Shown here: in pieces, positions 1 to 64,000 of the stretch
Numbering within the stretch: position 1 is the first letter of the stretch
How the letters are laid out: each line of letters opens with the position of its first letter
Source: Phage NC-G
Length of the DNA: 64,000 nucleotides
Sequence record: MK310184
Strand: one strand, 5' to 3'
Position numbers and translations under genes: made by a program
Notes under the pieces: generated by a model
Database searches by the model: none
What the model was told of the DNA's origin: nothing
Seen by the model: the letters and a program-made list of their open reading frames with translations, nothing else

Positions 1-147
1 CTCTGTTTCATTTTCTTTCAAGATATACGCTTCTTCAATCAGAGCATCAAACATCAATCCAAGACGGACTTCTGCATCTTTAATAGCGTTCACTTTACCG
101 ATTTTATCGTCGGTATGTGGCTTGTAGCCTTTGATGTCTTCAATCAT
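1..147 (-). CDS. Hypothetical protein, N-terminal part only; gene runs off the window start
   Basis: ATG at 147..145 preceded by a GGAAGTGA Shine-Dalgarno; reading frame stays open to position 1; ATGA overlap with the upstream gene stop. Confidence 0.45.
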   Translation of the reverse strand, partial: MIEDIKGYKPHTDDKIGKVNAIKDAEVRLGLMFDALIEEAYILKENETE

Positions 148-362
148 TTCACTTCCTCACCTGTTGCAATATCATATTCAACTAAACGAAGCCCATCCGT
201 CCAACCTTGCACGGAGATATAAGTTGTTGGATAAACCATTTCTTTACCGTTCCATTGGCCACCGTCCCAAACTTCCAGAAAGCTTTGTTCGCCTGGTCCA
301 TTAAACCATTCAACGAATCTTTTCAAGGCTGCATCAGAGCCTTCAATCGTCAGTTTAGACAT
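144..362 (-). CDS. Hypothetical small protein, 72 aa
   Basis: ORF in the track, same strand as and tightly packed with neighbouring genes. Confidence 0.45.
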   Translation of the reverse strand: MSKLTIEGSDAALKRFVEWFNGPGEQSFLEVWDGGQWNGKEMVYPTTYISVQGWTDGLRLVEYDIATGEEVK

Positions 363-651
363 ATTTTTTCCAGTCAGAAATCATACGAATCTCTTGGTCA
401 TACGTCAAGAGACTACGAGTAATAATACCCTTACAAGGCCCTGAGATGAACTCGAGGGTGAAATAAGGAACCTGTTTCATTAATCGGATACTAGGAGCGT
501 GACATCTAAAACGAGAGCCCTTAAAGGGCCCTGACATGAATACATATTCTAATGGATAGAAATAAGCATATTCGAAATTTGTAGTAAGGTCCTCTCTTCG
601 AACCTTACGTGAGAAATAACAGAACTCAAAAAGTTCTTCATCAGTCATCAT
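355..651 (-). CDS. Hypothetical protein, 98 aa, with an internal duplicated GPxKG motif
   Basis: ORF in the track; two similar segments (SGPFKGSRF and SGPCKGIIT) in the protein; overlaps neighbours by a few nt. Confidence 0.4.
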   Translation of the reverse strand: MMTDEELFEFCYFSRKVRREDLTTNFEYAYFYPLEYVFMSGPFKGSRFRCHAPSIRLMKQVPYFTLEFISGPCKGIITRSLLTYDQEIRMISDWKKYV

Positions 652-1175
652 TGCATTCCTATCACAAAGAACAGCGGCAGAGGTTTAGAACCCTGGCACA
701 TAAATTTATTAATCATTACCTGGTAAGCTTCATAGAACTTATCCATCGCTGGAAGGCGCATTGGCTCTTCGATAATAATCAATAATCGAGTAACTGATAG
801 ACCACGATACTTATGGAAATTATCTTCGTCTAAAAATGAACGCACGGTATCATATACAACAAACCCGGGACCTTCTACTTGAAGATGCGGTTGGGCCTTA
901 GAAACCTGTTTTATTACATTACAGATTTCTCGTGAGCGATGTGAAGAACTTGACATAACAATCACATCATTACCCTTGGAAACCCAATCAGCGGCGAACT
1001 GAGCAATGGCACTTGTTTTACCTGTTTGGCGCCCGCCGTCAAGCCGAAGAGTACCAAACTCTTGCATTCTTGAAGTGGGTTCGTACCAGGTATATTGGTC
1101 TGAGTCTAATCGTTCAATGGCGCGTTCAGCGAAGGCGTGCATTAAGGTTAGATAAATGGGAGTTAAAAATTTCAT
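648..1175 (-). CDS. Small P-loop NTPase-like protein, 175 aa
   Basis: Walker A-like GGRQTGKTS and Walker B-like LLIIIEE in the translation; ATG at 1175..1173. Confidence 0.5.
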   Translation of the reverse strand: MKFLTPIYLTLMHAFAERAIERLDSDQYTWYEPTSRMQEFGTLRLDGGRQTGKTSAIAQFAADWVSKGNDVIVMSSSSHRSREICNVIKQVSKAQPHLQVEGPGFVVYDTVRSFLDEDNFHKYRGLSVTRLLIIIEEPMRLPAMDKFYEAYQVMINKFMCQGSKPLPLFFVIGMQ

Positions 1176-1335
1176 AGTCGTCTCTTAGTTGTGGGGCCAT
1201 TCCTTGGCACATAATTCATCCATGTATCCGTATGTAAACCCTTTACCGCACTTGGGCTCGACCTTATTACAGGTAGGGAAAGGTCCATCACTCAGAGGAC
1301 TCGATGTTCATGAGGAGAGGGCCGGCTTGCCTTTA

Positions 1336-1635
1336 TTAGAAAGAACCAGAGCCTTTAATTGTGTTCTGGCGACCTTTATTTTCTAATTCAGAGTGGTCGA
1401 TTTCGTATGCTTGGGCTACACCAAAGGCCTTTTTAACTTTAGCTAAAGAGCCTTTAGACGTAACAATATTAAAAGTATTACCTTTGGTAAAATCAACCAA
1501 ATCCACTTGTACACCCTGTTTGCCGAGGCTTGCTACAATAGCATCAACATATTGTTGGTCTAAGGTGCCTTGGACCCCAATTTGGAATGCTTTAGGAGCT
1601 TTGGCTTCTGTGATAAATTCTTGATAAGTTTTCAT
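1336..1635 (-). CDS. Internal-protein-like capsid-targeted protein, 99 aa
   Basis: N-terminus MKTYQEFITEA matches the T4 IP capsid-targeting sequence; paralogue of the ORF at 15267..15578 (shared FGVA and RQNTI segments). Confidence 0.6.
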   Translation of the reverse strand: MKTYQEFITEAKAPKAFQIGVQGTLDQQYVDAIVASLGKQGVQVDLVDFTKGNTFNIVTSKGSLAKVKKAFGVAQAYEIDHSELENKGRQNTIKGSGSF

Positions 1636-1677
1636 ATTATTCCTTAAGTTGATAGAAGTATTCTATCACGGATTTAA

Positions 1678-2094
1678 TTAAGCGTAAATAGCCTTGCCAT
1701 AATGTTTGTACCAGGTAGGACGCTGTGCAATTTTTTCGTCCAAACGAGCTTGTGAAATGGCGATGGAAGCTTCGTGTGGAGTATAATCACCACGGAATTC
1801 CTGAGGAATATCACTAATGTCCTGGACCGTAGTATCCTTGATATTAAAACCACGTTTTAAACATTCGGCTATAAGCTCGATTTGACGTTTACGTAAAAAT
1901 TCAAGCTTATCATAAAAGAAAGTAACATGGCCTGTACCAAGGATAAAAGTAGAGCTAATTTTAAAATCACGAACACGTTTACCATTAGCAACATGCTTAC
2001 GAACTGCGCCGAAAACACGTGGTAATTCGCGATATTCAGCCATTAAGTGTTGGTCGGCCAATTCAGATACTAAGGTAAGGTTGATACGAGTCAT
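1678..2094 (-). CDS. denV: Endonuclease V (pyrimidine-dimer DNA glycosylase)
   Basis: Translation from [44 protein letters not shown] is near-identical to T4 endonuclease V as I recall it; start set at the internal Met to give the catalytic Thr2 N-terminus. Confidence 0.9.
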
Positions 2095-2109
2095 TTTAGT
2101 GTTCTCCAT

Positions 2110-2150
2110 GTTTGTATGAGAACACTATATCACAGCTAGTGTAAAAGTAA
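2110..2150 (-). promoter_or_regulatory. Early promoter-like element with embedded inverted repeat, upstream of denV
   Basis: Minus strand reads GTTTACT, about 16 nt, TGATATAGT; CACTA/TAGTG inverted repeat spans the -10. Confidence 0.4.
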
Positions 2151-2154
2151 ACTG

Positions 2155-2457
2155 TTATTTAGCTTTAATTGCTTTAGCTGCTTCGGTAGCCGCTTGCTGA
2201 AGGTCATCCATAGACATACCGAACTTAGAAGCAAAGTTATCAATTTTCTTTTCGACAGAATTCAAAGGCTTGGCCTGTTTACCTTCATTAGCGCCCGGGA
2301 GAGCGAGAATACGCTCTTTGTCAATATAAAGGCTTACAAGTTTCTTACGGTCTTTATCCGACAAATCATGAAATGAATGGGCCTTTTTATTTACAGCGGC
2401 TTCTAATTTACCTGCGGTTACGCGGGCTTCAGTGATAAATTCTTGATAGGTTTTCAT
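2155..2457 (-). CDS. ipII: Internal protein II-like, 100 aa
   Basis: MKTYQEFITEA leader; size and position (between denV and the ipIII-like gene) match T4 ipII. Confidence 0.65.
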   Translation of the reverse strand: MKTYQEFITEARVTAGKLEAAVNKKAHSFHDLSDKDRKKLVSLYIDKERILALPGANEGKQAKPLNSVEKKIDNFASKFGMSMDDLQQAATEAAKAIKAK

Positions 2458-2485
2458 ATGTTTCCTTTAAAGGTAAATCGCTTTA

Positions 2486-3082
2486 TTAATTACCACGGGC
2501 TGCATTAGCAACGGCGTAAGCGTACTGAATATTAGCATCTTTAAACATACCTTTAGAGGTATCTATTTCCGCCTTAAAGCCACCTTTAGTCATAACATCG
2601 GCAAATTCTTTACGGAAAGCCATTGCATCAAGACCTTTCCATGCGGATTTGTGCTTGGCAAATTCAAGTCCGGCGAAGTTAACTGCTTTAGCTAATTTAT
2701 TATCAATAGTCCATTTACCTGCTTTAGGTACAAATACCGGACCTTTCTGTTTAGAGAACAGTTTTAAATTCCAGCGACGAAGGTCACCGTCAGCTTTAAC
2801 AAAAGCTGCGTCCAAGTTACTAGCAACAACATCTTGGATATGGGCAAATTTAAGCCCATCAGCTTCAATATTTAGGTCGTTACGCCAGCGAAGTCCTTCC
2901 CAAGCGAAAGCTTTAAAGTCGGAAGCTTTTGTAGCCAAGTACCGTTCAATAGGAGCTGTTTTAGCGTCAAAACCATTTCCTGGGCGGTCAACGCCGTTTC
3001 CTCGGTAAGTCCACTCATCTTTATTAATACCGCTGACCTTTCCTACAGAAGCTTCGGCGATAAATTCTTTATACGTTTTCAT
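2486..3082 (-). CDS. ipIII: Internal protein III-like, 198 aa
   Basis: MKTYKEFIAEA leader; size and position next to e match T4 ipIII. Confidence 0.6.
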   Translation of the reverse strand: MKTYKEFIAEASVGKVSGINKDEWTYRGNGVDRPGNGFDAKTAPIERYLATKASDFKAFAWEGLRWRNDLNIEADGLKFAHIQDVVASNLDAAFVKADGDLRRWNLKLFSKQKGPVFVPKAGKWTIDNKLAKAVNFAGLEFAKHKSAWKGLDAMAFRKEFADVMTKGGFKAEIDTSKGMFKDANIQYAYAVANAARGN

Positions 3083-3124
3083 ACGGGTTCCTTAAAGGTA
3101 AATATTTTAATTAGCCTGTTCAAG

Positions 3125-3165
3125 TAACTGTAGATATACTATCACAATTCTAGGAGATGTAAACT
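3125..3165 (-). promoter_or_regulatory. Early promoter-like element upstream of the ipIII-like gene
   Basis: Minus strand reads GTTTACA, 16 nt, TGATAGTAT. Confidence 0.4.
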
Positions 3166-3563
3166 TATTTGTAGGTTTTCATCCAATTCTTGAACAAAGC
3201 CGCGACGTCTTTCTCTTTAACGTTCAGTTTAACGTCCAACATTTTACCACCCGCTGCTCTCGTTTGGCGAATCTTAGCAGTACCGGTTTCGCCATTCCAC
3301 TCAACATAATACTGTCCAGTGTTCATTGCAATACCATCGCCATAGTCTTCATTTTTAGAAGTGGTGAATGCCAGCTTCATAGTCTTAGATACACGAGCCT
3401 GCATGCCTGACTGAAGGGCATTACGAACGCGAATAACCTGAGGAGTGGCCTGGGTTAGGTTCTCATTCAGTTCTTCAGTGAACTCTTCAGATTCAAACAT
3501 CGCCAAAAGTTCTTTAGATGCAGGAATTACATTCTCTGCGATAAATTCATTATAAGTTTTCAT
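3165..3563 (-). CDS. Additional internal-protein-like capsid-targeted protein, 132 aa
   Basis: [11 protein letters not shown] leader; sits between e and the ipIII-like gene, where T4 has no gene. Confidence 0.55.
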
Positions 3564-4044
3564 ATGCTTTCCAAGTACCTGTTTTAAATGTTGAAATCAC
3601 GCGCTTAGCACGATTAGGAGTTTGTTTATACCAACGGGATTGAGCCAGGTTAACTGCCGCATCGTTCCAACGTTTCTGTTGGAGCATACGTAAGGAGTTA
3701 GTGAACCCTGCTACACCTGCTTCACCCATTTGGAAGACCATATTAATTAGTGCACAACGACGAACTTCATCCAGTACATCATAAACAGGTTTCAATTTAG
3801 GATTACGCAGAATAGCTCTACGAGCATTTTCAACCGACCGGTTAAAGAGTTGTTCGGCTTCAGTCATTGTAATACGACCATTACAAACTCGACCCATAAG
3901 TTTATCAAGTTCGGCACGAGCAACATCTTTAGAAGGATTCTTGGTTATCAATTGGCCGATGCCAATAGTCCAATAACCCTCGGTATCTTTATACAAATCA
4001 AGTTTAAGGCCTTCGTCAATACGAAGCATTTCAAAAATATCCAT
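3550..4044 (-). CDS. e: Endolysin (T4 lysozyme, muramidase)
   Basis: 164 aa; [30 protein letters not shown] and [30 protein letters not shown] are near-identical to T4 lysozyme including the catalytic E11/D20/T26 context. Confidence 0.95.
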
Positions 4045-4048
4045 AATA

Positions 4049-4065
4049 CCTCCTGAGTATAGGAG
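4049..4065 (-). promoter_or_regulatory. Hairpin sequestering the gene e Shine-Dalgarno
   Basis: Minus strand CTCCTatactcAGGAGG immediately 5' of the e ATG; a GATAAATA late-promoter-like motif lies just upstream (plus 4068..4075). Confidence 0.5.
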
Positions 4066-4078
4066 ATATTTATCATTC

Positions 4079-4528
4079 TTAGAACAACGAACTCAGGACC
4101 TTATACATCGACTGACCCATGACATATTCCCATTGCGGACGTTTAATCAAGGCGAAAGCATCGAACTCAGGAATACTACGACCGTCAGGGAACGTATGAT
4201 AAGCCGTACATTTGCAATCCTTGAACTGCTCGTGTTCCACAGGCACTGTATATAAGAACAGATGTAGATTCTTATTGCTTGAATATTTGAACTCACCTAG
4301 GTCTTTCAGGAATGCAGGATCGTATGCTGTGAATCCAATCTCTTCTTCAGTTTCACGCATAGCCGCTTGAATTGGTTCTTCACCCGGTTCAACATGACCT
4401 TTAGGAATGTCCCATTTATGATGCATATTCTCTGGATTACGAGAGCCTGTTACACGACCCATAACTAATTCTTTATCAACGGTCATGAACAAAATACCGG
4501 CTGATAGTTCTTTAACTTTCTTACTCAT
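4079..4528 (-). CDS. nudE: Nudix hydrolase
   Basis: Nudix box [22 protein letters not shown]; position directly next to e as T4 e.1; start set at MSKKVKEL, whose ATG overlaps the upstream stop. Confidence 0.85.
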
Positions 4529-4760
4529 CGTCTCGTTTCCATGATTGGTTAAAAATATCTTGCATAATAATAATTTCAAGGCGTGTTTCTGTTGATGGAC
4601 TTTCACTATTAGATACTTGAACCATATAGTCGGAAATAGGTTGGAACATATCCAAGTCGCTTTCCAAATCTTCTTTTATTTTCTCTTCTGATGTTCCTGT
4701 GTCATAGGAATACAGATATGAATCACACGACTCGGATTTAATATAAATCGCAATACTCAT
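4521..4760 (-). CDS. Hypothetical small acidic protein, 79 aa
   Basis: ORF in the track; its TGA overlaps the nudE ATG. Confidence 0.45.
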   Translation of the reverse strand: MSIAIYIKSESCDSYLYSYDTGTSEEKIKEDLESDLDMFQPISDYMVQVSNSESPSTETRLEIIIMQDIFNQSWKRDDE

Positions 4761-5344
4761 TTACGGCATTCCTCAATAAAAGAATTCAATGTATTTTTCT
4801 TAGTGATATCGTCGTATAGCTTTTTAACTTTAGAAATACGAAAAGGCACTTCAATAACTGCAGTCCATAAAAATGATGCGATAAGACCTAAGATAGCCGC
4901 AGACATAGCTGAAGCGAATACAGAAATAGGCAGGTCGTTATCTGTTGTCAGGAAAAACCCTAGGAGTGGGAAAAATAATATACCCATCCAAACATAGAAT
5001 CTAGAACTCACCAATTTGTCATATTCATCACTCCACGTACGAAAACCATATTTTTCACTATAACAAATCAATGGGTCCGGTGTTTGTTCTTTATGTGGTT
5101 TCGCTTGCCACCCATTTACGATATAACCCATTCTGAACTCCTCAATTAAAAGTCGTTTCATTTCAGCAGTACAGCCTGACCAATCTACTGTACTGGCTGA
5201 AATTCCTTCATCACCATCATCAAGATTCAGCCAGGACTTTTTAATAATCATATTCTCACCACTTGGGATAATAATTCCGGCATTTTCTGACCTACGGATG
5301 AAGTTTGTATCAATACCCATACACCCAGGTTCATAAAGGGCCAT
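4757..5344 (-). CDS. Hypothetical membrane protein, 195 aa, ending in FIEECRK
   Basis: Two hydrophobic segments (FYVWMGILFFPLLGFFL and AAILGLIASFLWTAVI); C-terminal motif shared with two other ORFs. Confidence 0.5.
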   Translation of the reverse strand: MALYEPGCMGIDTNFIRRSENAGIIIPSGENMIIKKSWLNLDDGDEGISASTVDWSGCTAEMKRLLIEEFRMGYIVNGWQAKPHKEQTPDPLICYSEKYGFRTWSDEYDKLVSSRFYVWMGILFFPLLGFFLTTDNDLPISVFASAMSAAILGLIASFLWTAVIEVPFRISKVKKLYDDITKKNTLNSFIEECRK

Positions 5345-6030
5345 TACCAGCCCTCCATAGGGAATTCCAGATAAACTTGGGCATTAACGCGGATTTCATT
5401 GGTAATATTTTTAACACGGTCAGTGTTACGAGATACACGTCCAAACCAGCGCCAGCCGTTACTTACCGTACGAGAACCAGTATGCCAGGTTTGCCAATCA
5501 AACTGCAAGAGTGTACGGTCCGGAGCTTCCCACTGTTCTAATTCACCTGATTCAATTTTGGCCAAGACTTCTTTATGCCATTGGCGATAAATCAATTCAC
5601 CTTCTGGGATTTCACTAAAGGTGGCTTCACCGGTAGCAAAATGGGTAGGACACACATCAGCGTTAACAAGACCAAGAATGTGTTCAGACAAATAGTGAGG
5701 ATTGTCATAATCGGGTTGACCTGCAGTAATAAAATGTTGGCCCGTTGGAATAGGTGGACGTGGAACATCGTCGTGGTGATAACCTGGGATAGCCGGATAC
5801 CAGCCAGGCATCAACATATGCACACGTGAATCAAACACTACTTGATCATTATTCCAATCATCAGGCAAGTTCATAATAAAAGAGCGAGTAATAGGACCAC
5901 CATTATTATAAGCAAATTCTAAACTACAGTTGAAGAACATAGGCTCGTTCTTGATTTTATCATTAGAAATACCGCCAGCAAAACCACCTACTGCACGAGC
6001 TTTAGAATTAAAAGTTTTCGGACCGTTCAT
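5344..6030 (-). CDS. Hypothetical protein, 228 aa
   Basis: Long ORF, same strand, abuts neighbours. Confidence 0.5.
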   Translation of the reverse strand: MNGPKTFNSKARAVGGFAGGISNDKIKNEPMFFNCSLEFAYNNGGPITRSFIMNLPDDWNNDQVVFDSRVHMLMPGWYPAIPGYHHDDVPRPPIPTGQHFITAGQPDYDNPHYLSEHILGLVNADVCPTHFATGEATFSEIPEGELIYRQWHKEVLAKIESGELEQWEAPDRTLLQFDWQTWHTGSRTVSNGWRWFGRVSRNTDRVKNITNEIRVNAQVYLEFPMEGW

Positions 6031-6044
6031 AATATTTTCCTCGC

Positions 6045-6257
6045 TTACTTTTTGTTGAAAAAGTACATTTTACCTTTAGGAGATAAGGATACACGAAGTG
6101 CGTTACCAATACCAACTGAACATTTAACCAGGTCAGCAGATTTCAATTCACCAAATGCTTGACGAAGGTCACCGTCACGAGTGTTAACCATCAGACATTT
6201 AGCACCAGCTGCACGAACTTCGTTTAACATGTTGATTGCTTGGTTAGAAAGTTTCAT
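6045..6257 (-). CDS. Hypothetical small protein, 70 aa
   Basis: Start at MKLSNQ preceded by GGAGAAT; promoter cassette directly upstream. Confidence 0.45.
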   Translation of the reverse strand: MKLSNQAINMLNEVRAAGAKCLMVNTRDGDLRQAFGELKSADLVKCSVGIGNALRVSLSPKGKMYFFNKK

Positions 6258-6284
6258 TTTATTCTCCATTTCACTCTGTTGTTT

Positions 6285-6325
6285 TGATAGGTCTATAGTA
6301 TCACACCTATAGACCTTGTACACTG
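6285..6325 (-). promoter_or_regulatory. Early promoter plus stem-loop cassette (PeSL-like)
   Basis: Minus strand GTGTACA, then GGTCTATAGgtgTGATACTATAGACC (9-bp stem enclosing an extended -10), then conserved leader CTATCAAAACAACAG. Confidence 0.5.
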
Positions 6326-6335
6326 TTTTATGCAA

Positions 6336-7295
6336 TTATTTTTCGAAAGGGCGAATTAAATGTTGGTTACGCTTAAACCGGTTGATGTAGTCACTTTCAC
6401 CTAGGGTCTTATACATATTCACTACAGCTTGGTAGTTTTCCCAGGCGTACTCACGGAACCACCCGGAAGTAATTGAGGTACACACTTTCTCAAGAGCCAT
6501 ATAAAAACTTAACGATGGTGAAATATTAAAGTCATTAGGAACCTGCGAACGTTCTAGTGCCAACACACAGGTTTCTTCATATACACCAGCCAGTTTAATA
6601 GCTTCAGGCAAAGCTTCAAACTTCTCACGCGAGGTCATGACTTCAGAACCATCTTTCATATAAAAGGTATATGCCGGACGTCCAGCCAATGCCACGGCTT
6701 CATGAATAGAGTCATGGTCTAATGTATAAATGGTATCATTAAAGAACGATGATTTGTTAACGTCTAATTTAGGGTGGGAATAGCTCAACGTTTCTTTCTG
6801 ACGTTGCAGCATGATTTCTTGGAGCTCTTCATTCAAGGTTACACCTTTATTACGAAGGTATTTGATGTGAGACATCGTCTTCAGAAAGAACGGGTTGTTC
6901 TTCAAATATCGATGGCTCATTTTGATAGCCAGACAGATATCAGGCGTGGCCCAATAGAAACCAGTAAGACGGTCCTTTTTAATATGATTTTCAGCATATT
7001 TCAAAAGACGATAGCTTGAAGTGAAATCTTCGTCTTGGAGCTCACCGGTGATTTCTCGTACGTTAGTCAGAGCACGGACAATATAAGCTTCAAAATAGGT
7101 TTCTTTACCATTGTACATACATTTAAAGGCTTGGACATCAGGGTTATCCACAGGAACATGGGCACCAAACATCCGAGCTTTAAAGTGATTCCACGAGCCT
7201 TGGTCGGCAATGAAATCCCAATCAGAATTTTCGATATACTTACTTTCAATCAAACCAGCGTGGTGCAGTGCACGAGAACCAATAACTAGCATCAT
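6336..7295 (-). CDS. Hypothetical protein, 319 aa
   Basis: Long ORF with ATGATG start and GAGGAAAATATT Shine-Dalgarno; no family recognised by eye. Confidence 0.55.
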   Translation of the reverse strand: MMLVIGSRALHHAGLIESKYIENSDWDFIADQGSWNHFKARMFGAHVPVDNPDVQAFKCMYNGKETYFEAYIVRALTNVREITGELQDEDFTSSYRLLKYAENHIKKDRLTGFYWATPDICLAIKMSHRYLKNNPFFLKTMSHIKYLRNKGVTLNEELQEIMLQRQKETLSYSHPKLDVNKSSFFNDTIYTLDHDSIHEAVALAGRPAYTFYMKDGSEVMTSREKFEALPEAIKLAGVYEETCVLALERSQVPNDFNISPSLSFYMALEKVCTSITSGWFREYAWENYQAVVNMYKTLGESDYINRFKRNQHLIRPFEK

Positions 7296-7308
7296 AATAT
7301 TTTCCTCA

Positions 7309-7476
7309 TTAATAAAGACGAGTTACTTCATATTTACCCAATTCAGATTTTTTTGCTTCAATTCGAGTAACAGCAAGATTAGCAGCCTCTAGTGAAGAAA
7401 ATTGGACCACTTGGGAAGTATTCTGCCTTACGCCACCTTGTGGGTGAGTAACAAAAACAATAAGAACATTATACAT
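7309..7476 (-). CDS. Hypothetical small protein, 55 aa (below the ORF-track cutoff)
   Basis: ATG preceded by the same GAGGAAAATATT module used by the adjacent gene; translates MYNVLIVFVTHPQGG... Confidence 0.35.
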   Translation of the reverse strand: MYNVLIVFVTHPQGGVRQNTSQVVQFSSLEAANLAVTRIEAKKSELGKYEVTRLY

Positions 7477-7497
7477 AATATTTTCCTCAGAGTAAAC

Positions 7498-7737
7498 TTA
7501 AATTTCAGCAACATAATCGTTATGCAACTCCCACATATCATCAGAATTATTCTTAATGATAGGAATTATCTCATTAGAGATTTCTTCTGCATAAGGGTCA
7601 TTGATACAGTGGGCATCTTCAAAACGAACACCGTAATCGGACTTCTTATAGGCAAAGCCATAAATCTTTTTAAACTTGGCACGACTAATTCGTACCGGCT
7701 CACCAGACTTATCAGACAGTGGAGAGTAATACCACAT
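7498..7737 (-). CDS. Hypothetical small protein, 79 aa
   Basis: ORF with GAGGAGAACATT Shine-Dalgarno. Confidence 0.4.
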   Translation of the reverse strand: MWYYSPLSDKSGEPVRISRAKFKKIYGFAYKKSDYGVRFEDAHCINDPYAEEISNEIIPIIKNNSDDMWELHNDYVAEI

Positions 7738-7781
7738 AATGTTCTCCTCATGTTTGTGTAGGGTAATAGTAACACAAGTTT

Positions 7782-8111
7782 TTAGAGTTGTACATCACTT
7801 CTGCAATATTCTAAAAATAATTTATCGTTGTCTACGGTATCCCAACGTCGCCAAGATGGATTCCAGACCAAAGCATTGTCACCGCAATCATTGAGCTTAA
7901 AATGGTCATAGTACATAGCTATGCGTTTAGTCTCGTCACCGGAGAACCCTAGTATAGGCTCGCCGTGGGTATGATACATATGATGGTGCATTGAGAGGTC
8001 GCATTTATAAAACATCTCACGTTTACCACGAACGAACAAGAAAGCTTGCCCGTTCATATAGAATTCTTTATCGGTTTTCAAAAGATATTTGAATACTGAA
8101 TCTTTGTGCAT
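7782..8111 (-). CDS. Hypothetical His-rich protein, 109 aa
   Basis: Start at MHKDSV with GGAGGACTT Shine-Dalgarno; contains HHHMYHTHGEP. Confidence 0.45.
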   Translation of the reverse strand: MHKDSVFKYLLKTDKEFYMNGQAFLFVRGKREMFYKCDLSMHHHMYHTHGEPILGFSGDETKRIAMYYDHFKLNDCGDNALVWNPSWRRWDTVDNDKLFLEYCRSDVQL

Positions 8112-8141
8112 AAGTCCTCCTACCACATCCTTGTGGCTATA

Positions 8142-8369
8142 TTATTTTCCTAACGAAATACGAGTAGGTTTTTTGCCAAAGTATTCTTCATAAGAACCAT
8201 CTAAACGTCCTGCTTTAGACCGGCAATATGAATCATACTTTTTGTAATAAGTCATCTCAGTATTATAACGTGGGTGTCTATCAGCCATAATAATACTTAG
8301 TGGCCAACCTTTGGCATAATCGCGAAGACCATTTATTTTACGAATGTATCTTTTCTTTAATTTTAGCAT
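8142..8369 (-). CDS. Hypothetical basic small protein, 75 aa
   Basis: ORF in the track; ATG overlaps the upstream stop. Confidence 0.4.
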   Translation of the reverse strand: MLKLKKRYIRKINGLRDYAKGWPLSIIMADRHPRYNTEMTYYKKYDSYCRSKAGRLDGSYEEYFGKKPTRISLGK

Positions 8370-8587
8370 GAGCTCGGATACCAGATTTTACCATCGGAAC
8401 GAGCAACGAAGGTGCGACCAGCTTCTTCACCATAACAAGAGCTATTCAGCCAATCTTCAAGACGAACTTCACCATCGTAATCGTCTAACTCAACACCAAA
8501 ACTTTGAGCAGAAGCCATATCTTTTACTTTCTTATACAATGCAGCCAGTTCAAGAGCAGCTTTTTCTAATTCATTAATATCAGACAT
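8363..8587 (-). CDS. Small acidic protein, tandem family member 5, 74 aa
   Basis: C-terminus IWYPSSC; N-terminal amphipathic helix; stop plus GGTGATAAA plus ATG coupling with the upstream gene. Confidence 0.5.
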   Translation of the reverse strand: MSDINELEKAALELAALYKKVKDMASAQSFGVELDDYDGEVRLEDWLNSSCYGEEAGRTFVARSDGKIWYPSSC

Positions 8588-8596
8588 TTTATCACC

Positions 8597-8806
8597 TTAG
8601 CAAGACATAGAGGATGTAAACCAGAAACCTTCACCATCTGGGATACCGTAATCATCACGGACCCATTCGTAATCATCATATTCCGGACTAGAAGCCGGAA
8701 TATATTCTTCGCCACCGGCGTGGAAGTGCTGACCTGTTTCGTCAGCCACGGACTGGCCTTTACGTACTAATTCACGGATTTGTTTTTCAATTTCATCAAT
8801 AGTCAT
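8597..8806 (-). CDS. Small acidic protein, tandem family member 4, 69 aa
   Basis: C-terminus FWFTSSMSC; same architecture as neighbours. Confidence 0.5.
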   Translation of the reverse strand: MTIDEIEKQIRELVRKGQSVADETGQHFHAGGEEYIPASSPEYDDYEWVRDDYGIPDGEGFWFTSSMSC

Positions 8807-8815
8807 TTTATTACC

Positions 8816-9013
8816 TTAGCATTCGTAAGAGGACGATACCCAAGAGGTACCGCTAATAGTAATACAACCGTTATAAAGCGTGATATGTCGTTCTAGGTCA
8901 CGAACACCATCGATATAGATATCGGCTTCTTCACGTTCTTCTTTACAAATCTGGATAACGTTTTCAATAGCTGCGGCGGCAGTACGGATTGCACAATCTA
9001 ATTCACGAGACAT
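8816..9013 (-). CDS. Small acidic protein, tandem family member 3, 65 aa
   Basis: C-terminus SWVSSSYEC. Confidence 0.5.
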   Translation of the reverse strand: MSRELDCAIRTAAAAIENVIQICKEEREEADIYIDGVRDLERHITLYNGCITISGTSWVSSSYEC

Positions 9014-9022
9014 AATATTTCC

Positions 9023-9304
9023 TTAACATTCAGAAGAGGAGGACACCCAGCCGCCATTTTCCAGGTCGGTTGTGTAGTCATGGGTATTAACAATAGCCCA
9101 TTCAGGATGACCATCTTCTTCCCAATGAGCAAGGTCAGCTTTCAAGGCGCCAGGAGAATAATAGTCACCGCCCATACCGCGAGCAGGGTATATATTAAAA
9201 TGAGTCTCATATTTGTCTGCAATTTCCTCAGCGCGGCGAATAGCTTCATGGATTTCTTTTACTGCGGCCAGAAGCTCTGGATGGTTGTGGTTATCATTCA
9301 TCAT
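9023..9304 (-). CDS. Small acidic protein, tandem family member 2, 93 aa
   Basis: C-terminus GWVSSSSEC. Confidence 0.5.
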   Translation of the reverse strand: MMNDNHNHPELLAAVKEIHEAIRRAEEIADKYETHFNIYPARGMGGDYYSPGALKADLAHWEEDGHPEWAIVNTHDYTTDLENGGWVSSSSEC

Positions 9305-9313
9305 AATAGTTCC

Positions 9314-9604
9314 TTAGCACAGCGCTGAAGAGGAGACCCAAGCACCAACTGTAACGACGCCATTTTCAACTTCACCGCCGTTGTTTTCGATTTCATCTTT
9401 AAACCACTGGGAGCATTCATAACCGACCGGATAGTATGTACGACCTGAGCCATAATCACCGGTCCCGAATTGAATACCGTACTTATCGGCAATAGCTTCA
9501 CATTTATGTTCGATGATATCTACTTTACCGAGTAGAGCATAGATAGCCTTTTCTGCAGATTTCTCGTCATTGTATTCGGGGATTTCAATTTCAATTTTAT
9601 TCAT
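9314..9604 (-). CDS. Small acidic protein, tandem family member 1, 96 aa
   Basis: C-terminus AWVSSSALC. Confidence 0.5.
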   Translation of the reverse strand: MNKIEIEIPEYNDEKSAEKAIYALLGKVDIIEHKCEAIADKYGIQFGTGDYGSGRTYYPVGYECSQWFKDEIENNGGEVENGVVTVGAWVSSSALC

Positions 9605-9954
9605 GATTTACATTCCTTAATAAAGGTTTCAAGGTCATTACATTTGGTTTGTTTTACATACTCATTATAATTAGCCATCTCTAAAGCATATCTCTTACGG
9701 ATGGGAGCATTCAAAGCATTTGTGTGGCAAATATCATACACAACAGGGATAAAATAAGCTACAACTGCCGGGGCGATTATCATATAGAACCCCATCTCAA
9801 TTGGCATGACTCCTTCTATTGCAGCCATAACCGTGGTCATTACCAGGCCAACCAGGCCGCCGAGCATACCGGTGGCAATTCCTAATAATAAATTTGAGCC
9901 AATATCATATTCAGCCAATTGATAAACATGTGATGAAAGACTAGGCCGCTCCAT
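9601..9954 (-). CDS. Hypothetical membrane protein, about 117 aa, ending in FIKECKS
   Basis: Track ORF begins at a GTG; the internal ATG at MERPSL has an AAGAGG Shine-Dalgarno; two hydrophobic helices. Confidence 0.45.
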   Translation of the reverse strand: MERPSLSSHVYQLAEYDIGSNLLLGIATGMLGGLVGLVMTTVMAAIEGVMPIEMGFYMIIAPAVVAYFIPVVYDICHTNALNAPIRKRYALEMANYNEYVKQTKCNDLETFIKECKS

Positions 9955-10483
9955 TTTGAACCTCTTTAGCGTATTCACGACATTCTTTAATAAAATTATT
10001 AAGCTTACGTTGCTGTTTACGACTTTCTAATGTATACTCGTCAGCCAAGGCAAGAAGCTCATCTTTATCGTAATTTTTAATATCCGAATAACTCGGGCGG
10101 CGGTCGACCATTCCAAATACATCACCGTTTTCTAGTGCCACATAACATACTAAATGATAATCATCATCTGCAACATTAATATGTACACAGTCAGTACTCT
10201 CGTTTAAAGAATATACTGAATATCTCACTCCGGCGAATTTAGCGCTCTGTACACCCAGATTTATGTCAATAATTTCTAAAGCTTCTGCAAAAGAAAGGTC
10301 TTCAGCTAAAGCAAAGATAAAGGGTAATTTGGTAGTATCGCCACGGCTAGATGTTCTGCTTAAGAAATCGTTTGAATAGCCTAGGTCTTGGCGAATTCTA
10401 TAAAGAACTGAATTGGTTTCATGGGAAAGACCACTATTTTTAAACCAATCAATATTTGATATAAGGTTATCATATAAACTCAT
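9941..10483 (-). CDS. Hypothetical protein, 180 aa, with FIKECR near the C-terminus
   Basis: ORF in the track. Confidence 0.45.
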   Translation of the reverse strand: MSLYDNLISNIDWFKNSGLSHETNSVLYRIRQDLGYSNDFLSRTSSRGDTTKLPFIFALAEDLSFAEALEIIDINLGVQSAKFAGVRYSVYSLNESTDCVHINVADDDYHLVCYVALENGDVFGMVDRRPSYSDIKNYDKDELLALADEYTLESRKQQRKLNNFIKECREYAKEVQNGAA

Positions 10484-10531
10484 AATATTCTCCTCTCCTC
10501 CAAATAGGGAGACCGAAGTCTCCCGGTAACA

Positions 10532-11125
10532 TTACTTAAGTGAATTAATGTAGTCTTCGATATCAGCTGAAGTCGTATCCATTCCAACTTGAGGGCCTTT
10601 AAACGTTTCTACACGCATCAGGGTGTCTTCAATATCAATCTTAGTCAGTGCAGCGATTTCAACAACGTCATCGGCAGTAGCAATACCCAATGCAGCCATA
10701 TTACGAGTTTCACGGATATATTCCAACTTAACTGCTAGTTCCTGTCGAGAGTCATCAAGTTCCTTGACCTTCAGTTTAATTTCATTACGCATTTCGATAT
10801 AATCGTCAGCTTTCTTACGAAGCTGTGTAGCCGTACGACGATAAAGGAGGCCAAGTTTAGCATGCACCTGGACATCGGCGCCTTCTTTAATCAGTTTACG
10901 AATTTCGCGTTCTTTAGAAGCAGCGAGCTGGTCTTTTTCATTTGCCAATGCACGAATGCGTTTTTCTTCATTCACCGACTTAACATGAGCGGTCTGGAGT
11001 TCAGTAATTTTATCAATCAGGGTAGAAGCAGCTTTAGTGTACTGGTCTTCGATTGACAGGTTCTGAGTCATTGCAGTACCCAGTTTAGAACGGATGAATT
11101 CAACAATTTTCTTTAAAGTATTCAT
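10532..11125 (-). CDS. Coiled-coil protein, possibly PspA/IM30-like, 197 aa
   Basis: Start at MNTLKK with GAAGGAAAT Shine-Dalgarno; long charged heptad-like helices; promoter cassette upstream. Confidence 0.45.
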
Positions 11126-11149
11126 AGTATTTCCTTCAGTCGGTTGGTA

Positions 11150-11190
11150 TTTTGTAATCCATGAGGACATTATACCCTGTCCTCTGAGGG
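11150..11190 (-). promoter_or_regulatory. Early promoter plus stem-loop cassette (PeSL-like)
   Basis: Minus strand GTTTACAaccctcaGAGGACAggGTATAATGTCCTC: -35, -10 and a GAGGAC/GTCCTC stem around the -10. Confidence 0.5.
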
Positions 11191-11200
11191 TTGTAAACAT

Positions 11201-11473
11201 TTATTTCATTTTTGCGAGGCAGATTTCGTTGGCTTCCCATTGAGCTTGCTTAATAATAGCTTTGGATACAGGAACCCTTTGGCCGTAAGTTTTTGACGTT
11301 GAGAGAACAATATATTTGTTTGCCTCATTATGCCAACCTAGTGATTTTTCACCATGAGTACCTTTAACCACAGCTGACACCTCAACAGAGCAACCGCCAT
11401 CAGAAATCTTGGTTTCTACAATCCATTCATTTCTCTCGACAGCTTCAATTTCCGATCTCCTTTTTTTCTTCAT
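11201..11473 (-). CDS. Hypothetical protein, 90 aa
   Basis: ORF in the track. Confidence 0.4.
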   Translation of the reverse strand: MKKKRRSEIEAVERNEWIVETKISDGGCSVEVSAVVKGTHGEKSLGWHNEANKYIVLSTSKTYGQRVPVSKAIIKQAQWEANEICLAKMK

Positions 11474-11600
11474 ACATGGCGGCCCAATCGGTTTTTGCTA
11501 AGTTGAAAGCAAGAGCTTTCTCTAATTCTTTGGCAACTTTTTGTTGTTCGGGTGTTAATGAATTATACAACTCTTGCATTTCTTTATCTTCGATATTCAT
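11445..11600 (-). CDS. Hypothetical small protein, 51 aa (below the ORF-track cutoff)
   Basis: ATG with GAGGAGAACATA Shine-Dalgarno directly downstream of a promoter cassette; translates MNIEDKEMQELYNSLTPEQQK... Confidence 0.35.
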   Translation of the reverse strand: MNIEDKEMQELYNSLTPEQQKVAKELEKALAFNLAKTDWAAMYEEKKEIGN

Positions 11601-11617
11601 TATGTTCTCCTCAAATT

Positions 11618-11656
11618 ATGGGCTCATAATATCTCAATCATGAGCCCATGTAAACA
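11618..11656 (-). promoter_or_regulatory. Early promoter plus stem-loop cassette (PeSL-like)
   Basis: Minus strand GTTTACAtGGGCTCATgattgagaTATTATGAGCCC: 8-bp stem enclosing the -10. Confidence 0.5.
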
Positions 11657-11657
11657 A

Positions 11658-11921
11658 TTATTTCATATTATTGAAATAATCTTCCGCATCAAAATCGTTA
11701 TCGTGGTAAACTTTGGTAGACAATTTAACATAACCTTCGGCAGCGAACATATTAACCACAACCTTTACAGTATACCATTGTCCATCATCATTACCCATTA
11801 CGGCGTAAGTTTCAAATATAGGATGGTCATCACCTATAACCTTAATATCGTTAACAGTAGCACCAAATTCTTCAGGAACGCATTTCATAAAGAAATTAAA
11901 CAATTCACCATAATTATCCAT
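11658..11921 (-). CDS. Hypothetical acidic protein, 87 aa
   Basis: Track ORF begins at a GTG; the ATG at MDNYGELF has a GAAGGAGAG Shine-Dalgarno. Confidence 0.45.
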   Translation of the reverse strand: MDNYGELFNFFMKCVPEEFGATVNDIKVIGDDHPIFETYAVMGNDDGQWYTVKVVVNMFAAEGYVKLSTKVYHDNDFDAEDYFNNMK

Positions 11922-11944
11922 TTTACTCTCCTTCACACTGTTGT

Positions 11945-11990
11945 TTTGATAGGTCTATAGTATCATGTTTAAAGGAGGTGTAAACAACTT
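11945..11990 (-). promoter_or_regulatory. Early promoter cassette (PeSL-like)
   Basis: Minus strand GTTTACAcctcctttaaacaTGATACTATAGACCTATCAAAACAACAG, same leader as the other cassettes. Confidence 0.5.
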
Positions 11991-12018
11991 TGTGAAATTA
12001 TTTTTAGTTTAAACCCCC

Positions 12019-12040
12019 TAAAAGGAGACCGAAGTCTCCT
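12019..12040 (-). terminator. Rho-independent terminator hairpin
   Basis: GGAGACcgaaGTCTCC stem flanked by A/T runs just downstream of the 12045 gene stop. Confidence 0.5.
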
Positions 12041-12044
12041 TTCA

Positions 12045-12662
12045 CTATTTACGGGTCTTTTCGAACTGTGCTGCGTCACCTGCAAGGCGGCCCGCTTGGC
12101 GAAGTTTGTTATTGATTTCTTCGCGCATAGGCTGGGTATACTTAAGGCCTTCAACCGTCAGATAGAGGCGATAAAGGTCCGGGGTATCCAGGTTGTTAAT
12201 GTGTTGACCATTACGAAGAGCGTTGAATTCACGAACAAGGTGTTTAGTTTCAGATTCGATTTCCGAAACCAAAGAAGCCAGCTGGTTATATTTTTTAACT
12301 ATAGTGCTGGTGTCAAACTTGATTTTAGGTTTAGGAGCTTCTTTTACAGGCTCTGCTTTAGGTGTCGGTTTCGGTGCTGCAACTTTGGTCTGAGCCGCGG
12401 GTTTAGAAACAGGAGCTTTGGCTGGTTTAGCAGGCTTAGTAGCGCCACCGGCTACGATATCTTTAAAAGCTTTGGAAGCTTTGTAATATTCTTTCTGGTT
12501 ACTAGTATCAAAACCATACATATCATAGACGTTTTTAAAGAATTCGGTAGTGGTTTTAGTCCCAGAAATTTTATCATAAGCCGCTTGCCACATATCTTTA
12601 GTCATGCGAACGCCGGCTTCACTCAGAACGCTTTCGTTCAAAAATTCATTGTAAGTTTTCAT
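12045..12662 (-). CDS. Internal-protein-like capsid-targeted protein with a Pro/Ala/Lys-rich linker, 205 aa
   Basis: MKTYNEFLNES leader; KPAKPAKAPVSKPAAQTKVAAPKPTPKAEPVKEAPKPK low-complexity segment; late-promoter motif upstream. Confidence 0.6.
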   Translation of the reverse strand: MKTYNEFLNESVLSEAGVRMTKDMWQAAYDKISGTKTTTEFFKNVYDMYGFDTSNQKEYYKASKAFKDIVAGGATKPAKPAKAPVSKPAAQTKVAAPKPTPKAEPVKEAPKPKIKFDTSTIVKKYNQLASLVSEIESETKHLVREFNALRNGQHINNLDTPDLYRLYLTVEGLKYTQPMREEINNKLRQAGRLAGDAAQFEKTRK

Positions 12663-12690
12663 TGGTATTCCCTAAGTTAATTAACTTATC

Positions 12691-12698
12691 TATTTATA
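12691..12698 (-). promoter_or_regulatory. T4 late-promoter motif TATAAATA
   Basis: Exact TATAAATA on the minus strand about 30 nt upstream of the 12662 start codon. Confidence 0.5.
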
Positions 12699-12700
12699 CA

Positions 12701-12727
12701 AAAAGCCCGACCTTTCGGAAGGGCGGT
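12701..12727 (-). terminator. Terminator hairpin
   Basis: GCCCgacctttcggaaGGGC stem followed by a T-run on the minus strand. Confidence 0.45.
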
Positions 12728-12730
12728 GAA

Positions 12731-13285
12731 TCAGTTCTTATAGAATCGGAACGGGTTTACATGGAAGGCTAACATAGCTTTAGGGATTTTACGAGACAAA
12801 AGACTCTTAAGCTTCCAGCCACAGTACACTCGAAGGTAAAATGTGATTCCACCAACCTTAAGATAAGGAACTGAAGCAAAGACTCCCCATGCTTCGTCAT
12901 TCCACATCCACAACCAACCATGGTGAGCTTTATCAGGAGAACCGGATTCAACATCAGGATTACCACGATAATGGAATTCTGAGCTACAATCGCGACCTAG
13001 TTTATGGTAAGCAAAGTTATAAGCTTTATTTCGCCATAGCCAAGCTACTCTCTGGAGATAAACGCCGAAAGGTAGTTTTCTGATTTTAGCCCAACGTTTA
13101 ATATGGCCCTTGTCACCGTCAATTGGATTATCATATGTCATCATCCAATCAAAACCGTATGGCAATTTACCGGTCTTTTTATTGTAGAAAGGAACTACAA
13201 AAGGCGCAAGGATAACAGCCAGAACCATAGAGATAAAATCTAGTGGGACCAACAGAATCCAACTCAAATATTTTAAAAGTTTCAT
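12731..13285 (-). CDS. Hypothetical N-terminally membrane-anchored protein, 184 aa
   Basis: N-terminal hydrophobic segment LSWILLVPLDFISMVLAVILAPFVV; late-promoter motif upstream. Confidence 0.5.
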   Translation of the reverse strand: MKLLKYLSWILLVPLDFISMVLAVILAPFVVPFYNKKTGKLPYGFDWMMTYDNPIDGDKGHIKRWAKIRKLPFGVYLQRVAWLWRNKAYNFAYHKLGRDCSSEFHYRGNPDVESGSPDKAHHGWLWMWNDEAWGVFASVPYLKVGGITFYLRVYCGWKLKSLLSRKIPKAMLAFHVNPFRFYKN

Positions 13286-13311
13286 ATTATTTCCTAAGTT
13301 AGTTTACTACA

Positions 13312-13319
13312 TATTTATA
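13312..13319 (-). promoter_or_regulatory. T4 late-promoter motif TATAAATA
   Basis: Exact TATAAATA on the minus strand, directly after a terminator hairpin and upstream of the 13285 start. Confidence 0.5.
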
Positions 13320-13320
13320 C

Positions 13321-13348
13321 AAAAAAGGCCCAACCTTTCGGAAGGGCC
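13321..13348 (-). terminator. Terminator hairpin closing the tRNA cluster
   Basis: GGCCCaacctttcggaaGGGCC followed by TTTTTT on the minus strand. Confidence 0.5.
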
Positions 13349-13399
13349 TTTAACCTAGGGTAACCTTGTCGGGGTTCCACCTGCTAGGGCAAGTGTTTG

Positions 13400-13491
13400 T
13401 ACGAAACGCCGGGATTCGAACCCGGTTATTAAGCAGTTGACGCTACTCAATATTTTTAAAAGGCCATATCTCGACCATATCCGAACGTTCC
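13400..13491 (-). ncRNA. tRNA-like RNA with acceptor stem and T-arm but no canonical anticodon arm
   Basis: Perfect T-arm CCGGG-TTCGAAT-CCCGG; 7/7 acceptor pairing between CGGAACG (13491..13485) and CGTTTCG (13407..13401); no D or anticodon stem could be built by hand. Confidence 0.35.
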
Positions 13492-13559
13492 GTCAAAACG
13501 CTACTCGGCTTACGGCAAAGATATTTCCTCGAATCGATAATTCGATGCGCCGTTTCAGC

Positions 13560-13660
13560 TGTGATGTAAGGGAACATTAACAGATCGTAAAGATTTGTTA
13601 ATGCCAGTCCTTACCCAGGGAACATCAGTCCGACGACTTACCGGTAGCGACCCGGTTTCT
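13560..13660 (-). ncRNA. Structured small RNA candidate between the tRNA-like element and tRNA-Arg
   Basis: Nested inverted repeats (CATTAAC/GTTAATG, GTAAGG/CCTTAC, TGATGT/ACATCA, CCGG/CCGG), no ORF; T4 carries two stable small RNAs in its tRNA cluster. Confidence 0.3.
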
Positions 13661-13663
13661 TGT

Positions 13664-13739
13664 TTGGTCGAGACAGTAGGGATCGAACCTACGACCCAGG
13701 ACTTAGAAGGTCCTTGCTCTTCCTTCTGAGCTATGCCTC
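13664..13739 (-). tRNA. tRNA-Arg (anticodon TCT)
   Basis: Hand-folded cloverleaf: acceptor CGAGGCA/TGTCTCG, D-stem GCTC/GAGC, anticodon stem AGGAC/GTCCT with loop CTTCTAA, T-arm GTAGG-TTCGATC-CCTAC, encoded CCA. Confidence 0.8.
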
Positions 13740-13743
13740 GTAT

Positions 13744-13818
13744 TTGGCGGACGTGCATGGATTCGAACCATGGACCAATTGATTAACAGTCAACTGCTCT
13801 ACCACTGAGCTACACATC
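13744..13818 (-). tRNA. tRNA-Asn (anticodon GTT)
   Basis: Hand-folded cloverleaf: acceptor GGATGTG/CACGTCC, D-arm GCTC-AGTGGTA-GAGC, anticodon loop CTGTTAA, T-arm CATGG-TTCGAAT-CCATG, encoded CCA. Confidence 0.8.
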
Positions 13819-13822
13819 CAAA

Positions 13823-13896
13823 TTGGTGACCCTGGGTGGAATCGAACCACCATCCAGCGATTATGAGTCGCTCGCTTGACCGTCCAGCTACAGGGC
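13823..13896 (-). tRNA. tRNA with CAT anticodon (Met, or Ile if lysidine-modified)
   Basis: Hand-folded cloverleaf: acceptor GGCCCTG/CAGGGTC, anticodon stem AGCGA/TCGCT with loop CTCATAA, T-arm GGTGG-TTCGATT-CCACC, encoded CCA; D-stem slightly imperfect. Confidence 0.7.
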
Positions 13897-13973
13897 CAAT
13901 TCTATTATGAAAGGTTCTTTGAGGGAAGAACCTTTGGTAATAGAGGGTACTTATTAATAATAACACATAACTC

Positions 13974-14264
13974 TTAAAGCATATTAATGTATGTGCTTTT
14001 AATACAATTAAGATTCAAAGGATTTTTAAAAATATCATAATCCTCTGGACCTGTTTCAGTTTCAATAAAGAAATCAAAATTCACCGTATTGAATTTACGG
14101 TCTTCAAAAACCAATTTAACATTGGAATGGCTACGACCTATTTCAACACTTTCAACTTCAAAACACGTTAAGATGCCATAATCGTCAATCAATTGCTTTG
14201 CGGCATCTTGGTCTGATTTATACCCGTTATTAGCCTTGTCACCTATAGATGCGTAAAGAATCAT
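13974..14264 (-). CDS. Hypothetical protein, 96 aa
   Basis: ORF in the track. Confidence 0.4.
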   Translation of the reverse strand: MILYASIGDKANNGYKSDQDAAKQLIDDYGILTCFEVESVEIGRSHSNVKLVFEDRKFNTVNFDFFIETETGPEDYDIFKNPLNLNCIKSTYINML

Positions 14265-14668
14265 GCTTGACCCTCGTCTACAATAGTATGGGTGATGGCA
14301 TTAACAATCTGCCACCAGTCAAAACGATCAGAACCGTAACGAGGCTTTTTCTCATTTTCGTTAATAATATCACGTAGTTCGTCTTCAGAAAATGCTTTAG
14401 CGATTAAATCGGTATAGCCGCCACGTGGATAATAATTATCACCTGCAAACAAAAGGAAATTTACCTTTCCGGAAGGAATATACGCTTCCTTAGGATATTT
14501 GTTTCCTGCATGGTCTACCACTTCAATATAACGGTAAGGAATATCAGTACTTTCAACCCATTGCCAAGCCGCGGCAGGGGATTCAAAAGCATCAACACCT
14601 AAACGGTTATCTTCATCTTTAGACGGGTTATTTTCATAATCCGCATATACATAATATTCAACGTTCAT
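14261..14668 (-). CDS. Hypothetical protein, 135 aa
   Basis: ORF in the track with 4-nt overlaps to both neighbours. Confidence 0.45.
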   Translation of the reverse strand: MNVEYYVYADYENNPSKDEDNRLGVDAFESPAAAWQWVESTDIPYRYIEVVDHAGNKYPKEAYIPSGKVNFLLFAGDNYYPRGGYTDLIAKAFSEDELRDIINENEKKPRYGSDRFDWWQIVNAITHTIVDEGQA

Positions 14669-14853
14669 TATTCACCTTTAGAGATTTTATCCATAACAAA
14701 AGAGATTGAACCAATTAAAAATGCCACTACTAAAGAGATTATATTCTCGGAAGTTGAAAGCATATCGAGCATGAATCCTGCAAACATACTAAAGCCAAAA
14801 GCGGTAACAGCGGCCAGTGCAGTAACATTTCTAATTAATTCGCAACGTTTCAT
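14668..14853 (-). CDS. Hypothetical small membrane protein, 61 aa
   Basis: Start at MKRCEL with GAGGAGAAT Shine-Dalgarno; single hydrophobic helix; promoter cassette upstream. Confidence 0.4.
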   Translation of the reverse strand: MKRCELIRNVTALAAVTAFGFSMFAGFMLDMLSTSENIISLVVAFLIGSISFVMDKISKGE

Positions 14854-14874
14854 TTTATTCTCCTCAGTAGTTGA

Positions 14875-14915
14875 TAGGGCTATAGTATCACCACTAGAGC
14901 CCGTTGTACACAATT
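14875..14915 (-). promoter_or_regulatory. Early promoter plus stem-loop cassette (PeSL-like)
   Basis: Minus strand GTGTACAacGGGCTCTAGtggTGATACTATAGCCCTATCAAC. Confidence 0.5.
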
Positions 14916-15187
14916 TATTTCAAATAAATTGCATATTTTTTATAGCCAGCTGTCTCGTGGCGCAACCCTTTGTCATTAGCAAAGCGTTCAATATTATTAA
15001 TTTGATTTTGGTCGAGTTCTGAAATATCAAATACAAAAAAGTTTCGCTTATTGCCTAAAGTTACATGATTAGTCAAATCGATGTTATAGAGATGATTTAT
15101 ATTATCAATCATGGCCTTAACAGATTTGTTGATTTTTACTTCTTCATTAAGAATGGATTCAGCGATAAATTCTTGATAAGTTTTCAT
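14915..15187 (-). CDS. Internal-protein-like capsid-targeted protein, 90 aa
   Basis: Start at MKTYQEFIAESI; the track ORF extends upstream into the promoter leader. Confidence 0.55.
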   Translation of the reverse strand: MKTYQEFIAESILNEEVKINKSVKAMIDNINHLYNIDLTNHVTLGNKRNFFVFDISELDQNQINNIERFANDKGLRHETAGYKKYAIYLK

Positions 15188-15214
15188 TTTGATTTCCATT
15201 TGGATGTTTTGTTT

Positions 15215-15255
15215 TGATAGGGTAATAATATCACTACCCCATCTAAAAGTAAACA
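15215..15255 (-). promoter_or_regulatory. Early promoter plus stem-loop cassette (PeSL-like)
   Basis: Minus strand GTTTACTtttagatGGGGTAgTGATATTATTACCCTATCAAAACAAAAC; this leader plus the first codons are duplicated at 15547..15607. Confidence 0.5.
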
Positions 15256-15266
15256 CGGTTTATAAA

Positions 15267-15578
15267 CTATTTTATTCCACGTGATGCAATTGTGTTCTGT
15301 CGTTTAACACCGGTTTGTTTAAAGTCGTGATTGTCGATTTGATCGGTGCGAGCAACTCCGAATGATGATTTGATCTTAGCTTTAGATCCTTTAGTTATAG
15401 AAATAAACATCTCGGAAGCCCCTTTCTTAAAGTCTGAAGCGATTACTTCAACGCCGTTCTTAGCAAGTGACTTCAGAATTGCATCCGCATACTCATCGTC
15501 AAGACCAGCCAGAGTATTAATAATGAATGTCTTTGGTGCAACAGAAGCTTCGGAGATAAATTCTTGATAAGTTTTCAT
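15267..15578 (-). CDS. Internal-protein-like capsid-targeted protein, 103 aa (position of T4 ipI)
   Basis: MKTYQEFISEA leader; paralogue of the 1336..1635 ORF; sits immediately upstream of 57B as ipI does in T4. Confidence 0.6.
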   Translation of the reverse strand: MKTYQEFISEASVAPKTFIINTLAGLDDEYADAILKSLAKNGVEVIASDFKKGASEMFISITKGSKAKIKSSFGVARTDQIDNHDFKQTGVKRQNTIASRGIK

Positions 15579-15604
15579 TTTGATTTCCATTTGGATGTTT
15601 TGTT

Positions 15605-15648
15605 TTGATAAGACTACTATAACATAGCCCTATAACATTGTAAACTGG
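15605..15648 (-). promoter_or_regulatory. Early promoter cassette (PeSL-like)
   Basis: Minus strand GTTTACAatgttatagggctaTGTTATAGTAGTCTTATCAAAACAAAAC. Confidence 0.45.
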
Positions 15649-15657
15649 TTTGTGAAA

Positions 15658-16350
<693 letters not shown>

Positions 16351-16358
<8 letters not shown>

Positions 16359-17112
16359 TTTTATTTCCTAATAATTTATCAATAGTGGTGTATAGTTCAG
16401 AAAGAGTGCCGTTATTTTCGACAACAACGTCACCAGGTAAAATTGGTAGACCCGCTTCAGTGATGTGCGAGTCTTGTACTTGACCGGTTTCAGCGCGAAC
16501 TACATGAATAATCGTAGCACCCATCGCTCTGAGCGAATCAATTTCGTGTGTTTGACGAACATCAGGTACGACATAGTATTTCGCATCAGAATATATTCTA
16601 TCAAAATAGTCTAAAGCGAACAACTTAACCCAATACATCTTATCAAATTGGTTAACAATAATATCGGTCCCAAGGGTCTGCATGAGGCGACGTACTGACC
16701 AATTGTTATTTTTATTTATTACTTCAAATAGCTGGTCTTTTGTTTCTTCAGACAAATACTGGACTGGGGTAAGACCATAATGATACGCGGTACGAACATC
16801 AATTCCTGGAATAGGAAGGATATTATTCAGCTTAACAATAGCATGTTCAAAGATATCAATAACATCATACGATTTTAAAGGAAGGGCTTCTTCACGGTCA
16901 TAACCGATGCCTTCAAAACAATTAAAATCCAATTTAGGCATATAGCTACGATCTAATACAGGGTCATCAGATATGTATTCATAAGCTTCTGCCAGATACT
17001 TTTTAATAGGACCAGCGAGTTGAAATTTTACGGAATCCATATTTTCAATTACATAGTTAGCAACGGTGTCCTTACCGCTACGTTTGATTCCTACAATTGA
17101 TATTAGTTTCAT
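16351..17112 (-). CDS. 1: Deoxynucleoside monophosphate kinase gp1
   Basis: P-loop GIKRSGKDT near the N-terminus; size and position match T4 gp1. Confidence 0.9.
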
Positions 17113-17702
17113 TATTTTCTCATAGATGGATGCATAGACATACGAGCCACACGTTGTTCGGCATACGAATCAATTTGTGGACGACCTGTAACTATTGTAC
17201 CATCTATTTCTACAGCAAACGATTTGAAGTTGAATGTTGCTGTAGCGATTATCGCTGGGTCGGAATCTTCTTTATAAGAGTACTGAATCTCGGAAAGGTC
17301 GGACGGCCAACCACCATAGTAATGAATGCTCATTACGATTTTCTGTTTGTTGTTATCAAGAATGTGGAGGGTGATAGCCTCCGGCTGACCTTTAGGGTGC
17401 CAGGCTTCGGATTCATGTGTTACATAGTTGTTTAATGATAACATCCATTTATAAATGTCCAACCATGATTTCAGCTCACGGTCTACAAGAAAGTTCACAA
17501 TCAAAGGGTCGAATTCTACAGTAGAACCTGGCAGTTTAGCACGGTTTATACCCTGGGTCGATCCTGGGACGTCTGAGACCGGAATATGGATACCCGGTAG
17601 TGTTACATCTTGTACGTTCAATTTGAATGCCTGCGTCATTCCTGAGTCACTAACCTCTAAGATAAAGTTAGTAGTGTTAGTTTGGTTAAATAAACCGTTC
17701 AT
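17112..17702 (-). CDS. 3: Tail completion / tube terminator protein gp3
   Basis: Gene order 1-3-2-4 as in T4; 196 aa. Confidence 0.8.
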   Translation of the reverse strand: MNGLFNQTNTTNFILEVSDSGMTQAFKLNVQDVTLPGIHIPVSDVPGSTQGINRAKLPGSTVEFDPLIVNFLVDRELKSWLDIYKWMLSLNNYVTHESEAWHPKGQPEAITLHILDNNKQKIVMSIHYYGGWPSDLSEIQYSYKEDSDPAIIATATFNFKSFAVEIDGTIVTGRPQIDSYAEQRVARMSMHPSMRK

Positions 17703-17790
17703 AGGATTCCTATATTGCTTAAGTCCTAGCCAGTGTATAATGGTCCTAGGTCTGTTCCATTCAATAACTGGCTGGGATAATAGATTAATA

Positions 17791-18627
17791 TTATGCGTTC
17801 TTCCATACTTTCTGAGCTGAGTAACGCTTGCCTTTAGACATGAACTGCTGGAGAGGCATCATTACGACATTAGCCCAATCAGAAGGTTTTATCTCTACTA
17901 AAGGTCCCTTGATATTTCCAGGGATATAAGCCTTAATCATCGCGTCAGCACCAGCGAACCCTTTTACCTTACTCCAATCAATTTTTAATTTGGTCGAGTT
18001 CGTAATGGTAGGCGTACTCGCGTATTGCTTCAGCAATTCTTCTAGAAATTGCTGGCGTGCTTTAGGCGGAATATAGTGTAAGTTCAACCCGTACATCAGA
18101 TTATGCTTACCAAGCCCAAGATAAATGATTAAAGGATATTTGTCCCAGTAGGGTAATGTGTCCTTGTGTTTAGCATCATATATATAAGCATAAAGCTTAC
18201 CAGGGGATGGTTTAGATACCTGGTGTCCTCTAATTCCTTTCTTTAATGTTTCTGTAAACCATTTAGCTGATTTATTGTTTACAGCAGCGCCTTCGTTAGC
18301 AATCTTATCACGAATACTCTTTCTAAAACTATTCACCAAAATCAATTGACGTTCGGCTTTGGTCAATTTATTGCCAGGTTTCTTCTGGAGTTTTTCGACC
18401 TGTACAGCAGTTTTAATTCGACTCGAGTATCGAGACATCGCAGATGTAAAGCTGGAATATTTAATGCCTTTATCTTCAGCGAATTTCTTAGCCGAGACAC
18501 CTTTGGCCTTAGCTTTGGCATATTCAACACCTAAAGCTATCCATTGCTGTTCTGAACGGGTAGGCTTGGAACCTTTTGTGGTTTCAGTAGCCTCATTGAT
18601 GTAGGAAAATATACTCATCCTTTCCAT
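17791..18627 (-). CDS. 2: DNA end protector protein gp2
   Basis: 278 aa basic protein at the T4 gene 2 position. Confidence 0.8.
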
Positions 18628-19064
18628 CCTAATTTTTTCAGTGAGTTTTCAGTTATCAATCTAAAATTGATTCCCATTTTATCTGCTGTAGCTTTAGCAG
18701 CTTTCCATTTATCTTTATTTACACTCCATGTATAATGTTCGTTGATATATCTCTTTTTAGCAGCTGTAGTCATTTTAGCAGGCACAGCCGGAGGATGGGT
18801 TTCTTTAAAAGGTTTGACTTCAAAAAAGAATTGTTGGCCATTATCAAACTTAACCCAGAAGTCCATAAAATATCGACGTTTCTTTCCATCGGCATTACTA
18901 AAATACGGAATAACTACCTCTTCAGAGTTCCATTGGACTACGTTAGGATGATTGTCAAGCCAACGCATGAGCCATGCTTCCCATGAGGAACGATATTGGA
19001 TTTTCTTCCAGTCACCTTTATATTTTTGTAAGTTGGTAGGTTTAAATTTCCCTGAGTAAGCCAT
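18615..19064 (-). CDS. 4: Head completion protein gp4
   Basis: 149 aa at the T4 gene 4 position, overlapping gene 2. Confidence 0.8.
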
Positions 19065-19075
19065 AGTTGCCTCCT

Positions 19076-19083
19076 TATAAATA
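19076..19083 (+). promoter_or_regulatory. T4 late-promoter motif TATAAATA upstream of gene 53
   Basis: Exact TATAAATA 28 nt before the gene 53 ATG, at the divergent junction with gene 4. Confidence 0.55.
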
Positions 19084-19110
19084 TTAATATTATTTATACT
19101 CGGAGGCCCT

Positions 19111-19713
19111 ATGCTCTTCTCATTTTTCGATCCTATCGATTACGAATCAAAAACAGTCAAGCCAGATTCCGGCTCATTAACAAATGCCGATGTATTGAGC
19201 GTGCCGATGACTGATATATTTAGAAATTATAAAGAATATTTTGATAGAGTGGCTAAAAATTATACACTAAAAACTTATTATATCAATGGAGCCCCGCGCC
19301 CAGAAGAATTAGCCCATCTTCTTTATGGCAATGTCCAATTATATTGGGTTCTACTGATGTGTAATAATATATACGACCCGTATTATGGATGGATTACCGG
19401 CCAAGAAGCCGCCTACCAAGCAGCCATCCAAAGATATTCTACCGCTGGTGGAAACCAGGTCCTTTACCATGTAAACGAAAAAGGCGAGAAATTCTGGAAT
19501 CTTGTCAACACACCTGAAAATCCATATACTTGGTATGATAAAGGCGATACAGAAAAACGATATCCTCAATACGAAGGTCCATTGGCCGCAGTAGATATTT
19601 ACGAGGATGCTATTCGCAAAAATGAATATAAGCGCGAAATAAAAATTATAGACCCTAATGATATTGAGTCTTTTATTTCTGCTCTTATTCGTGAAATGGA
19701 GAAAGCCCTCTAA
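19111..19713 (+). CDS. 53: Baseplate wedge protein gp53
   Basis: 200 aa at the T4 gene 53 position; stop overlaps the gene 5 start. Confidence 0.85.
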   Translation: MLFSFFDPIDYESKTVKPDSGSLTNADVLSVPMTDIFRNYKEYFDRVAKNYTLKTYYINGAPRPEELAHLLYGNVQLYWVLLMCNNIYDPYYGWITGQEAAYQAAIQRYSTAGGNQVLYHVNEKGEKFWNLVNTPENPYTWYDKGDTEKRYPQYEGPLAAVDIYEDAIRKNEYKREIKIIDPNDIESFISALIREMEKAL

Positions 19714-21455
19714 TGATTAACATGTCTGATAACGTAAGTTGGTTCGTCGGTGTAGTTGAAGACAGAATGGACCCACTCCAACAAGGCCGAGTACGCGTAC
19801 GCGTCTGGGGTATGCATCCATATGAAAAAGTACAAGGTCCTGTAAAAGGCCTTCGTACAGAAGATTTACCATGGATGTCTGTATTAATGCCTACATCTTC
19901 TGCCTCTGTTTCAGGTATCCAAACCGCTATGACCGGTATGGTCCCGGGTACACAAGTTTACGGACACTTTCTTGATAAGTGGAAATTAAACGGGCTTGTC
20001 CTCGGTACATACGGTTCGGCTTCAAAACAAAAGGCAAATCCAAACGAAGGTTTTAGTGACCCTACAGGACAGTATCCACTTTATTTAGGTAATGATGCCG
20101 CTGCACTAAACCGAGGTGGTGAAGTTGGATATGATGCCACTTCTAACGTAATACAAGATGCAAACACCGATGTAGGTATTAATCCGGATGGATTAGATTT
20201 AAGCCAAGTTAAGCCTGATGATAATCCTAATTTCACAATAGAAAACATGCTTCATCGTGATGAGGGTCTTCGTCTGAAGGTATATTGGGACACCGAAGGA
20301 TATCCTACCATAGGTATAGGTCACCTTATTACTCCACAACCTATTAGAGATATGACTCAGATAAACAAAATATTATCTAATCAAATAGGTCGAGAAGTTA
20401 AAGGTAATCCAGGTGCAATATCAATGGACGAGGCTTCTAAGTTATTCCAAGAAGACCTTAAAAAAGTCCAAAACGATATAGGTCGACATAGTGTTGTAGG
20501 TCCGGTTTACAATAAAGAAAACCGTTCAAGGCAAATGGCCCTTGAAAACATGGCGTTCCAAATGGGATTAGGCGGACTTGCTAAATTCCGTGGTATGCTC
20601 AGTGCTATGTTAATAGGCGATTATAAAAAGGCATTTGAGGAAGCTCGTAATTCAGTATGGTTCAACCAAACTAAAGGCCGAGCATCAAGGGTGTCAATGA
20701 TTATCCTTACAGGTAATATGGAATCATACGGTATTATGGCCCCTAAAGAAAGAGAATTTAATGGCCGTTCTTATAGGATGATTCAAACTTTTGCAGCCCC
20801 TACAAATTCCGACCCAGCCGACCCATGGACTCCGGAAGATACAAGGATTCTTTTTAAAGAACCTGATTCTAGTTATAAAGGCGAATACCCGTATGTCCAA
20901 ACCATGCAAACTGAAGGCGGGCATATCCAAGAATTCGATAACACCCCAGGGCAAGAACGTTACCGATTAATCCACCCTACAGGTAGTTACGAAGAAGTCG
21001 CTCCTGACGGACGTAAAACTTCTAAGACGGTAGCCGACGGGTATTATATGACCCAAGGCGATTCTAATACTTATGTTGGTGGTAATAATAAAGTCAATAT
21101 AGGTGGCGATGAAACCTATTATAATATGGCAAACGTTCGACGTCAAACCGACGGTTCTGAAAGCATCCATATTCGTGGTAATGAAACCAAAACAGTAGAA
21201 GGCGACGGGACCCTTATTGTTAAAGGAAATGTTACGGTTATTGTTGAAGGCAATGCTGATATAACTGTTAAAGGTGATGCAAAAACCTTAGTCGAAGGCA
21301 ACCATGATTATACAGTAAACGGGAATGTTAAGTGGTCAGTAAATGGAAACGTCGATATGACTGTTGCCGGTAATTGGTCTGAAACTATGTCGACCATGAG
21401 TTCTATTGCATCCGGTCAATATACTATTGATGGTTCGAGGATTGACATTGGCTAA
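19713..21455 (+). CDS. 5: Baseplate hub / cell-puncturing protein gp5 with lysozyme domain
   Basis: 580 aa; internal lysozyme domain (GLRLKVYWDTEGYPTIGIGHLIT) resembling gene e; C-terminal beta-helix VxGxxxxx repeats. Confidence 0.95.
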   Translation: MINMSDNVSWFVGVVEDRMDPLQQGRVRVRVWGMHPYEKVQGPVKGLRTEDLPWMSVLMPTSSASVSGIQTAMTGMVPGTQVYGHFLDKWKLNGLVLGTYGSASKQKANPNEGFSDPTGQYPLYLGNDAAALNRGGEVGYDATSNVIQDANTDVGINPDGLDLSQVKPDDNPNFTIENMLHRDEGLRLKVYWDTEGYPTIGIGHLITPQPIRDMTQINKILSNQIGREVKGNPGAISMDEASKLFQEDLKKVQNDIGRHSVVGPVYNKENRSRQMALENMAFQMGLGGLAKFRGMLSAMLIGDYKKAFEEARNSVWFNQTKGRASRVSMIILTGNMESYGIMAPKEREFNGRSYRMIQTFAAPTNSDPADPWTPEDTRILFKEPDSSYKGEYPYVQTMQTEGGHIQEFDNTPGQERYRLIHPTGSYEEVAPDGRKTSKTVADGYYMTQGDSNTYVGGNNKVNIGGDETYYNMANVRRQTDGSESIHIRGNETKTVEGDGTLIVKGNVTVIVEGNADITVKGDAKTLVEGNHDYTVNGNVKWSVNGNVDMTVAGNWSETMSTMSSIASGQYTIDGSRIDIG

Positions 21456-21465
21456 TATTTTACCT

Positions 21466-21987
21466 ATGAGCACTGATTTAGGAGACTCCATGGAAGGAGC
21501 CTCAATCGATGTTACGTTTACCGCTCAATTAGAAACAAACGAAACATTAGTTGAAATAAATATAACAGAATATGAGCCGACAGAAGGCATTATTGTCGAT
21601 GGGGCTCGTTTATACGGAACCTATGAATCGGTATTTGGATTCTCTGAAGATGCGTTAAAATATCGATTAGGTGATGAATTTAAAACTGCCGGTTCATGGA
21701 AAGATTTACCAGAGGACAAGAGCACTCAATTATACCTCTGGAAAGCCCCTGGTAATCTTCAGAAGACTTTTTCCTATACTGTCACATTAATCTATGACTT
21801 TCAGGAAGAGTCATCAGGAGGTGATACAGGGAGCTCAGGAGGAAGTAATTCTAGAGCCGGTAACGAAACCGACCCTCCTCCAGCACCAGTAAGAAAAACC
21901 CTTACTAAGGTTTATACCAAGGTTATAGTGGGTAATTGGAGCAAATGGGCTAATCAACTCAGAGAATATGTATATGCGAGGCCATAA
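21466..21987 (+). CDS. 5.1: gp5.1-like protein
   Basis: Position between genes 5 and 5.4; start moved to the first ATG after the gene 5 stop. Confidence 0.6.
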
Positions 21988-22280
21988 TGTCAGGCTTAAG
22001 TTATAATCAATGCGTAACGGCGGGTCATGAAGCATGGCCTCCTACAGTAATAAATGCCACCCAGAGTAAAGTATTTACAGGCGGCATTCCTGTATTAGTC
22101 GATGGGGACTCAATAACTCCTCATACAGAAATTAAAAAACCATATGAAACCCACGGTGGGGTAACCCAACCTAGAACATCAAAGGTATATGTTACAGGCA
22201 AAAAGGCTGTCCAAATGGCAGACCCTATTTCGTGCGGTGATACAGTCGCACAAGCCTCATCTAAAGTATTCATAAAATAG
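21987..22280 (+). CDS. 5.4: PAAR-repeat spike-tip protein gp5.4
   Basis: 97 aa, same size and position as T4 gp5.4. Confidence 0.8.
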
Positions 22281-22288
22281 GAATTAAA

Positions 22289-24247
22289 ATGGCTACTCCT
22301 ACGAATTACCAATTAACAAGAACCGTTAACGCTATCCCAAAAGTATTTGTGGGAGCTACGTTTGAAGAAATTAAAAAGAATATTATCGATTGGCTTTCCA
22401 GCCAGGACGAATTTAAGGATTACGATTTCGTTGGTTCTCGAATGAATATCCTTATTGATATGCTTGCTTATAATACTCTTTATATACAGCAATTTGCTAA
22501 CACAGCTTTATACGAGTCTTTTATAGGAACGGCAAACCTTCGTTCTTCGGTTGTCCAGGCTGCACAAGATAACGGATATCTTCCTAGTTCTAAATCGGCG
22601 GCAAAAACAAGTATTATGTTGACCTGTACTCAGGCCCTGAATGAAAAGAATATTCGTATCCCACGTGGTACTAAATTCTTGGCCTATGCTCGTGATACTT
22701 CGGCAGACCCGTATGCTTTTGTTACCACGGAAAACGTTATTGCCGTACGTGATGTTAATAACCAATATCTCCCTATTGTATCTTTAGCACAAGGTCGTAT
22801 TATTCGTACCGAACTTAAGTATGACCCTAAAACCCCTATTCTTATTCGTGACCCGGATATTGATAGACAAGAAGTTAAACTTTATGTCGATGGTGCAGAA
22901 TGGACTAACTGGACTAATAAATCCATGGTTCATGCCGGTAGTACATCAACCATTTACTATATGCGTGAAACCGTAGATGGTAATACCGAATTCTTCTTTG
23001 GTGAAGGCGTTGCCGAAAAATCAGTTGCAGGCGGTGTATTAGAAGCTAACTATATTGGTGGTTTAAAACCTGTTAAAGATGCTACCATTGTTATAGAATA
23101 TCTTCGTACCGATGGTGAAGTTGCTAACGGAGCAGTGGACTTTAGTTATGCGGATTCTTTGGCATATATTACGGTTGAAAAAATTACAGAAAACTATGAT
23201 GGAAATCCGGATTATGTAGGTGCTGATGGTGGTGGTGACCCTGAAGATATCGAACGTATTCGTGAACTAGCTGTAGTTAAACGCGAAGCCCAGATGCGTG
23301 CCGTAACTGGTACAGATTATGATACATTCGTTTCAGAGCGATTTGGTTCTATTGTACAAGCAGTACAAACCTTTACGGACCCAAATAAACCAGGTTACGC
23401 CTTTGTTACTATTAAACCTAAATCAGGATTGTATTTGACCGCAGTTCAACGCGAAGATATCCAAAATTATCTTTCAGAATTTAACTTGGCGCCTATTACT
23501 CCTTCGGTTATTTCTCCGGACTACTTGTTCTTAAAGCATAAAATTAAGGTTTCATATGCACTGAACAAATTACAGGAATCCGAACAATGGCTAACGGCTC
23601 AAATCCTTTCCCAAATAGACCGTTATTATATTAACGAAGTTGAAATATTCAACCACGGATTTGCCAAGTCTAAAATGCTGACTTATATTGATAATGCAGA
23701 CCACAGTATCCTTGGCTCTTCGGCTACGGTAACAATGGTTCGCGAGGTATTAAACTTCTTCAAAACACCTGAAGCGGGTATTAAATACTATAATCAATAC
23801 ACCAACCGTTCTGTAACTTCTAGTGAATTTGAGTTCGTCCCAACAAACGTATCAGATGATATTAAATCTTATAACGTACGTATTGTTGCTACAGATAAAG
23901 ACGAACGAGGCGATGGTAAAATGGTTATAGGTCCTTTCCGTCCAGGTGATGTAATTGAAAACCAATACATCCAACCTTATACCGGAGATGACTTTGATAA
24001 AATGGCAGCTCCTGCAGACCAATCGGTCTACTATGTTATTGGCGAAATTGATTATTACTCAGACTTTATTTTCTGGGATATCGCCGCGATAGGCCTTACT
24101 TCCGACCGTTTTGAAGTCCAGTCTATTGAACTTTATGCAGGACCAGACCAAGACAACATCTTTACCAAAGACGGTTCTTTAATCGTATTTGAAGATGACC
24201 TTCGTCCTCAGTACACAACTATAGAGTTGGAACCAATTACAATATAA
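22289..24247 (+). CDS. 6: Baseplate wedge protein gp6
   Basis: 652 aa at the T4 gene 6 position. Confidence 0.9.
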   Translation: MATPTNYQLTRTVNAIPKVFVGATFEEIKKNIIDWLSSQDEFKDYDFVGSRMNILIDMLAYNTLYIQQFANTALYESFIGTANLRSSVVQAAQDNGYLPSSKSAAKTSIMLTCTQALNEKNIRIPRGTKFLAYARDTSADPYAFVTTENVIAVRDVNNQYLPIVSLAQGRIIRTELKYDPKTPILIRDPDIDRQEVKLYVDGAEWTNWTNKSMVHAGSTSTIYYMRETVDGNTEFFFGEGVAEKSVAGGVLEANYIGGLKPVKDATIVIEYLRTDGEVANGAVDFSYADSLAYITVEKITENYDGNPDYVGADGGGDPEDIERIRELAVVKREAQMRAVTGTDYDTFVSERFGSIVQAVQTFTDPNKPGYAFVTIKPKSGLYLTAVQREDIQNYLSEFNLAPITPSVISPDYLFLKHKIKVSYALNKLQESEQWLTAQILSQIDRYYINEVEIFNHGFAKSKMLTYIDNADHSILGSSATVTMVREVLNFFKTPEAGIKYYNQYTNRSVTSSEFEFVPTNVSDDIKSYNVRIVATDKDERGDGKMVIGPFRPGDVIENQYIQPYTGDDFDKMAAPADQSVYYVIGEIDYYSDFIFWDIAAIGLTSDRFEVQSIELYAGPDQDNIFTKDGSLIVFEDDLRPQYTTIELEPITI

Positions 24248-24274
24248 GCCTCTTCGGAGGTTTAAGGAGATTTA

Positions 24275-27200
24275 ATGTCTGTACAAGCGCCTTATGTTAC
24301 TAGTCTGAGAATTGATAAGCTCTCGGCTAACCATGTGAGCATTCTTTGGGATGACGTAGGCGCCAACTTCTATTATTTCGTAGAACTGGCCCAAACGAAG
24401 GATGCGGGTGTAGAAATTCCCGACGATAGATTATTTTGGAGAAATTTAGGTTACACCCCTAATAACGAATGGTTTGAAGAGGCATTCATTTCTCCTAATT
24501 CATTTTATAAAATGCGAGTTGCGGTCGCTGCTCAGGGGTTTGAGCAGTCTGAGTGGGTTTACACTGAAGAATTTGAAACTTTCTCTACCAACGCATATAC
24601 ATTTGAGCATATGCGTGAATTCACATTGTCTAATAAATTTATTGAAGAAAAATTCACAAAAAATAATCAGAATTATGTGAACTTTAATACTGACGCCATT
24701 ATGGCTTCCTTAATGACGGAAGATTTTAACTTTACGCCGGCGTATTCCCATTTGTCATCTATATCAAATTATGTTTTAAAAGCCGACCGATTCCATGAAA
24801 TCCAAGGAAGCATTCAAGCAGTTTGTAAAGACCCTAAACGTTCTATTTTAATGGAACTTGGTGGAGTTCTGTATCTTTTAGAAAGATTCCAAAGCACAGC
24901 TAAAGTTTCTAATGATAAAGGACAAAACTGGCACTATATTAGATTGTTTAACGATAGAGTGGGTAATCCGGTATCTAGAACGGCCCATTACCAAACAGAA
25001 ACTACTACATACGTACTAGGTTATGACCAAATATTTTACGGGCGTAAATCAAGTGATATTAGATGGTCCGCTGATGACGTTCGCTTTAGTTCTCAGGACG
25101 TAACATTTGCTAAAATCGGTAGTGATATAGACCTTCCGTTTGAAATAGAAATATTTGGGTCATACGCAAAACTCCCATTGCCTATTTCCACTATCGCCGA
25201 AGCTATGTGTGCTTCTGACGATTTCATTTATGTTGCAGGTAGAGACAGAGTTTATAAAGCAAAAACATCCGAGGCCCCTATAGACACTGACCCTAGCTCA
25301 CCAACTTACGGCGAGAAGATATTTGAAAGCGGATATTCAACTATCACAGGGAACCCTAAAGCTGTTTGCTATAAATTAGATTCTATTCAAGGGCATACGT
25401 TTGCTTTAATTACAGGTGAAGTTAAAGAAGAAAAAATGGACCCTACAGTAGAGGCTAACGTAATTGATTCTGAATCTAAAGGTGTCTATTGGTTGGATGT
25501 AGAAACAGATACTTGGACTCGTGTATTCGGAAATACTGAAGAAGAACGTCGTCGTATAGAGCATGGATATACTAGCATGTCTACAGATGGTGAAGAATTA
25601 TTTTTCAGTTCAAGCAACTTTAGATATGAAGTAGAGGTTGATTCTGAACTTCCTTGGAAATATCCTGAAATTGTTACTTCGGCCGTTAAATACGTTAAAG
25701 ACGAACAGTGGATTCATAATAAGCATTATTTGATGATGAGCTTTAGGTCTAACTCTAAATCAGATTTTAAAGAATTTAAACCGGGTCGTATGGCTTATTA
25801 TGCTGAACCGTTCTTCAGTTGGTCACGTCGTGATGGAACCCGTTCTTGGATTACTACGGGTGACCATGCTATGGTCGTTTATAATGATGCTTTGTATCAG
25901 AAAATAATCGACCTTAATAGTGGTTCATCGCCGGAACGTATTGTTCACGAGATTTGGAATAAAGGATTTTGCAAAGTTACATCCCCTAATATCGAATTTA
26001 ATGGCTTTAAAAAATATTCTTCTGGTATGATGATTCACAAATCTACAGGTGAATTAGTTGGTTATTTTGAATTCGACTATCGTGTGCGTGATGAAGTCCG
26101 TGTTATTTGGAAGCCTAAAGAAATTATGTTTACGGCAGAGCTCCAAAACCAAGAGCATGAAATTCCATGGGCCCCTAAAGAAGAGACTGGCGAACAAGAC
26201 CCTGATTTGAAACCGTTATTGGTCAAAATGGTTCCGGATAGTTATTTACTCCAAGATTCCAATTTTGAAAAATTCTGCGAATATTATCTACAGTTTATTA
26301 GTGATGGTTCTGGCACTCATTATAATAATTTGTTAAACCTTATTCGTAATCAGTATCCTCGTGAAGAAGACTCATGGGAATACCTATGGTCTGAAATTTA
26401 TAAACGTAATATCTATTTGTCAAAAGAAAAACGCGACGAAGTTGTTAGATTTTTCCAAGCTCGTCAGTCTGATTTTTGGTCAACTAAAGGTACTGAAGCT
26501 TCATATAAATTCCTGTTTAAATTGCTTTATAATGAAGATGTCGAAATTGATATCGAGTCCAAGAACTCTATCGAATATGATATCATCGTAGAATCCGACA
26601 ATATCAGTGAAGATATCGTAGGCCAAACGATTTATACTCCTACAGGAAGAAGTAATGTTACTTATATAGAACGAAATTACAAAGACGGTAAATTGCAATG
26701 GCGTTTAACCATTCATAATCTTTTAGGTCGTTTTATAGTCGGTCAGGAAATCAAATCTGAACGTACTTCATTTAAGGGTATGATTGTTCAAGGTGTTCGC
26801 GGCAAAGAGCTTTTGAGTAACAACATCGATTATATCAACCGTAACCGTTCTTACTATGTGATGACTATTAAGTCTAATCTCCCAACCTCTCGTTATCGCA
26901 ACGACGTTTTGAGATTTGTTCACCCTGTAGGTTTCGGCTTTATAGGTATAACTTTGCTTTCTATGTTTGTTAACGTTGGTTTAACACTAAAACATACAGA
27001 AACCATTATTAATATCCTTAAGAACTATAAATGGGACTCAGGTTTGCCATCTGAATGGTATGATAGAGTTGCTGTAATAGGTTTTGATGGTAATATAGAA
27101 CGAGACCCTCGTACAGGTGCTCCGATGTACAACGTTGGACCTAAAGCAGGTGAACCGTTTGATATTCCTGCCGATTATGATGCAGAAAATGATTTCTCTG

Positions 27201-27370
27201 TATTCCAAGGTCAATTACCACACGAACGTATTAAAAAGCATAGTCCATTGTTTGACCAAAGTGCTGTGACTTTTGCCAATTGGCGTGCACTGGTTGATAA
27301 GCGTCTTAAAGACGATATTGGAAATCCTAGAGACCCTAAAGTTCCAACTCAGGTAAAAATTAATGATTAA
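24275..27370 (+). CDS. 7: Baseplate wedge initiator gp7
   Basis: 1031 aa (T4 gp7 is about the same size). Confidence 0.9.
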   Translation: MSVQAPYVTSLRIDKLSANHVSILWDDVGANFYYFVELAQTKDAGVEIPDDRLFWRNLGYTPNNEWFEEAFISPNSFYKMRVAVAAQGFEQSEWVYTEEFETFSTNAYTFEHMREFTLSNKFIEEKFTKNNQNYVNFNTDAIMASLMTEDFNFTPAYSHLSSISNYVLKADRFHEIQGSIQAVCKDPKRSILMELGGVLYLLERFQSTAKVSNDKGQNWHYIRLFNDRVGNPVSRTAHYQTETTTYVLGYDQIFYGRKSSDIRWSADDVRFSSQDVTFAKIGSDIDLPFEIEIFGSYAKLPLPISTIAEAMCASDDFIYVAGRDRVYKAKTSEAPIDTDPSSPTYGEKIFESGYSTITGNPKAVCYKLDSIQGHTFALITGEVKEEKMDPTVEANVIDSESKGVYWLDVETDTWTRVFGNTEEERRRIEHGYTSMSTDGEELFFSSSNFRYEVEVDSELPWKYPEIVTSAVKYVKDEQWIHNKHYLMMSFRSNSKSDFKEFKPGRMAYYAEPFFSWSRRDGTRSWITTGDHAMVVYNDALYQKIIDLNSGSSPERIVHEIWNKGFCKVTSPNIEFNGFKKYSSGMMIHKSTGELVGYFEFDYRVRDEVRVIWKPKEIMFTAELQNQEHEIPWAPKEETGEQDPDLKPLLVKMVPDSYLLQDSNFEKFCEYYLQFISDGSGTHYNNLLNLIRNQYPREEDSWEYLWSEIYKRNIYLSKEKRDEVVRFFQARQSDFWSTKGTEASYKFLFKLLYNEDVEIDIESKNSIEYDIIVESDNISEDIVGQTIYTPTGRSNVTYIERNYKDGKLQWRLTIHNLLGRFIVGQEIKSERTSFKGMIVQGVRGKELLSNNIDYINRNRSYYVMTIKSNLPTSRYRNDVLRFVHPVGFGFIGITLLSMFVNVGLTLKHTETIINILKNYKWDSGLPSEWYDRVAVIGFDGNIERDPRTGAPMYNVGPKAGEPFDIPADYDAENDFSVFQGQLPHERIKKHSPLFDQSAVTFANWRALVDKRLKDDIGNPRDPKVPTQVKIND

Positions 27371-28367
27371 TTCTACAGTAGTTTATCGTTCTATTGTTAC
27401 TTCAAAATTTAGAACGGAAAAAATGTACAACTTTTACAGAACAATAGGTGACGGTGAAGACCAGAACACTATGTATGTATCTTTCGGAAGGGCCCGACCG
27501 TGGGCCGATAACGAAAATGACCCTGGTTTTGCACCACCCTATCCTGTAGATGATTCTGAAGGCGTAGAAGACGTCTGGACCAACATGATGGGTTGTGTTA
27601 AGGTTTATAAGAGTATGCTGGATTGTGTTGTCCCACGCAAAGACTGGGGTGACACAACTTATCCTAACCCATTTACTTTCCAGATTGGTGAAATTGTAGT
27701 AGCGAATAGCCAGCCACAAAACCGTACTGATGTAGGTGCCGGGTGGATGGTTTATCGTTGTGTAGATATTCCTGAAACGGGTACATGTTCCATTTTGTCC
27801 CTTGATAATAAAACCGAATGTATTAAACTTGGTGGCAAATGGACTTCAAATGTGCAATCAGTTAAAGCCCCGGCAGGACAGGGTGATACGGAAGGTATGG
27901 TGGATACTGGTGACGGATATCTCTGGGAATATTTGTATGAGATTCCACCTGATGTAAGTATTAACCGATGCACCAATGAATATATTGTAGTTCCATGGCC
28001 GGAAGAAATTGCTGAGGACCCAGAACGTTGGGGATACGAGAATAACCTCACTTGGCAACAAGACGATTATGGGTTAATTTACCGTATTAAAGCCAATACT
28101 ATTCGCTTTAAAGCATTCTTGGATTCGGTTTATTTCCCTGAATTTAGTTTGCCCGGCAACAAAGGTTTTAGACAGCTTTCGATAATTTCTAACCCGTTAG
28201 AAGCTAAAGCTCACCCATCAGATCCGATCATTAAAGCCGAAAAAGAGTATTATGATGTTATAGACCTCTCCCGCCACTCCGGTGAAATGATTTATATGGA
28301 AAACCGTCCTCCGGTTATTCGTTCCATGGACCAAACAGAAGAAATTAACATTGTCTTCGAATTCTAA
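27363..28367 (+). CDS. 8: Baseplate wedge protein gp8
   Basis: 334 aa, as T4 gp8. Confidence 0.9.
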   Translation: MINSTVVYRSIVTSKFRTEKMYNFYRTIGDGEDQNTMYVSFGRARPWADNENDPGFAPPYPVDDSEGVEDVWTNMMGCVKVYKSMLDCVVPRKDWGDTTYPNPFTFQIGEIVVANSQPQNRTDVGAGWMVYRCVDIPETGTCSILSLDNKTECIKLGGKWTSNVQSVKAPAGQGDTEGMVDTGDGYLWEYLYEIPPDVSINRCTNEYIVVPWPEEIAEDPERWGYENNLTWQQDDYGLIYRIKANTIRFKAFLDSVYFPEFSLPGNKGFRQLSIISNPLEAKAHPSDPIIKAEKEYYDVIDLSRHSGEMIYMENRPPVIRSMDQTEEINIVFEF

Positions 28368-28428
28368 TAAGGGCCGCAAGGCCCTTTCGGGTTTAATAAA
28401 TACAGTATATCAATAATGAGGCATACCT

Positions 28429-29289
28429 ATGATTAAGCAAACTGGTAAAGAACTAATTGACGTCGGTGAAATTGGTAATGCCAGCACCGGCGACATTCTT
28501 TATGACGGCGGTGTTAAACTGAACACTGACTTAAACAACATCTATAATACTTTCGGCGACCAACGTAAAACCGCTTTAACCGGCGAATTGACCGGCCAGA
28601 AATTACACGCTACAGGCTATTATCAAAAATTTGGTGATATGGACCAAGCAAGCTCGGTTGATTTAGGCTCTTTGGTGGATATCGATGCTTCTAGCGGTTC
28701 TATCGTATTAACCACTGTAAAGGGTGCAGTTGGTGAAGGAATTGAGATTATCAACTCTAACGGAAGTATTTCATCTACCAACTATCTTGAAATCCGTATA
28801 TTAGATACTTTTGCAAGTCATCCTACTTCAACCCTGCGTATTGTAACACCCTATACACGAGTTCTTTTATGGTGTGTATCAGATACAAACGGTGTTGCGG
28901 TATGGGATTATTCAATTGAAAGCATGTTTGGTGATAAACGAGTTCCATTAAATAAGACATATAATATATCTTCTGTCGCTCGTGATATCCCACTGGTTTA
29001 TTCAGGCCAGTATTCATTGGTCAAACTTTTAGTTACGGCAGTGAATGCCAACGAAACCATTTACAAAGCTTCAGAATATCTTGTGTTTATCGACAACCAA
29101 GCTAAAAAGATTTATTCCACAGAATATGCAGTTATTAAACGTGGACAAACTTCAGATGATGACGAAATTTATTCTCTAGATTTTAAATTCGATACATCAA
29201 ACTATATTATCGCGACCGCTTCTTCTGTCAATCCTATGAGGCTTGCAATTAAGGTCGTAGAAACCCAAACTATTGGAGTTCCAGTATAA
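28429..29289 (+). CDS. 9: Baseplate wedge / long tail fibre socket protein gp9
   Basis: 286 aa at the T4 gene 9 position. Confidence 0.9.
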   Translation: MIKQTGKELIDVGEIGNASTGDILYDGGVKLNTDLNNIYNTFGDQRKTALTGELTGQKLHATGYYQKFGDMDQASSVDLGSLVDIDASSGSIVLTTVKGAVGEGIEIINSNGSISSTNYLEIRILDTFASHPTSTLRIVTPYTRVLLWCVSDTNGVAVWDYSIESMFGDKRVPLNKTYNISSVARDIPLVYSGQYSLVKLLVTAVNANETIYKASEYLVFIDNQAKKIYSTEYAVIKRGQTSDDDEIYSLDFKFDTSNYIIATASSVNPMRLAIKVVETQTIGVPV

Positions 29290-31100
29290 TGAAACAAGAC
29301 TTAAAAGTAGGTTCCGCTGTTGATGACGGGTCCGGTGATTACCTGCGCGCAGGTGGTCTTAAAATTAATAATAACTTCAATGAGCTTTATTATCAATTAG
29401 GCGACGGCAATAACCCACATGCCGCGGGCGCTTGGAAACAACATTCTACTGAAGACGGTGCTTTGTTGAATGCCGTAATGGGTCATAGCTATACCCTTAA
29501 TACCCAGGGTGGGCGTATTAACGTCCAGCTTCCTAAAGGCTCTCCTGAAGAATATAACTTTGTTATCCGTGTACGTGACGTGTATTCTTCATGGCAAGCT
29601 AACCCAGTAACATTAATCCCTGCCACAGGCGATACCATTAAAGGTTCAGCTACTCCAGTTGAAATTGCTCGCAACTTCTCTGACCTTGAATTAGTTTATT
29701 GTGCGCCTGGTCGTTGGGAATACGTTGAAAATAAGCAAGTAAACCGTATTCCAAATAACGACCTTGCTACCGTAGCAACTAAGCAGTTTATTGCTACTGA
29801 AGGTCAAACAGATTTTCTAGATGTTTTCCCTGGCCTTTCTTATAACGTAGCAAGTTTAAGCGTTTCACAACGTGGTAACAATTTGTTCTATGGTGTTGAT
29901 GATATTTTTGATGCAGCTACCGCAGAGTTTGGTTCTCCGGGTGCTCAACCAGGTGAATTGGTTGCCTTGAATGGTAAGGACATCCGTTTAAAATATCCAT
30001 GCGAAGCAGGTGATACTGTTATTATCAAATCGTATAATGACGGACTTGCCCAATGGCGCAGTTCTTATAACCGCCGTGATATAACAATCAAAAGTTCAGA
30101 ATTGACTAAAGACGTTTCTGTTCCTGGTTCTTCTTTCGTGGGCGATTTGAGTACTTCACATGTTATATCAGCAGCTGATTTGAATATTTCCGTTAACAGT
30201 CCTATCAACCCAAATGCTTGCCAAGTCATGCTTAATAGCACATTACTTCATCAAGCCGGTACTGCAGGCCTTCCTTCGTTTTATTGTGAAGGTGCCGATG
30301 GACGTACTGCTACCGAGTGTTTTAATGCAGGCGGGCAATGGACCCAATCTAAATCAGACTATATTTTTAATTTGACTCCTGAAGACAAGATTGAATCCAT
30401 TGAATTTGGACGTAACTTTGAACACGGCGATATTCTTACAGTAATTTGGTACAATAACGATATCGGTACCACCATGGAAATTGATGAGATTTTGGATTAT
30501 ACCAACAACATCTATATTTCTAAAGGCCCTTCTATTGATATATCAGGCCAGGTTCGTATCACTGATGTAGATAATCCTTTTGCACCTAACGTTGAACCTG
30601 TCGCCCCATCTAATATTACAATAGATACGGCATCAACATTTTTTGATTTAATTTACCCTATAGGAACCATCTATGAGAACACAGTGAACCCTAACAACCC
30701 TAAAACTTATATGGGCTTTGGTTCATGGAAGCGTTTATCTGATGTGTTCTTGGTAGGTTGGTCTCCTGACGCTAGTTCTTTGTTTAATGCAAACAATAAC
30801 GACCTGGATTCAGCGGGTGTTCCACAATCAACTGCAGGCGGGACTGGTGGTGCTCATGTGGCTAATTTGAAATATGAGAATATCCCGGAACTTAATACAG
30901 ATGATAAAGTCCTTATTGCAGATAATGATGGCCCTATTTTTGTAGGTGGATGTTTAGTTGACCCTGATTCACAAGGACCGGCTTATACAAAATATCGTGA
31001 AGATAAAGCCAGTATTAATAAGGCTCAAGGGACCACTCCTATCCCGGTTAATACTCTACCACCATACTTAACTGTTCATCGCTGGATGAGGATTGCATAA
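29289..31100 (+). CDS. 10: Baseplate wedge protein gp10
   Basis: 603 aa at the T4 gene 10 position. Confidence 0.9.
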   Translation: MKQDLKVGSAVDDGSGDYLRAGGLKINNNFNELYYQLGDGNNPHAAGAWKQHSTEDGALLNAVMGHSYTLNTQGGRINVQLPKGSPEEYNFVIRVRDVYSSWQANPVTLIPATGDTIKGSATPVEIARNFSDLELVYCAPGRWEYVENKQVNRIPNNDLATVATKQFIATEGQTDFLDVFPGLSYNVASLSVSQRGNNLFYGVDDIFDAATAEFGSPGAQPGELVALNGKDIRLKYPCEAGDTVIIKSYNDGLAQWRSSYNRRDITIKSSELTKDVSVPGSSFVGDLSTSHVISAADLNISVNSPINPNACQVMLNSTLLHQAGTAGLPSFYCEGADGRTATECFNAGGQWTQSKSDYIFNLTPEDKIESIEFGRNFEHGDILTVIWYNNDIGTTMEIDEILDYTNNIYISKGPSIDISGQVRITDVDNPFAPNVEPVAPSNITIDTASTFFDLIYPIGTIYENTVNPNNPKTYMGFGSWKRLSDVFLVGWSPDASSLFNANNNDLDSAGVPQSTAGGTGGAHVANLKYENIPELNTDDKVLIADNDGPIFVGGCLVDPDSQGPAYTKYREDKASINKAQGTTPIPVNTLPPYLTVHRWMRIA

Positions 31101-31765
31101 TGACTTTAACTGAAATGAAAAGCGGGTTAAAATCCCGCTTAGCTGACTATTTGGAATTATCTTACACCAGTGACAAGCCTACTGCTGTCGCTGACCAACG
31201 ACCTATCGGTGGCCCTTCTGCAAACCAAACCCAGAAGGGTGTTTATTTTCCTACAGTCCAAAGTGCAATAGATGATATTGCATTTAGAACAGAGCTTCCT
31301 GTGAACTCTGTTATTATTACCACAGAAAACAGAGCACCCGGATTTATCCAACAATCTGATAAAATTACATTTACCGGTTCTATTTCTTCAGGCGGCGAAC
31401 TTGGTGACCCGGTTATTATTAAAGTGTTTGGACTTCCTGTAGAGGTCTTAGTTGGTGATTCATCTGTATTGGTAGCATCTAAAGTAAATGAGGTATTTTT
31501 AGACGCCATTGCTAATAGCTATATTTTAGCCGAAACAGCTATTGACGCCTTAGACCAATCTACCTTGAATATTAAATACAATGACTATCAGAATCATATT
31601 TTTTCACCATATAAACAATCGGGTTGTACAATTTCCCATACTATAGTCCAACAGCCAAGGGCCGGATATGGTAAGTGGGAATACTTAGGTAACTCTACCC
31701 AATCGTTAGCAGGTGGTACAGTTAACGGCACGATTCCTTTATATTACTATAAGAGATTATATTAA
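31100..31765 (+). CDS. 11: Baseplate wedge protein gp11
   Basis: 221 aa at the T4 gene 11 position. Confidence 0.9.
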   Translation: MTLTEMKSGLKSRLADYLELSYTSDKPTAVADQRPIGGPSANQTQKGVYFPTVQSAIDDIAFRTELPVNSVIITTENRAPGFIQQSDKITFTGSISSGGELGDPVIIKVFGLPVEVLVGDSSVLVASKVNEVFLDAIANSYILAETAIDALDQSTLNIKYNDYQNHIFSPYKQSGCTISHTIVQQPRAGYGKWEYLGNSTQSLAGGTVNGTIPLYYYKRLY

Positions 31766-33291
31766 TGTCAACAAACACACTAAAACACATTAGTGATAAA
31801 TCGGAATTCAAATCATTCGACCCTACTGGGTCGAATTTCCCGCCTGATATTACTAATGTTCAAGAAGCATTGGCGGCTATTTCATTAATCGGTGTCACAG
31901 GTAATGTTCCTTCAGCCACAGAAACATCCCAAGGTATTATTCGTCTTGCCACAACACAAGAAGTAATGGATGGGTTGGATGCTTATAGTGCAGTGACTCC
32001 GGCAACTTTAAAAGCACGTTTAGATATTCCTACTCAGGCAACAGAAACTTATGTAGGTATTACCCGTTATGCTACTAACGCTGAAGCTATAGCAGGCACA
32101 GAGCCCCAGGCTGCAATCGTAGCAACCTCTTTGAAAGCGGTAATGGATTATACATTTGAGAACCGTTTATCAACAGAGAACGCCACAGGCGTTATCAAGA
32201 TTTCAACTACACCTGCTGCATTAGCTGGTACCGATGATACCACAGCAATGACCCCACTTAAAGTATCTCAAGCAATTGGTGCGGCCACAGCAGCGTTACC
32301 GGTTTATTCTACGGCAACGACAACAAATGAAGGTTTAGTTCGTTTAGCGACTAATGCTGAAGTTGGTAATGGAAATCTTTCTGTAGGTATCGCTATTTCT
32401 CCTGCAGGGCTGGCAACTTTAACTTCCACCGAATCAAGAAGTGGTATTATTAAACTCGCAGGTTGGGATATGGTATCTAATGGTACTGACCACACTGCCG
32501 CTGTTACTCCGGCCTCTTTGCTAGCTCGTACAGGTAATACAGGACGAATTGGCTTAGTGCGTTTAACTACTACAGTAGGTCAAGGCGATGGTAATACGGC
32601 GCTGGCTTATAATGCTAACGTTATTTCTACTTCAGGCGGTGAAATATGGGGTACTTTAAACGTTAATGGTGCATTACGTCGTAATGGTGTTGATGTTGTT
32701 ACCCACGACCAATTATCAGATAGCGTTCCGGTAGGTACTATTTGTATGTGGGGCGGCCATGAAGGTAATATCCCTGGCAAATGGCGGGCTTGTGTAGGCG
32801 GAACTTATACTGGTGGTGCATATTTAAATGCTGTTGGTGGACGTTGGGGATGGTGGGGTGCTATTCCAGATTTCCGTGGATTATATCCTCGCGGTGCTAA
32901 CATGGTTGGTGGATATTCTGAAGGTGAAGTTAACCCACATATTGCCGGTAACCGAGGAGAAGACGGTAAAGGTAAAGCCCGTTTAGGTAACGGTGTAGGT
33001 TCGTTCCCACAATCTTCTGTTCAAGCCCAAGCATTACGTTATCATAAACATGCCGGTGGTTTTGGTGAACATGATAACTATGGCGCTTTTGGTAACACCG
33101 CTAACTCTGGATATGTCGGTACTCGTAAAGGACTTGACTGGGATAACCGTAGTTATTATACTAACGAAGGTTTTGAGACCACTGAACCTTGGAACCGTGA
33201 CGGCCATACCACACTGAATAGTGAAGGACTTATTGCAAATGAAACACGTCCTTGGACAATGTCCGTTCTTTTTATTATTAAAGTAGAATAA
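31765..33291 (+). CDS. 12: Short tail fibre protein gp12
   Basis: 508 aa at the T4 gene 12 position; Ala/Thr-rich repetitive N-terminal region. Confidence 0.9.
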   Translation: MSTNTLKHISDKSEFKSFDPTGSNFPPDITNVQEALAAISLIGVTGNVPSATETSQGIIRLATTQEVMDGLDAYSAVTPATLKARLDIPTQATETYVGITRYATNAEAIAGTEPQAAIVATSLKAVMDYTFENRLSTENATGVIKISTTPAALAGTDDTTAMTPLKVSQAIGAATAALPVYSTATTTNEGLVRLATNAEVGNGNLSVGIAISPAGLATLTSTESRSGIIKLAGWDMVSNGTDHTAAVTPASLLARTGNTGRIGLVRLTTTVGQGDGNTALAYNANVISTSGGEIWGTLNVNGALRRNGVDVVTHDQLSDSVPVGTICMWGGHEGNIPGKWRACVGGTYTGGAYLNAVGGRWGWWGAIPDFRGLYPRGANMVGGYSEGEVNPHIAGNRGEDGKGKARLGNGVGSFPQSSVQAQALRYHKHAGGFGEHDNYGAFGNTANSGYVGTRKGLDWDNRSYYTNEGFETTEPWNRDGHTTLNSEGLIANETRPWTMSVLFIIKVE

Positions 33292-33300
33292 GGGTAAAAA

Positions 33301-35556
33301 ATGATTAACAAATTGGAACTTAGTGAGTTACCATTTGTTGACGGCGTACCTGATGCTCCTCAAAAGCGTATCCAATGGATACGCGAGGGTGATTGTATGT
33401 CTGCAGCAAAAACAAAATACGGCAATGAAGGTAATTTGAACGCTGCTGCTTTAGGAGTTCAGAAAAACGTAGAAGCTCTTGATGCCAACGATTTAAAAAC
33501 TGCTGATAAAGTTAATGAGCTTATAGAAAACGTTAATAATATCAATGACGCTTTAGAAATGTCAACAGATATTTCTATCATTCAACAAATAGAGAAAAAC
33601 CGTGTTGATATTGTAGACCTTAAAAAAGTCACCGAAGATACAACAGAAAAATTGGACACCTTAACAACCAATTTTGATTTCTTGCGTGAAGATGTTGGAT
33701 ATCATGACCCTTTACAAGACGGCCCATATTTAACTGTACGTGAAAATATTGTTCTTCTTAAAAATGAAATTGGTCACTATGAGAACCAGGATATAAACGG
33801 TAATCCTTTACCTCCGGGTGAAACTAGTGAAGCCACTGGTATAAAACGCCGCATCATGGATAATACCACTGAATTGGTGGACCATCGTCTTCGTATTGAT
33901 ACCCTTGAAAGAAACTATGAAGATTCTGATGTTGGGCAATTAGGTATTAAACTAAATGAAATTCGTGCCGAATTAGGACCACATTCTGATACGGTAGGTA
34001 AACAACCTGCATATACCCGAATTTCAGTATTAGAAACGGCTGCAGTTAATTTTAATACGGCTATTGACGAAATTAAGGATAATATTGATTTCTCTGGTAT
34101 GCCTATAAAGGACCGAGTAACTACTTTAGAAAGCAAAACCCTTACCTTAGAAAATTCAGTTAACGTTGATTTAAAACCTAGAGTAACTTCTATAGAAACT
34201 CAAATCGGTTCTGAGTCTGCACCAGCATCTATTAATGGTCGTTTAAGCGGGCTTCGTACTGATGTAAATGATTTAAAAACCGTTGTTGGTAATAGTTCTA
34301 GTGAAGGGCTTCGTTTCCAGGTTTCCGATATTAATCGACGCCTTGGTAGTGAAGTGTCTCCTGCTGCCGGCACGATTAATAAGCGTTTGAATGATGTTAT
34401 TATTCAAGCAAACCAATCCACCTCGTCCATCCAGGATATTCAGGTAGAAATTGGTAACAACCAATCCGGTATAAAAGGTACTTTGCTTAAGCTCACAAAT
34501 AAGGTTGACGGGACGAACCCTAACGGAGCTACTGTAGAAGAACGTGGTCTTATTAATGCGGTTACTTCTTTAGAAACCCAGATGCAAGGTAAATTAGGTG
34601 ACGCACCTTCTGATGGTAAACTCTATGCACGTCGAAATGCGGCATGGGCTGAAGTTGTTAATAATTCCACAGAAATAGAAACTGTTAAAGCCGATTTGGT
34701 TGTTACCAATGGTAAAGTGACCGCTTTAACTTCCAGAGTAGATGATAATGATACTTCTATTTCATCTCTTAATACTCACACCACTGCTCTAAATACTTCG
34801 GTTGGTGAGATTAAAGCCGATATAGTTACTATAAAGGCTAAAGATGTTGAACAGGACGGTCGTTTAACTTCTTTGGAAGAGGCTGATGTTGCTATTAACG
34901 GTAAAATTGCTGCTCTCGAAACTAAGACAGATACCACTGATGATGATGTCACAGCACTGGCTTTAGACGTTTCTTCTTTAGAGAACCAATTGACTCCTAT
35001 AAAAGCCGATATTACCAAAAACAAAGGTGATATTGTTGCCTTAACTGGTCGGGTGGCTTCTACTGAAGGTGAAATTACCGCAATTAAAGTTGATACAGCC
35101 AAAATTGCTCCTTTAACAACTAGAGTTACTACAGCAGAAGGTAAAATCACTACTTTAGAAACAGGGCTTGCCGCTGTTAAAGTCGAATCTGATAAGGTAG
35201 CAGGTATTAATACCCGCCTTGGCACTGCAGAAGATGACATCGGAACACTTGAAACGGGTTTAGCTGCTGTTAAAGTCGAATCCGATAAGGTAGCAGGTAT
35301 TAATACCCGTTTAGGTACGGTCGAAGGTAAAGTTGGTACTCTTGAAACAGGTTTGGCTGCTGTTAAAGTTGAATCTGATAAAGTTGCTGACTTAGGAACC
35401 CGTTTAACCGCCGCCGAAGGTAAAATTACAGCCTTAGAAACAGAATTATCTAAACGTCCACCGGTGGCTCCTGCCGCAGACGGACTTCCGTATGTTCTGG
35501 TTGATAATGCATGGGTATTATTATCTGATTTTGTGACTTTAAACTCAGCACCATAA
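33301..35556 (+). CDS. wac: Fibritin (whisker/collar protein), expanded to 751 aa
   Basis: Long coiled-coil protein with foldon-like C-terminus DGLPYVLVDNAWVLLSDF; T4 fibritin is under 500 aa. Confidence 0.85.
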   Translation: MINKLELSELPFVDGVPDAPQKRIQWIREGDCMSAAKTKYGNEGNLNAAALGVQKNVEALDANDLKTADKVNELIENVNNINDALEMSTDISIIQQIEKNRVDIVDLKKVTEDTTEKLDTLTTNFDFLREDVGYHDPLQDGPYLTVRENIVLLKNEIGHYENQDINGNPLPPGETSEATGIKRRIMDNTTELVDHRLRIDTLERNYEDSDVGQLGIKLNEIRAELGPHSDTVGKQPAYTRISVLETAAVNFNTAIDEIKDNIDFSGMPIKDRVTTLESKTLTLENSVNVDLKPRVTSIETQIGSESAPASINGRLSGLRTDVNDLKTVVGNSSSEGLRFQVSDINRRLGSEVSPAAGTINKRLNDVIIQANQSTSSIQDIQVEIGNNQSGIKGTLLKLTNKVDGTNPNGATVEERGLINAVTSLETQMQGKLGDAPSDGKLYARRNAAWAEVVNNSTEIETVKADLVVTNGKVTALTSRVDDNDTSISSLNTHTTALNTSVGEIKADIVTIKAKDVEQDGRLTSLEEADVAINGKIAALETKTDTTDDDVTALALDVSSLENQLTPIKADITKNKGDIVALTGRVASTEGEITAIKVDTAKIAPLTTRVTTAEGKITTLETGLAAVKVESDKVAGINTRLGTAEDDIGTLETGLAAVKVESDKVAGINTRLGTVEGKVGTLETGLAAVKVESDKVADLGTRLTAAEGKITALETELSKRPPVAPAADGLPYVLVDNAWVLLSDFVTLNSAP
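35152..35430 (+). repeat. Three tandem 93-bp in-frame repeats inside wac
   Basis: Protein repeat TLETGLAAVKVESDKVAGINTRLGT... occurs three times in a row with near-identical DNA. Confidence 0.8.
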
Positions 35557-35581
35557 TAAAAGGGCTTCGGCCCTTTTTTGC

Positions 35582-35589
35582 TATAAATA
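35582..35589 (+). promoter_or_regulatory. T4 late-promoter motif TATAAATA upstream of gene 13
   Basis: Exact TATAAATA after the wac terminator hairpin GGGCttcgGCCC. Confidence 0.55.
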
Positions 35590-35610
35590 CGGTTATTAGA
35601 GGAATAAAAC

Positions 35611-36546
35611 ATGGCAAGTGAATCATATAACCCTAAGCAACTCAAGGACGCTATTCTGCGCCGCCTGGGTGCACCGATTACAAATATTGAAGTAACTACT
35701 GACCAAGTGTATGATTGTATCCAGAGGGCCTTAGAGCTCTACGGTGAATACCATTATAACGGGTATAACAAAGGTTATCAGGCTTTTTATATTGGCCATG
35801 ACGATGAAGAAAAATTCCGTAATGGTGTATTCGACCTTAAAGGACGTAATATATTTGCAGTAACACAAATTTTGAGAACTAACGTTGGTTCTTTAACATC
35901 TATGGACGGGCAAGCAACTTATCCGTGGTTTACAGATTTTGTACTAGGTTTGGCAGGTATTAATGGCGGTCTTGGGTCTTCATGTAACAGTTTTGGACCT
36001 AATGCCTTCGGCGCCGACCTTGGTTATTTTACACAATTAATGCAATATCGTTCTATGATGCAGGACCTTTTGGTTCCGCTGCCTGATTATTGGTATAATG
36101 ATGCCACTGAACAATTAAAGGTAATGGGCAACTTTGTTAAAGGCGACTTTATTGTAATTGAAGTTTATACCCGTTCATTTAATGGCGTTGATTCCATGGT
36201 TGGGAATACAGCAGGATATGGATACGCTTCTGGCGGCTGTGACGAAAATGAATGGAGCCCTGGGGCTATTTGGGACAATCCTGCACGTCGAATTTCCGGA
36301 ATGAGAGCTGGCGAAGACCTTGGACTACAAGATGGTGCTTATAATAACCGTTGGGTCAAAGATTACGCTACGGCATTAGTTAAAGAGGTCAATGGTAATA
36401 TTTTAGCCAAACACCAAGGTATGCAATTAGCAGGCGGGACCACTGTAGACGGCATTCGATTGATTGAAGAAGCTCGTTTAGAAAAAGAACGTCTTCGCGA
36501 AGAATTAGATTTGCTCGACCCACCAACACCTATTTTAATTGGATAA
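35611..36546 (+). CDS. 13: Neck protein gp13
   Basis: 311 aa at the T4 gene 13 position. Confidence 0.9.
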
Positions 36547-36548
36547 TT

Positions 36549-37319
36549 ATGGCCACTTTCGATTCGAGTTTATTCGCTAAGCTGGAAAATAACACCGGCT
36601 ATGCTAACACGAACGAAACTGAAATAATGAACCCTTTCGTCAACTTTTATCGCCATGAGAACACTCAAACATTGGCTGATGCTTTAGTTGCTGAGTCTAT
36701 TCAAATGCGTGGTATCGAGCTTTATTATATACCACGCGAATACGTTAATCCTGACCAGCTATTTGGCGAAGACCTTCAGAACAAATTTACTAAAGCCTGG
36801 AAGTTTGCGGGTTATTTGGATTCCTTTGAAGGTTATTCCGGTGACAATACTTATTTCAGTAAGTTCGGTATGATGGTTAATGATGAAGTAACAATCACAA
36901 TTAACCCTAACCTTTTTAAACATCAATGCAACGGTACTGAACCTGTTTCAGGTGACTTGATTTATTTCCCAATGGACAATAGTCTATTCGAAATTAACTG
37001 GGTTCAACCTTACGACCCTTTCTATCAAGTCGGTACAAACGTCCAGCGTCGCATTACTGCTACCAAGTTCATTTATAATGGTGAGGAACTTCGTCCTGAA
37101 TTACAGAGAAATGAAGGCATTAATATTCCTGAATTCAGTGAGCTTGATTTAATGCCTGTTAAGAATATTGATGGGTTGGCTGATATCTCTGACATTCAAT
37201 ACGAAGAGGTTAATGAGATTAATGCTGAAGCGGCGGAATTCGTACATCCTTATGTGGTGATTAATGGTAGAGGAGAAGATGCTCCTACAGCATTTGATGA
37301 TGCTTTTTTAGATGATTAA
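36549..37319 (+). CDS. 14: Neck protein gp14
   Basis: 256 aa, as T4 gp14. Confidence 0.9.
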
Positions 37320-37355
37320 ATAATACATGGCGCATCCCGCGCCATTTTAGGAGGT

Positions 37356-38221
37356 TTGATGTTTGGACATTGGTATAATAGTTCGCTACGTCGCTATATT
37401 GTTTTGATGGGTGATTTATTTTCCCATGTTCAAGTAGCACGTCAAAGAGAAGATACAGGGCTTAAATTTATTAAGGTTCCTATTACGTATGCTTCTAAAG
37501 AAAGATTTATGGCTAACTTAGGTAAATGGACGGCAGTACAGAATATCCCAAATCCTAATATGACGCCAAAAGAACGGGCTGAACAAAAAGCTAAAGTGGA
37601 AACTGTTCTTCCACGTATGAACCTTCAAATGGTTGACATGCTTTATAACTCACAATACAAAACAGCTCTTCAAAACAGAACACAAATTCAATTTGAGAAT
37701 GGGGACCCTCGGAAACGAGTCAGCCAATATTCTCCTACTCCAGTAAAAATGATTTTTGAACTGGGTATTTACACCAGAACTCAAGATGATATGTTCCAGA
37801 TTGTGGAACAAATTATGCCGTATTTCCAACCTCACTTTAATACAACAATTACCGAACTCTATACAAACGAAATTAAATTTGACCGTGATATTCGTATTGT
37901 GTTCCAATCTATAGCAATGGACGAACAATTAGAGGGTGATACCACTTCACGTCGTCGCTTGGAATGGTCTATGATGTTTGAGGTTAACGGATGGCTATAT
38001 CCTCCTGTTAAAGAAATGGAAGGCGAAATCAAAACCATTTATCTTGATTTCTTTGCCAACTCTAAAGAACTCGCTCCTGAAGGTAATTTTGAATCGGTTG
38101 ATAGCGAAGTAGTTCCTAGAGGTGTAGAAGAAAAAGAATGGGATGGTAAGTCCATTCAAACGTATTCACAAGATATTCCGGTGCCTGTTGAACCAGAACC
38201 TCCAGCACCAAGGAGAAACCC

Positions 38222-38225
<4 letters not shown>
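37356..38225 (+). CDS. 15: Tail sheath stabiliser / tail terminator gp15
   Basis: 289 aa at the T4 gene 15 position. Confidence 0.9.
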
Positions 38226-40535
<2,310 letters not shown>

Positions 40536-40564
40536 ACAATAAAGCATAACCAAGAGGATTCAAA

Positions 40565-42547
40565 ATGGCTTTATTATCACCGGGCATTGAGCTCAAAGAA
40601 ACGTCCGTACAGAGTACTGTCGTTCGTAACGCAACGGGTCGTGCAGCGCTGGTTGGTAAATTCCAGTGGGGCCCTGCTTTCCAGGTAACTCAGATTACCA
40701 ATGAAGTTGAACTGGTTGATTTGTTTGGAGGTCCTAATAACGAAGTAGCAGATTACTTTATGTCTGGTATGAACTTCCTCCAGTATGGTAATGACCTTCG
40801 TACAGTTCGTGTCGTTAGTCGCGAATTTGCTAAAAACGCATCTCCTATCGCTGGTAATATCGAAACCACTATTACTACGGCTGGTTCCAACTATGCTGTA
40901 GGCGATAAAATTAATATTAAATATAACCAAACTGTAGTCGAATCTGAAGGTCGTGTGACTTCTGTAGATACAGACGGTAAAATTCTTTCTGTGTTTATTC
41001 CGTCAGCAAAAATTATTGCTTACGCACGTTCTTTAAACCAGTATCCTACCCTAGGCCCGGCTTGGACTGCTGAAGTTACTTCCGCCTCTTCGGGTGTTTC
41101 CGGTACTATTACCGTAGGTAAAATTGTTACGGATTCCGGTATTCTTTTGACCGAAGCCGAGAATAGTGAAGAAGCTATTACTTCTCTTGAATTCCAAGCG
41201 GCCCTTAAGAAATTTGCTATGCCAGGCGTAGTGGCTCTTTATCCTGGTGAAATTGGTTCTACTCTGGAAGTAGAAATCGTTTCTAAAGCAGCTTATGAAG
41301 CTGGTTCTTCTAAAATGTTGGATGTTTATCCTGGTGGCGGTACCCGTGCTTCTATTGCCAAGGCAGTATTTAATTACGGACCTCAAACAGATGACCAATA
41401 TGCTATTATCGTTCGTCGCGATGGCGCTATCGTAGAATCAGTCGTACTTTCCACCAAAGAAGGTGAAAAAGACGTTTACGGTAATAACATTTATCTTGAC
41501 GATTATTTCGCTAAAGGTACTTCTAATTACATCTATGCTACCTCGTTAAACTGGCCGAAAGGATTTAGTGGTATCATTAATCTGTCTGGTGGTATTTCCG
41601 CCAACGATAAAGTTACTGCAGGCGATTTGATGCAGGGTTGGGATTTGTTTGCCGACCGTGAAGCACTCCATATTAACCTGCTTATTGCTGGTGCTGTTGC
41701 TGGTGAAGGCGATGAAGTGGCTTCTACTGTTCAGAAACACGTTGTGAGTATTGCTGATGAACGTCAGGATTGCTTAGCATTTATTTCTCCTCCTAAAGGT
41801 CTGTTGGTTAACGTTCCACTGACTCGTGCAGTAGATAACCTTATCGACTGGCGTACCGGTGCAGGTACTTTCGATGCCAACAACATGAACATCAGTACCA
41901 CTTATGCCGCTATTGATGGTAACTATAAATATCAATACGACAAATATAACGACGTAAACCGTTGGGTACCACTGGCTGCCGATTTGGCTGGTTTGTGTGC
42001 ACGTACTGATGATGTGTCCCAGCCTTGGATGTCTCCTGCCGGTTATAACCGTGGTCAGATTCTTAACGTTCTGAAATTGGCAATTGAACCGCGTCAAGCA
42101 CAACGCGACCGCATGTACCAGGAAGCTATTAACCCGGTTGTTGGTTTTGCTGGTGGTGATGGTTTTGTATTGTTTGGTGATAAGACTGCAACTAAAGTTC
42201 CATCTCCGATGGACCATATTAACGTTCGCCGTCTGTTCAACATGCTTAAGAAAAATATCGGTGATGCCTCTAAATATAAACTGTTTGAATTGAACGATAA
42301 CTTCACTCGTTCAAGCTTCCGTATGGAAGTTTCTCAGTACTTAGATGGTATTAAGGCACTTGGTGGGATTTATGAAGGACGTGTGGTTTGTGATACTACA
42401 GTGAACACCCCTGCGGTTATCGACCGTAACGAGTTTATTGCTAATATCTATGTTAAACCTGCTCGTTCTATTAACTACATCACGTTGAACTTCGTTGCAA
42501 CGAGCACTGGTGCTGATTTTGATGAATTGATTGGACCTTTAGTATAA
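40565..42547 (+). CDS. 18: Tail sheath protein gp18
   Basis: 660 aa at the T4 gene 18 position. Confidence 0.95.
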   Translation: MALLSPGIELKETSVQSTVVRNATGRAALVGKFQWGPAFQVTQITNEVELVDLFGGPNNEVADYFMSGMNFLQYGNDLRTVRVVSREFAKNASPIAGNIETTITTAGSNYAVGDKINIKYNQTVVESEGRVTSVDTDGKILSVFIPSAKIIAYARSLNQYPTLGPAWTAEVTSASSGVSGTITVGKIVTDSGILLTEAENSEEAITSLEFQAALKKFAMPGVVALYPGEIGSTLEVEIVSKAAYEAGSSKMLDVYPGGGTRASIAKAVFNYGPQTDDQYAIIVRRDGAIVESVVLSTKEGEKDVYGNNIYLDDYFAKGTSNYIYATSLNWPKGFSGIINLSGGISANDKVTAGDLMQGWDLFADREALHINLLIAGAVAGEGDEVASTVQKHVVSIADERQDCLAFISPPKGLLVNVPLTRAVDNLIDWRTGAGTFDANNMNISTTYAAIDGNYKYQYDKYNDVNRWVPLAADLAGLCARTDDVSQPWMSPAGYNRGQILNVLKLAIEPRQAQRDRMYQEAINPVVGFAGGDGFVLFGDKTATKVPSPMDHINVRRLFNMLKKNIGDASKYKLFELNDNFTRSSFRMEVSQYLDGIKALGGIYEGRVVCDTTVNTPAVIDRNEFIANIYVKPARSINYITLNFVATSTGADFDELIGPLV

Positions 42548-42553
42548 TCTATT

Positions 42554-42716
42554 ATCCCAGGCTGTAATATAAAGAACCTAAAACCATTATACCATGTGTT
42601 TGGTTACAGCGTACATCACGTAGAATTGCGCCTGGGATTGATTAACTATCAGGAATATGATTTATCAACTGTTATAAATAAATTAATCAGAACGTTCCTG
42701 GTGTGGCCAGGAACTG
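42554..42716 (+). promoter_or_regulatory. Structured gene 18 / gene 19 intergenic region
   Basis: Nested inverted repeats ATCCCAGGCTGTAA ... TTACAGC ... GCCTGGGAT and a second hairpin GTTCCTGG/CCAGGAAC; no ORF. Confidence 0.35.
42673..42680 (+). promoter_or_regulatory. T4 late-promoter motif TATAAATA upstream of gene 19
   Basis: Exact TATAAATA inside the 18/19 intergenic region. Confidence 0.55.
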
Positions 42717-42732
42717 ACTTATGAGGCATCCC

Positions 42733-43224
42733 ATGGAGTTGACAGATATCACTCGTGCGTTTGAGTCAGGTGACTTTGCACGCCCTAACCTTTTCGAAGT
42801 GGAAATTCCATTTCTTGGTAAAAACTTTAGCTTTAAATGTAAAGCAGCACCTATGCCTGCAGGCATTGTAGAAAAAGTACCGGTTGGCTACATGAACCGT
42901 AAAATTAACGTAGCTGGTGACCGTACATTTGATGATTGGACTATTACCATTTATAACGATGATGCTCATGACACCCGTCAGGCAATTGTTGATTGGCAAA
43001 ACCTCTGCCATGGTATGACCAATGAAATTACCGGTGCAGCACCTGCAGAATATAAGAAACAAGCAATTGTTCGACAGTTCCACCGTGACGGTAAGACTGT
43101 GACTAAAGAAGTTACAATTTATGGCTTATGGCCTACTAACGTTGGTGAAGTCCAGATGGACTGGGATTCTAACAACGAAGTTGAAACGTTTGAAAGTACG
43201 TTCGCTATCGATTGGTGGGAATGA
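42733..43224 (+). CDS. 19: Tail tube protein gp19
   Basis: TRAFESGDFARPNLFEVEIPFLGKNFSFKCKA closely matches T4 gp19; start set at MELTDI by alignment to the T4 N-terminus. Confidence 0.9.
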   Translation: MELTDITRAFESGDFARPNLFEVEIPFLGKNFSFKCKAAPMPAGIVEKVPVGYMNRKINVAGDRTFDDWTITIYNDDAHDTRQAIVDWQNLCHGMTNEITGAAPAEYKKQAIVRQFHRDGKTVTKEVTIYGLWPTNVGEVQMDWDSNNEVETFESTFAIDWWE

Positions 43225-43225
43225 G

Positions 43226-43233
43226 TATAAATA
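43226..43233 (+). promoter_or_regulatory. T4 late-promoter motif TATAAATA upstream of gene 20
   Basis: Exact TATAAATA overlapping the gene 19 stop, followed by a GGAGCttcgGCTCC hairpin. Confidence 0.5.
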
Positions 43234-43281
43234 GAATTATAAAGGAGCTTCGGCTCCTTATCCCATTCATCGGAGACTCTA

Positions 43282-44856
43282 ATGGCAAACTTTAATACAA
43301 TATTAAGTTTTCTTAAGCCATGGGCTAATGAAGACGAAAAAGAATATAAACAACAATTAAATAACAATTTAGAGTCTGTCACTGCACCTAAGCTTGATGA
43401 TGGCGCTCGCGAAATTGAAACCCAAGAGCAAAATATCCCTTATAACGCTCTTATGCAACAAATGTTTGGTAGTAATGAGCCTGAAGTTAAAAACACCAGG
43501 GAACTCATTGATACCTACCGTAATTTGATGAACAACTATGAAGTCGATAACGCAGTTCAAGAAATTGTGTCTGACGCTATTGTCTACGAGGATGATAAAG
43601 AAGTAGTTGCATTAAATTTAGACGGGACTGATTTCAGCCAAGCAATTAAAGATAAAATTTTGGCCGAATTTAGTGAAGTTTTAAACCTTTTAAATTTCCA
43701 ACGTAAAGGCACTGACCATTTCCAACGTTGGTATGTAGACTCAAGAATATTCTTTCATAAAATTATAAACCCTAAAAAAATGAAAGATGGTATACAAGAG
43801 CTCCGTCGTTTAGACCCTCGCCAACTCCAATATATCCGTGAAATTGTTACACGTATGGAAGACGGTGTTAAAATTGTAGATGGATACCGCGAGTTTTTCG
43901 TTTACGATACTGGTCATGAAAGTTATTGTGCTGATGGACGCATTTATTCAGCTGGGACTAAAGTTAAAATTCCTCGTGCTGCTGTAGTTTATGCACATTC
44001 TGGGTTATTGGATTGTTGTGGTAAAAACATCATTGGCTATTTGCAACGTGCTATTAAGCCTGCAAACCAGCTTAAATTGATGGAAGATGCAATGGTCATC
44101 TATCGTATTACCCGTGCTCCCGACCGTCGTGTATTTTATATCGATACAGGAAATATGCCTTCTCGTAAGGCTGCGGCACAAATGCAACATATCATGAACA
44201 CGATGAAAAACCGTGTGGTATATGATGCTTCGACCGGTAAAATTAAAAACCAGCAACATAATATGTCGATGACTGAAGACTATTGGTTGCAACGTCGAGA
44301 CGGTAAAGCGGTAACAGAAGTTGATACCATGCCTGGTGCCACAGGTATGAGTGATATGGATGACGTTCTTTATTTCCGCACAGCACTTTACCGTGCATTG
44401 CGTATTCCAGAGTCACGTATCCCTAGTGAATCTAATTCCGGTGTTATGTTTGATGCTGGTACGGCTATAACTCGTGATGAGTTGAAATTTGCCAAATGGA
44501 TTCGCCAGCTCCAAAATAAATTCGAAGAAATTTTCTTAGACCCATTAAAAACAAACCTCATTCTTAAAAAGATTATTACAGAAGATGAGTGGGAAAGAGA
44601 AATAAATAATATTAAAGTTACGTTCAACCGTGATAGCTACTTCAGTGAAATGAAAGATGCGGAAATCATGGAACGCAGAATCAATATGCTAACGATGGCT
44701 GAACCATTTATTGGTAAGTATATTTCACATCAAACGGCTATGAAAGATTTCCTTCAGATGACTGACGAAGAAATTAATCAAGAAGCTAAGCAAATTGAAG
44801 AAGAGTCTAAAGAGGCTCGTTTCCAAAACCCAGATGAAGAAGAAGAGGATTTCTAA
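43282..44856 (+). CDS. 20: Portal vertex protein gp20
   Basis: 524 aa, as T4 gp20. Confidence 0.95.
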
Positions 44857-45128
44857 TGGAAGATTTAATCGAAGCTATTAAATCAAACGACCTCGTAGCA
44901 GTTCGTAAAGCAGCAGCCCCGCTTATCGAATCTCGAGTAGCCGCTTTGATTGAAGCCCGTAAAGCAGAAATTGCTCGCTCCGTTATGATTGAAGGCGAAG
45001 AAGCCGACGAAGATGACGAAGACGAAGATAAAGACGAAAAATCCGATAAAGCAGATAAGAAAGACAAAAAAGAATCTGACGATGCGGATGAAGGTGATGA
45101 TGGTGATGACGACGAGGACGATGAATAA
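44856..45128 (+). CDS. 67: Prohead core protein gp67
   Basis: 90 aa with poly-acidic tail, at the T4 gene 67 position. Confidence 0.8.
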
Positions 45129-45556
45129 TGTTCCTTATCCCTGATGATTACGAATTAACTCTAGAAAGCGTAGAGGCCAAAATTCCAGAAGCACAGGGAC
45201 GTTTTGCTACTCTTTCTGAAGCCCTCGAGAAAAGCGATATAAATAATCTTGTAGAGAACATGATTGCTGATGGCGATATTGATACAGCTATTGCCATCGC
45301 CTCTTTGAATGAAAATATGGCTCTTAACGAATTTATCGTTAAGCACGTTTCTTCTAAAGGTGAGCTTACTCGTACTAAAGATATTAAAACCCGTCAACGC
45401 AACGCTTATCAAACGACCGGGTTGTCTAAAGCAAAACGCCGTCAGATTGCTCGCAAAGCATCTAAAACCAAACGTGCTAACCCGTCTATTCAAGTACGCG
45501 CCGAACGTAAGCGTAAGAAAGCTCGTTCTAAACGTAAAGCCTTTGGACTTAACTAA
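45128..45556 (+). CDS. 68: Prohead core protein gp68
   Basis: 142 aa, as T4 gp68. Confidence 0.8.
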
Positions 45557-46191
45557 TGAAACCTGAATTGCTCATCGAACATTGGGGACAACCAGGTGAA
45601 ATTATCGATGGGGTTCCAATGTTGGAATCTCATGATGGAAAAGATTCTGGACTTGCCCCAGGCCTTTATATAGAAGGCATATTCATGCAAGCCGAAGTGG
45701 TTAACCGTAATAAACGTCTTTATCCAAAACCTATTTTGGAAAAAGCTGTTGCTGATTATATGGCAGAACAGGTTGCTACTAAACAAGCTTTAGGAGAATT
45801 AAATCATCCGCCTCGTGCTAACGTCGACCCTATGCAAGCCGCTATTATTATTGAAGATATGTGGTGGAAAGGTAATGACGTTTATGGACGTGCTCGTATT
45901 ATTGAAGGCGACCATGGTCCTGGTGATAAACTAGCTGCTAATATTAGAGCCGGTTGGGTACCTGGTGTTAGTTCTCGTGGTCTAGGTTCTTTAACTGAAA
46001 CCAATAAAGGATATAAGCGCGTAAACGAAGGTTATAAATTAACCGTCGGTGTTGATGCAGTATGGGGTCCATCTGCTCCTGATGCTTATGTAACTCCTAA
46101 ACAAATTACAGAATCACAAACGGTAGATACCGATACCAGTGCCGATGACGCCTTTATGGCTCTCGCAGAGGCCATGAAAAAAGCGTTATAA
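45556..46191 (+). CDS. 21: Prohead core protease gp21
   Basis: 211 aa at the T4 gene 21 position. Confidence 0.9.
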   Translation: MKPELLIEHWGQPGEIIDGVPMLESHDGKDSGLAPGLYIEGIFMQAEVVNRNKRLYPKPILEKAVADYMAEQVATKQALGELNHPPRANVDPMQAAIIIEDMWWKGNDVYGRARIIEGDHGPGDKLAANIRAGWVPGVSSRGLGSLTETNKGYKRVNEGYKLTVGVDAVWGPSAPDAYVTPKQITESQTVDTDTSADDAFMALAEAMKKAL

Positions 46192-46194
46192 ATA
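46187..46194 (+). promoter_or_regulatory. T4 late-promoter motif TATAAATA upstream of gene 22
   Basis: Exact TATAAATA overlapping the gene 21 stop. Confidence 0.55.
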
Positions 46195-46221
46195 TTATTA
46201 TCTAAACAACAGGACTACAAA

Positions 46222-47037
46222 ATGCTTAAAGAACAACTGATCGCTGAAGCACAGAATATTGATGCTTCCGTTGCTCTTGACAGTATTTTCGAATCAGTTA
46301 ATATTTCTCCGGAAGCAAAAGAAACTTTCGGCACTGTATTCGAAGCTACCGTCAAGCAACACGCCGTTAAACTGGCTGAATCTCATATCGCTAAAATCGC
46401 TGAAAAAGCGGAAGAAGAAGTTGAGAAAAATAAAGAAGAAGCTGAAGAAAAAGCTGATAAGAAAATCCAAGAAGCTGCTGGTCGTTTCCTTGACCACGTT
46501 GCTAAAGAATGGATGGCTGAAAACCAGCTGGCTGTTGATAAAGGTATTAAAGCCGAACTGTTCGAATCCATGTTGATGGGTATGAAAGAACTGTTTGTTG
46601 AACACAATGTGGTTGTTCCAGAAGAAGCAGTAGACGTTGTTGCTGAAATGGAAGAAGAACTCCAAGAGCAGAAAGATGAAACCGCTCGTCTGTTCGAAGA
46701 AGTTGGTAAGCGCGATGCGTATATTAATTACGTACAGCGTGAAGTTGCGTTGACTGAAGCAACTAAAGACCTGACCGAATCTCAAAAAGAAAAAGTTAGT
46801 TCTCTGGTAGAAGGCATGGATTATTCCGATGCATTTGGTAAAAAAATTGGCGCTATCGTTGAAATGGTTAAAGGCCAGACTGACGTTGAAAAACCAATCA
46901 CCGAAGCCGCTATAAATAAAACTGAAGACGATGCTGCAGCACTGAATTATATTTCGGAAGCAGTTGAAGAAAAAGGCACTAAGCCTACCCTGTCCTTCGC
47001 GGACCTGTCTGCAATCGCAGCATCTCGAATTTCTTAA
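46222..47037 (+). CDS. 22: Prohead core scaffold protein gp22
   Basis: 271 aa, highly acidic coiled coil, at the T4 gene 22 position. Confidence 0.9.
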   Translation: MLKEQLIAEAQNIDASVALDSIFESVNISPEAKETFGTVFEATVKQHAVKLAESHIAKIAEKAEEEVEKNKEEAEEKADKKIQEAAGRFLDHVAKEWMAENQLAVDKGIKAELFESMLMGMKELFVEHNVVVPEEAVDVVAEMEEELQEQKDETARLFEEVGKRDAYINYVQREVALTEATKDLTESQKEKVSSLVEGMDYSDAFGKKIGAIVEMVKGQTDVEKPITEAAINKTEDDAAALNYISEAVEEKGTKPTLSFADLSAIAASRIS

Positions 47038-47058
47038 TTTAATAAGGTTATACAACAC

Positions 47059-48618
47059 ATGAAAAAGAATGCATTAGTTCAAAAATGGTCCGCTCTGCTG
47101 GAAAACGAAGCTCTTCCTGAAATCGTTGGTGCTTCTAAACAAGCTATCATCGCTAAAATTTTCGAAAACCAGGAACAAGACATCCTGACTGCTCCGGAAT
47201 ACCGTGACGAAAAAATCTCTGAAGCATTTGGTTCTTTCCTGACCGAAGCTGAAATCGGTGGTGACCACGGTTATGATGCTACCAATATCGCTGCTGGCCA
47301 GACCTCTGGTGCAGTAACTCAGATTGGGCCGGCAGTAATGGGTATGGTTCGTCGTGCTATTCCTCATCTGATTGCTTTTGATATTTGTGGTGTCCAGCCT
47401 CTGAATAACCCTACCGGTCAGGTATTTGCACTGCGTGCAGTATATGGTAAAGACCCTATCGCTGCAGGCGCTAAAGAAGCTTTCCATCCGATGTATGCTC
47501 CGAACGCTATGTTCTCTGGTCAGGGTGCTGCTGAAACTTTCGAAGCACTGGCTGCAAGCAAAGTTCTGGAAGTTGGTAAAATTTATTCTCACTTCTTCGA
47601 AGCTACCGGTTCTGCACACTTCCAGGCTGTTGAAGCTGTAACCGTTGATGCAGGCGCTACTGATGCCGCTAAACTGGATGCTGCTGTTACCGCTCTGGTT
47701 GAAGCTGGTCAGCTGGCTGAAATCGCTGAAGGTATGGCTACTTCTATCGCCGAACTTCAGGAAGGTTTCAACGGTTCTACCGATAACCCGTGGAACGAAA
47801 TGGGCTTCCGCATCGACAAACAAGTTATCGAAGCTAAATCTCGTCAGCTGAAAGCAAGCTACTCTATCGAACTGGCACAGGACCTTCGTGCAGTACACGG
47901 TATGGATGCAGATGCTGAACTGTCCGGTATCCTTGCTACCGAAATTATGCTCGAAATCAACCGTGAAGTTATCGATTGGATTAACTACTCTGCACAGGTT
48001 GGTAAATCTGGTATGACCAACACCGTTGGCGCTAAAGCTGGTGTGTTTGACTTCCAGGACCCGATTGATATCCGTGGTGCTCGTTGGGCCGGTGAGAGCT
48101 TTAAAGCCCTTCTGTTCCAGATTGATAAAGAAGCAGCCGAAATCGCTCGTCAGACCGGTCGTGGTGCTGGTAACTTCATCATCGCTTCCCGTAACGTAGT
48201 TAACGTACTGGCTGCAGTTGATACTTCTGTAAGTTATGCAGCTCAAGGTCTGGGTCAGGGTTTCAACGTTGACACAACCAAAGCAGTATTTGCCGGTGTT
48301 CTTGGTGGTAAATATCGTGTTTACATCGACCAGTATGCTCGTTCCGATTACTTCACCATCGGTTATAAAGGTTCCAACGAAATGGACGCAGGTATCTACT
48401 ATGCTCCGTACGTTGCACTGACTCCGCTGCGTGGTTCCGATCCGAAGAACTTCCAACCGGTAATGGGCTTCAAAACTCGTTACGGTATCGGTATTAACCC
48501 GTTCGCTGACCCAGCTGCTCAGGCGCCTACCAAACGTATTCAGAATGGTATGCCTGACATCGTTAACAGCCTCGGTCTGAATGGTTACTTCCGTCGCGTA
48601 TATGTTAAAGGTATCTAA
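47059..48618 (+). CDS. 23: Major capsid protein gp23
   Basis: 519 aa; N-terminal propeptide ending LTEAEIGGDHGY at a gp21-type LxE cleavage context. Confidence 0.95.
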   Translation: MKKNALVQKWSALLENEALPEIVGASKQAIIAKIFENQEQDILTAPEYRDEKISEAFGSFLTEAEIGGDHGYDATNIAAGQTSGAVTQIGPAVMGMVRRAIPHLIAFDICGVQPLNNPTGQVFALRAVYGKDPIAAGAKEAFHPMYAPNAMFSGQGAAETFEALAASKVLEVGKIYSHFFEATGSAHFQAVEAVTVDAGATDAAKLDAAVTALVEAGQLAEIAEGMATSIAELQEGFNGSTDNPWNEMGFRIDKQVIEAKSRQLKASYSIELAQDLRAVHGMDADAELSGILATEIMLEINREVIDWINYSAQVGKSGMTNTVGAKAGVFDFQDPIDIRGARWAGESFKALLFQIDKEAAEIARQTGRGAGNFIIASRNVVNVLAAVDTSVSYAAQGLGQGFNVDTTKAVFAGVLGGKYRVYIDQYARSDYFTIGYKGSNEMDAGIYYAPYVALTPLRGSDPKNFQPVMGFKTRYGIGINPFADPAAQAPTKRIQNGMPDIVNSLGLNGYFRRVYVKGI

Positions 48619-48633
48619 TATAAACCTTATTAT

Positions 48634-48655
48634 GGGAGACTTCGGTCTCCCATTC
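48634..48655. terminator. Bidirectional terminator hairpin after gene 23
   Basis: GGGAGACttcgGTCTCCC with flanking A/T runs, between convergent genes. Confidence 0.55.
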
Positions 48656-48666
48656 TTGTTTCTATA

Positions 48667-48933
48667 CTATGCAATCTTAACACGACGGTTGATGATATCA
48701 CGGAAGTCAATACGATTTTCTTGGATTTTCAGCCAGTTACCAGATTTGTCTTTGGTATGGGTAGAGTATTCACCGTTCCACCAGAAGTCGGTAGCATAAG
48801 CCATGGCTTCGTATTTCTTAACTAGTGCATTCACTGCATTACCGTTAGGATTGGAACCATATTTTTCTACCAGGGCTTTGATGTCTTTATCAAGAGCGGA
48901 AAGAGTAGTACGAATAAAGTTTAACTTGTTCAT
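48667..48933 (-). CDS. Hypothetical small protein, 88 aa, in the position occupied by segD in T4
   Basis: Start at MNKLNF with GAGGAGATT Shine-Dalgarno; driven by its own promoter cassette; no GIY-YIG motif. Confidence 0.5.
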   Translation of the reverse strand: MNKLNFIRTTLSALDKDIKALVEKYGSNPNGNAVNALVKKYEAMAYATDFWWNGEYSTHTKDKSGNWLKIQENRIDFRDIINRRVKIA

Positions 48934-48944
48934 TTTTAATCTCC

Positions 48945-48995
48945 TCATGTTTTGATAGGTCTATAGTAACATGTGATAACCTTGCTGTAAACAAC
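48945..48995 (-). promoter_or_regulatory. Early promoter cassette (PeSL-like) between genes 23 and 24
   Basis: Minus strand GTTTACAgcaaggttatcacaTGTTACTATAGACCTATCAAAACATG, same leader as the cassettes near the tRNA cluster. Confidence 0.5.
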
Positions 48996-48998
48996 TTT

Positions 48999-49006
48999 TA
49001 TAAATA
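48999..49006 (+). promoter_or_regulatory. T4 late-promoter motif TATAAATA upstream of gene 24
   Basis: Exact TATAAATA about 28 nt before the gene 24 ATG. Confidence 0.55.
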
Positions 49007-49034
49007 AACATATACCCTCAATAAGGAAAGCGCA

Positions 49035-50318
49035 ATGGCAAAGATTAACGAATTACTGCGCGAGTCAACAACTACTTCTAGCAACTCATTGGGTCGCCCT
49101 AATCTTGTTGCTTTGACCCGTGCTACAACCAAATTGATTTACCGTGATATTATTGCTGAACAACGTACTAGCCAGCCTATTGCTGCATTGTATGGTGTCA
49201 AATATCTTACTCCTGATAATGAATTTAGCTTCCAAACTGGTGCCGTTTATGGTGGTGAAGTTGGTTCTAAAGACCGTGAAACTATCCCGGAACTCACAGA
49301 TAAGGCCCAGGCTATTGCCAAGGGTGAATATTTCAAGTATCAGAACATAGTTTATAAGGCTCTTCAAGCAAGCCCACTCGCATCCACTAGCGCTACAGAA
49401 TTGACTGATGCCCTTCAAGAAGGTTTGGTGTCATTAACATGTCGTCTGGTTCCTGATGCGGCTCACACAGAGAAATTCGAAGCAGGTGATGTTGAAATTA
49501 GTAATGCAGTATTCCAGGTTAATAAATGGAACGCACCTGTTAAGTCTCGTAAACTTAAAACCGCTTTGACTGTAGAACTAGCCCAAGACATGGAATCCAA
49601 TGGCTTCGACGCCCCTGCGTTCTTAGAAGACCTTTTAGCCACTGTAATGGCTGATGAAATCAATAAAGACGTACTACAATCCTTGATTACCGTATCCAAA
49701 CGCTATAAAGTTACTGGTGTATCTGATAATGGTATTATTGATTTGACTTATGATAGTGCTCCGGAATCTGCACGTAAACTTTATGAAATTGTTTGTGAGA
49801 TGAATTCTGAAATCCAGAAAACTACTTCTTATTCTGGTACGTTTGTTGTGGCTTCAAGTCGTGTAGCTGCAATGCTTGCGGGTTCAGGCTGGTTAAAACA
49901 TAAACCTGAAGATAATAATTGGCTCCCAGAAACTGCCTATGGTTATTTGTTGAATGGATTACCTCTGTTCTGTGACGTTAACAGCCCGTTGGATTATGTT
50001 ATCGTCGGTGTTAAAGAGAACTATGGTGGTAATGAAGTTGTCGGTTCTATTTTCTATGCCCCGTACACAGAAGGCCTGGATTTAGACGACCAAGAACACG
50101 TTGGTGCTTATAAGGTTATTGTCGACCCGGATTCATTACAGCCTTCTATTTCTCTGATGGTTCGTTATGCACTGTCCGCTAACCCGTACACCGTAGCTAA
50201 AGACGATAAAGAAGCTCGTGTTATAGATGCAACCAATATGGATTTAATGGCTGGACAGAGTAATATGTCTTATCTGCTTGGTGTTAAACTTCCAGCAATT
50301 ATTTACGAGGCTGATTAA
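49035..50318 (+). CDS. 24: Capsid vertex protein gp24
   Basis: 427 aa; MAKINELLRESTTT... is near-identical to the T4 gp24 N-terminus. Confidence 0.95.
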   Translation: MAKINELLRESTTTSSNSLGRPNLVALTRATTKLIYRDIIAEQRTSQPIAALYGVKYLTPDNEFSFQTGAVYGGEVGSKDRETIPELTDKAQAIAKGEYFKYQNIVYKALQASPLASTSATELTDALQEGLVSLTCRLVPDAAHTEKFEAGDVEISNAVFQVNKWNAPVKSRKLKTALTVELAQDMESNGFDAPAFLEDLLATVMADEINKDVLQSLITVSKRYKVTGVSDNGIIDLTYDSAPESARKLYEIVCEMNSEIQKTTSYSGTFVVASSRVAAMLAGSGWLKHKPEDNNWLPETAYGYLLNGLPLFCDVNSPLDYVIVGVKENYGGNEVVGSIFYAPYTEGLDLDDQEHVGAYKVIVDPDSLQPSISLMVRYALSANPYTVAKDDKEARVIDATNMDLMAGQSNMSYLLGVKLPAIIYEAD

Positions 50319-51598
50319 TGTCTAAGATTATAGACCTAATTAAAGAATCCACATTGACGGCTGCCAACTCGGTTGGCCGTCCTGCTCTTCTTTCATACAC
50401 CCAAGCAACTAATAAACGAATCTTTAAAGCCCTAGTTGCTGAACAAAAAACAAGCCAACCTGTTGCCGCTCTGTACGGGGTTCGTGTACTTAATCCCGAC
50501 GACAAAATGACTTATCTTGGTGGTGCTACATTTGCAGGCCAGATTGGTATGTCGGAACGTGAAAATATTCCTGAATTTACCGATTCGTCTACAGCTTATG
50601 CAGCCGGAGATATGTTCCAGTTTGAAAGTGTAGTGTTTAAAGTTCTAGAAGCATCCCCTTTCGCCGGAACCACAGAAACCGACCTCGGTGAAGTTATTTC
50701 TGAAGCAGTGGCCGCTGGACATATTCGTATGGTATCAGATGCTGCTATTACTTCTAAATTTGAACAAGGCCATCCTGAAATTGCTGAAGCAGGCTTCCGT
50801 ATTGACAAATGGCAATCTGAAGTTAAATCACGTAAACTGAAAACTTCATTGACAGTCGAATTGGCCCAAGACCTAGAATCAAACGGGTTTAATGCTCCTA
50901 ATTTCGTTGAAAATCTGCTAGGTATTCAAATGGCGGAAGAAATTAATAAGGACGTATTACAGTCATTAATTACGGTGAGTTCTCGTTTTAAAGTCCAGGG
51001 TGTTTCTGAAAAGGGTGTATTAGACCTTACTAACCCGCGTTACGATAATGCCCAGGACCGTGCTCGTACATTATATTATTACATGTGTGAGATGAACTCT
51101 GCCGTCCAACGTCAAACTTCTTTCGCCGGGACTTATGCAGTAGCTAGTTCTCGTTGTGCTGCTATTCTCGCCGCTTCCGGTTGGGTTGAGAAAAAGGAAG
51201 ACCAAGACGAACTGGCTTATGGTGTATTAAAGAATGGTCTGCCTCTTTATGCCGATATGAATAGTCCATGTGATTATGTTATTGTTGGTGTAAATGCTCA
51301 GATGGGTGAAGGACAGACGGTCGCATCTTTATATTATGCGCCTTATACGGAAGGTTTGGATGTGGTTGATGAAGAAGGTGATACTTCAGTAGGTGAATTT
51401 AAGGTTATTGTTGACCCGGAAAGCTTACAACCTACAGTAGCATTGCTTGCTCGTTATGCATTGACTGCAAACCCTTATACCGTCGCTAAGGACGATAAAG
51501 AAGCCCGCATTATTGATGGCTCTGATATGGACAAAATGGCTAACCAAAGCCAGTTGAGTTCTTATCTTGGTGTTAAACTTCCACCACTAGAAAAATAA
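50318..51598 (+). CDS. Second, diverged gp24-family vertex protein paralogue
   Basis: 426 aa, colinear with gp24 at roughly half identity by eye (shared KSRKLKT, TVELAQD, INKDVLQSLITVS, PYTVAKDDKEAR); TAATG overlap with gene 24. Confidence 0.85.
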   Translation: MSKIIDLIKESTLTAANSVGRPALLSYTQATNKRIFKALVAEQKTSQPVAALYGVRVLNPDDKMTYLGGATFAGQIGMSERENIPEFTDSSTAYAAGDMFQFESVVFKVLEASPFAGTTETDLGEVISEAVAAGHIRMVSDAAITSKFEQGHPEIAEAGFRIDKWQSEVKSRKLKTSLTVELAQDLESNGFNAPNFVENLLGIQMAEEINKDVLQSLITVSSRFKVQGVSEKGVLDLTNPRYDNAQDRARTLYYYMCEMNSAVQRQTSFAGTYAVASSRCAAILAASGWVEKKEDQDELAYGVLKNGLPLYADMNSPCDYVIVGVNAQMGEGQTVASLYYAPYTEGLDVVDEEGDTSVGEFKVIVDPESLQPTVALLARYALTANPYTVAKDDKEARIIDGSDMDKMANQSQLSSYLGVKLPPLEK

Positions 51599-51600
51599 AA

Positions 51601-51622
51601 GGGACCGTAAGGTCCCTTTATT
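51601..51622. terminator. Bidirectional terminator hairpin
   Basis: GGGACCgtaaGGTCCC between the convergent gp24 paralogue and rnlB. Confidence 0.5.
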
Positions 51623-51624
51623 GT

Positions 51625-52632
51625 TTATTTGGATACTAATTCAATCCATACGGCTCTTAAGGTATCTTTTACACACTCAACGAGCTGCTTTTTAACTTCA
51701 ACAGGGTTTTCTGCATCGGTTAATTCTAATTCTTCACGGGCTGCCTCTTCCAAAATATCTTGGACCGTTAGTCCCATTACCTTTCCGAAATCTTTAGGTG
51801 ATACTTCACCAATCTTACTGATAACGTTGTTAATACGGTTAACAGTCACATAATCAGTGAATTGCCACATCAAGTCCATATCGTCTTGGGACAATACCAC
51901 TGGAACCTTAATAGGCTTGTCAGACTTTTTCTTCTCGCTGAATTTAGAGTTCTTACATTTAATAGCTACACGATTTCCGTTTGGAAGCCAGAGTGGGTAG
52001 CAAGGTTTTAATACATACCCTTCAGCCGTAAATACTTCGCCTTTTGCTTCAGACTTCCATACACGGGCATTAGCTTCAATTAACCCGACATTATCTACCA
52101 TAAAATTATAATCTTGGACAACAGAATCTAAATCATTTGGCAATTTAATAAGGTCTTCAAATTTACCACGGCCTAAAAGTGGGGCAACTTTAAATCGAAA
52201 TGTCTTACAGAATGATTCCAACATATAATCATCGACATAAGTCACATCGCCACTTTCTGTGGTAACAATAATGTCAAATACATAAAAATCTTTATCACCA
52301 TAATCAACATTCTTCTGAATGCCAGGCCCGGCTAGTTCACCAAAAACTTGATAAGATACAGCAGCTGAAGTTTCCATGATATCTTGTACTGCTTTAATGG
52401 AATCAGCATAATTCTTTAAAACAATTTCATAACCAAAGAAATCTTCGGCTGGGAGAATTGGGCCAGTTCGCTTGGCACATGTGACTGCGCCACGTTCTAT
52501 GATTAAACTAAAGTTGGTTCCATGAATCTTCTCACGTGCTACCCATTCACCACCAGTCAAACCATGGATACGGAGTTTTTCGATAAACTTACTGTTGTAG
52601 TGGTTTTCGAGACTGCTATATTTCTTAAACAT
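51625..52632 (-). CDS. rnlB: RNA ligase 2
   Basis: [20 protein letters not shown]...[19 protein letters not shown] is near-identical to T4 Rnl2, including the adenylylation lysine motif KIHG. Confidence 0.95.
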
Positions 52633-52633
52633 A

Positions 52634-53002
52634 TTATTTGCTTCCATAATCAATTTTAACTAATTTACCTTTAAGGTAACCATAATTTGAAGGTTTACAA
52701 TCAGACATATACATGCTTTCTACTAAGGTTTGGTGCCTTGCATGATGTATTTCTGTTTTCCATAATCCGATATTCGTAACTTCTTGGGCCCTAGGCATAA
52801 CTATAACAAACCCTAACCAAGATTTCCATATAACAGGACACAAATACGGGTCCTTCAATGATGAGAATTCGTGTTCCGTTATATTGCAATAGAGCCCGGT
52901 TAAAAACAGTTTCCAACTATAGAAGCTTGGTATCTTAATGGCGTATCGTTTCGTCAGGAAGACCTGCCGGGTTGCACCATTTCTTTTTCTGATAAATGGC
53001 AT
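52634..53002 (-). CDS. Mini protein-kinase-like protein, 122 aa
   Basis: AIK (beta3-lysine-like), DCKPSN (catalytic-loop-like) and IDYG (DFG-like) motifs in kinase order. Confidence 0.4.
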
Positions 53003-53116
53003 AAATCACCATAATAAATATAATTAAATAGAAGAGCTAGTAATCTTCTGTCACCAAGCCAAATGGTTTAACGGAAGGACCTAGACCCATTATAACACAC
53101 CTAAATTTAAAGCATA

Positions 53117-53326
53117 TTACTTTGAACTAGAACGCGCTTTGCGCCGAACCTTATTGATTAGACGTTTACGATATACCACTTTCTCTTTTGTTTTAAATTT
53201 CTCTTTGGCTTGTTCCACATCAACCCATGCTTTGGCCATATCCTTAGCGGTCCCGCCCATTTTTTTAGCAATTTCTATAAAATTCAAACCAGATTCGTGT
53301 AAAAAATGTACTTTAACCTTATCCAT
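53117..53326 (-). CDS. Small helix-turn-helix-like DNA-binding protein with basic tail
   Basis: SGLNFIEIAKKMGGTAKDMAKAW resembles an HTH; start at MDKVKV because a promoter-like element overlaps the upstream ATG. Confidence 0.4.
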   Translation of the reverse strand: MDKVKVHFLHESGLNFIEIAKKMGGTAKDMAKAWVDVEQAKEKFKTKEKVVYRKRLINKVRRKARSSSK

Positions 53327-53429
53327 AACAATTCTCTCGTTGAGTTGGTAAACCCATCTTAACATAGGATTTTTAACTTGTAAACAGGAATTTTGTACTT
53401 TAATGCAAAATGGGCCTTGCGGCCCATAA

Positions 53430-54278
53430 TTAGTAAACGTAATCGTATATAATACCAGCTTCTAAAGCGGTGCGATGAATAATTCGACCATTACGAGATT
53501 CCTGTACATCAACCTCTGGGTAGTCGGTAATCATTTTTTGAAGTGTGTATCGGTGCAAATAATACGGGCTATCCGGGTCATCTGTTTTCCAGTCTTGTCC
53601 GGCAAGAGCCATTTTCTGGATTTCATCCATAACCCACCAACCACACCAGATATAAGCTGAATTACGAACTGGCAGCGGGTGGACGTAAGGTAGTTCGCCT
53701 TCCGGTTCAGGAGCAACTTTAGGCGTAATTGTTACATTACCAGATTTTTTGACAGTCACAGGATTATAGTCGGTAGCCGAAACCACAACAGAAACTTCAA
53801 TAACCTGTGAACCTTCGGCACTAGTATCAACCACTAAAGTATCTGTGGTGCCAACTACAGGAGAACCGTCTTTCTTCCAAGAATAGGCAAAAGTAGCTCC
53901 ACTCGGTGCGCCGGCTACAGTAGCTTTAAAAGAAGCCGGAGTTCCTTCAGGAACATTAATTGATTCTGGGGTTAATGTCACAGAAACACCAGACATAGTT
54001 TTATTCTGGATAGTTAAAGTTGTCTCGGCCTCAGCAGTTTCCGGTTCGCCTTCCGCTGGTGTAGTTGTTGCAACAACTTTAATAGTCTTGCTGCCTGCTG
54101 GACCAACAGCAACATAATCCATTGCAGCAGTCACAGAAGATTGAGGAACGCCATCAACGGTCCAGACAAATGATTCGGTACCTTCAGCTGCAGCACCGGA
54201 ACCGGTCGCAGTGAAATTGGTTGTTGCTCCAATAACGGCCGTAGCCGCCAAAGGAGCAATAGATACGGTATAAGCCAT
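53430..54278 (-). CDS. hoc: Head outer capsid protein Hoc (Ig-like domains), 282 aa
   Basis: Thr/Val/Ser-rich Ig-like repeats followed by a C-terminal capsid-binding region; position next to inh. Confidence 0.75.
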   Translation of the reverse strand: MAYTVSIAPLAATAVIGATTNFTATGSGAAAEGTESFVWTVDGVPQSSVTAAMDYVAVGPAGSKTIKVVATTTPAEGEPETAEAETTLTIQNKTMSGVSVTLTPESINVPEGTPASFKATVAGAPSGATFAYSWKKDGSPVVGTTDTLVVDTSAEGSQVIEVSVVVSATDYNPVTVKKSGNVTITPKVAPEPEGELPYVHPLPVRNSAYIWCGWWVMDEIQKMALAGQDWKTDDPDSPYYLHRYTLQKMITDYPEVDVQESRNGRIIHRTALEAGIIYDYVY

Positions 54279-54287
54279 AATAAACCC

Positions 54288-54959
54288 TTATTTTAAAGTG
54301 ACAAAAGATGAGTTACGAGTTTCTCGTATTAGAACAGACCCATTACGATTGATGTAATAAATCAAGCTGAATAGTGTTTGGTGTGCAGTAGGATGTGGGA
54401 AAGCAGTTGGACGTTCTTTCCAATCCAGAGTCTCAGAAATCCACTGATAAATCCACCATGGAACAGTACAGAATCCAGGGTTCTTACCGATAAGCAAAAG
54501 ATTAGGACTGAAGTTTTCGGGTAAAGAGAACACAGGTTTTTCCGATTCAATAACCTTGGCTACAGCCTCTTTGAATTTCTCTTCGACAAATGGGGCATCC
54601 TCTTCAATAATCTCTACCTTAGGAAGTTCGGCTACCTCTATTACTTCAACAACCGCCTCAGGAGCATCGAACAACAGGGTTGCTTCTTCTTTAGCTGGTT
54701 CTGCACCTTCGATAAAATCGTTATCACCGGTGAGTTCGTCAGCAGCATCAATCAAATCAGAAATAGACAAACCTTCGGTTTCTGGGAGTGGTTCGTCAGC
54801 CAAGGCTTTAAGGCCTTCAGAGATATCGATAATCAAATTATCAAACGAACGGGTTTTCTTAAGTTTTAAACCGAACTGTTCGCCGTATTCGATTAACTTA
54901 GCTTTAGCTTCTTTTTTATCTTCGAGTGCACGAAGCTCTTCAATATATTGAGTATCCAT
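54288..54959 (-). CDS. inh: Inhibitor of prohead protease
   Basis: 223 aa at the T4 inh position. Confidence 0.7.
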   Translation of the reverse strand: MDTQYIEELRALEDKKEAKAKLIEYGEQFGLKLKKTRSFDNLIIDISEGLKALADEPLPETEGLSISDLIDAADELTGDNDFIEGAEPAKEEATLLFDAPEAVVEVIEVAELPKVEIIEEDAPFVEEKFKEAVAKVIESEKPVFSLPENFSPNLLLIGKNPGFCTVPWWIYQWISETLDWKERPTAFPHPTAHQTLFSLIYYINRNGSVLIRETRNSSFVTLK

Positions 54960-55014
54960 AATTAGTCTCTTGTTGGTGTATAAATATAGTTATATTTATA
55001 ACTGAGAATTAGAC

Positions 55015-56511
55015 ATGCAAATTCAAGTACATTTTGATAATTTTAGTCATGTTCGTGTTGAGTGTGATGAATCCACCTTCTACGAACTCAGAGACTATTT
55101 CAGCTTTGAAGCTGATGGATATAAATTTAACCCTAAATACCGTTACGGGCAATGGGATGGGAGAATTCGTCTTCTAGATTATAACCGTAAACTTCCGTAT
55201 GGTCTAGTCCCACAAATTAAAAAATTCGCTGACCAGTTTGAATACTCTCTTTGGATAGACCCACGTATTCTTGAACAGGAAGATATTTCTCGCGAAGATT
55301 TTGACTCATGGGTAGCTTCACAAGAGATTTATTCAGGTTCTACCAAGATTGAGCCACATTGGTATCAGAATGAAGCCGTATACAACGGTCTGACAAAACG
55401 TCGTGCAATTCTGAATTTACCTACATCCGCAGGTAAATCATTGATTCAGGCGCTCCTGAGTCGATATTACGTTGAGAACTATGAAGGTAAAATTCTTATC
55501 TTAGTTCCTACTACTGCACTTGTCGACCAGATGATTAATGACTTCGTTGATTATCGTTTGTTCCCTAAAGCTGCTATGCTTGGTATTCGTTCAGGTACTG
55601 CTCGTGATTCCGATGCAATGATTTATGTTTCAACTTATCAAACGGCTATTAAACAACCTAAAGAATGGTTTGCTCAGTTTGGTATGTTTATGAACGACGA
55701 ATGCCATTTGGCGACAGGTAAATCAATTTCTACCATCATCGAAGGCCTAACCAATTGTATGTTTAAATTCGGTTTGTCTGGTTCTTTAAAAGACGGTAAA
55801 GCTAATTTAATGCAATATATGGGTTTGTTTGGTGATGTGTTTAAGCCGGTATCCACTTCACAGTTAATGGAAGAAGGACAGGTTACAGACCTTAAAATCA
55901 ACAGTATTTTCCTTCGGTACCCAGACGAATTCACTGTTAAGATGAAAGGTAAAGATTACCAATCAGAAATAAAGGTCATTACTAAGGCTACTCGTCGTAA
56001 TAAATGGGTTGCTAATTTAGCTGTTAAACTCGCTAAGAAAGAAGAGAACGTATTCTTGATGTTTAAAAACATCGAACACGGTAAAACTCTTTTTGAAATG
56101 GTTAAAGAGCAACATAAAGAAGTTTATTACGTATCAGGTGAAGTTAATACCGAAACGCGTAATGCTCTGAAAGTAATGGCGGAAAATGGTAAGGGTATTA
56201 TTGTTGTGGCAAGTTATGGTGTGTTCTCTACTGGTATTTCCGTTAAGAACCTTCATCATGTTGTATTTGCTCATCCGGTAAAATCTAAAATCATTGTACT
56301 CCAGACAATTGGTCGTGTACTCCGTAAACATGCTTCTAAATCAACAGCACAAGTTTGGGACATTATAGACGACATGGGCGTTAAGCCTAAATCAGCAAAT
56401 GCTAAAAAGAAATATGTTCATTTGAATTATGCATTAAAACATGCCTTAGAACGTATTCAACGTTATGCTGACGAGAAATTTAATTACGTAATGAAACAGG
56501 TGGATTTATGA
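55015..56511 (+). CDS. uvsW: UvsW helicase (SF2)
   Basis: 498 aa; Walker A TSAGKS, DEAD-like DECH; position before uvsY. Confidence 0.9.
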   Translation: MQIQVHFDNFSHVRVECDESTFYELRDYFSFEADGYKFNPKYRYGQWDGRIRLLDYNRKLPYGLVPQIKKFADQFEYSLWIDPRILEQEDISREDFDSWVASQEIYSGSTKIEPHWYQNEAVYNGLTKRRAILNLPTSAGKSLIQALLSRYYVENYEGKILILVPTTALVDQMINDFVDYRLFPKAAMLGIRSGTARDSDAMIYVSTYQTAIKQPKEWFAQFGMFMNDECHLATGKSISTIIEGLTNCMFKFGLSGSLKDGKANLMQYMGLFGDVFKPVSTSQLMEEGQVTDLKINSIFLRYPDEFTVKMKGKDYQSEIKVITKATRRNKWVANLAVKLAKKEENVFLMFKNIEHGKTLFEMVKEQHKEVYYVSGEVNTETRNALKVMAENGKGIIVVASYGVFSTGISVKNLHHVVFAHPVKSKIIVLQTIGRVLRKHASKSTAQVWDIIDDMGVKPKSANAKKKYVHLNYALKHALERIQRYADEKFNYVMKQVDL

Positions 56512-56735
56512 AGTCCTTTAAAGAAGTTATCTATGAAGCCTCTATTGAGAGCTTCATGTCTAAAATTAGTTCTTGTCAAACCATGGACGGTTTGGAGGAA
56601 TTGGAGAAGTATTACAAAACTCGTAGTAAAGAAGCTGAGCTTCGAGATTCGGATGATATCAGTGTTCGTGATGCCTTAGCAGGTAAACGAGCTGAATTAG
56701 AATCTATGGACGACGAGGAAGAGGAAGATTTCTAA
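56508..56735 (+). CDS. uvsW.1: UvsW.1 small acidic protein
   Basis: 75 aa overlapping the uvsW stop, as in T4. Confidence 0.75.
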   Translation: MKSFKEVIYEASIESFMSKISSCQTMDGLEELEKYYKTRSKEAELRDSDDISVRDALAGKRAELESMDDEEEEDF

Positions 56736-56741
56736 ACAAAA

Positions 56742-56768
56742 AAGGCCCAACCTTTCGGAAGGGCCAAT
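56742..56768. terminator. Terminator hairpin, same family as 13321..13348
   Basis: GGCCCaacctttcggaaGGGCC between convergent genes. Confidence 0.5.
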
Positions 56769-56795
56769 AACCATAAAATGGCTATACACACTAGA

Positions 56796-56963
56796 CTAAA
56801 GTAGTAATTGGGTTTCGTTCAGCTGTTCTTCAGTGTTTTCCGTAACAGGCATGCTTTGAACGTAATTATAACATGAACCCGGATGAACCGGACCTTTTTC
56901 TGTTTCAACAACCAATGCAGCATCGATTGGAGTTTTACAGACAACGCAAATCTTATCTGACAT
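56796..56963 (-). CDS. Small Cys-containing protein, 55 aa, at the uvsY.-2 position
   Basis: ATG with AAGGAGACAATC Shine-Dalgarno; translates MSDKICVVCKTPIDAALVVETEKGPVHPGSCYNY... with CxxC and C spacing. Confidence 0.55.
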   Translation of the reverse strand: MSDKICVVCKTPIDAALVVETEKGPVHPGSCYNYVQSMPVTENTEEQLNETQLLL

Positions 56964-56991
56964 GATTGTCTCCTTAGTTTAACTTACATAT

Positions 56992-57090
56992 CTATTTATT
57001 ACTTGCTAAAGCGGCATTAATGAATTCTTGGAGAAGTTTCATCTTATCGGCACCTACTTTAATGGGTTTGATATTTTTAGTACGTCTCAT
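56992..57090 (-). CDS. Very small basic protein, 32 aa, at the uvsY.-1 position
   Basis: ATG overlaps the uvsY stop (TAATG); translates MRRTKNIKPIKVGADKMKLLQEFINAALASNK. Confidence 0.4.
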   Translation of the reverse strand: MRRTKNIKPIKVGADKMKLLQEFINAALASNK

Positions 57091-57524
57091 TATTTGCCAG
57101 CCTCAAATTGTCTCATTTCATGCATGGTCTTAAGGTTAAAACCTCGCGCCTTAATAGCATCCAGTGCTGAACTACAAAAGTCCTGTAATAAGGCCCAATA
57201 CTGGATTGATGTATCTATTTTAATCACGCTAGAATCTGCGGCCATTACAGTCTTTAATTCTGACTTCTCATATTGGTCCATACAAACCTCATCACCAGGC
57301 TCTCCACGTCCCGTGTAGAAATCTAAACGCTTCTTAAGAGAGGTCTTTTTCTGGATTTCTAATCGCATTATCTCTTTCTTACAATTCGTATACAGCCTTA
57401 GCCATTTGCTGTGCAGCAAAACGTTGTTCTGAACTTCATACTGTAAACGAGTCCCATCAATCTTTAAATCTTCATCCAAAGCATCCTGAAACGACTCTAA
57501 TTTATATTCAATCTCTTTACTCAT
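57090..57524 (-). CDS. uvsY: Recombination mediator UvsY
   Basis: LQYEVQNNVLLHSKWL ... YEKSELKTVMAADSSVIKIDTSIQYWALLQDFCSSALDAIKARGF closely matches T4 UvsY; start set at MSKEIEY. Confidence 0.9.
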   Translation of the reverse strand: MSKEIEYKLESFQDALDEDLKIDGTRLQYEVQNNVLLHSKWLRLYTNCKKEIMRLEIQKKTSLKKRLDFYTGRGEPGDEVCMDQYEKSELKTVMAADSSVIKIDTSIQYWALLQDFCSSALDAIKARGFNLKTMHEMRQFEAGK

Positions 57525-57582
57525 CGCATGTTTCCTGTGTAATAACCATAGGACCATTATACACTATTCATTTGAACAGCAA

Positions 57583-57972
57583 TTAACCACTCTGTGAGAG
57601 CTGGATTCTAATTTGCTCTAATGTATCCGGGTCGTCAACAATACTAAACTGGACGGTTACTATAATAGAGTTGTCATCATAAACAGGGGTAACGCCTACG
57701 GCAAGAGCAGAAATTCTAGGTTCGAAGTTCCGAACGGCAGAAACTATATTACGCTTAATGGTATCCGTGATTAATGGGGTAATATTCTCAAATAGTTGAT
57801 TACTGATATCACAACCAAATTCAGGCATAAAAGGGCGAGAACCCTTACGAGTAGTAATAATGCCTAACAAGCTATTTTTTACTGCGCGAGCCCCTGTAGC
57901 TTTAGCGACGTCTCTATTCCAAGACGTCCTCATTTCAGGGTCTAAATCTGAATACATTTTATCGATATTCAT
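57583..57972 (-). CDS. 25: Baseplate wedge protein gp25 (lysozyme-like fold)
   Basis: 129 aa at the T4 gene 25 position. Confidence 0.85.
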   Translation of the reverse strand: MNIDKMYSDLDPEMRTSWNRDVAKATGARAVKNSLLGIITTRKGSRPFMPEFGCDISNQLFENITPLITDTIKRNIVSAVRNFEPRISALAVGVTPVYDDNSIIVTVQFSIVDDPDTLEQIRIQLSQSG

Positions 57973-58595
57973 TACATCACCTTAAAGAACTCTTTAAGTC
58001 CCTCAATAACGTGGACGGTATGCTCACCACATTCACAAGAAATAGGTATGGCCAAAATAGGCTTAGGGGCGACTAGAGCATCATAAATTTCTTTTACATC
58101 TTTTTCTGTTATCACAGAATAAAGGTCGTCTAGTTCCGCATCACTTAAATCAGAAAGAAGAAGCTTTTCGCCTGCAGAAGTTAAAATATAATCGATACAT
58201 CCTGCAACCATCATAGCCCTATTTTTGTCTTCAAAGAGCTTAGGATATCTGAACACTATTTTAAAGTTGCCGAAGTCCTTAATAATATCAGGCTCTTTAC
58301 CTAATGTAGCGCGAGTTAACGTCATAGGGACAACCTGGGAGCGGCCACAACTGCAAACCCACTCACGTTCTATATTCACTTCAGCTAGTGAATGGGCCCA
58401 CAGGTTTATCACCAGGAGCTCAGATTCTTGCTTGTTTAAACCACGAGCATCTGTGCAATTCAAAATGAGTTCATTGATAAAGGGCTCTATTCTGTCTTCT
58501 AATTTAGCTTGGAGCAAGTCCTTATACTCTCTGAGGGTAAATGCTCTGCATTTTATGGTCTTGTTTTTAATTTTTACGTCAAAAGTATAATTCAT
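57972..58595 (-). CDS. 26: Baseplate hub protein gp26
   Basis: 207 aa at the T4 gene 26 position. Confidence 0.8.
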   Translation of the reverse strand: MNYTFDVKIKNKTIKCRAFTLREYKDLLQAKLEDRIEPFINELILNCTDARGLNKQESELLVINLWAHSLAEVNIEREWVCSCGRSQVVPMTLTRATLGKEPDIIKDFGNFKIVFRYPKLFEDKNRAMMVAGCIDYILTSAGEKLLLSDLSDAELDDLYSVITEKDVKEIYDALVAPKPILAIPISCECGEHTVHVIEGLKEFFKVM

Positions 58596-58613
58596 TGTCT
58601 TCTCCTTTAAGCT

Positions 58614-58625
58614 TATTTATAAATA
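58614..58625. promoter_or_regulatory. Overlapping divergent late promoters for genes 26 and 51
   Basis: TATTTATAAATA reads TATAAATA on both strands (plus 58618..58625, minus 58614..58621). Confidence 0.55.
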
Positions 58626-58645
58626 CATCAATAAGAGGATACCCT

Positions 58646-59398
58646 ATGGCTAATATAGTACGTTGCGAAATGCCTGATGGAGTCCACCGATTTAAACCTT
58701 TTACAGTAGCTGATTATCGTGATTTTATTTTGATTCGAAATGATATGAATAATAAATCACCTGAAGAGCAAAAACAAATTTTAGATGAGTTACTGGAAGA
58801 ATACTTTGGTGAGTACCCTGTGTCATGGCGCCCATACATGTTTATTGAATTGTATACGTCATCTCTCGGCAAGACCAAAATTCCTATCCGATACACTTGC
58901 AGTAAGTGTGAAAAGGATAGACAAGTTTTATTCAATTTGAAGCAGACCGGGTTAGTTAACCCTACAATTGAAGTGGCTGGCTTGAAATTGACATTCAAAT
59001 TCCCTGAAATAGAATATCATGATAAATCCGAATTGATTTTGAATACCCTCCAGTCAGTAGAAGATGAAAATGGGGTTTATAACTGGACAGACCTTTCTGA
59101 AGAAGACCAGTTAGCCGTAATAGATGCTATAGACTTATCTACTTTAGAGGATATAGTCAAACAAACAAGCCCTATTCATTTCGAGCTCAAATATGGGTGC
59201 TGTAATCGTAGAACAATTACATACACTGACATTTTAGAAGTGTTTAAACTTATAGTCAATCCGGATGAGATATTTTTATTTTACCAAATAAACCATTTAC
59301 TGGTAAAGAACAACTATTCATTAGAAAGCATTATGCAGATGATTCCAATCGAACGCGGTATTGCTTTGTCTTTGGTTGAAAAGGACCTTAAGAAATGA
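58646..59398 (+). CDS. 51: Baseplate hub assembly protein gp51
   Basis: Start at MANIVRCE after the late promoter, AAGAGGATACCCT Shine-Dalgarno; 250 aa. Confidence 0.8.
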
Positions 59399-60564
59399 GT
59401 TCAAAAACTATGCAGCGTGAAGGCTTTCCTAATATTAGTATACGCCTTTACGAAGATTATGACGCCTGGTTAGAGCATCGTTTTGTTGAACTAGGCGCGA
59501 CATTTACTACCCTAACAATGCGAGATGGTCTTTATGGTAATAATGAAGGATTGCTCCAGTTTTATGATGCAAAAAACCTTCATACTAAAATGGATGGTGA
59601 ACAAATTATCCAAGTTTCTGTTAAGAATGCCAACTCGGAACGTACCCAATCAAGAATTTACGGAAGTAAACACTTTGCAGTAGGGGTGGATTCTAAGGGC
59701 GACAATATCATAACAATACAACTCGCCCCTATCCACTTTTTAGAAAATCTTAAATTCGGACGTATGTTCTTCCCTAGTGTCCAAGAAACATTAACAGAAA
59801 TGATTGGCGTTATTTACCAGGACCGACCGCTCCTTGCACCCCCATTGAACGGGATAAACGTTTATGTTCCTAATGTTCCGTGGTGTGATTCTATGGACAG
59901 ATATATGGAATTTGTACGAGAAGTTGGTATGGCCGTTGAATCCGATAAATTTGTATTTGTCTGGGAAGATATAGATGGTATTTCTATAATGGACTACGAA
60001 TTTATGGTTAATCAAGAGCCTATCAATTTTGTGGTTGGTGAGCCTCGTTTAATAGGCCAATACGTCCAAGATATGGATACTCCTATTGCATTTGATTTTG
60101 AGTGGTTAACTAAAGCTAACCAACATACCCGAAAACCTTACGAAAATGCTACAGTATACGCCCATTCGTTCTTAGATAAAAACGCCACACGAATTACTTT
60201 TGGTGATGGACAAAACAGTATATTGGTTTCTCGTTCAGGTGGATATTCTGATTATACCTACCGAAACGGATTTGAAGAAGCCGATAGATTGGTTACTATG
60301 GCCCAGTATGATGGGTACGCTCATTGCAAGGTATATGGGAACTTTGAATTAACTCCAGGTGATAAGATTAACTTCTATGACCCTAAAAACCAATTCCAAT
60401 ACGATTTTTATGTAGACGAAGTTATTCATGAAGTGAGTAACAATACATCAATTACAAACCTTTATATGTTTACTAATGGTAAGCCTATTAAGATTGAAGA
60501 GCCACCGAAGGTTAAAAATGAACTTAAAACTGATACTCCCGATCAAGAAAATAACGCTGGGTGA
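59395..60564 (+). CDS. 27: Baseplate hub protein gp27
   Basis: 389 aa, as T4 gp27. Confidence 0.9.
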
Positions 60565-61039
60565 TAAAGAGATTTCCATTCCTAAATTAGGTCTTAAACA
60601 CCAAAAATTGGTTAAAGATGAAAAGGACCCATATAAAGCTCTTCATATATTAATGAATTCCATTTATAAGGGTTTAACTGCGGCAGAGACTGATTTCGCT
60701 GCTCTTCATCTTTTAGAATTCAACGGACGGTTAAAAGAAAAGGTGACTAAGGATGGATTTACATATAACCTAAATGACCTTTATATCTGCCAACGTCTTG
60801 AATTCCAATTCCAAGGTAAAACATTTAAATTTAAATCACACGAACCGTTCCAAACATTTGGTCCTGTTGATAGTGTACTACAATCTCTTTACCTTGGCGA
60901 TGATGTACCAGATTTTCTGGATATGCCTGCCTTTGTTGCTACATGGGCCGACGATATAACTTCTACTGTAGCTATCCCTGGTCCTAATGGTCCTATTAAA
61001 GGATTGCTTAAAATCATGGATATCTTAAATGAAGAATGA
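60518..61039 (+). CDS. 28: Baseplate hub distal protein gp28
   Basis: Start at the first ATG (MNLKLIL), overlapping the gene 27 end; 173 aa. Confidence 0.75.
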
Positions 61040-62765
61040 ATCTAATCAGAATAGTTTTCGTCGCAATAAACTGATTGAAGAAATGGCTCCTCAGCGTCGT
61101 GCTGAGGCGCTAGCTCAAACCCAGAACGACGAATTAGGAAATATAACAGAAGCTTTATCAGAAACCCAGGCGGCTTCTGAATTGCTCTCTGAAGTTGTTG
61201 AAACAAAGTCTAATCAGATTATTAATTCTATAGACCGAGTAGATAAAAGTGTTCAAGATGTTGTCGCCGGAACAGAATTAACAGCCGAAGCTATATCAGA
61301 ACAAACCCAACAATCTAAAGCTCTTTCGGATGCATTAAACGAAAAGATTAATAAGCTTTCTAATATGTTGGAGGCTAAATTTTCTGGTATTTCTATACCA
61401 CCAGAAGGGAGCTCGTTAAAGGTTATTGAAGACTCTATTCCAGAAGAACCTAAGGCCGAAACTCCTAAAGTCCCGGCAGTTGTTGAAGATATTCTTCCAC
61501 CTGAAGATAATAAACCTGATGCTGAATTTGTACCGGAACCTCCTAAAAATTCGGATGAAGGTAAAGAAGGTGATAAGTCTTCTCTTTCTGATAAAATCGA
61601 AGCCCTTACAAAAATAACCGAAAAAGGATTTAAAGCTTCTATAGGCGTCGCAGATAGAATTTCAGGTATGCTTTTTAAGTATACTATTACTGCTGCTGCA
61701 GAAGCCGCTAAACTGGCTGCAGGCCTGGCCCTTTTAATATTTGGTATAGATGCTATTCGTGTATACTTCCAATATTTCATGGACCAATTTAATGAAGGAT
61801 GGAAAAAATTTAACGATAAGTTTAAAGAGTGGGGTCCTGTACTTGAAGGATTAATGACCTGGGCCAAGAATGCTGAAGCTATGTTTAGCGAAAGAAATTG
61901 GCTAGGTCTGGCTGAAGCTATTATTCGCGGTATGGTTAATCTTACCAAAAATATGGCACAACTGTTAATGCTTGGTATTTCTAAATTGATTTCTGCTATT
62001 TTAAGTAAAATACCGGGTATGGGTAATTTGGCTGAAAACGTAGAGGCATCCGCTTTAATGTCGTATCAACAAAATACCGGAGCCACTTTAGATGACGAAG
62101 ACCAAACTAAAGTAGCCAAGTACCATGATAGACGTTCAGCTGAGGCTTTAGAAACAGCCGAGAAAATGAATAAGAAGTATAAGGGTAAACCTGAGCTTAT
62201 AAACCAGGCAGAGAAATACGGTAACCTTACTAAAGAACAAGCCGACCAATTACGCGCTGGTGGAATTGACACAAGCTTCCGTGACCTCCCTGAAGAAGAA
62301 CGTTTAGAGTATTTTAAGAAACGTGATAAAGCCCAGGCTGATATTATTCGTTTAACCCAAACCGCCGATAATATAATGAAGCCTGATTCTAAAGATATCG
62401 AAAATGCCAAGGCATTTAAAGCGGATATCGAGAAACAATTGACTGACCCTATTATGGCTAAAGGTGGAGCACCTAAAGACCTTAATATTCAGCAATTACT
62501 TGATAAGATGAATAAATCTTTAGAGAAATTTAATGAAGCTGAAAAGCCTAAACCTGCTTCTGTAGCGGAATCTCCTGAAAATACCCAGGTTAAAAAGGTT
62601 GACGAGCAAATGAGAGCAAAGGAAAATGCTAAATATAGTCAGCAAGCTCCAACTCAAATAAATCAGCAAACGAATATCAAGAAAACGAGTAAGACTAGTT
62701 ATAATTTACCACCACAGTCTTCCACTCCTGCTCCTGGTATGCGTCAAGCTACTAAAGTTAATTAG
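61029..62765 (+). CDS. 29: Tail length tape-measure / baseplate hub protein gp29
   Basis: 578 aa, low-complexity and coiled-coil, at the T4 gene 29 position. Confidence 0.85.
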   Translation: MKNESNQNSFRRNKLIEEMAPQRRAEALAQTQNDELGNITEALSETQAASELLSEVVETKSNQIINSIDRVDKSVQDVVAGTELTAEAISEQTQQSKALSDALNEKINKLSNMLEAKFSGISIPPEGSSLKVIEDSIPEEPKAETPKVPAVVEDILPPEDNKPDAEFVPEPPKNSDEGKEGDKSSLSDKIEALTKITEKGFKASIGVADRISGMLFKYTITAAAEAAKLAAGLALLIFGIDAIRVYFQYFMDQFNEGWKKFNDKFKEWGPVLEGLMTWAKNAEAMFSERNWLGLAEAIIRGMVNLTKNMAQLLMLGISKLISAILSKIPGMGNLAENVEASALMSYQQNTGATLDDEDQTKVAKYHDRRSAEALETAEKMNKKYKGKPELINQAEKYGNLTKEQADQLRAGGIDTSFRDLPEEERLEYFKKRDKAQADIIRLTQTADNIMKPDSKDIENAKAFKADIEKQLTDPIMAKGGAPKDLNIQQLLDKMNKSLEKFNEAEKPKPASVAESPENTQVKKVDEQMRAKENAKYSQQAPTQINQQTNIKKTSKTSYNLPPQSSTPAPGMRQATKVN

Positions 62766-62773
62766 GATTGATA

Positions 62774-63862
62774 ATGAAAGTAAAAGAAATTGACATTGAC
62801 GTAGCCTCCTTATTTAAAGGAGGTTCAAAAACCTCCGCGGGCCAATCTAAAGCTAAACCGGCCCAAACTACGGTAACTGCCCAGTATCCAGCCGAAAGGG
62901 CCTCGGGCAATGATACCTCTACAGATATGGTGTTAAACGATTTATATAAAAATGGATTACTTTTTACGGCATATAATTTTAGCTCTCGCGTATCACCTGA
63001 TTTACGTAACGACCGCTCGAGCCAAATGACCAAAAAGTTTTCAAAAGCTGCAGGTAAACTTACCGGTAATACTGGAGGGTTCAGTGCTGTTAAAAACTTG
63101 TTTAGTAACAACTCTAAAGGAGTTAAATTTGATAGCCAGGCTTTAGCCAATATTTTGCTCCCTCGTTCCAAATCTGATGTTGATTCGGTTACGCATAAAT
63201 TTAATGATGTAGGCGAATCATTAATTACTAAAGGTGGTGGTACTGCTACAGGTATTTTGAGTAACGTTGCCAGTACTGCTGTATTTGGCGCATTGGAATC
63301 TGTAACTAACGGTGTAATGGCCGATTCCGGTGAGCAAATATACACAACCGCTCGTAGTATGTATGCAGGCCCGGATAACCGTACTAAGGTATTCACTTGG
63401 GAAATGACCCCTAGAAACGCCCAAGACCTTATTCAGATTATTAAAATATATGAAATCTTTAATTACTATTCTTATGGTGAAACAGGCAACTCTGCCTTCG
63501 CCGGCGAATTAAAAGAGAAGATTGATACATGGTACCGTTCCACGTTTAAAAAAGAAGCTATTGATAACTTTGACGGCAAGCTATTAGGAGAAGGTATCAC
63601 AAGTTTCCTTTCTAATGTTATTGTGGTAAGTAACCCAACTATTTGGTATATTCGAAACTTTGGTAATACAAGTTCATATGACGGACGCGAAGATATTTTC
63701 GGACCGTGCCAAATCCAAAGTATACGATTTGATAAAACTCCTGACGGACATTTTAATGGTTTGGCTATTGCTCCTAACTTACCATCCACGTTTAGTTTAG
63801 AAGTTACTTTCCGTGAAATCATTACTTTGAACCGTGGCTCACTTTATACGGAAGGATTCTAA
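62774..63862 (+). CDS. 48: Baseplate tail tube cap gp48
   Basis: Track ORF begins at a TTG; first ATG gives MKVKEIDIDV; about 362 aa. Confidence 0.85.
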   Translation: MKVKEIDIDVASLFKGGSKTSAGQSKAKPAQTTVTAQYPAERASGNDTSTDMVLNDLYKNGLLFTAYNFSSRVSPDLRNDRSSQMTKKFSKAAGKLTGNTGGFSAVKNLFSNNSKGVKFDSQALANILLPRSKSDVDSVTHKFNDVGESLITKGGGTATGILSNVASTAVFGALESVTNGVMADSGEQIYTTARSMYAGPDNRTKVFTWEMTPRNAQDLIQIIKIYEIFNYYSYGETGNSAFAGELKEKIDTWYRSTFKKEAIDNFDGKLLGEGITSFLSNVIVVSNPTIWYIRNFGNTSSYDGREDIFGPCQIQSIRFDKTPDGHFNGLAIAPNLPSTFSLEVTFREIITLNRGSLYTEGF

Positions 63863-64000
63863 TGTATACTTTACAAGAATTTCAAAACCAGGCAATTAAC
63901 ATTGACCTACAAAGGAATAACCTGTTTAGTGTAGTATTTGCTACAGTTCCTTCTTCTAAATCCCAAGCGCTCCTCGACCAGTTCGGTGGAGCTTTATTTA
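63862..64000 (+). CDS. 54: Baseplate tail tube initiator gp54, N-terminal part; gene runs off the window end
   Basis: ATG overlapping the gene 48 stop; MYTLQEFQNQAINIDLQRNNLFSVVFATVPSSK at the T4 gene 54 position. Confidence 0.8.
   Translation, partial: MYTLQEFQNQAINIDLQRNNLFSVVFATVPSSKSQALLDQFGGALF

Follow-up and report, generated by a model that had tools for sequence, protein, structure and literature searches.

Results

Four leader-bearing genes between lysozyme and vs.8

We analyzed 64 kb of DNA from Phage NC-G (sequence record MK310184; we call this whole stretch the window). The phage is a T4-like Dhakavirus of the JS98 type, and its internal-protein (Ip) locus, which spans e, denV and vs.8, lies near the start of the window. 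The locus has four cassettes, and its main features, along with related features elsewhere in the window, are listed in Table 1. An earlier note on this DNA had placed four ORFs with a shared N-terminal leader here, and its coordinates are exact. All four are on the minus strand, match MKTY[QKN]EFI[AT]E, and have a GGA-type Shine-Dalgarno sequence 5' of the start codon. The note had called the genes consecutive, which is not strictly so: denV, a conserved non-Ip gene, separates the Ip7-family gene from ipII, and the cassettes are arranged around it. (The annotated DenV has 138 amino acids and starts at 2094.) The exact sequences of all four leader-bearing proteins are already in GenBank, under Phage NC-G.

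Table 1. Features of the Ip locus and of related regions in the window.
Feature	Position	Strand	Details
Ip7-family internal protein gene	1336..1635	-	99 aa; slot between denV and vs.8
Early-type promoter before the Ip7-family gene	1660..1688	-	TTTACG, 17 nt, TG-n-TAGAAT; consensus scan
denV (endonuclease V)	1678..2109	-	ORF; annotation in relatives; 97% aa identity to T4 DenV
ipII orthologue	2155..2457	-	100 aa, mature 90 aa, pI 9.7
ipIII orthologue	2486..3082	-	198 aa, mature 188 aa, pI 9.7
Early-type promoter before ipIII	3136..3163	-	TTTACA, 16 nt, TG-n-TAGTAT; consensus scan
Partial fifth copy of leader DNA	3162..3182	-	Encodes the family-B C-terminus ..WMKTYK*; direct-repeat family D3, 81% to reference copy
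Family-B internal protein gene	3165..3563	-	132 aa; phrog_15461, E 3.6e-91
Lysozyme gene e	3550..4044	-	Directly upstream of the family-B gene; 76% aa identity to T4 e
Late-promoter-like GATAAATA and hairpin	4050..4074	-	Motif at 4074, one mismatch to TATAAATA
Second Ip locus (57B-tRNA region)	12045..15578	-	Leader genes 12045..12662, 14915..15187, 15267..15578
Gene 21, prohead protease gp21	45619-46188	+	89% to T4 (tblastn with T4 proteins)
Gene 22, scaffold gp22	46222-47031	+	77% to T4 (tblastn with T4 proteins)

The leader is the capsid-targeting sequence of T4, as the earlier note had said. T4 IPII and IPIII both begin with MKTYQEFIAE, and the leaders in the window are identical or nearly so (MKTYQEFITE for the Ip7-family protein and IPII, MKTYKEFIAE for IPIII). 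Mutagenesis found that Tyr4 and Phe7 matter for targeting, while position 8 and Glu10 matter for processing by gp21 (PMC9026906). In a six-frame scan, the leader occurs seven times in the 64 kb, each time at the start of a minus-strand ORF, and in none of 30 shuffles. Besides the four genes at this locus, it begins the three leader genes of the second Ip locus, which the note had not listed; all seven fit MKTY.EF[IL].E and retain Tyr4, Phe7, Ile/Leu8 and Glu10. (A looser match at 56508..56735 is UvsW.1, not an internal protein.) At the level of motifs, the leaders of the four genes end in a gp21 site (Ile/Leu8 and Glu10): ITE|A for the Ip7-family protein and IPII, IAE|A for IPIII, and IAE|N for the family-B protein. 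The predicted mature bodies are 9–22 kDa, with pI 8–9.7. None of the seven leader proteins had a significant match in Pfam or NCBIfam, and an Rfam scan of positions 1–5000 had zero matches.

In T4, the corresponding locus has the same strand, leader and gene order (e, ipIII, ipII, denV). The interval from e to denV contains no other gene in T4, and the one from denV to vs.8 is empty, which agrees with the earlier note; the window has one additional cassette between e and ipIII and another after denV. The locus is thus expanded relative to T4, but four genes are not exceptional among relatives, as AnYang has five.

The e-denV-vs.8 region is one of two known slots for Ip genes, and the other is the 57B-tRNA region. 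In the window, the ipI slot after 57B holds a paralog of the Ip7-family gene (15267..15578) and a phrog_7673 protein. We found no homolog of IPI in the window: with T4 IPI as the query, the best tblastn hits were short random matches (E of 0.22–0.28). T4 IPI, whose mature form (IPI*) inhibits the GmrSD of E. coli CT596, resembles the proteins of the window in being small, leader-bearing, processed by gp21 and injected, but its propeptide has 19 residues instead of 10.

Expression signals

A consensus scan found two early-type promoters at the locus, before the Ip7-family gene and before ipIII. Because promoter-like sites are not more numerous in this region than in shuffles, the call at 1660..1688 relies on its position and on its resemblance to the T4 early pattern, TTTACW..N17..TAYWAT (PMC4122927). 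The sequence of the promoter at 3136..3163 directly follows e in both JS98 and T4. We detected no stem-loops beside the promoters on the coding strand, and the consensus scan found no promoter-like site belonging to the family-B gene itself.

The start of the family-B gene overlaps the end of e by 14 nt, so that the last codons of e (YENL*) are also the start of the leader in another frame. This overlap makes translational coupling to e probable. A hairpin, CTCCTGAGTATAGGAG at 4050-4065, covers the Shine-Dalgarno sequence of e. By analogy to the regulation of e in T4, late transcripts of both e and the coupled family-B gene would probably arise from this region of the late-like motif and hairpin. 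Of the leader genes, only 12045..12662 has a perfect late promoter; the four genes of the locus would rely on the early promoters and on the one-mismatch late motif 5' of e, which counts against the role proposed below.

Two orthologs of T4 internal proteins and two unrelated bodies

The four proteins are not all close relatives of IPII and IPIII: two are orthologs, and two have unrelated bodies. The IPII ortholog is 93% identical to T4 IPII over 100 amino acids (phrog_7857, E 6.9e-54), and the IPIII ortholog is 89% identical to T4 IPIII over 198 aligned positions (phrog_5341, E 7e-115). Sequence searches of PDB with IPII and IPIII gave no matches. Silas et al. (2025, PMC12373910) showed that in T4, Ip1, Ip2 and Ip3 each inhibit a type IV restriction enzyme, a different GmrSD in each case. 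The target of IPII is the GmrSD of ECOR21 (BrxU), and the target of IPIII is the GmrS/GmrSD pair of ECOR17 (GmrS1/GmrSD2) (PMC12373910). The orthologs in the window most likely act on the same targets.

The earlier note described the bodies of the other two proteins as divergent and novel. They are indeed unlike IPII and IPIII beyond the first 10–19 residues, but they are not new, as they belong to phrog_2667 and phrog_15461. Sequence searches assigned these families, and neither they nor predicted structures, both of which the note had suggested, pointed to a target.

The Ip7-family gene. The product of 1336..1635 aligns to positions 1–99 of the 101 positions of phrog_2667, "internal head protein" (E 1.7e-42). 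Identity is 99% to JS98 orf112, which has the same annotation, and 90% to Ip7 of VR5; the family also includes Ip7 from VR7 and MX01 and a protein from Citrobacter phage Moon. Its predicted mature form has about 89 amino acids (9.5 kDa, pI 9.3). The gene follows denV in the window and in JS98, while in VR5 it lies between denV and ip3. The paralog at the second Ip locus is 50% identical, so this family occurs twice in one genome. The gene is under purifying selection (dN/dS of 0.02–0.18; the same range covers both extra genes together, with dS up to saturation). The AlphaFold 2 (AF2) model (pLDDT 75.7) has a ferredoxin-like core, a generic fold as modeled. Its only specific viral fold match was "Ip7 protein [phage MX01]" (Foldseek E 4e-11), and comparing the Ip7 profile to PDB sequences gave nothing meaningful. 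A search of the literature for "Ip7" found nothing usable.

The family-B gene. The product of 3165..3563 belongs to a small family, phrog_15461, which we call family B. It occurs in 49 of 50,697 phage records, always with the leader, and every copy is annotated as "hypothetical." Members are confined to Dhakavirus, Marfavirus, Roskildevirus and Serratia phage 4S, and there are none in Tequatrovirus. Among 5.8e9 proteins we found 17 clusters, and an exhaustive profile search of 1.84e9 representatives had 7 matches. (Two large repeat proteins with E of about 4e-5 share a beta-hairpin motif with the profile, which we judged not to be homology.) Known members are JS98 orf114, AnYang ORF058, Marfa gp114, Cronus gp114 and MYO4S_00251 of 4S, all of which have a leader of the capsid-targeting type. 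None of the annotations or papers that we examined mentions the leader or the coupling to e.

Family B is highly conserved. For the protein from the window, identity to JS98 orf114 is 97%, within a range of 97–99% for Dhakavirus. Identity is about 90% to Marfa gp114 (full protein) and 83–86% to homologs from Klebsiella phages (tblastn with the mature body). For the homologs from Erwinia and Serratia phages it falls to about 50%. dN/dS relative to JS98 is 0.034, and between Dhakavirus and Marfavirus the protein is 90% identical at saturated dS, as compared to 75% for e and 70% for denV. Both the leader and the position after e are kept in Marfa, Cronus and 4S. Family B directly follows e in four genera, so it has long occupied this slot and is not a new insertion; T4 is without an old gene, rather than the phage of the window having gained one. 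In JS98 and JS10, family B is found at the position of ipII and not beside e.

After the leader, the family-B protein has an acidic segment of 24 residues (11–34) that ends at an invariant LNE|N. A beta-rich core, which is conserved, comes next, followed by a helix at the C-terminus. gp21 probably also cuts the protein after Glu34. Family B may be a pro-protein whose second gp21 site frees the acidic segment, leaving a mature form of 98 residues with a pI of 9.9. The AF2 model is poor (pLDDT 54.7). A PDB search with the single sequence had a hit to residues 189–275 of M.HhaI (E 0.006), which disappeared when we used the family profile; we attribute it to chance, and likewise a hit of the profile to flagellin domain D3 (E 0.019).

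Crossover points fall in leaders and promoters

We compared the Ip locus across 11 genomes and counted ten arrangements, which draw on six body families and have between one and five genes. For instance, VR5 and IME08 lack family B, and WG01 lacks Ip7. The leader DNA forms direct repeats of 21–63 nt, and the crossover points lie in these repeats or in the promoters. Homology between the window and JS98 breaks at a leader (2426-2457) and at the promoter past the stop codon (3152-3164). Homology of the family-B gene with JS98 orf114 runs on to 3152, inside the promoter at 3136..3163, which is also the 3' homology boundary of that cassette. IME08 has a hybrid leader, MKTYN joined to EFITE, at the junction of e and ipII. 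The partial copy of the leader at 3162..3182 and the true leader at 3543-3563 bracket the family-B body as a direct repeat.

Synonymous divergence points to horizontal exchange: dS for ipII and ipIII relative to T4 and Marfa is just 0.16–0.48, while the flanking e and denV range from 0.6 to saturated. (Relative to T4, dS is 0.20 for ipII and 1.2 for e.)

Separately, we noticed that the 3' end of e in T4 (YKNL*) might be a scar from the deletion of family B, as it is identical to a simulated deletion product at 21 of 28 positions. For the informative 16 nt, shuffles give p of about 0.035, which is a hint and not a conclusion.

Variable Ip loci were reportedly described in 1994, and polymorphic Ip loci and the shuffling of promoter-stem-loop (PeSL) modules in T4-like phages are reported by Repoila et al. 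(1994), Arbiol et al. (2010) and Comeau et al. (2014). Variable sets of Ip genes are a long-known trait of the relatives of T4, and the finding here is real but mostly ordinary. In T4-like phages, early promoters lie between cassettes of leader genes, and exchange occurs at short conserved sequences (Comeau et al. 2014, PMC4122927). What differs from PeSL shuffling is that crossovers here can be placed inside the leader codons, as in the hybrid leader of IME08, as well as in promoters.

Discussion

A proposed role for the locus

We propose, with good confidence, that the four-cassette locus encodes inhibitors of nucleases that are packaged, trimmed by gp21 and injected, and that its cassettes are exchanged via the leader and promoter repeats. 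Each cassette encodes a small, basic protein that begins with the capsid-targeting sequence of 10 residues. By analogy to T4, we infer that the proteins are packaged, cleaved and injected and that they act against restriction; genes for both gp21 and gp22 are present in the window. As in T4, the leader would tether the protein to the prohead's gp22 scaffolding core; gp21 would cleave after Glu10; and the mature protein would be retained in the head and would enter the host with the DNA, ahead of any phage gene expression. The leader DNA (about 30 bp) and the early promoters between cassettes would act as repeats for homologous recombination, so that cassettes can be swapped, deleted or moved.

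In this proposal, the Ip7-family and family-B proteins would most likely act stoichiometrically to inhibit further host nucleases, ones that attack modified phage DNA as it enters. The earlier note had also suggested an anti-defense role for the extra bodies. This is reasonable, but the general hypothesis is already in print: Silas et al. (2025) proposed that other proteins from Ip loci likewise counter GmrSD (PMC12373910). Against such a role, we found no link in fold or sequence between the Ip7-family or family-B proteins and IPI or known inhibitors.

Alternative explanations

It is possible, but on balance we consider it unlikely, that the extra proteins are injected inhibitors of something other than GmrSD, such as other defenses that act at entry or enzymes that act on arabinosyl-cytosine derivatives. 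According to predictions (PMC13326640), the modified base of Dhakaviruses is arabinosylated 5-hydroxycytosine and not glucosyl-hmC, and Marfaviruses also arabinosylate 5-hydroxycytosine. So the host enzymes that are relevant to Dhakaviruses may not be the ones examined in work on T4. This idea would fit the narrow range of family B and its absence from Tequatrovirus, and its high conservation suggests a conserved target. However, the arabinosylating Mosigviruses of the RB69 type have no match to family B. Also, all three characterized members of the class target GmrSD, and Silas et al. view these loci as dedicated to GmrSD (PMC12373910).

We also considered that the two extra proteins might be packaged but serve the virion, in assembly of the core or head or in condensing the DNA, as IPIII does in part in T4. 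In T4, mutants in IPIII are slower at head assembly, accumulate polyheads, and have about 40% of the normal burst (PMC9026906). Every body at the locus is basic, and family B is fixed beside e in four genera. Purifying selection on family B is also very strong, and the protein has changed less across genera than e or denV, which is unlike the pattern of a fast-evolving arms race and counts against an anti-defense role. But the Ip7-family and family-B genes come and go among close relatives (VR5, IME08 and WG01), which suggests that they are accessory rather than structural. Furthermore, T4 does not need its internal proteins on laboratory hosts, and a specific GmrSD target is now known for each of the three (PMC9026906, PMC12373910). 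Overall, a role in the virion seems rather improbable.

A narrower idea, which we consider doubtful, is that family B is a distinct and previously unrecognized class of injected protein: coupled to e, made as a pro-protein, conserved across genera, and directed against an enzyme that recognizes arabinosylation. That family B is confined to predicted arabinosylators of cytosine derivatives (Dhakavirus and Marfavirus) would fit a conserved enzyme that recognizes the modification, instead of the diversifying variants of GmrSD.

Finally, it is very unlikely that the leader of either extra gene is a by-product of recombination and that the products are early cytoplasmic proteins that are not packaged: although the leader DNA is demonstrably a site of recombination, early-type promoters lie ahead of cassettes, and we found neither virion proteomics nor injection data for any Dhakavirus Ip protein in the searchable literature, family-B homologs with about 50% identity and diverged leader DNA still retain the leader as amino acids, variants included (MKTYKEFLAE in Cronus, MKSYNQFLDE in 4S and MKSFDQYIME in P0040), and the first 10 residues of the T4 leader suffice to package foreign proteins (PMC9026906), so any protein with this leader that is made during prohead assembly should be incorporated.

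Implications

Returning to our proposal of injected nuclease inhibitors, the gain is modest, and the existing picture of Ip loci does not change. Family B, which is "hypothetical" everywhere, can be re-annotated as a leader-bearing protein that is coupled to e, and there is evidence, at the level of individual bases, for crossovers in the leader DNA itself when cassettes are exchanged. Because injected internal proteins act before the phage's genes are expressed, they are the first line of counter-defense. As all three of the T4 members have a known type IV restriction target, the further bodies at these loci are candidate inhibitors, and they may be useful as probes for host nucleases.

Leader-bearing genes beside e

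An earlier note described four consecutive minus-strand genes beside e that begin with the T4-type capsid-targeting leader. All four are real: the ORF listing and the raw sequence both place them exactly where the note did, and each has a GGA-type ribosome-binding site ahead of it. But denV separates the first gene from the second, and the window contains seven leader genes in all, while T4 has three. Thirty shuffled versions of the window contained no copy of the leader motif. (UvsW.1, at 56508, fits the motif loosely but is unrelated.)

Leader genes and other features of the window
Feature	Coordinates	Strand	Description
vs.8-like ORF	648..1175		175 aa
Spacer	1176..1335		160 nt, between vs.8-like ORF and Ip7-family gene
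Ip7-family gene	1336..1635	minus	99 aa, leader MKTYQEFITE
Early-type promoter	1688-1660	minus	ahead of Ip7-family gene
denV	1678..2109
Early-type promoter	2151-2124	minus	ahead of denV
IPII gene	2155..2457	minus	100 aa, leader MKTYQEFITE
IPIII gene	2486..3082	minus	198 aa, leader MKTYKEFIAE
Early-type promoter	3163-3136	minus	ahead of ipIII
Family-B gene	3165..3563	minus	132 aa, starts MKTYN
Leader gene	12045..12662	minus	phrog_2280 ("unknown function"), 205 aa
tRNA genes Arg-TCT, Asn-GTT, Met-CAT	13665..13897	minus	between leader genes of second locus
Leader gene	14915..15187	minus	phrog_7673
Leader gene	15267..15578	minus	second Ip7-family copy
Gene 24 (vertex protein) paralogs, tandem	49035..50303, 50318..51589	plus	71% and 57% identity to T4 gp24

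The note's comparison to T4 was right: that stretch of T4 holds only vs.8, denV, ipII, ipIII, and e. The IPII and IPIII proteins of the window are 93% and 89% identical to those of T4 (phrog_7857 and phrog_5341). The bodies of the two extra proteins are indeed unlike IPII and IPIII, but neither is new sequence. The Ip7-family protein has 99% identity to orf112 of JS98, which carries the annotation "internal head protein", and 90% identity to a VR5 protein named Ip7; its full length matches phrog_2667 ("internal head protein"; E = 1.7e-42). In a search of predicted viral structures, only "Ip7 protein [phage MX01]" matched it specifically, and its paralog within the window is 50% identical. The other extra protein is 97% identical to orf114 of JS98 and belongs to phrog_15461 ("unknown function"; E = 3.6e-91), which we will call family B. 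Pairwise sequence comparison found no similarity among the four bodies past the first 10–19 residues, so they are not all close orthologs of IPII or IPIII.

This 3-kb region is 92–95% identical to JS98-type Dhakavirus phages (AnYang, SHP1, C6, MX01, JS10, and JS98). GenBank's "Phage NC-G" holds all four exact proteins (QBP35452, QBP35454, QBP35455, and QBP35456), each annotated as "hypothetical protein". Within the spacer beyond the Ip7-family gene, positions 1194-1277 share 82% identity with the 5' portion of the T4 vs.8 coding sequence; JS98 has the longer vs.8, at 198 aa. In the window, vs.8 may be truncated at its 5' end or may use another start.

Probable packaging and processing

The first 10 residues of IPIII are enough for encapsidation; leader residues 4 and 7 matter for targeting, and residues 8 and 10 matter for processing by the prohead protease gp21 (PMC9026906, a review of L. 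W. Black's work). All seven leader ORFs of the window keep Y4, F7, I/L8, and E10. The window also encodes gp21 (89% identity to T4), the scaffold gp22 (77%), and gp23 (85%). The mature bodies are 9–22 kDa and basic (computed pI of 8.0–9.7). The two extra genes are under purifying selection: dN/dS is 0.034 for family B relative to JS98 (at dS = 0.73) and 0.02–0.18 for the Ip7-family gene. Furthermore, the family-B leader stays with its body in homologs that are ~50% identical and whose leader DNA has diverged. The leader is MKTYKEFLAE in Erwinia phage Cronus and MKSYNQFLDE in Serratia phage 4S; a metagenomic relative (194 aa) has MKSFDQYIME, followed by a different N-terminal segment. Taken together, the leader residues, the three head proteins, the basic bodies, the selection, and the linkage of leader to body strongly suggest that the leader proteins are packaged and cleaved. 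We found no virion proteomics for JS98-type phages in the literature searched.

A mosaic of exchanged cassettes

That internal protein (Ip) loci are polymorphic has been known since 1994, and the shuffling of cassettes at short conserved elements has been discussed since 2010–2014 (PMC4122927). We clustered the bodies from 11 genomes into six families. The window's four-gene set is just one of many permutations; AnYang has five genes.

Order of cassettes from e towards vs.8 (A, IPIII; B, phrog_15461; C, Ip7; D, IPII; E, 119-aa protein; F, 85-aa protein)
Genome	Order
T4	e, A, D, denV
Window	e, B, A, D, denV, C
AnYang	e, B, A, D, denV, E, C
JS98	e, A, B, denV, C
VR5	e, A, C, denV
QL01	e, B, A, denV, C
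IME08	e, D, denV, C
WG01	e, B, A, denV, E, F
Marfa	e, B, D, denV, A, C
Cronus	e, B, denV
4S	e, B, denV

The 119-aa and 85-aa proteins represent two more leader-bearing families, found between denV and vs.8 in close relatives (AnYang sequence 2046-2405; WG01 sequence 526-783 and 792-1151) and annotated as "hypothetical protein".

Synonymous divergence (dS) from T4 and from Marfa is 0.20 and 0.16 for ipII and 0.36 and 0.48 for ipIII. It is 1.2 and 1.8 for e, and 0.6 and saturated for denV. The lower values for ipII and ipIII indicate that these cassettes were exchanged horizontally more recently than the flanking genes. Relative to JS98, dS is ~0.18 across the Ip7-denV-ipIII segment and 0.7–0.9 for family B and e. 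The locus is a mosaic, and one breakpoint separates ipIII from family B.

When the window is compared with JS98, homology breaks off exactly at the leader (2426-2457) and within the promoter just past the stop codon (3152-3164). The leader DNA forms direct repeats of 21–63 nt, and the body of family B is flanked on both sides by direct repeats of ATGAAAACYTAYAA; a fifth, partial leader copy (3162..3182) encodes the family-B C-terminus, WMKTYK and then the stop codon. In IME08, ipII directly overlaps e (IME08 sequence 1890-1903), and the leader at this junction is a hybrid, with a first half of the B type (MKTYN) and a second half of the ipII type (EFITE). A crossover within the leader that deleted family B and ipIII would be expected to leave such a hybrid, and we regard the junction as direct evidence of crossover inside the leader codons. 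We propose that cassettes are exchanged through the leader and promoter repeats.

Family B is an old neighbor of e

Family B is rare: it accounts for 49 of the 50,697 phage records, for 17 clusters in a set of 5.8 billion proteins, and for 7 representatives in a set of 1.84 billion; all of its records are annotated as hypothetical. It immediately follows e in Dhakavirus, Marfavirus, Roskildevirus, and Serratia phage 4S, and it co-diverges with e (against JS98, dS is 0.73 for family B and 0.92 for e; against Marfa, dS is saturated). Its position across these genera and its co-divergence with e indicate that family B is an old resident of this slot, absent from the T4 lineage. At saturated dS, it retains 90% amino-acid identity to Marfa, versus 75% for e and 70% for denV. 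This argues for caution over the inhibitor hypothesis discussed below: a rapid arms race explains such conservation less well than does a virion role or a target that is itself conserved.

The ATG of family B falls within the final codons of e (…GCA TAT GAA AAC TTA TAA), with an overlap of 14 nt (3550..3563), so that one stretch, in two frames, encodes the end of e (YENL, stop) and the start of family B (MKTYN). The 3' end of e in T4 and VR5, TATAAAAATCTATAA (YKNL, stop; T4 sequence 2960-3040), resembles the leader start. It is identical at 21 of 28 nt to the product of simulating the loss of family B through the repeats on either side of it, but with weak statistical support (shuffle p ~0.035); it might conceivably be the scar of an ancestral e-coupled cassette.

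Residues 11–34 of family B are acidic (pI of 4.05) and end in an LNE/N site (slash, putative cut) that is invariant in the family alignment; [LI]NE/N lies just ahead of the conserved core in five of seven diverse members. A predicted second gp21 cut there would give a 98-residue product with a pI of 9.9. T4 IPI likewise has a propeptide, of 19 residues, ending in ITE/A (PMC9026906).

Promoters

Early-type promoters (TTTAC., 16–17 nt, TG-n-TA..AT) precede ipIII, denV, and the Ip7-family gene. Shuffled sequence gave, on average, as many promoter-like sites as the region itself, so the significance of these promoters rests on their position and on the T4-group consensus (PMC4122927). The consensus scan reported no site ahead of ipII, which lies 28 nt after ipIII, and none of family B's own. 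Upstream of e, a hairpin covers its Shine-Dalgarno sequence, and GATAAATA at 4074 resembles a late promoter. We assume, from the regulation of e in T4, that late transcripts of e would start at this region; if so, they would probably carry family B as well. Among the leader genes, only the phrog_2280 gene has a perfect late promoter (TATAAATA, position 12698).

The second Ip locus

The other three leader genes occupy the 57B-tRNA region, the site of ipI in T4. The window has no IPI homolog. Eight tRNA genes are found in the corresponding region of T4. The phrog_2280 protein has a long Ala/Lys/Pro-rich linker (~residues 74–113) and several internal [LIV]xE sites; we found no annotation of it as an internal protein.

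Proposed function

The leader proteins had no matches in Pfam or NCBIfam. (Sequence and profile matches in PDB were at chance level and were discarded.) The predicted structure of family B is unreliable (pLDDT of 54.7) and had no fold match. For the Ip7-family protein, the model shows a compact beta-alpha-beta-beta-alpha-beta sandwich, with a core pLDDT of 86–91, that matches hundreds of RRM- and ACT-like domains at ~10% identity. Searches by sequence or predicted structure gave no pointer to a target for the extra bodies.

The best functional evidence is membership in the same class as the T4 internal proteins. Ip1 of T4 inhibits the type IV restriction enzyme GmrSD of E. coli CT596. Ip2 was shown to inhibit GmrSD/BrxU of ECOR21, and Ip3 to inhibit the GmrS1/GmrSD2 pair of ECOR17, with no cross-protection (Silas et al. 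2025, PMC12373910). The earlier note's reading of the extra bodies as candidate inhibitors thus restates a published hypothesis, which may well be right; overall, we consider that reading partly supported. A further reason for caution is that Dhakavirus and Marfavirus DNA is predicted to contain arabinosylated 5-hydroxycytosine, not glucosyl-hmC (PMC13326640), so that the host nucleases at issue may not be the ones known from work with T4.

We propose that these proteins are targeted to the head, cleaved, and injected, and that they then inhibit nucleases that act at entry. Homology gives this mechanism, with cassette exchange, a firm footing in the case of IPII and IPIII; for the Ip7-family and family-B proteins it is plausible. 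What is modestly new is the recognition of phrog_15461 as a leader-bearing, e-coupled family that is conserved across genera, its possible second cleavage site, and the base-level evidence for crossover within the leader.

Follow-up and report, generated by a model that had tools for sequence, protein, structure and literature searches.

The short motif FI[KE]EC[KR], carried near the C-terminus by three genes of the window (the whole 64 kb stretch of DNA analysed here), is probably the conserved core of a protein tail that marks the e.2/e.3/e.4/e.5 cluster, selected as a peptide and most likely acting as a cytoplasmic docking helix. The phage can be assigned to Dhakavirus as a JS98-like T-even phage, JS98 being the closest match to the window (92.4% identity), and the three ORFs, all on the minus strand, are recognizable as the counterparts of T4 e.2, e.3 and a divergent e.5. 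The e.2-e.6 genes are conserved in T-even phages and, to our knowledge, no function has been assigned to them since the sequencing of the T4 genome.

Three genes of the window share a C-terminal motif

By translating the 64 kb window in six frames, we found exactly three matches to FI[KE]EC[KR], each near a C-terminus. As the preliminary description had claimed, they belong to the ORFs at 4757..5344 (...TLNSFIEECRK before the stop), 9601..9954 (...DLETFIKECKS before the stop) and 9941..10483 (C-terminal stretch ...KLNNFIKECREYAKEVQNGAA). The DNA pattern TTTATTRARGAATGY also has exactly three matches in the window, all on the minus strand and in frame. A chance origin was rejected, since about 0.006 matches are expected per six-frame translation from the window's own amino-acid frequencies and none of 100 first-order Markov simulations gave any match. 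The core pattern of the tail as defined below occurs only in these three genes and in two short, probably spurious ORFs (20724..20924 and 20967..21170).

The first ORF (195 aa) was identified as the T4 e.2 homologue by its match to phrog_2203 (E=4.1e-69 over residues 32-195, covering the full-length profile) and by synteny with nudE, which it adjoins. JS98 annotates e.2 from an internal start at 5251, giving 164 aa, and the N-terminal 31 aa are conserved in 195-aa homologues. As in the e.2 family, it has an N-terminal soluble domain (W..DDGD.GI..VDW.GC), followed, according to transmembrane prediction, by two transmembrane helices (116-134 and 146-164) and a basic cytoplasmic tail. In a precomputed table, PF26896 (Phage_T4_Y06M) is found on 29/29 e.2 homologues. 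The tail motif L-N-S-F-I-E-E-C-R is encoded at 4763..4789 (TTG AAT TCT TTT ATT GAG GAA TGC CGT), its F, C and R showing no variation in five genera.

The second ORF (117 aa) is the e.3 homologue, with a full-length profile match to phrog_2330 (E=6.3e-46). RB14 e.3 falls in the same PHROG (E=5.9e-59) and aligns with the window protein over 114 columns (hhalign 95.7%). Here too, two predicted transmembrane helices (22-40 and 54-72) precede a basic cytoplasmic tail, with the motif L-E-T-F-I-K-E-C-K at 9607..9633 (CTT GAA ACC TTT ATT AAG GAA TGT AAA). The e.3 family shows no variation in the last 10 residues and, in a search of 1.84 billion proteins, all full-length e.3 representatives kept the tail.

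The third ORF encodes a divergent e.5-like soluble protein (180 aa) without a transmembrane helix. It belongs to phrog_8788 (E=2e-112) and matches the e.5 family phrog_2607 weakly (E=0.002), the related PHROGs 13418 and 22749 forming a bridge to that family; its gene occupies the position of e.5, between e.6 and e.4/e.3. When compared to RB14 e.5 by BLASTP, only the 15-residue tail aligns (LxxF[IV]KECREYxK). The motif L-N-N-F-I-K-E-C-R lies at 9977..10003, and the third position of this tail is K, A or T in relatives.

The three ORFs had been described as otherwise unrelated. This holds for the third, which has only about 14 residues in common with the other two, but not for the first and second, since the last transmembrane helix and tail of the former align with the latter (hhalign 87.7%, 55 columns). 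Pfam (in a set without PF26896), NCBIfam and PADLOC gave no name for the three proteins.

The tail recurs in seven genera of Tevenvirinae

FI[KE]EC[KR] is the core of a longer C-terminal tail, hydrophobic-x-x-[F/W]-[I/V]-x-x-C-R, with a few basic residues after it in most cases. A look at related phages, as had been proposed, located this tail in seven Tevenvirinae genera (Dhaka-, Gapriver-, Tequatro-, Mosig-, Kanagawa-, Karam- and Jiaodavirus), where each genome has 2-6 proteins bearing it; these proteins fall in at least 15 PHROG families. T4 e.2-e.5 (UniProt Y06M-Y06P; PF26896 and Phage_T4_Y06O, PF26873; PHROGs 2203, 2330, 2604 and 2607) have the same position, between nudE and e.6, the same architecture and the same tails as the window cluster. 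However, the window is without e.4, and its e.5-like protein has a body with little relation to T4 e.5. Across the T4 genome as a whole, the core pattern is found only in e.3, e.5 and a frameshifted e.2, and the RB14/T4 tails read ..NLNNFITECRKLK in e.2, ..FV[SI]DCRKIK in e.3, ..FVKESRCKSQN in e.4 and ..FVKECREYVK in e.5. In the Slopekvirus phage Rpl1, the nudE neighbourhood has other gene content and no tails.

Within each family the tail is invariant down to 43-53% identity. Its two middle residues vary (KE, EE, TE, KG, IG, DD, SR, NY, RM, RS), and the Cys, present in 30 of the 36 distinct tails, is replaced by Val, Ile or Ser in the e.4 family. FVKGCRNGR is common to a Kanagawavirus pair whose codons for it differ at four synonymous sites. 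This pair was the only one that appeared to co-vary, and homogenisation of tails within genomes by gene conversion was rejected as a general pattern.

The proteins e.2, e.3, e.4 and several other small ones are remote paralogues with two transmembrane helices and then a predicted basic cytoplasmic helix ending in the tail, while in the soluble e.5 proteins this tail is attached to an unrelated body. Databases hold e.2, e.3, e.4 and e.5 as separate families of unknown function, and the literature that we covered on e.2-e.5 and Y06M-P, from which the 2003 T4 genome review was absent, makes no mention of a shared tail.

Conservation lies in the peptide rather than in the DNA

Two readings of the motif had been put forward in the preliminary description: a recombination linker or junction module, and a short C-terminal tag. 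The former would be a DNA repeat selected as a linker for shuffling cargo genes, like the PeSL cassettes of T4-type phages, and we consider it distinctly unlikely. First, by aligning the three junctions with their flanks, we found that identity (80-93%) is confined to 15 coding bases, as the amino acids require, while the flanks (0.23-0.40) are at background (0.26 +/- 0.065); no conservation extends beyond the coding motif. Second, 11-12 of 12 bases match within the motif, compared to 10.1 expected from identical amino acids and codon bias. Third, information content is three-periodic among the 36 distinct DNA versions, with variation at third codon positions, and Arg is written as CGT, CGC, CGA, AGG and AGA. 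Together, these comparisons indicate that selection acts on the amino acids of the tail rather than on the DNA, and that the DNA match follows from coding. As a conserved peptide, invariant within families and recurring on cluster proteins in seven genera, the tag reading was borne out. Besides peptide selection, there may be a weak additional preference at the DNA or RNA level, e.g. for an A/U-rich stretch upstream of the Shine-Dalgarno (SD) sequence, as TTT ATT ... GAA occurs in all three window tails (joint probability about 0.025 under codon usage).

The Shine-Dalgarno sequence of the next gene overlies two of the tails

The motif had also been placed at the ribosome-binding site of the next gene. 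This is the case at two junctions, where GAGGAA in the E-E codons of e.2 (4769..4774) and AAGGAA in e.3 (9613..9618) each stand 8 nt upstream of an ATG overlapping the stop codon. Downstream of e.2, this ATG (4758..4760, overlapping as ATGA) starts a translationally coupled, RB69 ORF130c-like gene of phrog_2900 (4521..4760, minus strand); downstream of e.3 it lies at 9602..9604. Both regions (4757-4774 and 9601-9618) thus have an SD-like hexamer 5-10 nt before an overlapping start. It is not the case for the third gene, whose motif reads AAAGAA, 11 codons before the stop: e.3 has its own SD (AAAGAGG, 9961..9967; ATG 9952..9954), and the motif at 9980-9994 has no coupling role.

Translational coupling through an SD embedded in the upstream ORF is a general organisation of bacterial and phage genes. 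The two junctions, with the same ATGA overlaps and a hexamer 8 nt upstream, are of this kind, but such coupling accounts only for the choice of the K/E-E codons and not for the conserved F, I/V, C and R. Since the genes lie head to tail and the stop of one overlaps the start of the next, the tail's purine-rich K/E/R codons also write the next SD, which is an overlay on the motif and not its cause. The converse, in which the motif arose by convergence as an A/U-rich enhancer, SD and spacer read in the upstream frame, is extremely improbable, and comparison of the tails already contradicts it as the sole cause. It would fit the hexamer placement in two of the three genes, the SD-like AGGAG/GAGG held in different codons by many tails of other genera and the choice of AAG over AAA, which tracks the presence of a downstream start: AAG is retained where an ATG follows at 8 nt (this rare codon of the e.3 tail is kept in all relatives), while e.5-like genes have AAA, GCT or ACT. 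However, it is F, I/V, C and R that stay fixed, with the two residues in the middle free to change. Nor is the spacing between the Cys codon and the next start constant (5 to 23 nt), and the e.5 tails show conservation between T4 and Dhakavirus despite lying 10-17 codons ahead of the stop.

Genes are lost and alleles replaced by crossover at the junctions

The e.4 member of the cluster was deleted in the lineage of the window. Phage dhaeg and CJ20-like contigs keep the e.5-like, e.4-like and e.3 genes in a row, and comparison with the hybrid junction of the window (AAAGAGGTTCAAAATG, SD and start codon of e.3, 9952..9967, minus strand) indicates a clean loss of 346 nt, from ATG to ATG, exactly between two imperfect 16-nt SD-ATG repeats (13/16 positions match). 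In addition, the transmembrane core of e.3 is a swapped allele, 47-64% identical within flanking DNA that is 90-100% identical, its limits being the junction at one end and the conserved tail helix at the other (right boundary), and QL01/VR5-type phages have a mosaic e.2 whose middle part is T4-like. All three observations favour a junction module, and this part of the linker idea stands: junctions and tails are the only conserved DNA between divergent neighbours, and crossovers that delete a gene or replace an allele therefore fall in them. The linker idea fails as the reason for the motif, and the repeats between which e.4 was lost are SD-ATG modules, not FIKEC codons.

PeSLs are likewise short conserved gene-boundary sequences in hyperplastic regions, where recombination between copies removes or swaps genes. 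However, they are intergenic and consist of a strong sigma-70-like promoter and a terminator stem-loop, whereas the window junctions join overlapping genes and their conserved sequence is coding. We found no terminator-like site and no intergenic space at the three junctions, and their sole promoter-like match (9/12, 9603..9632) is within chance numbers. A PeSL identity was thus rejected.

Deletions between short direct repeats in T4 are known from the classical rII studies. The loss of the e.4-like gene is of the same kind, but in this case the two repeats have a function, as SD-ATG modules belonging to consecutive paralogues, so that the deletion leaves both neighbouring genes intact.

The tail as a probable hydrophobic helix face

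On a helical wheel, the residues L, F, I, C and Y occupy 320-80 degrees, and L, F, I/V and C (with Y in e.5) fall in one 120-degree arc. In an AF2 model of e.2 of moderate confidence (pLDDT 64; about 50 in the N-domain and about 58 in the tail), TM2 runs on as a single helix to the C-terminus and includes the tail; the model of the e.5-like protein (pLDDT 38) is unusable. Because the hydrophobic residues share one arc and the Cys gives way to Val or Ile in e.4, we read the tail as the hydrophobic seam of a helix tip; most likely it forms the hydrophobic side of a cytoplasmic helix used for docking or assembly.

The Cys could instead be the point of the motif, the tails giving thiolates to a shared metal site, a redox function or a covalent subunit link. 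Its presence in most of the distinct tails and the further invariant Cys or His in both e.2 and e.5-like proteins agree with this, but its replacement in the e.4 family does not, and its place in the middle of the hydrophobic face is that expected of a packing residue. A disulfide is unlikely because the tail is cytoplasmic by the positive-inside rule, and overall we regard this explanation as unlikely. Still less probable is a reading in which the tail serves as a C-terminal tag for degradation or sorting, recognised by a host protease or insertase. It would suit a motif found near the C-terminus of many unrelated bodies and the ...NGAA end of the e.5-like protein. Nevertheless, an ssrA-like degron at the extreme C-terminus would have a fixed end position and conserved last residues, whereas the motif lies 1-17 residues from the C-terminus and what follows it is unconserved (NGAA, NGTA, NA, NV or ISAK).

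Possible partners and implications

If the tail is a docking helix, the proteins would use it at the inner face of the membrane to bind either one another or a single shared partner, and it could, for instance, recruit soluble e.5 to the membrane paralogues. A bolder version, possible but rather unlikely, makes the tail a common adaptor by which up to six different small inner-membrane proteins and soluble e.5 plug into one hub, of host or phage origin, e.g. the neighbouring and highly conserved e.6. The transmembrane heads would then be swapped and diversified between phages, as might be seen in 47% nucleotide identity in a head beside 100% identical tails.

The e.6 homologue (10532..11125, minus strand; phrog_1203, E=8e-84, and JS98 annotation) is the first gene of the e.6-e.5-e.3 run and is 52-97% identical across genera. 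Upstream of it, a sigma-70-like consensus match (TTTACA-17-TATAAT, 11/12; 11169..11197, minus strand) is likely the start of the tail-gene transcript. A PspA/IM30-like partner role for e.6, considered for its coiled-coil look, was dropped, with no supporting match among PDB sequences: phmmer and a 7-sequence profile returned nothing (best E=0.29, LptE). In Pfam, e.6 gave only a sub-threshold APG6_N match.

On present evidence the locus is not mechanistically surprising. It offers a worked example of a selected peptide and a ribosome-binding site written in one DNA stretch, of clean gene loss guided by conserved gene ends, and of allele replacement. Were the adaptor version true, the best-studied phage would have, in e.2-e.6, a modular membrane-targeted system, e.g. 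for superinfection exclusion or counter-defence. The shared tail, confined in T4 to the e.2-e.5 cluster, joins at least 15 database families into one group, and a 9-residue peptide with three near-invariant residues provides an experimental handle for seeking a common partner and for asking whether these proteins work jointly.

Three genes of the e.2-e.5 region share a C-terminal tail

The region 4400-10600 matched Escherichia phage JS98 over its full length with 92.4% identity and had matches in 228 T-even phage records in all, which makes the source of the window a Dhakavirus (Straboviridae, Tevenvirinae). Every gene of this region lies on the minus strand, and ATGA-type overlaps pack the genes closely. 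According to the JS98 annotation and PHROG profiles, the neighbours are lysozyme e, nudE, e.2 and then, as far as e.6 and e.8, a series of small hypothetical genes.

The motif FI[KE]EC[KR] had been noticed at the ends of three ORFs (4757..5344, 9601..9954 and 9941..10483), and the sequence of each bears this out. The window has exactly three copies each of FI[KE]EC[KR] and TTTATTRARGAATGY, all inside these ORFs; for FI[KE]EC[KR], the chance expectation given the window's amino-acid usage is 0.006, and none of 100 Markov-1 simulations contained a match. The common stretch, hereafter the tail, is a little longer than first noted (L-x-x-F-I-x-E-C-[KR]). Across the 64 kb, the relaxed core pattern [FW][IV]..C[KR] recovered only the three tail genes and two short minus-strand ORFs, 20724..20924 (..GWVGICRG..) and 20967..21170 (..FFVTTCRVD), which are probably spurious.

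The three ORFs are known T4-family genes of unassigned function. First, 4757..5344 (minus strand) is the e.2 homologue (phrog_2203, E=4e-69). Second, 9601..9954 (minus strand) is the e.3 homologue (phrog_2330, a family also matched by RB14 e.3), aligning with RB14 e.3 by hhalign at 95.7% over 114 columns. Third, 9941..10483 (minus strand) occupies the position of T4 e.5 and weakly matches the e.5 family (E=0.002), the BLASTP alignment of this e.5-like protein with e.5 being limited to LxxF[IV]KECREYxK. Profile alignment of e.2 with e.3 covers the last transmembrane helix and the tail (87.7%, 55 columns), and that of e.3 with the e.4-like gene covers 47 columns, whereas the e.5-like protein has just ~14 residues in common with e.2 or e.3. 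The e.2 and e.3 ORFs are therefore remote paralogues, and in the e.5-like ORF the tail is joined to a soluble body unrelated to theirs.

We also observed that the e.2 ORF runs 31 codons upstream of the JS98-annotated start (5252..5344, minus strand). This extension (MALYEPGCMG...) is conserved in 195-aa homologues, with Y-E-P-G-C-M-G invariant, and begins with an ATG that shares bases with the stop codon of the preceding gene (TAATG). In Dhaka- and Gaprivervirus, the protein actually made is probably this longer form. In the T4 reference (NC_000866, 67490..67960), a frameshift breaks e.2: the annotated CDS has 309 nt, leaving the C-terminal part with ..NLNNFITECRK in a different frame, and the T4T annotation lists e.2a and e.2b. 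RB14 and most relatives have an intact e.2, so laboratory T4 appears to be without functional e.2.

Selection on the tail

The preliminary description had considered either a recombination linker or junction module, or a short C-terminal tag. We aligned the three window junctions with their flanks and found that conservation does not extend beyond the coding motif. Over the 15 motif bases nucleotide identity was 80-93%, but in the flanks (48-60 nt) it was 0.23-0.40, against a random background of 0.26 +/- 0.065. Where the residues are identical (F, I, E and C), the junctions agree at 11-12 of 12 bases, compared to 10.1 expected from codon usage. Moreover, among 36 distinct versions of the tail DNA, information content is high at codon positions one and two and low at the third; Arg is encoded by CGT, CGC, CGA, AGG or AGA, and Leu by TTG, TTA, CTT or CTA. 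In Kanagawavirus, two tails with the same nine residues differ by four synonymous changes. Together, the background-level flanks, the third-position variation, the varied Arg and Leu codons and the synonymous differences bear the signature of selection on the peptide. As a cause of the motif, a DNA linker is thus not supported, since identity goes only as far as the amino acids require.

The motif had also been described as encoding the ribosome-binding site of the next gene. This is true of the e.2 and e.3 ends, where GAGGAA or AAGGAA, spelled by the K/E-E codons, stands 8 nt ahead of the following ATG, and in e.3 the rarer AAG codon is kept in every relative. It does not apply to the e.5-like tail, which has no start codon nearby and carries AAA, or even Ala or Thr, at the position where e.3 has AAG. 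In other genera the Shine-Dalgarno (SD) sequence falls in different tail codons, such as AGG AGA of C-R-R, and the two middle tail residues vary freely. These observations make the SD sequence an overlay, which shapes codon and residue choice at variable positions, and not the origin of the motif.

The tail across T-even phages

We then looked for the tail in related phages. In RB14 and T4 (Tequatrovirus), it ends e.2 (..FITECRKLK), e.3 (..FV[SI]DCRKIK), e.4 (..FVKESRCKSQN) and e.5 (..FVKECREYVK). PhAPEC2 (Mosigvirus) has two tails, Q7622 (Kanagawavirus) three, with FVKGCRNGR common to two of them, CkP1 and EnC07 (both Karamvirus) three and six, respectively, and the Jiaodavirus-like Mexia four to five. 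At least 15 PHROG families contain tail-bearing proteins, most of them ~100-130 aa long with two TM helices, alongside one soluble, e.5-like protein per genome (~200 aa). The tails have [F/W]-[I/V]-x-x-C-R as consensus core, and three positions ahead of it stands a hydrophobic residue. Within a family the tail does not vary, even where identity over the remainder of the protein goes down to 43-53%. Only nine e.3 relatives came out of a profile search against 1.84 billion representative proteins, and every full-length one has the tail. T4, over its complete genome, has the core pattern in e.3, e.5 and the C-terminal frame of the frameshifted e.2 only. Invariant within families and recurrent across genera, the tail supports the C-terminal tag proposal at the peptide level and is a hallmark of the whole e.2-e.5 cluster. 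We found no description of it in the literature on e.2-e.5.

Other features of the region

Five small tandem minus-strand paralogues (8363..8587, 8597..8806, 8816..9013, 9023..9304 and 9314..9604; 24-31% identical; phrog_899, RB69 ORF136c-139c-like) all end in W-x-[ST]-S-S-(x-x)-C, where Cys is the very last residue; no columns other than W, S, S and C are invariant. Two Karamvirus loci, L009 and L011, have this ending too (..WVSSSEMC, ..WESSSC, ..WLSSSDMC and ..WYTSSC). It is a second, distinct C-terminal Cys motif of the same hyperplastic region.

The sole real intergenic gap of the e.6-e.5L-e.3 run (e.5L, the e.5-like gene) is 10484..10531 (minus strand). It holds a hairpin with a 7-bp G+C-rich stem and a UUCG loop (GGGAGAC-UUCG-GUCUCCC), followed by GGAGGAGAGGAG as the ribosome-binding stretch of the e.5-like gene; taken as a whole, the 76-nt segment has an unexceptional fold (z = -1.1). 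The e.6 homologue (10532..11200, minus strand) shows strong conservation between genera (52-97% identity; 77 columns invariant among 7 sequences) and has a predicted coiled-coil-like character. Searches of Pfam, NCBIfam, PADLOC and PDB sequences gave no match for it, and the label "host specificity protein" in some records has ACLAME grounds only.

Recombination at conserved gene ends

The e.4-like gene is absent from the window, JS98 and CLB_P2, whereas e.5L-e.4L-e.3 is the order in phage dhaeg (91% identical, of the same genus) and in CJ20-like contigs. In the alignment, a clean gap of 346 nt runs from ATG to ATG between AAAG(G/A)GGTTCAAAATG and AAGGAGGTTCGTAATG, and the window junction 9952..9967 is a hybrid of these two bounding sequences. 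As the T4 order is e.5-e.4-e.3, the absence is most simply read as a deletion. Compared with phage vB_EcoM_FB, DNA identity is 85-98% through e.6 and e.5L, drops to 47-64% over the e.3 N-terminus and transmembrane hairpin (~9945-9703, minus strand), and is 100% again from 9662 through the tail (flanking genes, 85-100%). The e.3 tail is thus constant, and its "head" is either swapped or evolving fast. In QL01/VR5-type phages, e.2 combines a Dhakavirus-like N-domain, a T4-like middle and the common tail. Because they are conserved, these ends act as homology anchors between which variable cores are lost or replaced, so that the linker proposal survives as a by-product, a consequence of conservation and not its cause. 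We rejected the junctions as PeSL cassettes: these are defined by a promoter and stem-loop in the intergenic gap, which the window junctions do not have.

The VR7 locus (L008, 3180..3687) shows another rearrangement at the e.5/e.4 spot. Other small ORFs replace the e.5-like gene, the e.4-like gene is N-terminally truncated (88 aa, beginning MCIVGV), and the upstream ORF ends in an alternative frame of the lost e.4 N-terminus.

A possible role for the tail

Pfam, NCBIfam and PADLOC name no function for the three window proteins, and we found no relevant papers on e.2-e.5. Hydropathy and the positive-inside rule predict that both ends of e.2 and e.3 are cytoplasmic, with no K/R in the periplasmic loop and 7-8 in the tail. 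In the AF2 model of e.2 (pLDDT 64; hairpin 70-84, tail ~58), TM2 runs on as one helix to the C-terminus, and a long C-terminal helix is seen in the e.5L model too, although that model is unreliable. A helical-wheel projection puts L, F, I, C and Y in the arc 320-80 degrees, Cys being central. That this Cys serves thiol or metal chemistry is less likely, since the e.4 family has Val, Ile or Ser instead. A degradation or sorting signal is likewise a less likely role. Given the predicted topology, the modelled helix, the one-sided residues and the replaceable Cys, we favour the inference that the tail gives the tip of a cytoplasmic helix its hydrophobic seam, through which the e.2-e.5 proteins may assemble with each other or with one shared partner.

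Follow-up and report, generated by a model that had tools for sequence, protein, structure and literature searches.

The window analysed here, 64,000 nucleotides from Phage NC-G (sequence record MK310184), belongs to a JS98/JS10-like (Dhakavirus) T4-type coliphage and includes a variable region that runs from denV and the internal-protein genes through e to 57B. Small genes in this region are repeatedly preceded by an early-type promoter with a potential stem-loop, an arrangement likened in the first-pass annotation to promoter-early stem-loop (PeSL) elements. The question is what these cassettes are, what their stems do and whether the genes behind them are recent arrivals.

The pattern T[TG]TAC[AT]-N16-17-TAnn[AG]T has 13 matches on the minus strand and none on the plus strand of the whole window, with 2.4 ± 1.6 expected from dinucleotide shuffles; with the TGn extension there are 10 matches against 0.14 expected. 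One match, at 7496, looks like chance, being the Shine-Dalgarno sequence and ATG of the ORF at 7309-7476. A position-weight scan, circular in that it was trained on these same sites, places 13 sites at 15.9 or above, all on the minus strand, and everything else at 13.8 or below. We name the cassettes by the position at which the -35 hexamer (TTTACA/TGTACA) begins; the numbers of the first-pass annotation correspond approximately to predicted transcription starts. The promoter architecture is present at all 11 sites listed there (2151, 3163, 6322, 11197, 11654, 11984, 14910, 15253, 15644, 48991 and 53384), but that list was incomplete, with 1688 and 7794 added by the scan. All 13 cassettes lie directly 5' of ORFs, and 11 of the 15 intergenic gaps of at least 40 nt contain one. 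Their density is 0.68 per kb in 1-16200 and 0.04 per kb in the remaining window, a concentration in the variable region, and a repeat finder independently picks them up as direct-repeat families D3, D4 and D5.

The 24 nt upstream of the promoters are 77% A+T (background 60%, p = 4e-7), and the predicted +1 is an A in 13 of 13. In passages on T4 early promoters, the consensus has GTTTAC spanning -36 to -31 and C from -3 to -1, with GT-rich sequence preceding -12, A-11/T-7 and an A-rich stretch from -40 to -44 (PMC1524935; PMC2988021). The cassette promoters match this consensus, from which their early timing and +1 position are predicted; they share the -35 GTTTAC, the GT-rich/TGn extended -10, the A-rich UP tract, the C-rich -3 to -1 and a placement ahead of early genes and novel ORFs with the promoters treated in those passages (Nolan 2006, PMC1524935; Hinton 2010, PMC2988021), which describe the promoter only and leave embedded hairpins unmentioned. 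The leader (C)TATCAAAACA is found at 6322, 11984, 15253, 15644 and 48991, is incomplete at 14910 and 1688, and is absent at the other six of the 13 cassettes compared (11197, 11654, 7794, 2151, 3163 and 53384); a GGAG-type Shine-Dalgarno sequence is present at seven sites and not at the other six. The individual cassettes are as follows.

1635..1708, minus strand: -35 TTTACG (1688-1683) inside the denV 3' end; -10 TGaTAGAAT (1665-1660); leader ending in CTATCAAC; ATG 1635 of an internal head protein gene starting MKTYQEFITE; no stem.
2094..2171, minus strand, before denV: -35 2151-2146; -10 TGaTATAGT (2129-2124); -10 end and discriminator GTGTTCTC pair with the Shine-Dalgarno region GAGAACAC, the long-range RBS-masking type; the relatives' match to the window stops within it, at 2097-2107.
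3082..3183, minus strand, before the IPIII-like gene: -35 3163-3158; -10 TAGTAT (3141-3136); stem degenerate relative to T4 P-ipIII (AATTGTGA/TCACAATT); breakpoints 3144-3165.
6257..6343, minus strand: -35 TGTACA (6322-6317); -10 TACTAT (6300-6295); predicted +1 near 6288; perfect 10-bp stem AGGTCTATAG/CTATAGACCT (6289-6316; -15.4 kcal/mol, z = -3.9); leader ATCAAAACAA; Shine-Dalgarno GGAGAATAAAA, a perfect RegB consensus; ATG 6257; repeat families D4/D5.
7737..7814, minus strand: -35 TGTACA (7794-7789) in the upstream coding region; -10 TGtTACTAT (7771-7766); GAGGAG Shine-Dalgarno; ATG 7737; no significant stem.
11125..11217, minus strand, before the e.6 homologue: -35 11197-11192; consensus TATAAT (11174-11169) in the loop of a 7-bp stem, GAGGACA/TGTCCTC (11163-11184; z = -1.9); recombinant junctions of UP19 and VR5.
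11600..11674, minus strand: -35 11654-11649; -10 TATTAT (11631-11626); strongest stem, 13 bp with one G·U, ATGGGCTCATGAT/ATTATGAGCCCAT (11618-11649; -20.1 kcal/mol, z = -6.8); ATG 11600 of a frame-split phrog_8232 gene.
11921..12042, minus strand, before the e.8 homologue: -35 11984-11979; -10 TGaTACTAT (11962-11957); leader ATCAAAACAA; short-range stem absent; spacer CTCCTT complementary to Shine-Dalgarno AAGGAG; repeat family D4.
12020-12039: separate canonical terminator GGAGAC-TTCG-GTCTCC-TTTT just upstream of the 11984 promoter.
14853..14930, minus strand, before trna.4: -35 TGTACA (14910-14905); -10 TGaTACTAT (14887-14882); stem GGGCTcTAG/CTAtAGCCC (14877-14902; 5+5 bp, one mismatch, z = -2.5); Shine-Dalgarno GGAGAATAAAA; breakpoints 14916-14920.
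15187..15274, minus strand, internal-protein locus: -35 TTTACT (15253-15248); -10 TGaTATTAT (15230-15225); stem with G·U pairs, GATGGGGTA.../...TACCCTATC (15216-15243; z = -4.8); leader and capsid-targeting sequence MKTYQEFIAE; one copy of the 117-nt direct repeat (D3).
15578..15665, minus strand, internal-protein locus: -35 15644-15639; -10 TGtTATAGT (15621-15616); G·U-containing stem (15608-15633; z = -3.4); leader and capsid-targeting sequence as in 15187..15274; second copy of D3.
48933..49011, minus strand, lone cassette: drives an antisense 88-aa ORF between gp23 and gp24; full promoter, leader and GAGGAG Shine-Dalgarno; no stem.
53326..53404, minus strand, weaker early promoter: TTTACA-N17-TGtTAAGAT just downstream of hoc, before a 69-aa ORF; neither conserved leader nor stem.

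A significant short-range hairpin spanning spacer, -10 and discriminator (class A) forms at 6 of the 13 sites (z = -1.9 to -6.8 against dinucleotide shuffles) and was not found by this measure at the other seven, so the stem is not required. A stem had been assigned to every site; six cassettes bear this out, but it is lacking at the main sites annotated at 11945 and 48945 as well as at each of the three 'weaker' ones. Where present, the stems are upheld both by folding and by covariation. Complementarity is kept despite six different arm sequences, and in an IMG/VR sample fixed on the 3' half only, the variable base of the discriminator changes in concert with the base it pairs with (Fisher p = 1.7e-5, counts that include many paralogues and orthologues of common ancestry and are not independent events). 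Of 39 distinct hairpins, 38 fold more stably in the sense orientation than in the antisense one (mean difference 3.2 kcal/mol), and 42 G·U pairs are present. Covariation, G·U pairs and strand asymmetry together show that the stems are selected as sense-strand RNA.

Taken as a whole, these are in all likelihood T4-type early promoter cassettes in which hairpin insulation is combined with homology-patch recombination. Each would be a self-contained expression unit, read by host sigma-70 RNA polymerase and fitted into the 40-125 nt that separate two small genes of the same direction. Its predicted order is the upstream stop codon, an A/T-rich UP-like tract, the -35 (G)T(T/G)TAC(A/T), a 16-17 nt spacer, TGn and TAnnAT, a C-rich 6-nt discriminator, the +1 A, an unstructured A/C-rich leader, the Shine-Dalgarno sequence and the ATG. 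In about half of the cassettes the promoter spacer serves as the 5' arm of a hairpin, with the -10 and discriminator as the 3' arm in class A and the gene's own Shine-Dalgarno sequence in class B. Because the 5' arm precedes the predicted +1, the hairpin would fold only in transcripts that read through from promoters further upstream, and we infer that the stems act on such RNA and not on the promoter's own transcript. Their most likely role would be the insulation of each cassette, class A providing a 3' hairpin for the upstream message, as attenuator or exonuclease barrier, and class B masking the ribosome-binding site and thereby restricting translation to the gene's own early transcript. 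No U tract follows the class A stems, which are hence not canonical intrinsic terminators. Consistent with a read-through role, site 11984, the only one with a roomy 123-nt gap, has its separate terminator upstream and no embedded stem, and cassette 48991, the sole one without a co-directional upstream gene, is also stem-less.

Class B, in which an anti-Shine-Dalgarno sequence in the spacer pairs with the gene's own ribosome-binding site, is present in relatives and at T4 denV. The helix is paired in 89.5% of cells, with both sides changed in 4 of 10 pairs, and its covariation score of 0.284 (compared with 0.177 ± 0.019) is reached by none of 500 shuffles; slid controls give at most 0.13. The class is weak in the window, at 2151 and 11984, where the unpaired fraction of the ribosome-binding site drops from 0.70 to 0.36 and from 0.85 to 0.32, respectively, a modest masking that is not significant against shuffled upstream sequence (13% of shuffles at 2151, 10% at 11984). 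RBS-masking hairpins with an internal promoter are known from T4, with gene e, soc, 49 and I-TevI as the paradigm. Class B follows the same logic: long read-through RNA sequesters the Shine-Dalgarno sequence, which is free if the transcript starts inside or after the 5' arm. The internal promoter of the classical T4 cases is a late promoter, limiting translation to late times, whereas that of class B is early, with its own spacer forming the anti-Shine-Dalgarno arm. Gene e of the window retains the late-promoter layout (gATAAATA and CTCCT/AGGAG at 4045-4078).

Cassettes of 60-120 nt recur at 75-100% identity, both within a genome and from one genome to another, and would therefore act as homology patches for ordinary homologous recombination, by which intervening genes could be deleted, inserted or swapped. 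Cassette-to-cassette recombinants occur within 800 nt in three relatives: in UP19 the upstream half of cassette 11654 is fused to the spacer of cassette 11197, with 11213-11648 missing; in JS10 an 11984-type leader is fused to the 11600 gene; and in VR5 e.6 stands under an 11984-type promoter. Comparison of insertion points with related genomes, proposed in the first-pass annotation, places cassettes at indel boundaries between close relatives and 19 of 54 breakpoint clusters in cassettes, which account for 8.4% of the sequence (p = 4e-8); gene junctions in general attract breakpoints, with 9 of 11 cassette junctions against 14 of 27 others (Fisher p = 0.087). The internal-protein allele at 15267-15578 recurs with 87-94% identity in ESCO47, MX01, Shigella phage phi25-307 and Tequatrovirus LF73P3. 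Cassette-linked shuffling and internal-protein allele swaps are thus supported.

Enrichment at indel boundaries would also be expected if the stems worked as DNA, as cruciform or single-strand hairpin signals for structure-specific recombination (PeSL mini-circle excision and integration), with the RNA fold incidental; T4 deletions ending at GGGC/GCCC inverted repeats are cited in PMC2839356, and GGGC...GCCC lies within several stems, at 11654 and 14910. A cruciform, however, needs pairing on both strands, and on the weaker antisense strand each G·U becomes a C·A mismatch. The junctions fall wherever cassettes share sequence, not in stem or loop (-35 and UP tract in UP19, Shine-Dalgarno and ATG in JS10, leader in VR5, capsid-targeting codons at the internal-protein loci), and the stem-less cassettes 3163, 11984 and 2151 are breakpoints too, which makes a DNA-level role unlikely. 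We give still less credence to stems that tune the promoter itself, affecting open-complex formation or early shut-off via supercoiling or a phage factor that recognizes the spacer/discriminator palindrome. The stem always covers the promoter core, from the -35 end to about +1, and passages of the T4 literature describe early-promoter shut-off as not understood (PMC3014915; PMC2988021) and Alt stimulation of early promoters as relying on unidentified positions (PMC2988021); but the arms differ wholly between sites and hold no conserved protein-recognition motif, their G·U pairs point to RNA and not duplex DNA, half of the promoters, consensus ones included, are stem-less, and in class B the 3' arm is part of the transcribed leader, some 25 nt beyond the -10. 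Already disfavoured, and highly improbable, is an origin of the stems as by-products of promoter consensus and compact AT-rich intergenic DNA with no selected function: the self-complementary CTATAG at the -10/discriminator boundary (within TACTATAG) forms part of several stems and 7 of 13 promoters presumably work without one, but z falls as low as -6.8, arms reach well past CTATAG or are unrelated to it (GAGGACA/TGTCCTC and TGGGCTCAT/ATGAGCCCA), variation is compensatory (one pair as A-T, C-G, G-C and G·U; arms GGGAGCA/TGCTCC vs GAGAGCA/TGCTCTC), and T4 promoters at corresponding loci have different, equally complementary arms.

The early promoter cassettes can be assigned, as first annotated, to PeSL-type elements, given their fit to the published definition, their clustering in the variable region and their place at indel boundaries. 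Under that definition (PMC2839356), the stop codon of the preceding gene falls in an AT-rich tract and is followed by a strong early promoter, by a stem-loop that either lies between -35 and -10 or overlaps -10, and then by a Shine-Dalgarno sequence and a start codon. Shared with the PeSL of RB49 and phi1 (PMC2839356) are this layout, a stem mostly between -35 and -10 or over -10, the tolerance of G·T pairs, clustering in variable regions before small accessory genes, location at indel or replacement boundaries of close relatives, and chimeric cassettes. Unlike the near-perfect TTGACA/TATAAT of RB49, the window promoters are T4-type (GTTTAC, TGn, TAyTAT), and the stems are AT-richer than those of RB49/phi1 and lack polyG/polyC; terminator activity and mini-circles are demonstrated for RB49/phi1 PeSL only. 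PeSL-like elements built on T4 early promoters, with AT-rich weaker stems, flank both internal-protein loci of T-even phages and are considered analogues, not homologues, of the RB49/phi1 ones (Arbiol 2010, PMC2839356). The window resembles these T-even elements and the T4/PST-type PeSLs (Repoila et al. 1994, as reported in PMC2839356; Comeau 2014, PMC4122927) in the loci concerned (denV-ip-e and trna.4-ip-57B), in the conserved leader and capsid-targeting codons that enable allele swapping, and in the promoter TTTACW-N17-TAYWAT, given for the PST/T4 PeSL in Comeau 2014. The T4/PST stem-loops described there lie just upstream of the promoter, as in the window only at 11984, whereas the window stems span spacer, -10 and discriminator, as do those of T4 P-ipI, P-ipII, P-ipIII and P-trna.4 as read here. 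JS98-group phages receive a passing mention only in those PeSL papers (PMC2839356; PMC4122927).

The further proposal that every gene behind a cassette is cargo of recent acquisition does not hold. Four of the 11 promoter-driven genes of the region are present in all eight Dhakavirus relatives, five have T4 homologues, and in T4 the same promoter type precedes the homologous denV, ipIII, e.6, e.8 and trna.4, as it does ipI and ipII at the corresponding internal-protein loci. Most cassette positions are therefore ancient, and only the internal-protein alleles and the genes of 11201-11921 behave as mobile cargo. The promoter cassettes are real, are of a previously described type (PeSL, T4 early promoter elements) and aid gene shuffling.

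Distributed along the minus strand of the window are 13 predicted early promoters, all of which have a GTTTAC-type −35, a spacer of 16–18 nt and a TAnnnT −10 (A at −11, T at −7); in the T4 early-promoter consensus, GTTTAC lies at −36 to −31 (PMC1524935). The first-pass annotation had described cassettes that combine an early promoter with a stem-loop on this strand, and the architecture is seen where it had been placed; all 11 sites listed there are present, but 1688 and 7794 had been missed.

Predicted early promoters (position of the first −35 base), with the minimum free energy (MFE) and z-score against shuffles for the six significant stems, folded from −35 to +9.
1688, minus strand, early promoter
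2151, minus strand, early promoter
3163, minus strand, early promoter
6322, minus strand, early promoter with stem, MFE −15.4 kcal/mol, z −3.9
7794, minus strand, early promoter
11197, minus strand, early promoter with stem, MFE −12.7 kcal/mol, z −1.9
11654, minus strand, early promoter with stem, MFE −20.1 kcal/mol, z −6.8
11984, minus strand, early promoter
14910, minus strand, early promoter with stem, MFE −13.6 kcal/mol, z −2.5
15253, minus strand, early promoter with stem, MFE −16.1 kcal/mol, z −4.8
15644, minus strand, early promoter with stem, MFE −10.7 kcal/mol, z −3.4
48991, minus strand, early promoter
53384, minus strand, early promoter

The minus strand has 13 matches to the pattern T[TG]TAC[AT]-N16-17-TAnn[AG]T and the plus strand has none (dinucleotide shuffles, 2.4 ± 1.6), and with the TGn extension ten matches are found against 0.14 expected, in a regular-expression count that does not include site 1688. 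TG is present at −15/−14 in 11 of the 13 sites, the exceptions being 11197 and 11654, and the 24 nt before the −35 are rich in A+T (77%, with 45% A, against 60% and 30% in the background; p = 4e-7). At every site the predicted +1, the seventh base past the −10, is A. A weight-matrix scan of the 64 kb likewise sets the 13 sites apart from all else, all on the minus strand, a separation that is circular because the matrix was trained on the same sites. Generic scans of 1–20000 could not be told from noise, giving 68 sites that resemble sigma-70 promoters (57 in shuffles) and 16 that resemble terminators (14 in shuffles); only the T4-specific pattern is informative. One pattern match, at 7496 (TTTACT-N17-TATAAT), was rejected as a promoter, being the Shine–Dalgarno and ATG of ORF 7309–7476.

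The cassettes are concentrated in 1–16200 (0.68 per kb, against 0.04 per kb elsewhere in the window), where 11 of the 15 minus-strand intergenic gaps of at least 40 nt hold a predicted early promoter. The stop codon of the upstream gene lies 0–60 nt ahead of the −35 in nine of the 11 cassettes of this segment, and at 1688 and 7794 the −35 is inside the upstream coding sequence. In a sequence search, 6000–16000 matches coliphages of the JS98/JS10 group (genus Dhakavirus), the top match being MN04 (93.4% identity, 90% of the query covered) and the matched phage records totalling 817. Read from annotated relatives and T4, the gene order of 1–19000 is vs, denV, internal proteins, e, nudE, e.x, tRNAs, trna.2–4, internal proteins, 57B, 57A, 1, 3, 2 and 4, with genes on the minus strand throughout; this is the classical T-even variable region with both internal-protein loci. 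An Rfam search of 1–20000 returned nothing beyond three tRNAs. Gene order in 2155–3563 is not the same as in JS10 (L001, 2942–3978), and the homologue of 3165–3563 lies between denV and ipIII in JS10, whereas in the window this gene stands between ipIII and e. MN04 has no denV.

Embedded in six of the promoters is a short-range stem, referred to here as class A, whose 5′ arm lies in the spacer and whose loop contains TGn together with some or all of the −10. The 3′ arm runs from the end of the −10 through the 6-nt discriminator, so that the helix stops no more than about two bases from the predicted +1. The six arms are dissimilar in sequence, with complementarity kept. In T4, P-ipII has a perfect stem of 13 bp whose loop contains the −10, and P-ipI a 9-bp stem. 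At the remaining seven of the 13 sites, the fold from −35 to +9 is no better than in shuffles, so the earlier statement that each cassette has a perfect stem of 5–9 bp stands for about half of them, and two of its eight main sites (11945 and 48945) are among the seven. Following the stems is ATCAAAAC or ATAATTTG, with no U tract, and none was called as an intrinsic terminator by the terminator scan, which also overlooked the canonical hairpin at 12020–12039. This hairpin (minus strand, GGAGAC-TTCG-GTCTCC, with a T tract) is related to a second UUCG-tetraloop hairpin at about 10497–10520 (minus strand, GGGAGAC-TTCG-GTCTCCC), which has no T tract and lies directly before the ribosome-binding site GGAGGAGAGGAG.

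Promoters were compared among eight Dhakavirus relatives, T4 and an IMG/VR scan in which, for one subfamily, the 3′ half alone was kept constant (77 matches, 48 distinct cores, about ten per genome). The variable discriminator base N in TACTATAG-N-CC covaries with a partner 13 nt upstream of the −10, which is G in ten of 12 cases where N is C and in four of 33 where N is A (Fisher p = 1.7e-5); further compensatory pairs include GGGAGCA/TGCTCC versus GAGAGCA/TGCTCTC. The sense RNA folds better than the antisense in 38 of 39 distinct hairpins, by 3.2 kcal/mol on average, because 42 G·U pairs become C·A mismatches on the opposite strand. This asymmetry speaks for selection at the level of the sense transcript; it speaks against a cruciform in duplex DNA, a reading of the stems that we reject on this ground.

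Among the promoters that lack a short-range stem, the spacer in many opens with an anti-Shine–Dalgarno-like run (TCTCC, TCCTC or CCTCC) complementary to the Shine–Dalgarno of the driven gene. In this arrangement, class B, the 5′ arm is again the spacer and the 3′ arm is the Shine–Dalgarno; an example is TCTCCTGTAG/CTACAGGAGA, which precedes denV in T4 and both denV and regB in relatives, with compensated variants TCTCCAGTAG/CTACTGGAGG, TCTCCATTAG/CTAATGGAGA, TCTCCTCTGGTT/AACCAGAGGAGA and TCCTC/GAGGA. In an alignment of 19 sequences the 10-bp helix is 89.5% paired and both sides change in four pairs, with a covariation score of 0.284 compared with 0.177 ± 0.019 in shuffles (0 of 500 reaching 0.284) and at most 0.13 in slid controls. 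Spacers are more complementary to their own ribosome-binding sites than to swapped ones (permutation p < 0.0005, among related sequences, for which the test is not independent). When masking of the ribosome-binding site was tested at all 13 window sites, accessibility dropped only at 2151 (GTGTTCTC/GAGAACAC, 0.70 to 0.36) and 11984 (CTCCTT/AAGGAG, 0.85 to 0.32), neither drop being significant against shuffled upstream sequence; we do not claim masking across the window as a whole. Sites 1688, 3163, 7794, 48991 and 53384 have neither a short-range stem nor Shine–Dalgarno pairing.

In T4 early promoters the −10 lies at −12 to −7 and transcription starts 7 nt later (PMC1524935). The 5′ arm of both classes is upstream of the predicted +1, so the promoter's own transcript cannot form the hairpin, which would fold solely in RNA read through from upstream promoters. 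The difference between strands, the covariation and a 5′ arm placed before +1 all point to a role in read-through RNA and not to a DNA recombination signal. Our preferred reading is that the stems insulate the cassettes, a function that we infer. Class A would place a 3′ hairpin 10–25 nt past the stop of the upstream cistron, where it might serve as an attenuator or exonuclease barrier, and class B would leave read-through RNA with its ribosome-binding site masked. Two cassettes agree with insulation: 11984, the only one in a roomy gap (123 nt), has no embedded stem and is preceded by a separate canonical terminator (GGAGAC-UUCG-GUCUCC-UUUU), and 48991, the only one without a co-directional upstream gene, being antisense between gp23 and gp24, is stemless. 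Termination has been demonstrated for a G/C-rich stem of RB49 only, and the window stems carry no U tracts.

The RegB endoribonuclease target is GGAGRAYARAA. GGAG is present in seven leaders, and the full target is matched at 11 of 11 positions in 6322 and 14910 and at ten of 11 in 11654, 11984 and 48991, as would be expected if early messages are quickly inactivated. In the denV leader, GGAGAACACTA, position 9 is C, as in T4 denV, where this base confers resistance to RegB. Before gene e (4045–4078, minus strand) are a late-promoter-like gATAAATA and then a hairpin, CTCCT-atactc-AGGAG, that includes the Shine–Dalgarno. The arrangement is the same as that of T4 gene e, in which the late transcript is translated and the early read-through RNA is untranslatable.

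Chained alignments of 1–16200 to eight relatives gave 54 breakpoint clusters, of which 19 are inside cassettes, although these account for 8.4% of the sequence (binomial p = 4e-8); counted by junction, the excess is weak (breakpoints at nine of 11 cassette junctions versus 14 of 27 other gene junctions, p = 0.087). The clearest recombinants all fall within 800 nt. UP19 lacks 11213–11648, and its e.6 promoter fuses cassette 11654 (upstream half) with cassette 11197 (spacer), the junction being at the −35; JS10 lacks 11612–11914, with an 11984-type leader fused to the 11600 gene at the Shine–Dalgarno; and VR5 lacks 11147–11942, with e.6 under an 11984-type promoter. At the internal-protein locus, the two cassettes are copies of a direct repeat of 117 nt that spans promoter, leader and capsid-targeting codons, and the alleles between these copies vary among relatives; allele 15267–15578 recurs with 87–94% identity in ESCO47, MX01, Shigella phage phi25-307 and Tequatrovirus LF73P3. 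The promoter module AGGTCTATAG...CTATAGACCT stands in front of different genes in different genomes, and an 88-nt cassette query matched 1402 places in 698 phage records from several Tevenvirinae genera. Recombinant junctions occur anywhere that cassettes share sequence, with no preference for stems, which points to ordinary homologous recombination; for mini-circles formed by exchange between cassettes, the experimental evidence comes from RB49 and phi1 only.

The proposal that each downstream gene is recently acquired cargo does not survive a gene-by-gene comparison: four of the 11 (6045–6257, 7498–7737, e.6 and trna.4) are kept in all eight relatives, and five (denV, IPIII, e.6, e.8 and trna.4) have T4 homologues, which are preceded by the same promoter type in T4. 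Every cassette-driven gene has a PHROG family, and these genes are somewhat more variable (mean presence in 6.5 of eight relatives versus 7.0, p = 0.03). The internal-protein alleles and the genes of 11201–11921 are truly mobile. A small-gene indel without a promoter cassette is also present, a 161-nt unit (7313–7473) with ORF 7309–7476 (55 aa) between direct repeats of about 20 nt; it is missing in five of eight relatives, where the repeat is reduced to a single copy. Downstream of tRNA-Arg is an insertion of 143–148 nt (13398–13545), missing in most relatives examined and with neither an Rfam nor a tRNA match; at the matching place, T4 has rnaC and rnaD, which are small stable RNAs.

The T4 capsid-targeting sequence MKTY(Q/K/N)EF(I/L)xE, which is repeat family D1, opens seven genes.

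Genes with the capsid-targeting start.
1336–1635, minus strand
2155–2457, minus strand
2486–3082, minus strand
3165–3563, minus strand, 'unknown function' (phrog_15461)
12045–12662, minus strand, 'unknown function' (phrog_2280)
14915–15187, minus strand
15267–15578, minus strand

Five of the seven belong to PHROG internal head or virion protein families, and the two of 'unknown function' look like unannotated internal (injected) proteins; 12045–12662 lies between e.8 and the tRNA cluster, outside both classical internal-protein loci. Preceding 12045–12662 and 12731–13285 are two copies, 81% identical, of a terminator plus late promoter (12688–12724 and 13311–13347, minus strand), consisting of GGCCC-TTCCGAAAGG-(T)TGGGCC, a T run and then TATAAATA. 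Indels in relatives end at or near these units (11998–12699 is absent in JS10, IME341 and 04086, and 12725–13540 in CLB_P2), which look equivalent to the early cassettes but with a late promoter. Two minus-strand ORFs, 11445–11600 (51 aa) and 11201–11473 (90 aa), match positions 1–48 and 43–132 of phrog_8232 and, as they cover one family, represent one gene split by a frameshift near the A run gaagaaaaaaagg; a pseudogene, an error in the sequence and a programmed shift are all possible. In 47059–51598, gp23 (major capsid) is followed by two tandem gp24-like genes of 427 and 426 aa, and between gp23 and the first of these an 88-aa ORF (48667–48933, minus strand, phrog_6003) runs antisense to the late structural genes and has an early promoter cassette of its own.

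As the first-pass annotation proposed, the cassettes, six of the 13 with the stem, have the structure that defines promoter-early stem-loops (PeSLs) and belong to that family, but its claims for stems and cargo were over-generalized. Their promoter consensus is the one reported for PST/T4 PeSLs. In Arbiol 2010 (PMC2839356), Repoila 1994 is stated to have seen such elements at both T-even internal-protein loci, the T-even elements, with T4 early promoters and weaker AT-rich stems, are termed analogues of RB49 PeSLs, and JS98 receives only a passing mention. Earlier publications thus cover this type of element, the loci where it occurs and its part in the shuffling of internal-protein genes, and no new category is proposed; what goes modestly beyond these accounts is the evidence that the stems form in sense RNA but not in the transcript of the promoter itself, together with the class that places an anti-Shine–Dalgarno in the spacer.

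A possible but rather doubtful extension of insulation is that the stems discriminate transcripts by origin, class A capping the upstream message and class B silencing the gene, which would make the cassettes autonomous in expression. We found no such design, notably the anti-Shine–Dalgarno class, in the PeSL and T4 literature that we covered, older T4 papers excepted. If it were true, expression autonomy would explain the free movement of cassettes, and cargo genes would be confined to the first minutes of infection. Dhakavirus-type phages are components of phage-therapy cocktails, and their variable regions are annotated almost wholly as hypothetical proteins. In these genomes, the cassettes are reliable marks of early transcription units and likely recombination joints, and a role in read-through RNA bears on what the PeSL stem is for.

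What the first reader, a model, noticed from the sequence alone, without database searches (positions are those of the whole stretch)
8363..9604. Tandem array of five small acidic paralogues with a conserved W-x-SS-x-x-C C-terminus
Five consecutive minus-strand genes (65-96 aa) each have an N-terminal amphipathic helix, an acidic aromatic-rich middle, and end in WVSSSALC, WVSSSSEC, WVSSSYEC, WFTSSMSC or WYPSSC immediately before the stop. Intergenic spacing is a constant 9 nt in which the stop codon and following bases form the next gene's Shine-Dalgarno. The DNA encoding the tail (TGGGTnTCCTCnTC) is also conserved and is anti-Shine-Dalgarno-like, so the conservation could act at RNA level (translational coupling) as well as protein level. 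Small acidic tandem families in phage early regions are often DNA mimics or anti-defence proteins.
Basis: seen in the sequence. Interest (0 to 1): 0.7.

Follow-up and report, generated by a model that had tools for sequence, protein, structure and literature searches.

The report
Small Cys-tailed proteins with nucleotidyltransferase partner
Five neighbouring phage genes encode small acidic proteins that all end in the same Trp-x-Ser-Ser-x-x-Cys tail; they belong to a large uncharacterised phage family that almost always sits just upstream of one nucleotidyltransferase-like enzyme, so the two probably form an undescribed two-part phage system.

Summary
Window 8363-9604 (minus strand) holds five ORFs of 96, 93, 65, 69 and 74 aa. 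All are acidic (pI 4.2-4.7), all are separated by 9-nt spacers, and all end in W-x-[S/T/P]-S-S-x(0-2)-C followed by a stop. The window is a JS98-like T4-type coliphage (Dhakavirus).

The RNA-level idea fails. Across the family the two invariant serines use all six Ser codons, and the gene junctions fold no better than shuffled sequence.

The five genes are old, distinct subfamilies rather than recent duplicates. They belong to a large family of 273 clusters at 50% identity, all 60-140 aa. The consensus is an N-terminal helix, ..IADE.G..F.F..YGMGG.YYP.., an acidic linker, then GGW.SSSxxC at the C-terminus. The family has no Pfam entry, no structural analogue and no literature.

The new result is genetic linkage. 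In 54 of 57 loci found through the small protein, and 75 of 80 found through the enzyme, 1-6 tandem family genes lie just upstream, on the same strand, of a ~300-aa DUF7277-DUF7275 protein (window 6336-7295). That protein has an invariant GS...DxD...E motif, and its predicted fold is closest to MenT/ANT nucleotidyltransferases. The module is essentially restricted to phages, and T4 lacks both parts.

My best reading is inferred, not shown: the small proteins are clients or partners of this enzyme, and the exposed Ser-Ser...Cys tail is the interface or acceptor.

The parts
9314..9604 (-). Paralogue 1 (96 aa, 'GDYGSGRTYYP' subtype), ending in WVSSSALC; the tail codons are 9317-9340.
   Evidence: phrog_899, E 7e-22. 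AF2 gives pLDDT 90.5. Orthologues at 33-48% identity in Klebsiella, Aeromonas and Phapecoctavirus-type loci.
9023..9304 (-). Paralogue 2 (93 aa, 'GMGG.YY.P' subtype, the commonest type in metagenomes), ending in WVSSSSEC; the tail codons are 9026-9049.
   Evidence: (phrog_899, E 3e-19).
8816..9013 (-). Paralogue 3 (65 aa, no GMGG box), ending in WVSSSYEC; the tail codons are 8819-8842.
   Evidence: (phrog_4882, E 2e-36). It is assigned to the family on the tail, the N-terminal helix and its position in the array, which is weaker than the evidence for the other four.
8597..8806 (-). Paralogue 4 (69 aa), ending in WFTSSMSC; the tail codons are 8600-8623. The orthologous gene is not annotated in the JS98 reference record.
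   Evidence: (phrog_899, E 1e-12).
8363..8587 (-). Paralogue 5 (74 aa, double-motif subtype), with an internal DWLNSSC (8435-8452) and a terminal WYPSSC (8366-8383).
   Evidence: phrog_899, E 1e-9. Orthologues at 36-66% identity in Klebsiella, Aeromonas, Pseudomonas and Phapecoctavirus phages.
8588..9313 (-). The four 9-nt intergenic spacers at 9305-9313, 9014-9022, 8807-8815 and 8588-8596. Together with the preceding TAA they read TAAGG(A/T)nnTAnnATG.
   Evidence: This is an ordinary T-even-type ribosome-binding context and no RNA structure is present.
7309..8369 (-). Four intervening small ORFs (8142-8369, 7782-8126, 7498-7737, 7309-7476). They are lineage-specific insertions between the array and the enzyme and are not part of the conserved module.
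   Evidence: In many other loci the last family gene lies only 3-100 nt from the enzyme gene.
6336..7295 (-). The 319-aa DUF7277+DUF7275 protein, a predicted nucleotidyltransferase-fold enzyme and the conserved downstream partner of the array.

Best explanation
The five genes are five old subfamilies of one large, uncharacterised family of small acidic phage proteins. That family works together with the nucleotidyltransferase-fold enzyme encoded just downstream (window 6336-7295).

Each small protein has a folded body: an N-terminal amphipathic helix packed against a small beta-sheet, with the invariant Trp in the last strand. From this body an exposed tail, S-S-x(0-2)-C-COOH, projects.

My committed mechanism is an inference. 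The tail is the element that docks into the enzyme. The small proteins are clients of the enzyme, and one of the two invariant serine hydroxyls is the acceptor for nucleotide (NMP) transfer. This is the chemistry that MenT, ANT and MntA-type enzymes perform on hydroxyl groups. The terminal cysteine (thiol plus free carboxylate) helps to anchor the tail, for example through a metal. The variable acidic middle of each paralogue would then give each modified protein its own host target, which would explain why one enzyme is accompanied by 1-6 different small proteins.

What is shown: the family, the motif, selection at the protein level, the tandem arrays, the linkage and the nucleotidyltransferase fold. 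What is inferred: physical interaction, modification, and any downstream host-takeover or anti-defence role.
For: 1. The family and motif are real. 273 cluster representatives were found, all 60-140 aa, with the match running to the last residue. 139/150 end in Cys, and among those W(-7) is present in 134/139, S(-4) in 137/139 and S(-3) in 135/139. The median net charge is -8, and 86/150 have the terminal Cys as their only Cys.
2. Selection acts on the protein. All six Ser codons and both Cys codons are used at the invariant positions.
3. The linkage holds in both directions. 54/57 IMG/VR loci found through the small protein have a ~300-aa DUF7277-DUF7275 gene just downstream on the same strand, with gaps of 3-1333 nt. 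75/80 loci found through the enzyme have 1-6 family genes within 4 kb upstream on the same strand.
4. The linkage spans unrelated phage groups: Straboviridae of Escherichia, Klebsiella and Aeromonas, Phapecoctavirus ESCO5, Acinetobacter phages, and 350-390 kb jumbo contigs. No third gene is conserved alongside; the next most frequent neighbour cluster occurs in 11 loci or fewer.
5. T4 lacks both parts at the syntenic site.
6. The enzyme looks active. GS...DxD...E is invariant, and the confident model (pLDDT 92.5) is closest to MenT1, MenT3, MenT4, ANT(2''), LnuA and JHP933.
7. The tail is the least confident part of an otherwise confident model: the last block has a mean pLDDT of 71 against 81-96 elsewhere. 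This is consistent with an exposed, flexible end.
8. Multiplicity argues against a simple one-to-one inhibitor. Arrays of 2 and of 5 are the modes, and the window's five subfamilies each have orthologues across genera.
Confidence: 0.4

Rival explanations
1. The small proteins are regulators of the enzyme rather than substrates. They would act as MenA-like antitoxins, inhibitors or specificity adaptors that bind the nucleotidyltransferase through the conserved N-terminal helix and/or insert the Ser-Ser...Cys tail as a pseudo-substrate. The enzyme's real target would be a host molecule such as tRNA 3' ends.
For: The best structural matches of the enzyme are MenT tRNA-nucleotidyltransferase toxins. 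MenT1 is controlled by a 68-aa protein, MenA1, that is encoded upstream and acts through a long helix (PMC10435456; PMC11375011). The family has a strongly conserved N-terminal helix ('AE.IADE.G'). The small genes always lie upstream on the same strand. tRNA genes lie within 6 kb in 11/57 loci, and the module is about 4 kb from the tRNA cluster in JS98.
Against: One inhibitor would be enough, yet 2-6 divergent paralogues that are conserved across genera accompany a single enzyme. In MenA1 the C-terminus is dispensable, whereas here the C-terminal tail is the most conserved element. No DUF1814/AbiEii sequence signature was detected. Enzyme-only phages exist.
Confidence: 0.25
2. The small proteins are autonomous host-targeting effectors, such as acidic nucleic-acid mimics or decoys against host defence or host enzymes. 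They would lie next to the enzyme only because both sit in the same early accessory gene block.
For: The proteins are strongly acidic and rich in aromatic residues. They are small, and their copy number varies between phages from 0 to 6, which is typical of accessory or counter-defence genes. They lie in the variable e-to-tRNA region of T-even-type genomes. The window has four unrelated ORFs between the array and the enzyme.
Against: Linkage of about 94% in both directions across unrelated phage families and genome sizes, with no other conserved neighbour, is hard to explain by position alone. There is no structural similarity to any solved DNA mimic or other protein. An invariant terminal Ser-Ser...Cys is not a feature of known DNA mimics.
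Confidence: 0.2
3. The conserved element acts in RNA. An anti-Shine-Dalgarno-like UCCUC in the tail codons would pair with the next gene's ribosome-binding site to couple translation along the array.
For: In the window, four of the five tails contain TCCTC about 15-20 nt upstream of TAAGG, and the spacing is a constant 9 nt.
Against: Family-wide, the serines are encoded by all six codons, including AGY. Paralogue 5 uses CCG AGC TCA. The junctions show no stable or shared structure (z -0.19 to +1.57). The motif is equally conserved in the last gene of arrays and in single-copy loci with no family gene downstream. Spacing is not conserved in other genera.
Confidence: 0.02

Closest known systems
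MenA-MenT (AbiEi/AbiEii-type) nucleotidyltransferase toxin-antitoxin pairs, especially MenA1/MenT1 of M. tuberculosis
   Same: A short protein (MenA1, 68 aa, long helix) is encoded immediately upstream of a minimal Pol-beta-type nucleotidyltransferase (PMC10435456). The phage enzyme's best structural matches are MenT1, MenT3 and MenT4, and it keeps the GS / DxD / third-carboxylate motifs.
   Different: There is no DUF1814 sequence match. The enzyme has an extra, unassigned ~190-aa DUF7275 domain. One to six divergent small proteins accompany each enzyme instead of one. The small proteins have a folded alpha/beta body and an invariant C-terminal W-x-S-S-x-x-C that MenA proteins lack. The module is restricted to lytic phages rather than being chromosomal. 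Neither toxicity nor tRNA activity has been tested.
MntA-HepT (MNT-HEPN) systems and aminoglycoside/lincosamide O-nucleotidyltransferases (ANT(2''), LnuA)
   Different: There is no sequence homology, no HEPN partner, and the acceptor would be Ser in a C-terminal tail. Nothing has been shown experimentally.
RiPP precursor arrays (lanthipeptide LanA genes; AviCys-forming S-x-x-C-COOH ends as in epidermin)
   Same: Several tandem small genes sit next to one enzyme gene. The residues that stay invariant are the chemically reactive Ser, Ser and a C-terminal Cys, with a variable region elsewhere. S(-3)...C(0) matches the spacing of the AviCys ring (from my own knowledge).
   Different: There is no LanB/C/M/KC/L, LanD or radical-SAM gene nearby. 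The products are confidently folded 65-100 aa proteins rather than leader-core peptides. Ser-to-Cys spacing varies from 0 to 2. No evidence of dehydration was obtained.
Acidic phage DNA-mimic proteins (T7 Ocr, T4 Arn, ArdA)
   Same: They are small, strongly acidic, early-region phage proteins.
   Different: There is no sequence or fold similarity. Known mimics have no conserved C-terminal Cys motif and no obligatory enzyme neighbour.
LysW-type amino-group carrier proteins
   Same: These are very small, highly acidic proteins whose conserved C-terminal motif (EDWGE, with a Trp near the end) is the attachment point that presents cargo to partner enzymes (from my own knowledge).
   Different: There is no homology, the partner enzymes are of a different type (ATP-grasp rather than nucleotidyltransferase), and LysW is single-copy and metabolic.

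Membership tests
PHROG phrog_899 / phrog_4882 (uncharacterised phage protein families) | Significant match to the family profile HMM. | tested here: met
   four paralogues match phrog_899 (E 1e-9 to 7e-22) and the 65-aa one matches phrog_4882 (E 2e-36). Both families are listed as 'unknown function'.
MenAT / AbiE (DUF1814 nucleotidyltransferase toxin plus antitoxin) | The toxin carries the DUF1814 domain with motifs I-IV, motif IV being unique to DUF1814. | tested here: not met
   Pfam scans of the 319-aa protein and of 44 homologues return only DUF7277 and DUF7275, even at E<=5. Motifs I-III (GS, DxD, E69) are present. No motif-IV-like signature was recognised by eye.
MenAT / AbiE (DUF1814 nucleotidyltransferase toxin plus antitoxin) | Pol-beta-type nucleotidyltransferase fold similar to the MenT structures. 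| tested here: met
MenAT / AbiE (DUF1814 nucleotidyltransferase toxin plus antitoxin) | The toxin inhibits growth and is neutralised by its cognate upstream antitoxin; it has tRNA 3'-end nucleotidyltransferase activity. | not testable with these tools
   This needs expression and toxicity assays and tRNA sequencing.
DNA-mimic anti-restriction proteins (Ocr / Arn / ArdA) | Structural mimicry of B-DNA by an ordered array of surface carboxylates; fold related to a known mimic. | tested here: not met
Lanthipeptide / AviCys RiPP precursors | A dedicated dehydratase/cyclase (LanB/C, LanM, LanKC, LanL) or a LanD-type decarboxylase encoded with the precursors. | tested here: not met
Lanthipeptide / AviCys RiPP precursors | Ser/Thr and Cys in the modified region, with Ser dehydration and thioether formation. 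| not testable with these tools
   The S-S-x(0-2)-C-COOH sequence is present. The chemistry can only be tested by mass spectrometry.
Known anti-phage defence or counter-defence components (PADLOC-DB) | A match to a curated model. | tested here: not met
   One search shows no meaningful hit for the enzyme or for three of the paralogues. The single weak hit (MTase_II, E 0.005, 13.6 bits) is not credible.

The most novel reading that the evidence does not exclude
A phage-specific post-translational modification system. One nucleotidyltransferase-fold enzyme (DUF7277-DUF7275) covalently modifies a set of 1-6 small acidic proteins on their invariant C-terminal Ser-Ser...Cys tail. The modification could be Ser-O-nucleotidylation, possibly primed extension into a short polynucleotide, or activation of Ser followed by attack of the terminal Cys to give a thioether ring. 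The modified proteins would then act on distinct host targets. This would be a new kind of enzyme-plus-client-array module in the host takeover or counter-defence of many large phages, including RB69-, JS98- and Phapecoctavirus-type coliphages.
Probability: 0.3. Interest if true: 0.85.

Novelty: categorically new. Interest (0 to 1): 0.72.

Why it matters
This module is present in hundreds of sequenced phages. They include easily handled coliphages (RB69, JS98, Phapecoctavirus), Klebsiella, Acinetobacter and Aeromonas phages used in therapy research, and jumbo phages. Yet neither part has a name, a Pfam function, a solved structure or a paper that I could find.

Three features make a concrete, quickly testable hypothesis: a last-residue cysteine preceded by two invariant serines, in up to six different small proteins per genome, tied to a single apparently active nucleotidyltransferase. 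If the tail is modified, this would add a new protein modification and a new enzyme-plus-client-array logic to phage biology. If the small proteins regulate a MenT-like enzyme, it would show that lytic phages deploy toxin-type tRNA or RNA nucleotidyltransferases under multi-partner control. Either result would assign a function to two DUFs and two PHROGs. It would also explain a conserved block in the hypervariable e-to-tRNA region of T-even-type genomes.

Tried and rejected
1. RNA junction element. Rejected on codon usage and on folding z-scores. The TAAGG+7 nt+ATG junction also occurs outside the array.

2. Recent tandem duplication. Rejected. The paralogues share only 27-30% identity and do not hit each other by BLASTP at 1e-3, while each has cross-genus orthologues.

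3. A T4 homologue. T4 e.2-e.8 were translated and none belongs to the family. T4 e.3, e.4 and e.5 instead correspond to the genes upstream of the array.

4. Known families. Pfam, NCBIfam and PADLOC give nothing for the small proteins. For the enzyme, searches of PDB sequences give nothing significant.

6. A third conserved component. None was found by clustering the neighbouring ORFs.

7. A tRNA link. tRNA genes lie within 6 kb in 11/57 loci. This is suggestive only, and I do not rely on it.

8. Bacterial (non-phage) occurrence. Only 3 MAG contigs among 100,044 species genomes carry the module, and all three have the small gene upstream, so they are probably phage contigs.

9. Literature. Full-text searches for phrog_899, DUF7275, DUF7277 and WVSSS/YGMGG found nothing relevant.

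Full report
**Observation**

The window is a JS98-like T4-type coliphage (genus Dhakavirus). Region 7000-11500 is 94% identical to Escherichia phage JS98.

On the minus strand, searches show five consecutive ORFs:
- 9314-9604, 96 aa, ending WVSSSALC
- 9023-9304, 93 aa, ending WVSSSSEC
- 8816-9013, 65 aa, ending WVSSSYEC
- 8597-8806, 69 aa, ending WFTSSMSC
- 8363-8587, 74 aa, ending WYPSSC

Each is separated from the next by exactly 9 nt. The TAA stop plus the following bases form TAAGGA or TAAGGT ahead of the next ATG. All five proteins are acidic, with pI 4.2-4.7 and net charge -6 to -12. In their alignment the only invariant columns besides Met1 are W, S, S and the terminal C. No other ORF of 40 aa or more in the 64-kb window has such a tail. 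Paralogue 5 carries the motif twice, with an internal DWLNSSC at 8435-8452.

**Protein-level or RNA-level conservation**

I extracted the last eight codons of 78 non-identical family tails from many phages.
- The invariant serines at -4 and -3 are encoded by TCT, TCA, TCC and TCG and also by AGT and AGC (17/78 and 22/78).
- Cys is encoded by TGC (54) and TGT (24).
- The four junctions in the window fold no better than dinucleotide shuffles (z = -0.06, +0.62, -0.19, +1.57) and share no structure.
- The junction type TAAGG+7 nt+ATG occurs 7 times on the minus strand of the window, and only 4 of these are in the array.
- Other genera use different spacings.

The anti-Shine-Dalgarno or translational-coupling idea is rejected as the reason for the conservation. 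What is selected is the peptide W-x-[S/A/P]-S-S-x-x-C-COOH.

**The family**

Four paralogues match phrog_899 and the 65-aa one matches phrog_4882. Both PHROGs are of unknown function. Pfam, NCBIfam and PADLOC give nothing.

An exhaustive profile search found 273 cluster representatives at 50% identity with E<=1e-3. All are 60-140 aa, and the match nearly always runs to the last residue. The consensus is an N-terminal amphipathic helix ending in AE.IADE.G..F.F, then aYGMGGtYYP, then an acidic Trp/Ser-rich linker, then GGW[VIL][SAP]SSxxC.

Of 150 representatives:
- 139 end in Cys. Among those 139, W(-7) is present in 134, S(-4) in 137 and S(-3) in 135.
- 86 of the 150 have the terminal Cys as their only Cys.
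- The median net charge is -8.
- 16 have extra internal W-x-S-S-x-C copies.

**The five genes are old subfamilies**

The five proteins share 27-30% identity and do not find each other by BLASTP at 1e-3. Each nevertheless has orthologues at 36-66% identity in Klebsiella, Aeromonas, Pseudomonas or Phapecoctavirus-type phages.

T4 itself has no member at the syntenic site. T4 e.3, e.4 and e.5 correspond instead to the two genes upstream of the array.

**The key new finding: linkage to an enzyme**

I fetched 57 IMG/VR loci through the small protein's YGMGG box and clustered all neighbouring ORFs. The only widely shared neighbour is a ~300-aa protein, present in 59 of the 64 loci then held. This cluster contains window 6336-7295. 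In 54 of the 57 IMG/VR loci, and in all the reference phages that carry the family, it lies just downstream of the family gene(s) on the same strand, at gaps of 3-1333 nt. Two of the exceptions are cut by contig ends.

I then sampled the other way, taking 80 loci through the enzyme. Of these, 75 have 1-6 family genes within 4 kb upstream on the same strand. Arrays of 2 and of 5 are the commonest.

The linkage holds in:
- Straboviridae of several genera
- the unrelated Phapecoctavirus ESCO5, which has three members plus the enzyme
- Acinetobacter phages
- contigs from 40 to 390 kb

A scan of 100,044 bacterial and archaeal species genomes found only three MAG contigs. Each again has a small gene upstream, so the module is essentially phage-restricted. 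Shorter DUF7275-only proteins of actinophages lack the small genes.

**The enzyme**

Window 6336-7295 encodes a 319-aa protein with Pfam DUF7277 (residues 2-101) and DUF7275 (residues 120-305). It has 2241 homologues at E<=1e-5.

In 44 diverse homologues G6, S7, D25, D27 and E69 are invariant. This is the hG[GS]...DxD...E signature of Pol-beta-type nucleotidyltransferases. Many residues of the C-terminal domain are invariant as well, including H128, H174, D193-H194-D195, H198, C243 and C272.

- JHP933, LnuA and TM1012

This is fold-level similarity only. No Pfam nucleotidyltransferase model matches any of the 44 homologues, and PDB sequence searches are empty.

**Interpretation**

The shown facts are:
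- a large family with an invariant, exposed, chemically reactive C-terminal tail
- selection acting at the protein level
- tandem arrays of conserved subfamilies
- a two-way linkage of about 94% to a single, apparently active nucleotidyltransferase-fold enzyme
- no third conserved gene

From these I infer that the small proteins and the enzyme form one functional module. My committed mechanism is that the small proteins are clients. The Ser-Ser...Cys tail docks in the enzyme, and a serine hydroxyl accepts NMP. This is the kind of hydroxyl chemistry that MenT enzymes perform on tRNA 3'-OH and that MenT1 and MenT3 perform on their own Thr/Ser (PMC10435456, PMC11375011), and that ANT and LnuA perform on antibiotic hydroxyls. 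The variable acidic body of each paralogue would specify a different host target. The multiplicity of conserved paralogues per enzyme, and the fact that the tail rather than the helix is the most conserved element, favour this model over a simple inhibitor.

The main rival is a MenA-like regulator or adaptor role. MenA1 is a 68-aa helical protein encoded upstream of MenT1. The second rival is that the small proteins are autonomous acidic effectors, such as DNA mimics or decoys, and that the linkage is only positional. None of these was tested directly, because the tools predict single chains only.

**Novelty**

Full-text searches for phrog_899, DUF7275, DUF7277 and the motif strings found nothing relevant. 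Reference annotations call these genes hypothetical, miss them, or mislabel them.

The closest known arrangement is a short protein upstream of a MenT-type nucleotidyltransferase. The module fails the sequence-level membership test for that family. It also differs in copy number, in the tail motif, in the extra DUF7275 domain and in being phage-restricted. I therefore rate the module as lying outside every described kind of system, while stressing that its function is inferred and not demonstrated.

Noticed in passing
window 8597-8806 (= L001 7599-7808 in JS98 NC_010105): The 69-aa family member is left unannotated in the JS98 reference record, which lists only four of the five genes.
   Followed up: partly
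window 9601-9978 and 9941-10483 (minus strand): The two genes just upstream of the array overlap by 38 nt. Both carry a 'FIKEC(K/R)' motif at or near the C-terminus, as do T4 e.3, e.4 and e.5 ('VIDCRKIK', 'FVKESRCK', 'FVKECREYVKAI'). This is a second small repeated Cys-containing C-terminal motif in adjacent genes.
   Followed up: no
window 8435-8452 (inside paralogue 5): Paralogue 5 and its orthologues in Aeromonas, Klebsiella, Pseudomonas and Phapecoctavirus phages carry the motif twice: an internal DW[LQ]xSSCYGE plus the terminal copy. 16 of 150 family representatives have extra internal W-x-S-S-x-C copies.
   Followed up: partly
RB69 ORF139c (UniProt Q7Y506; P0051): In RB69 the orthologue of paralogue 1 is a 71-aa truncated protein that ends '...SQWYEK' and lacks the W..SS..C tail. 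It may be a natural knockout or a sequencing or annotation frameshift.
   Followed up: no
L003 (phage HX01) 2804-3076 and 3334-3585; P0195 (Klebsiella phage VAC36): There are evident mis-annotations in public records. A 90-aa family member is labelled 'tail completion protein', a neighbouring 83-aa ORF is labelled 'major capsid protein', and the nucleotidyltransferase-fold enzyme is labelled 'prohead assembly scaffold protein'.
   Followed up: no
L017, L023, L031-L034, L039, L043, L044, L053; L064 (Gordonia phage OneUp); JS98 L001 12525-12754: The module, or the DUF7275 gene alone in OneUp, lies within a few kb of phage tRNA gene clusters in a sizeable minority of lineages: 11/57 loci, and about 4 kb away in JS98. 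Given the MenT-like fold this could hint at a tRNA connection, but I did not test it statistically.
   Followed up: partly
L090 (Enterobacter phage CC31), L125/L126/L132, L140; L021: Exceptions to the linkage exist. Five enzyme loci have no family gene within 4 kb upstream, although CC31's close relatives have two. One family gene (L021, on a 306-kb contig) has no enzyme within 6 kb.
   Followed up: partly
window 6336-7295 (enzyme), residues C243 and C272: The enzyme has two invariant cysteines and several invariant His/Asp residues in the DUF7275 domain, including an 'LDHDSIH' box. Together with the invariant terminal Cys of the small proteins, this suggests a possible shared metal site. This is pure inference.
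   Followed up: no
L008 5986-7590; L027 5992-7190; L128; L142/L146: Metagenomic phage contigs carry independent arrays of 4-6 family genes with very divergent tails (for example WQASTC, WNTSYC, WQGSSC, WYSSHC). Array formation is therefore a recurrent property of the family and not a peculiarity of T4-like phages.
   Followed up: partly
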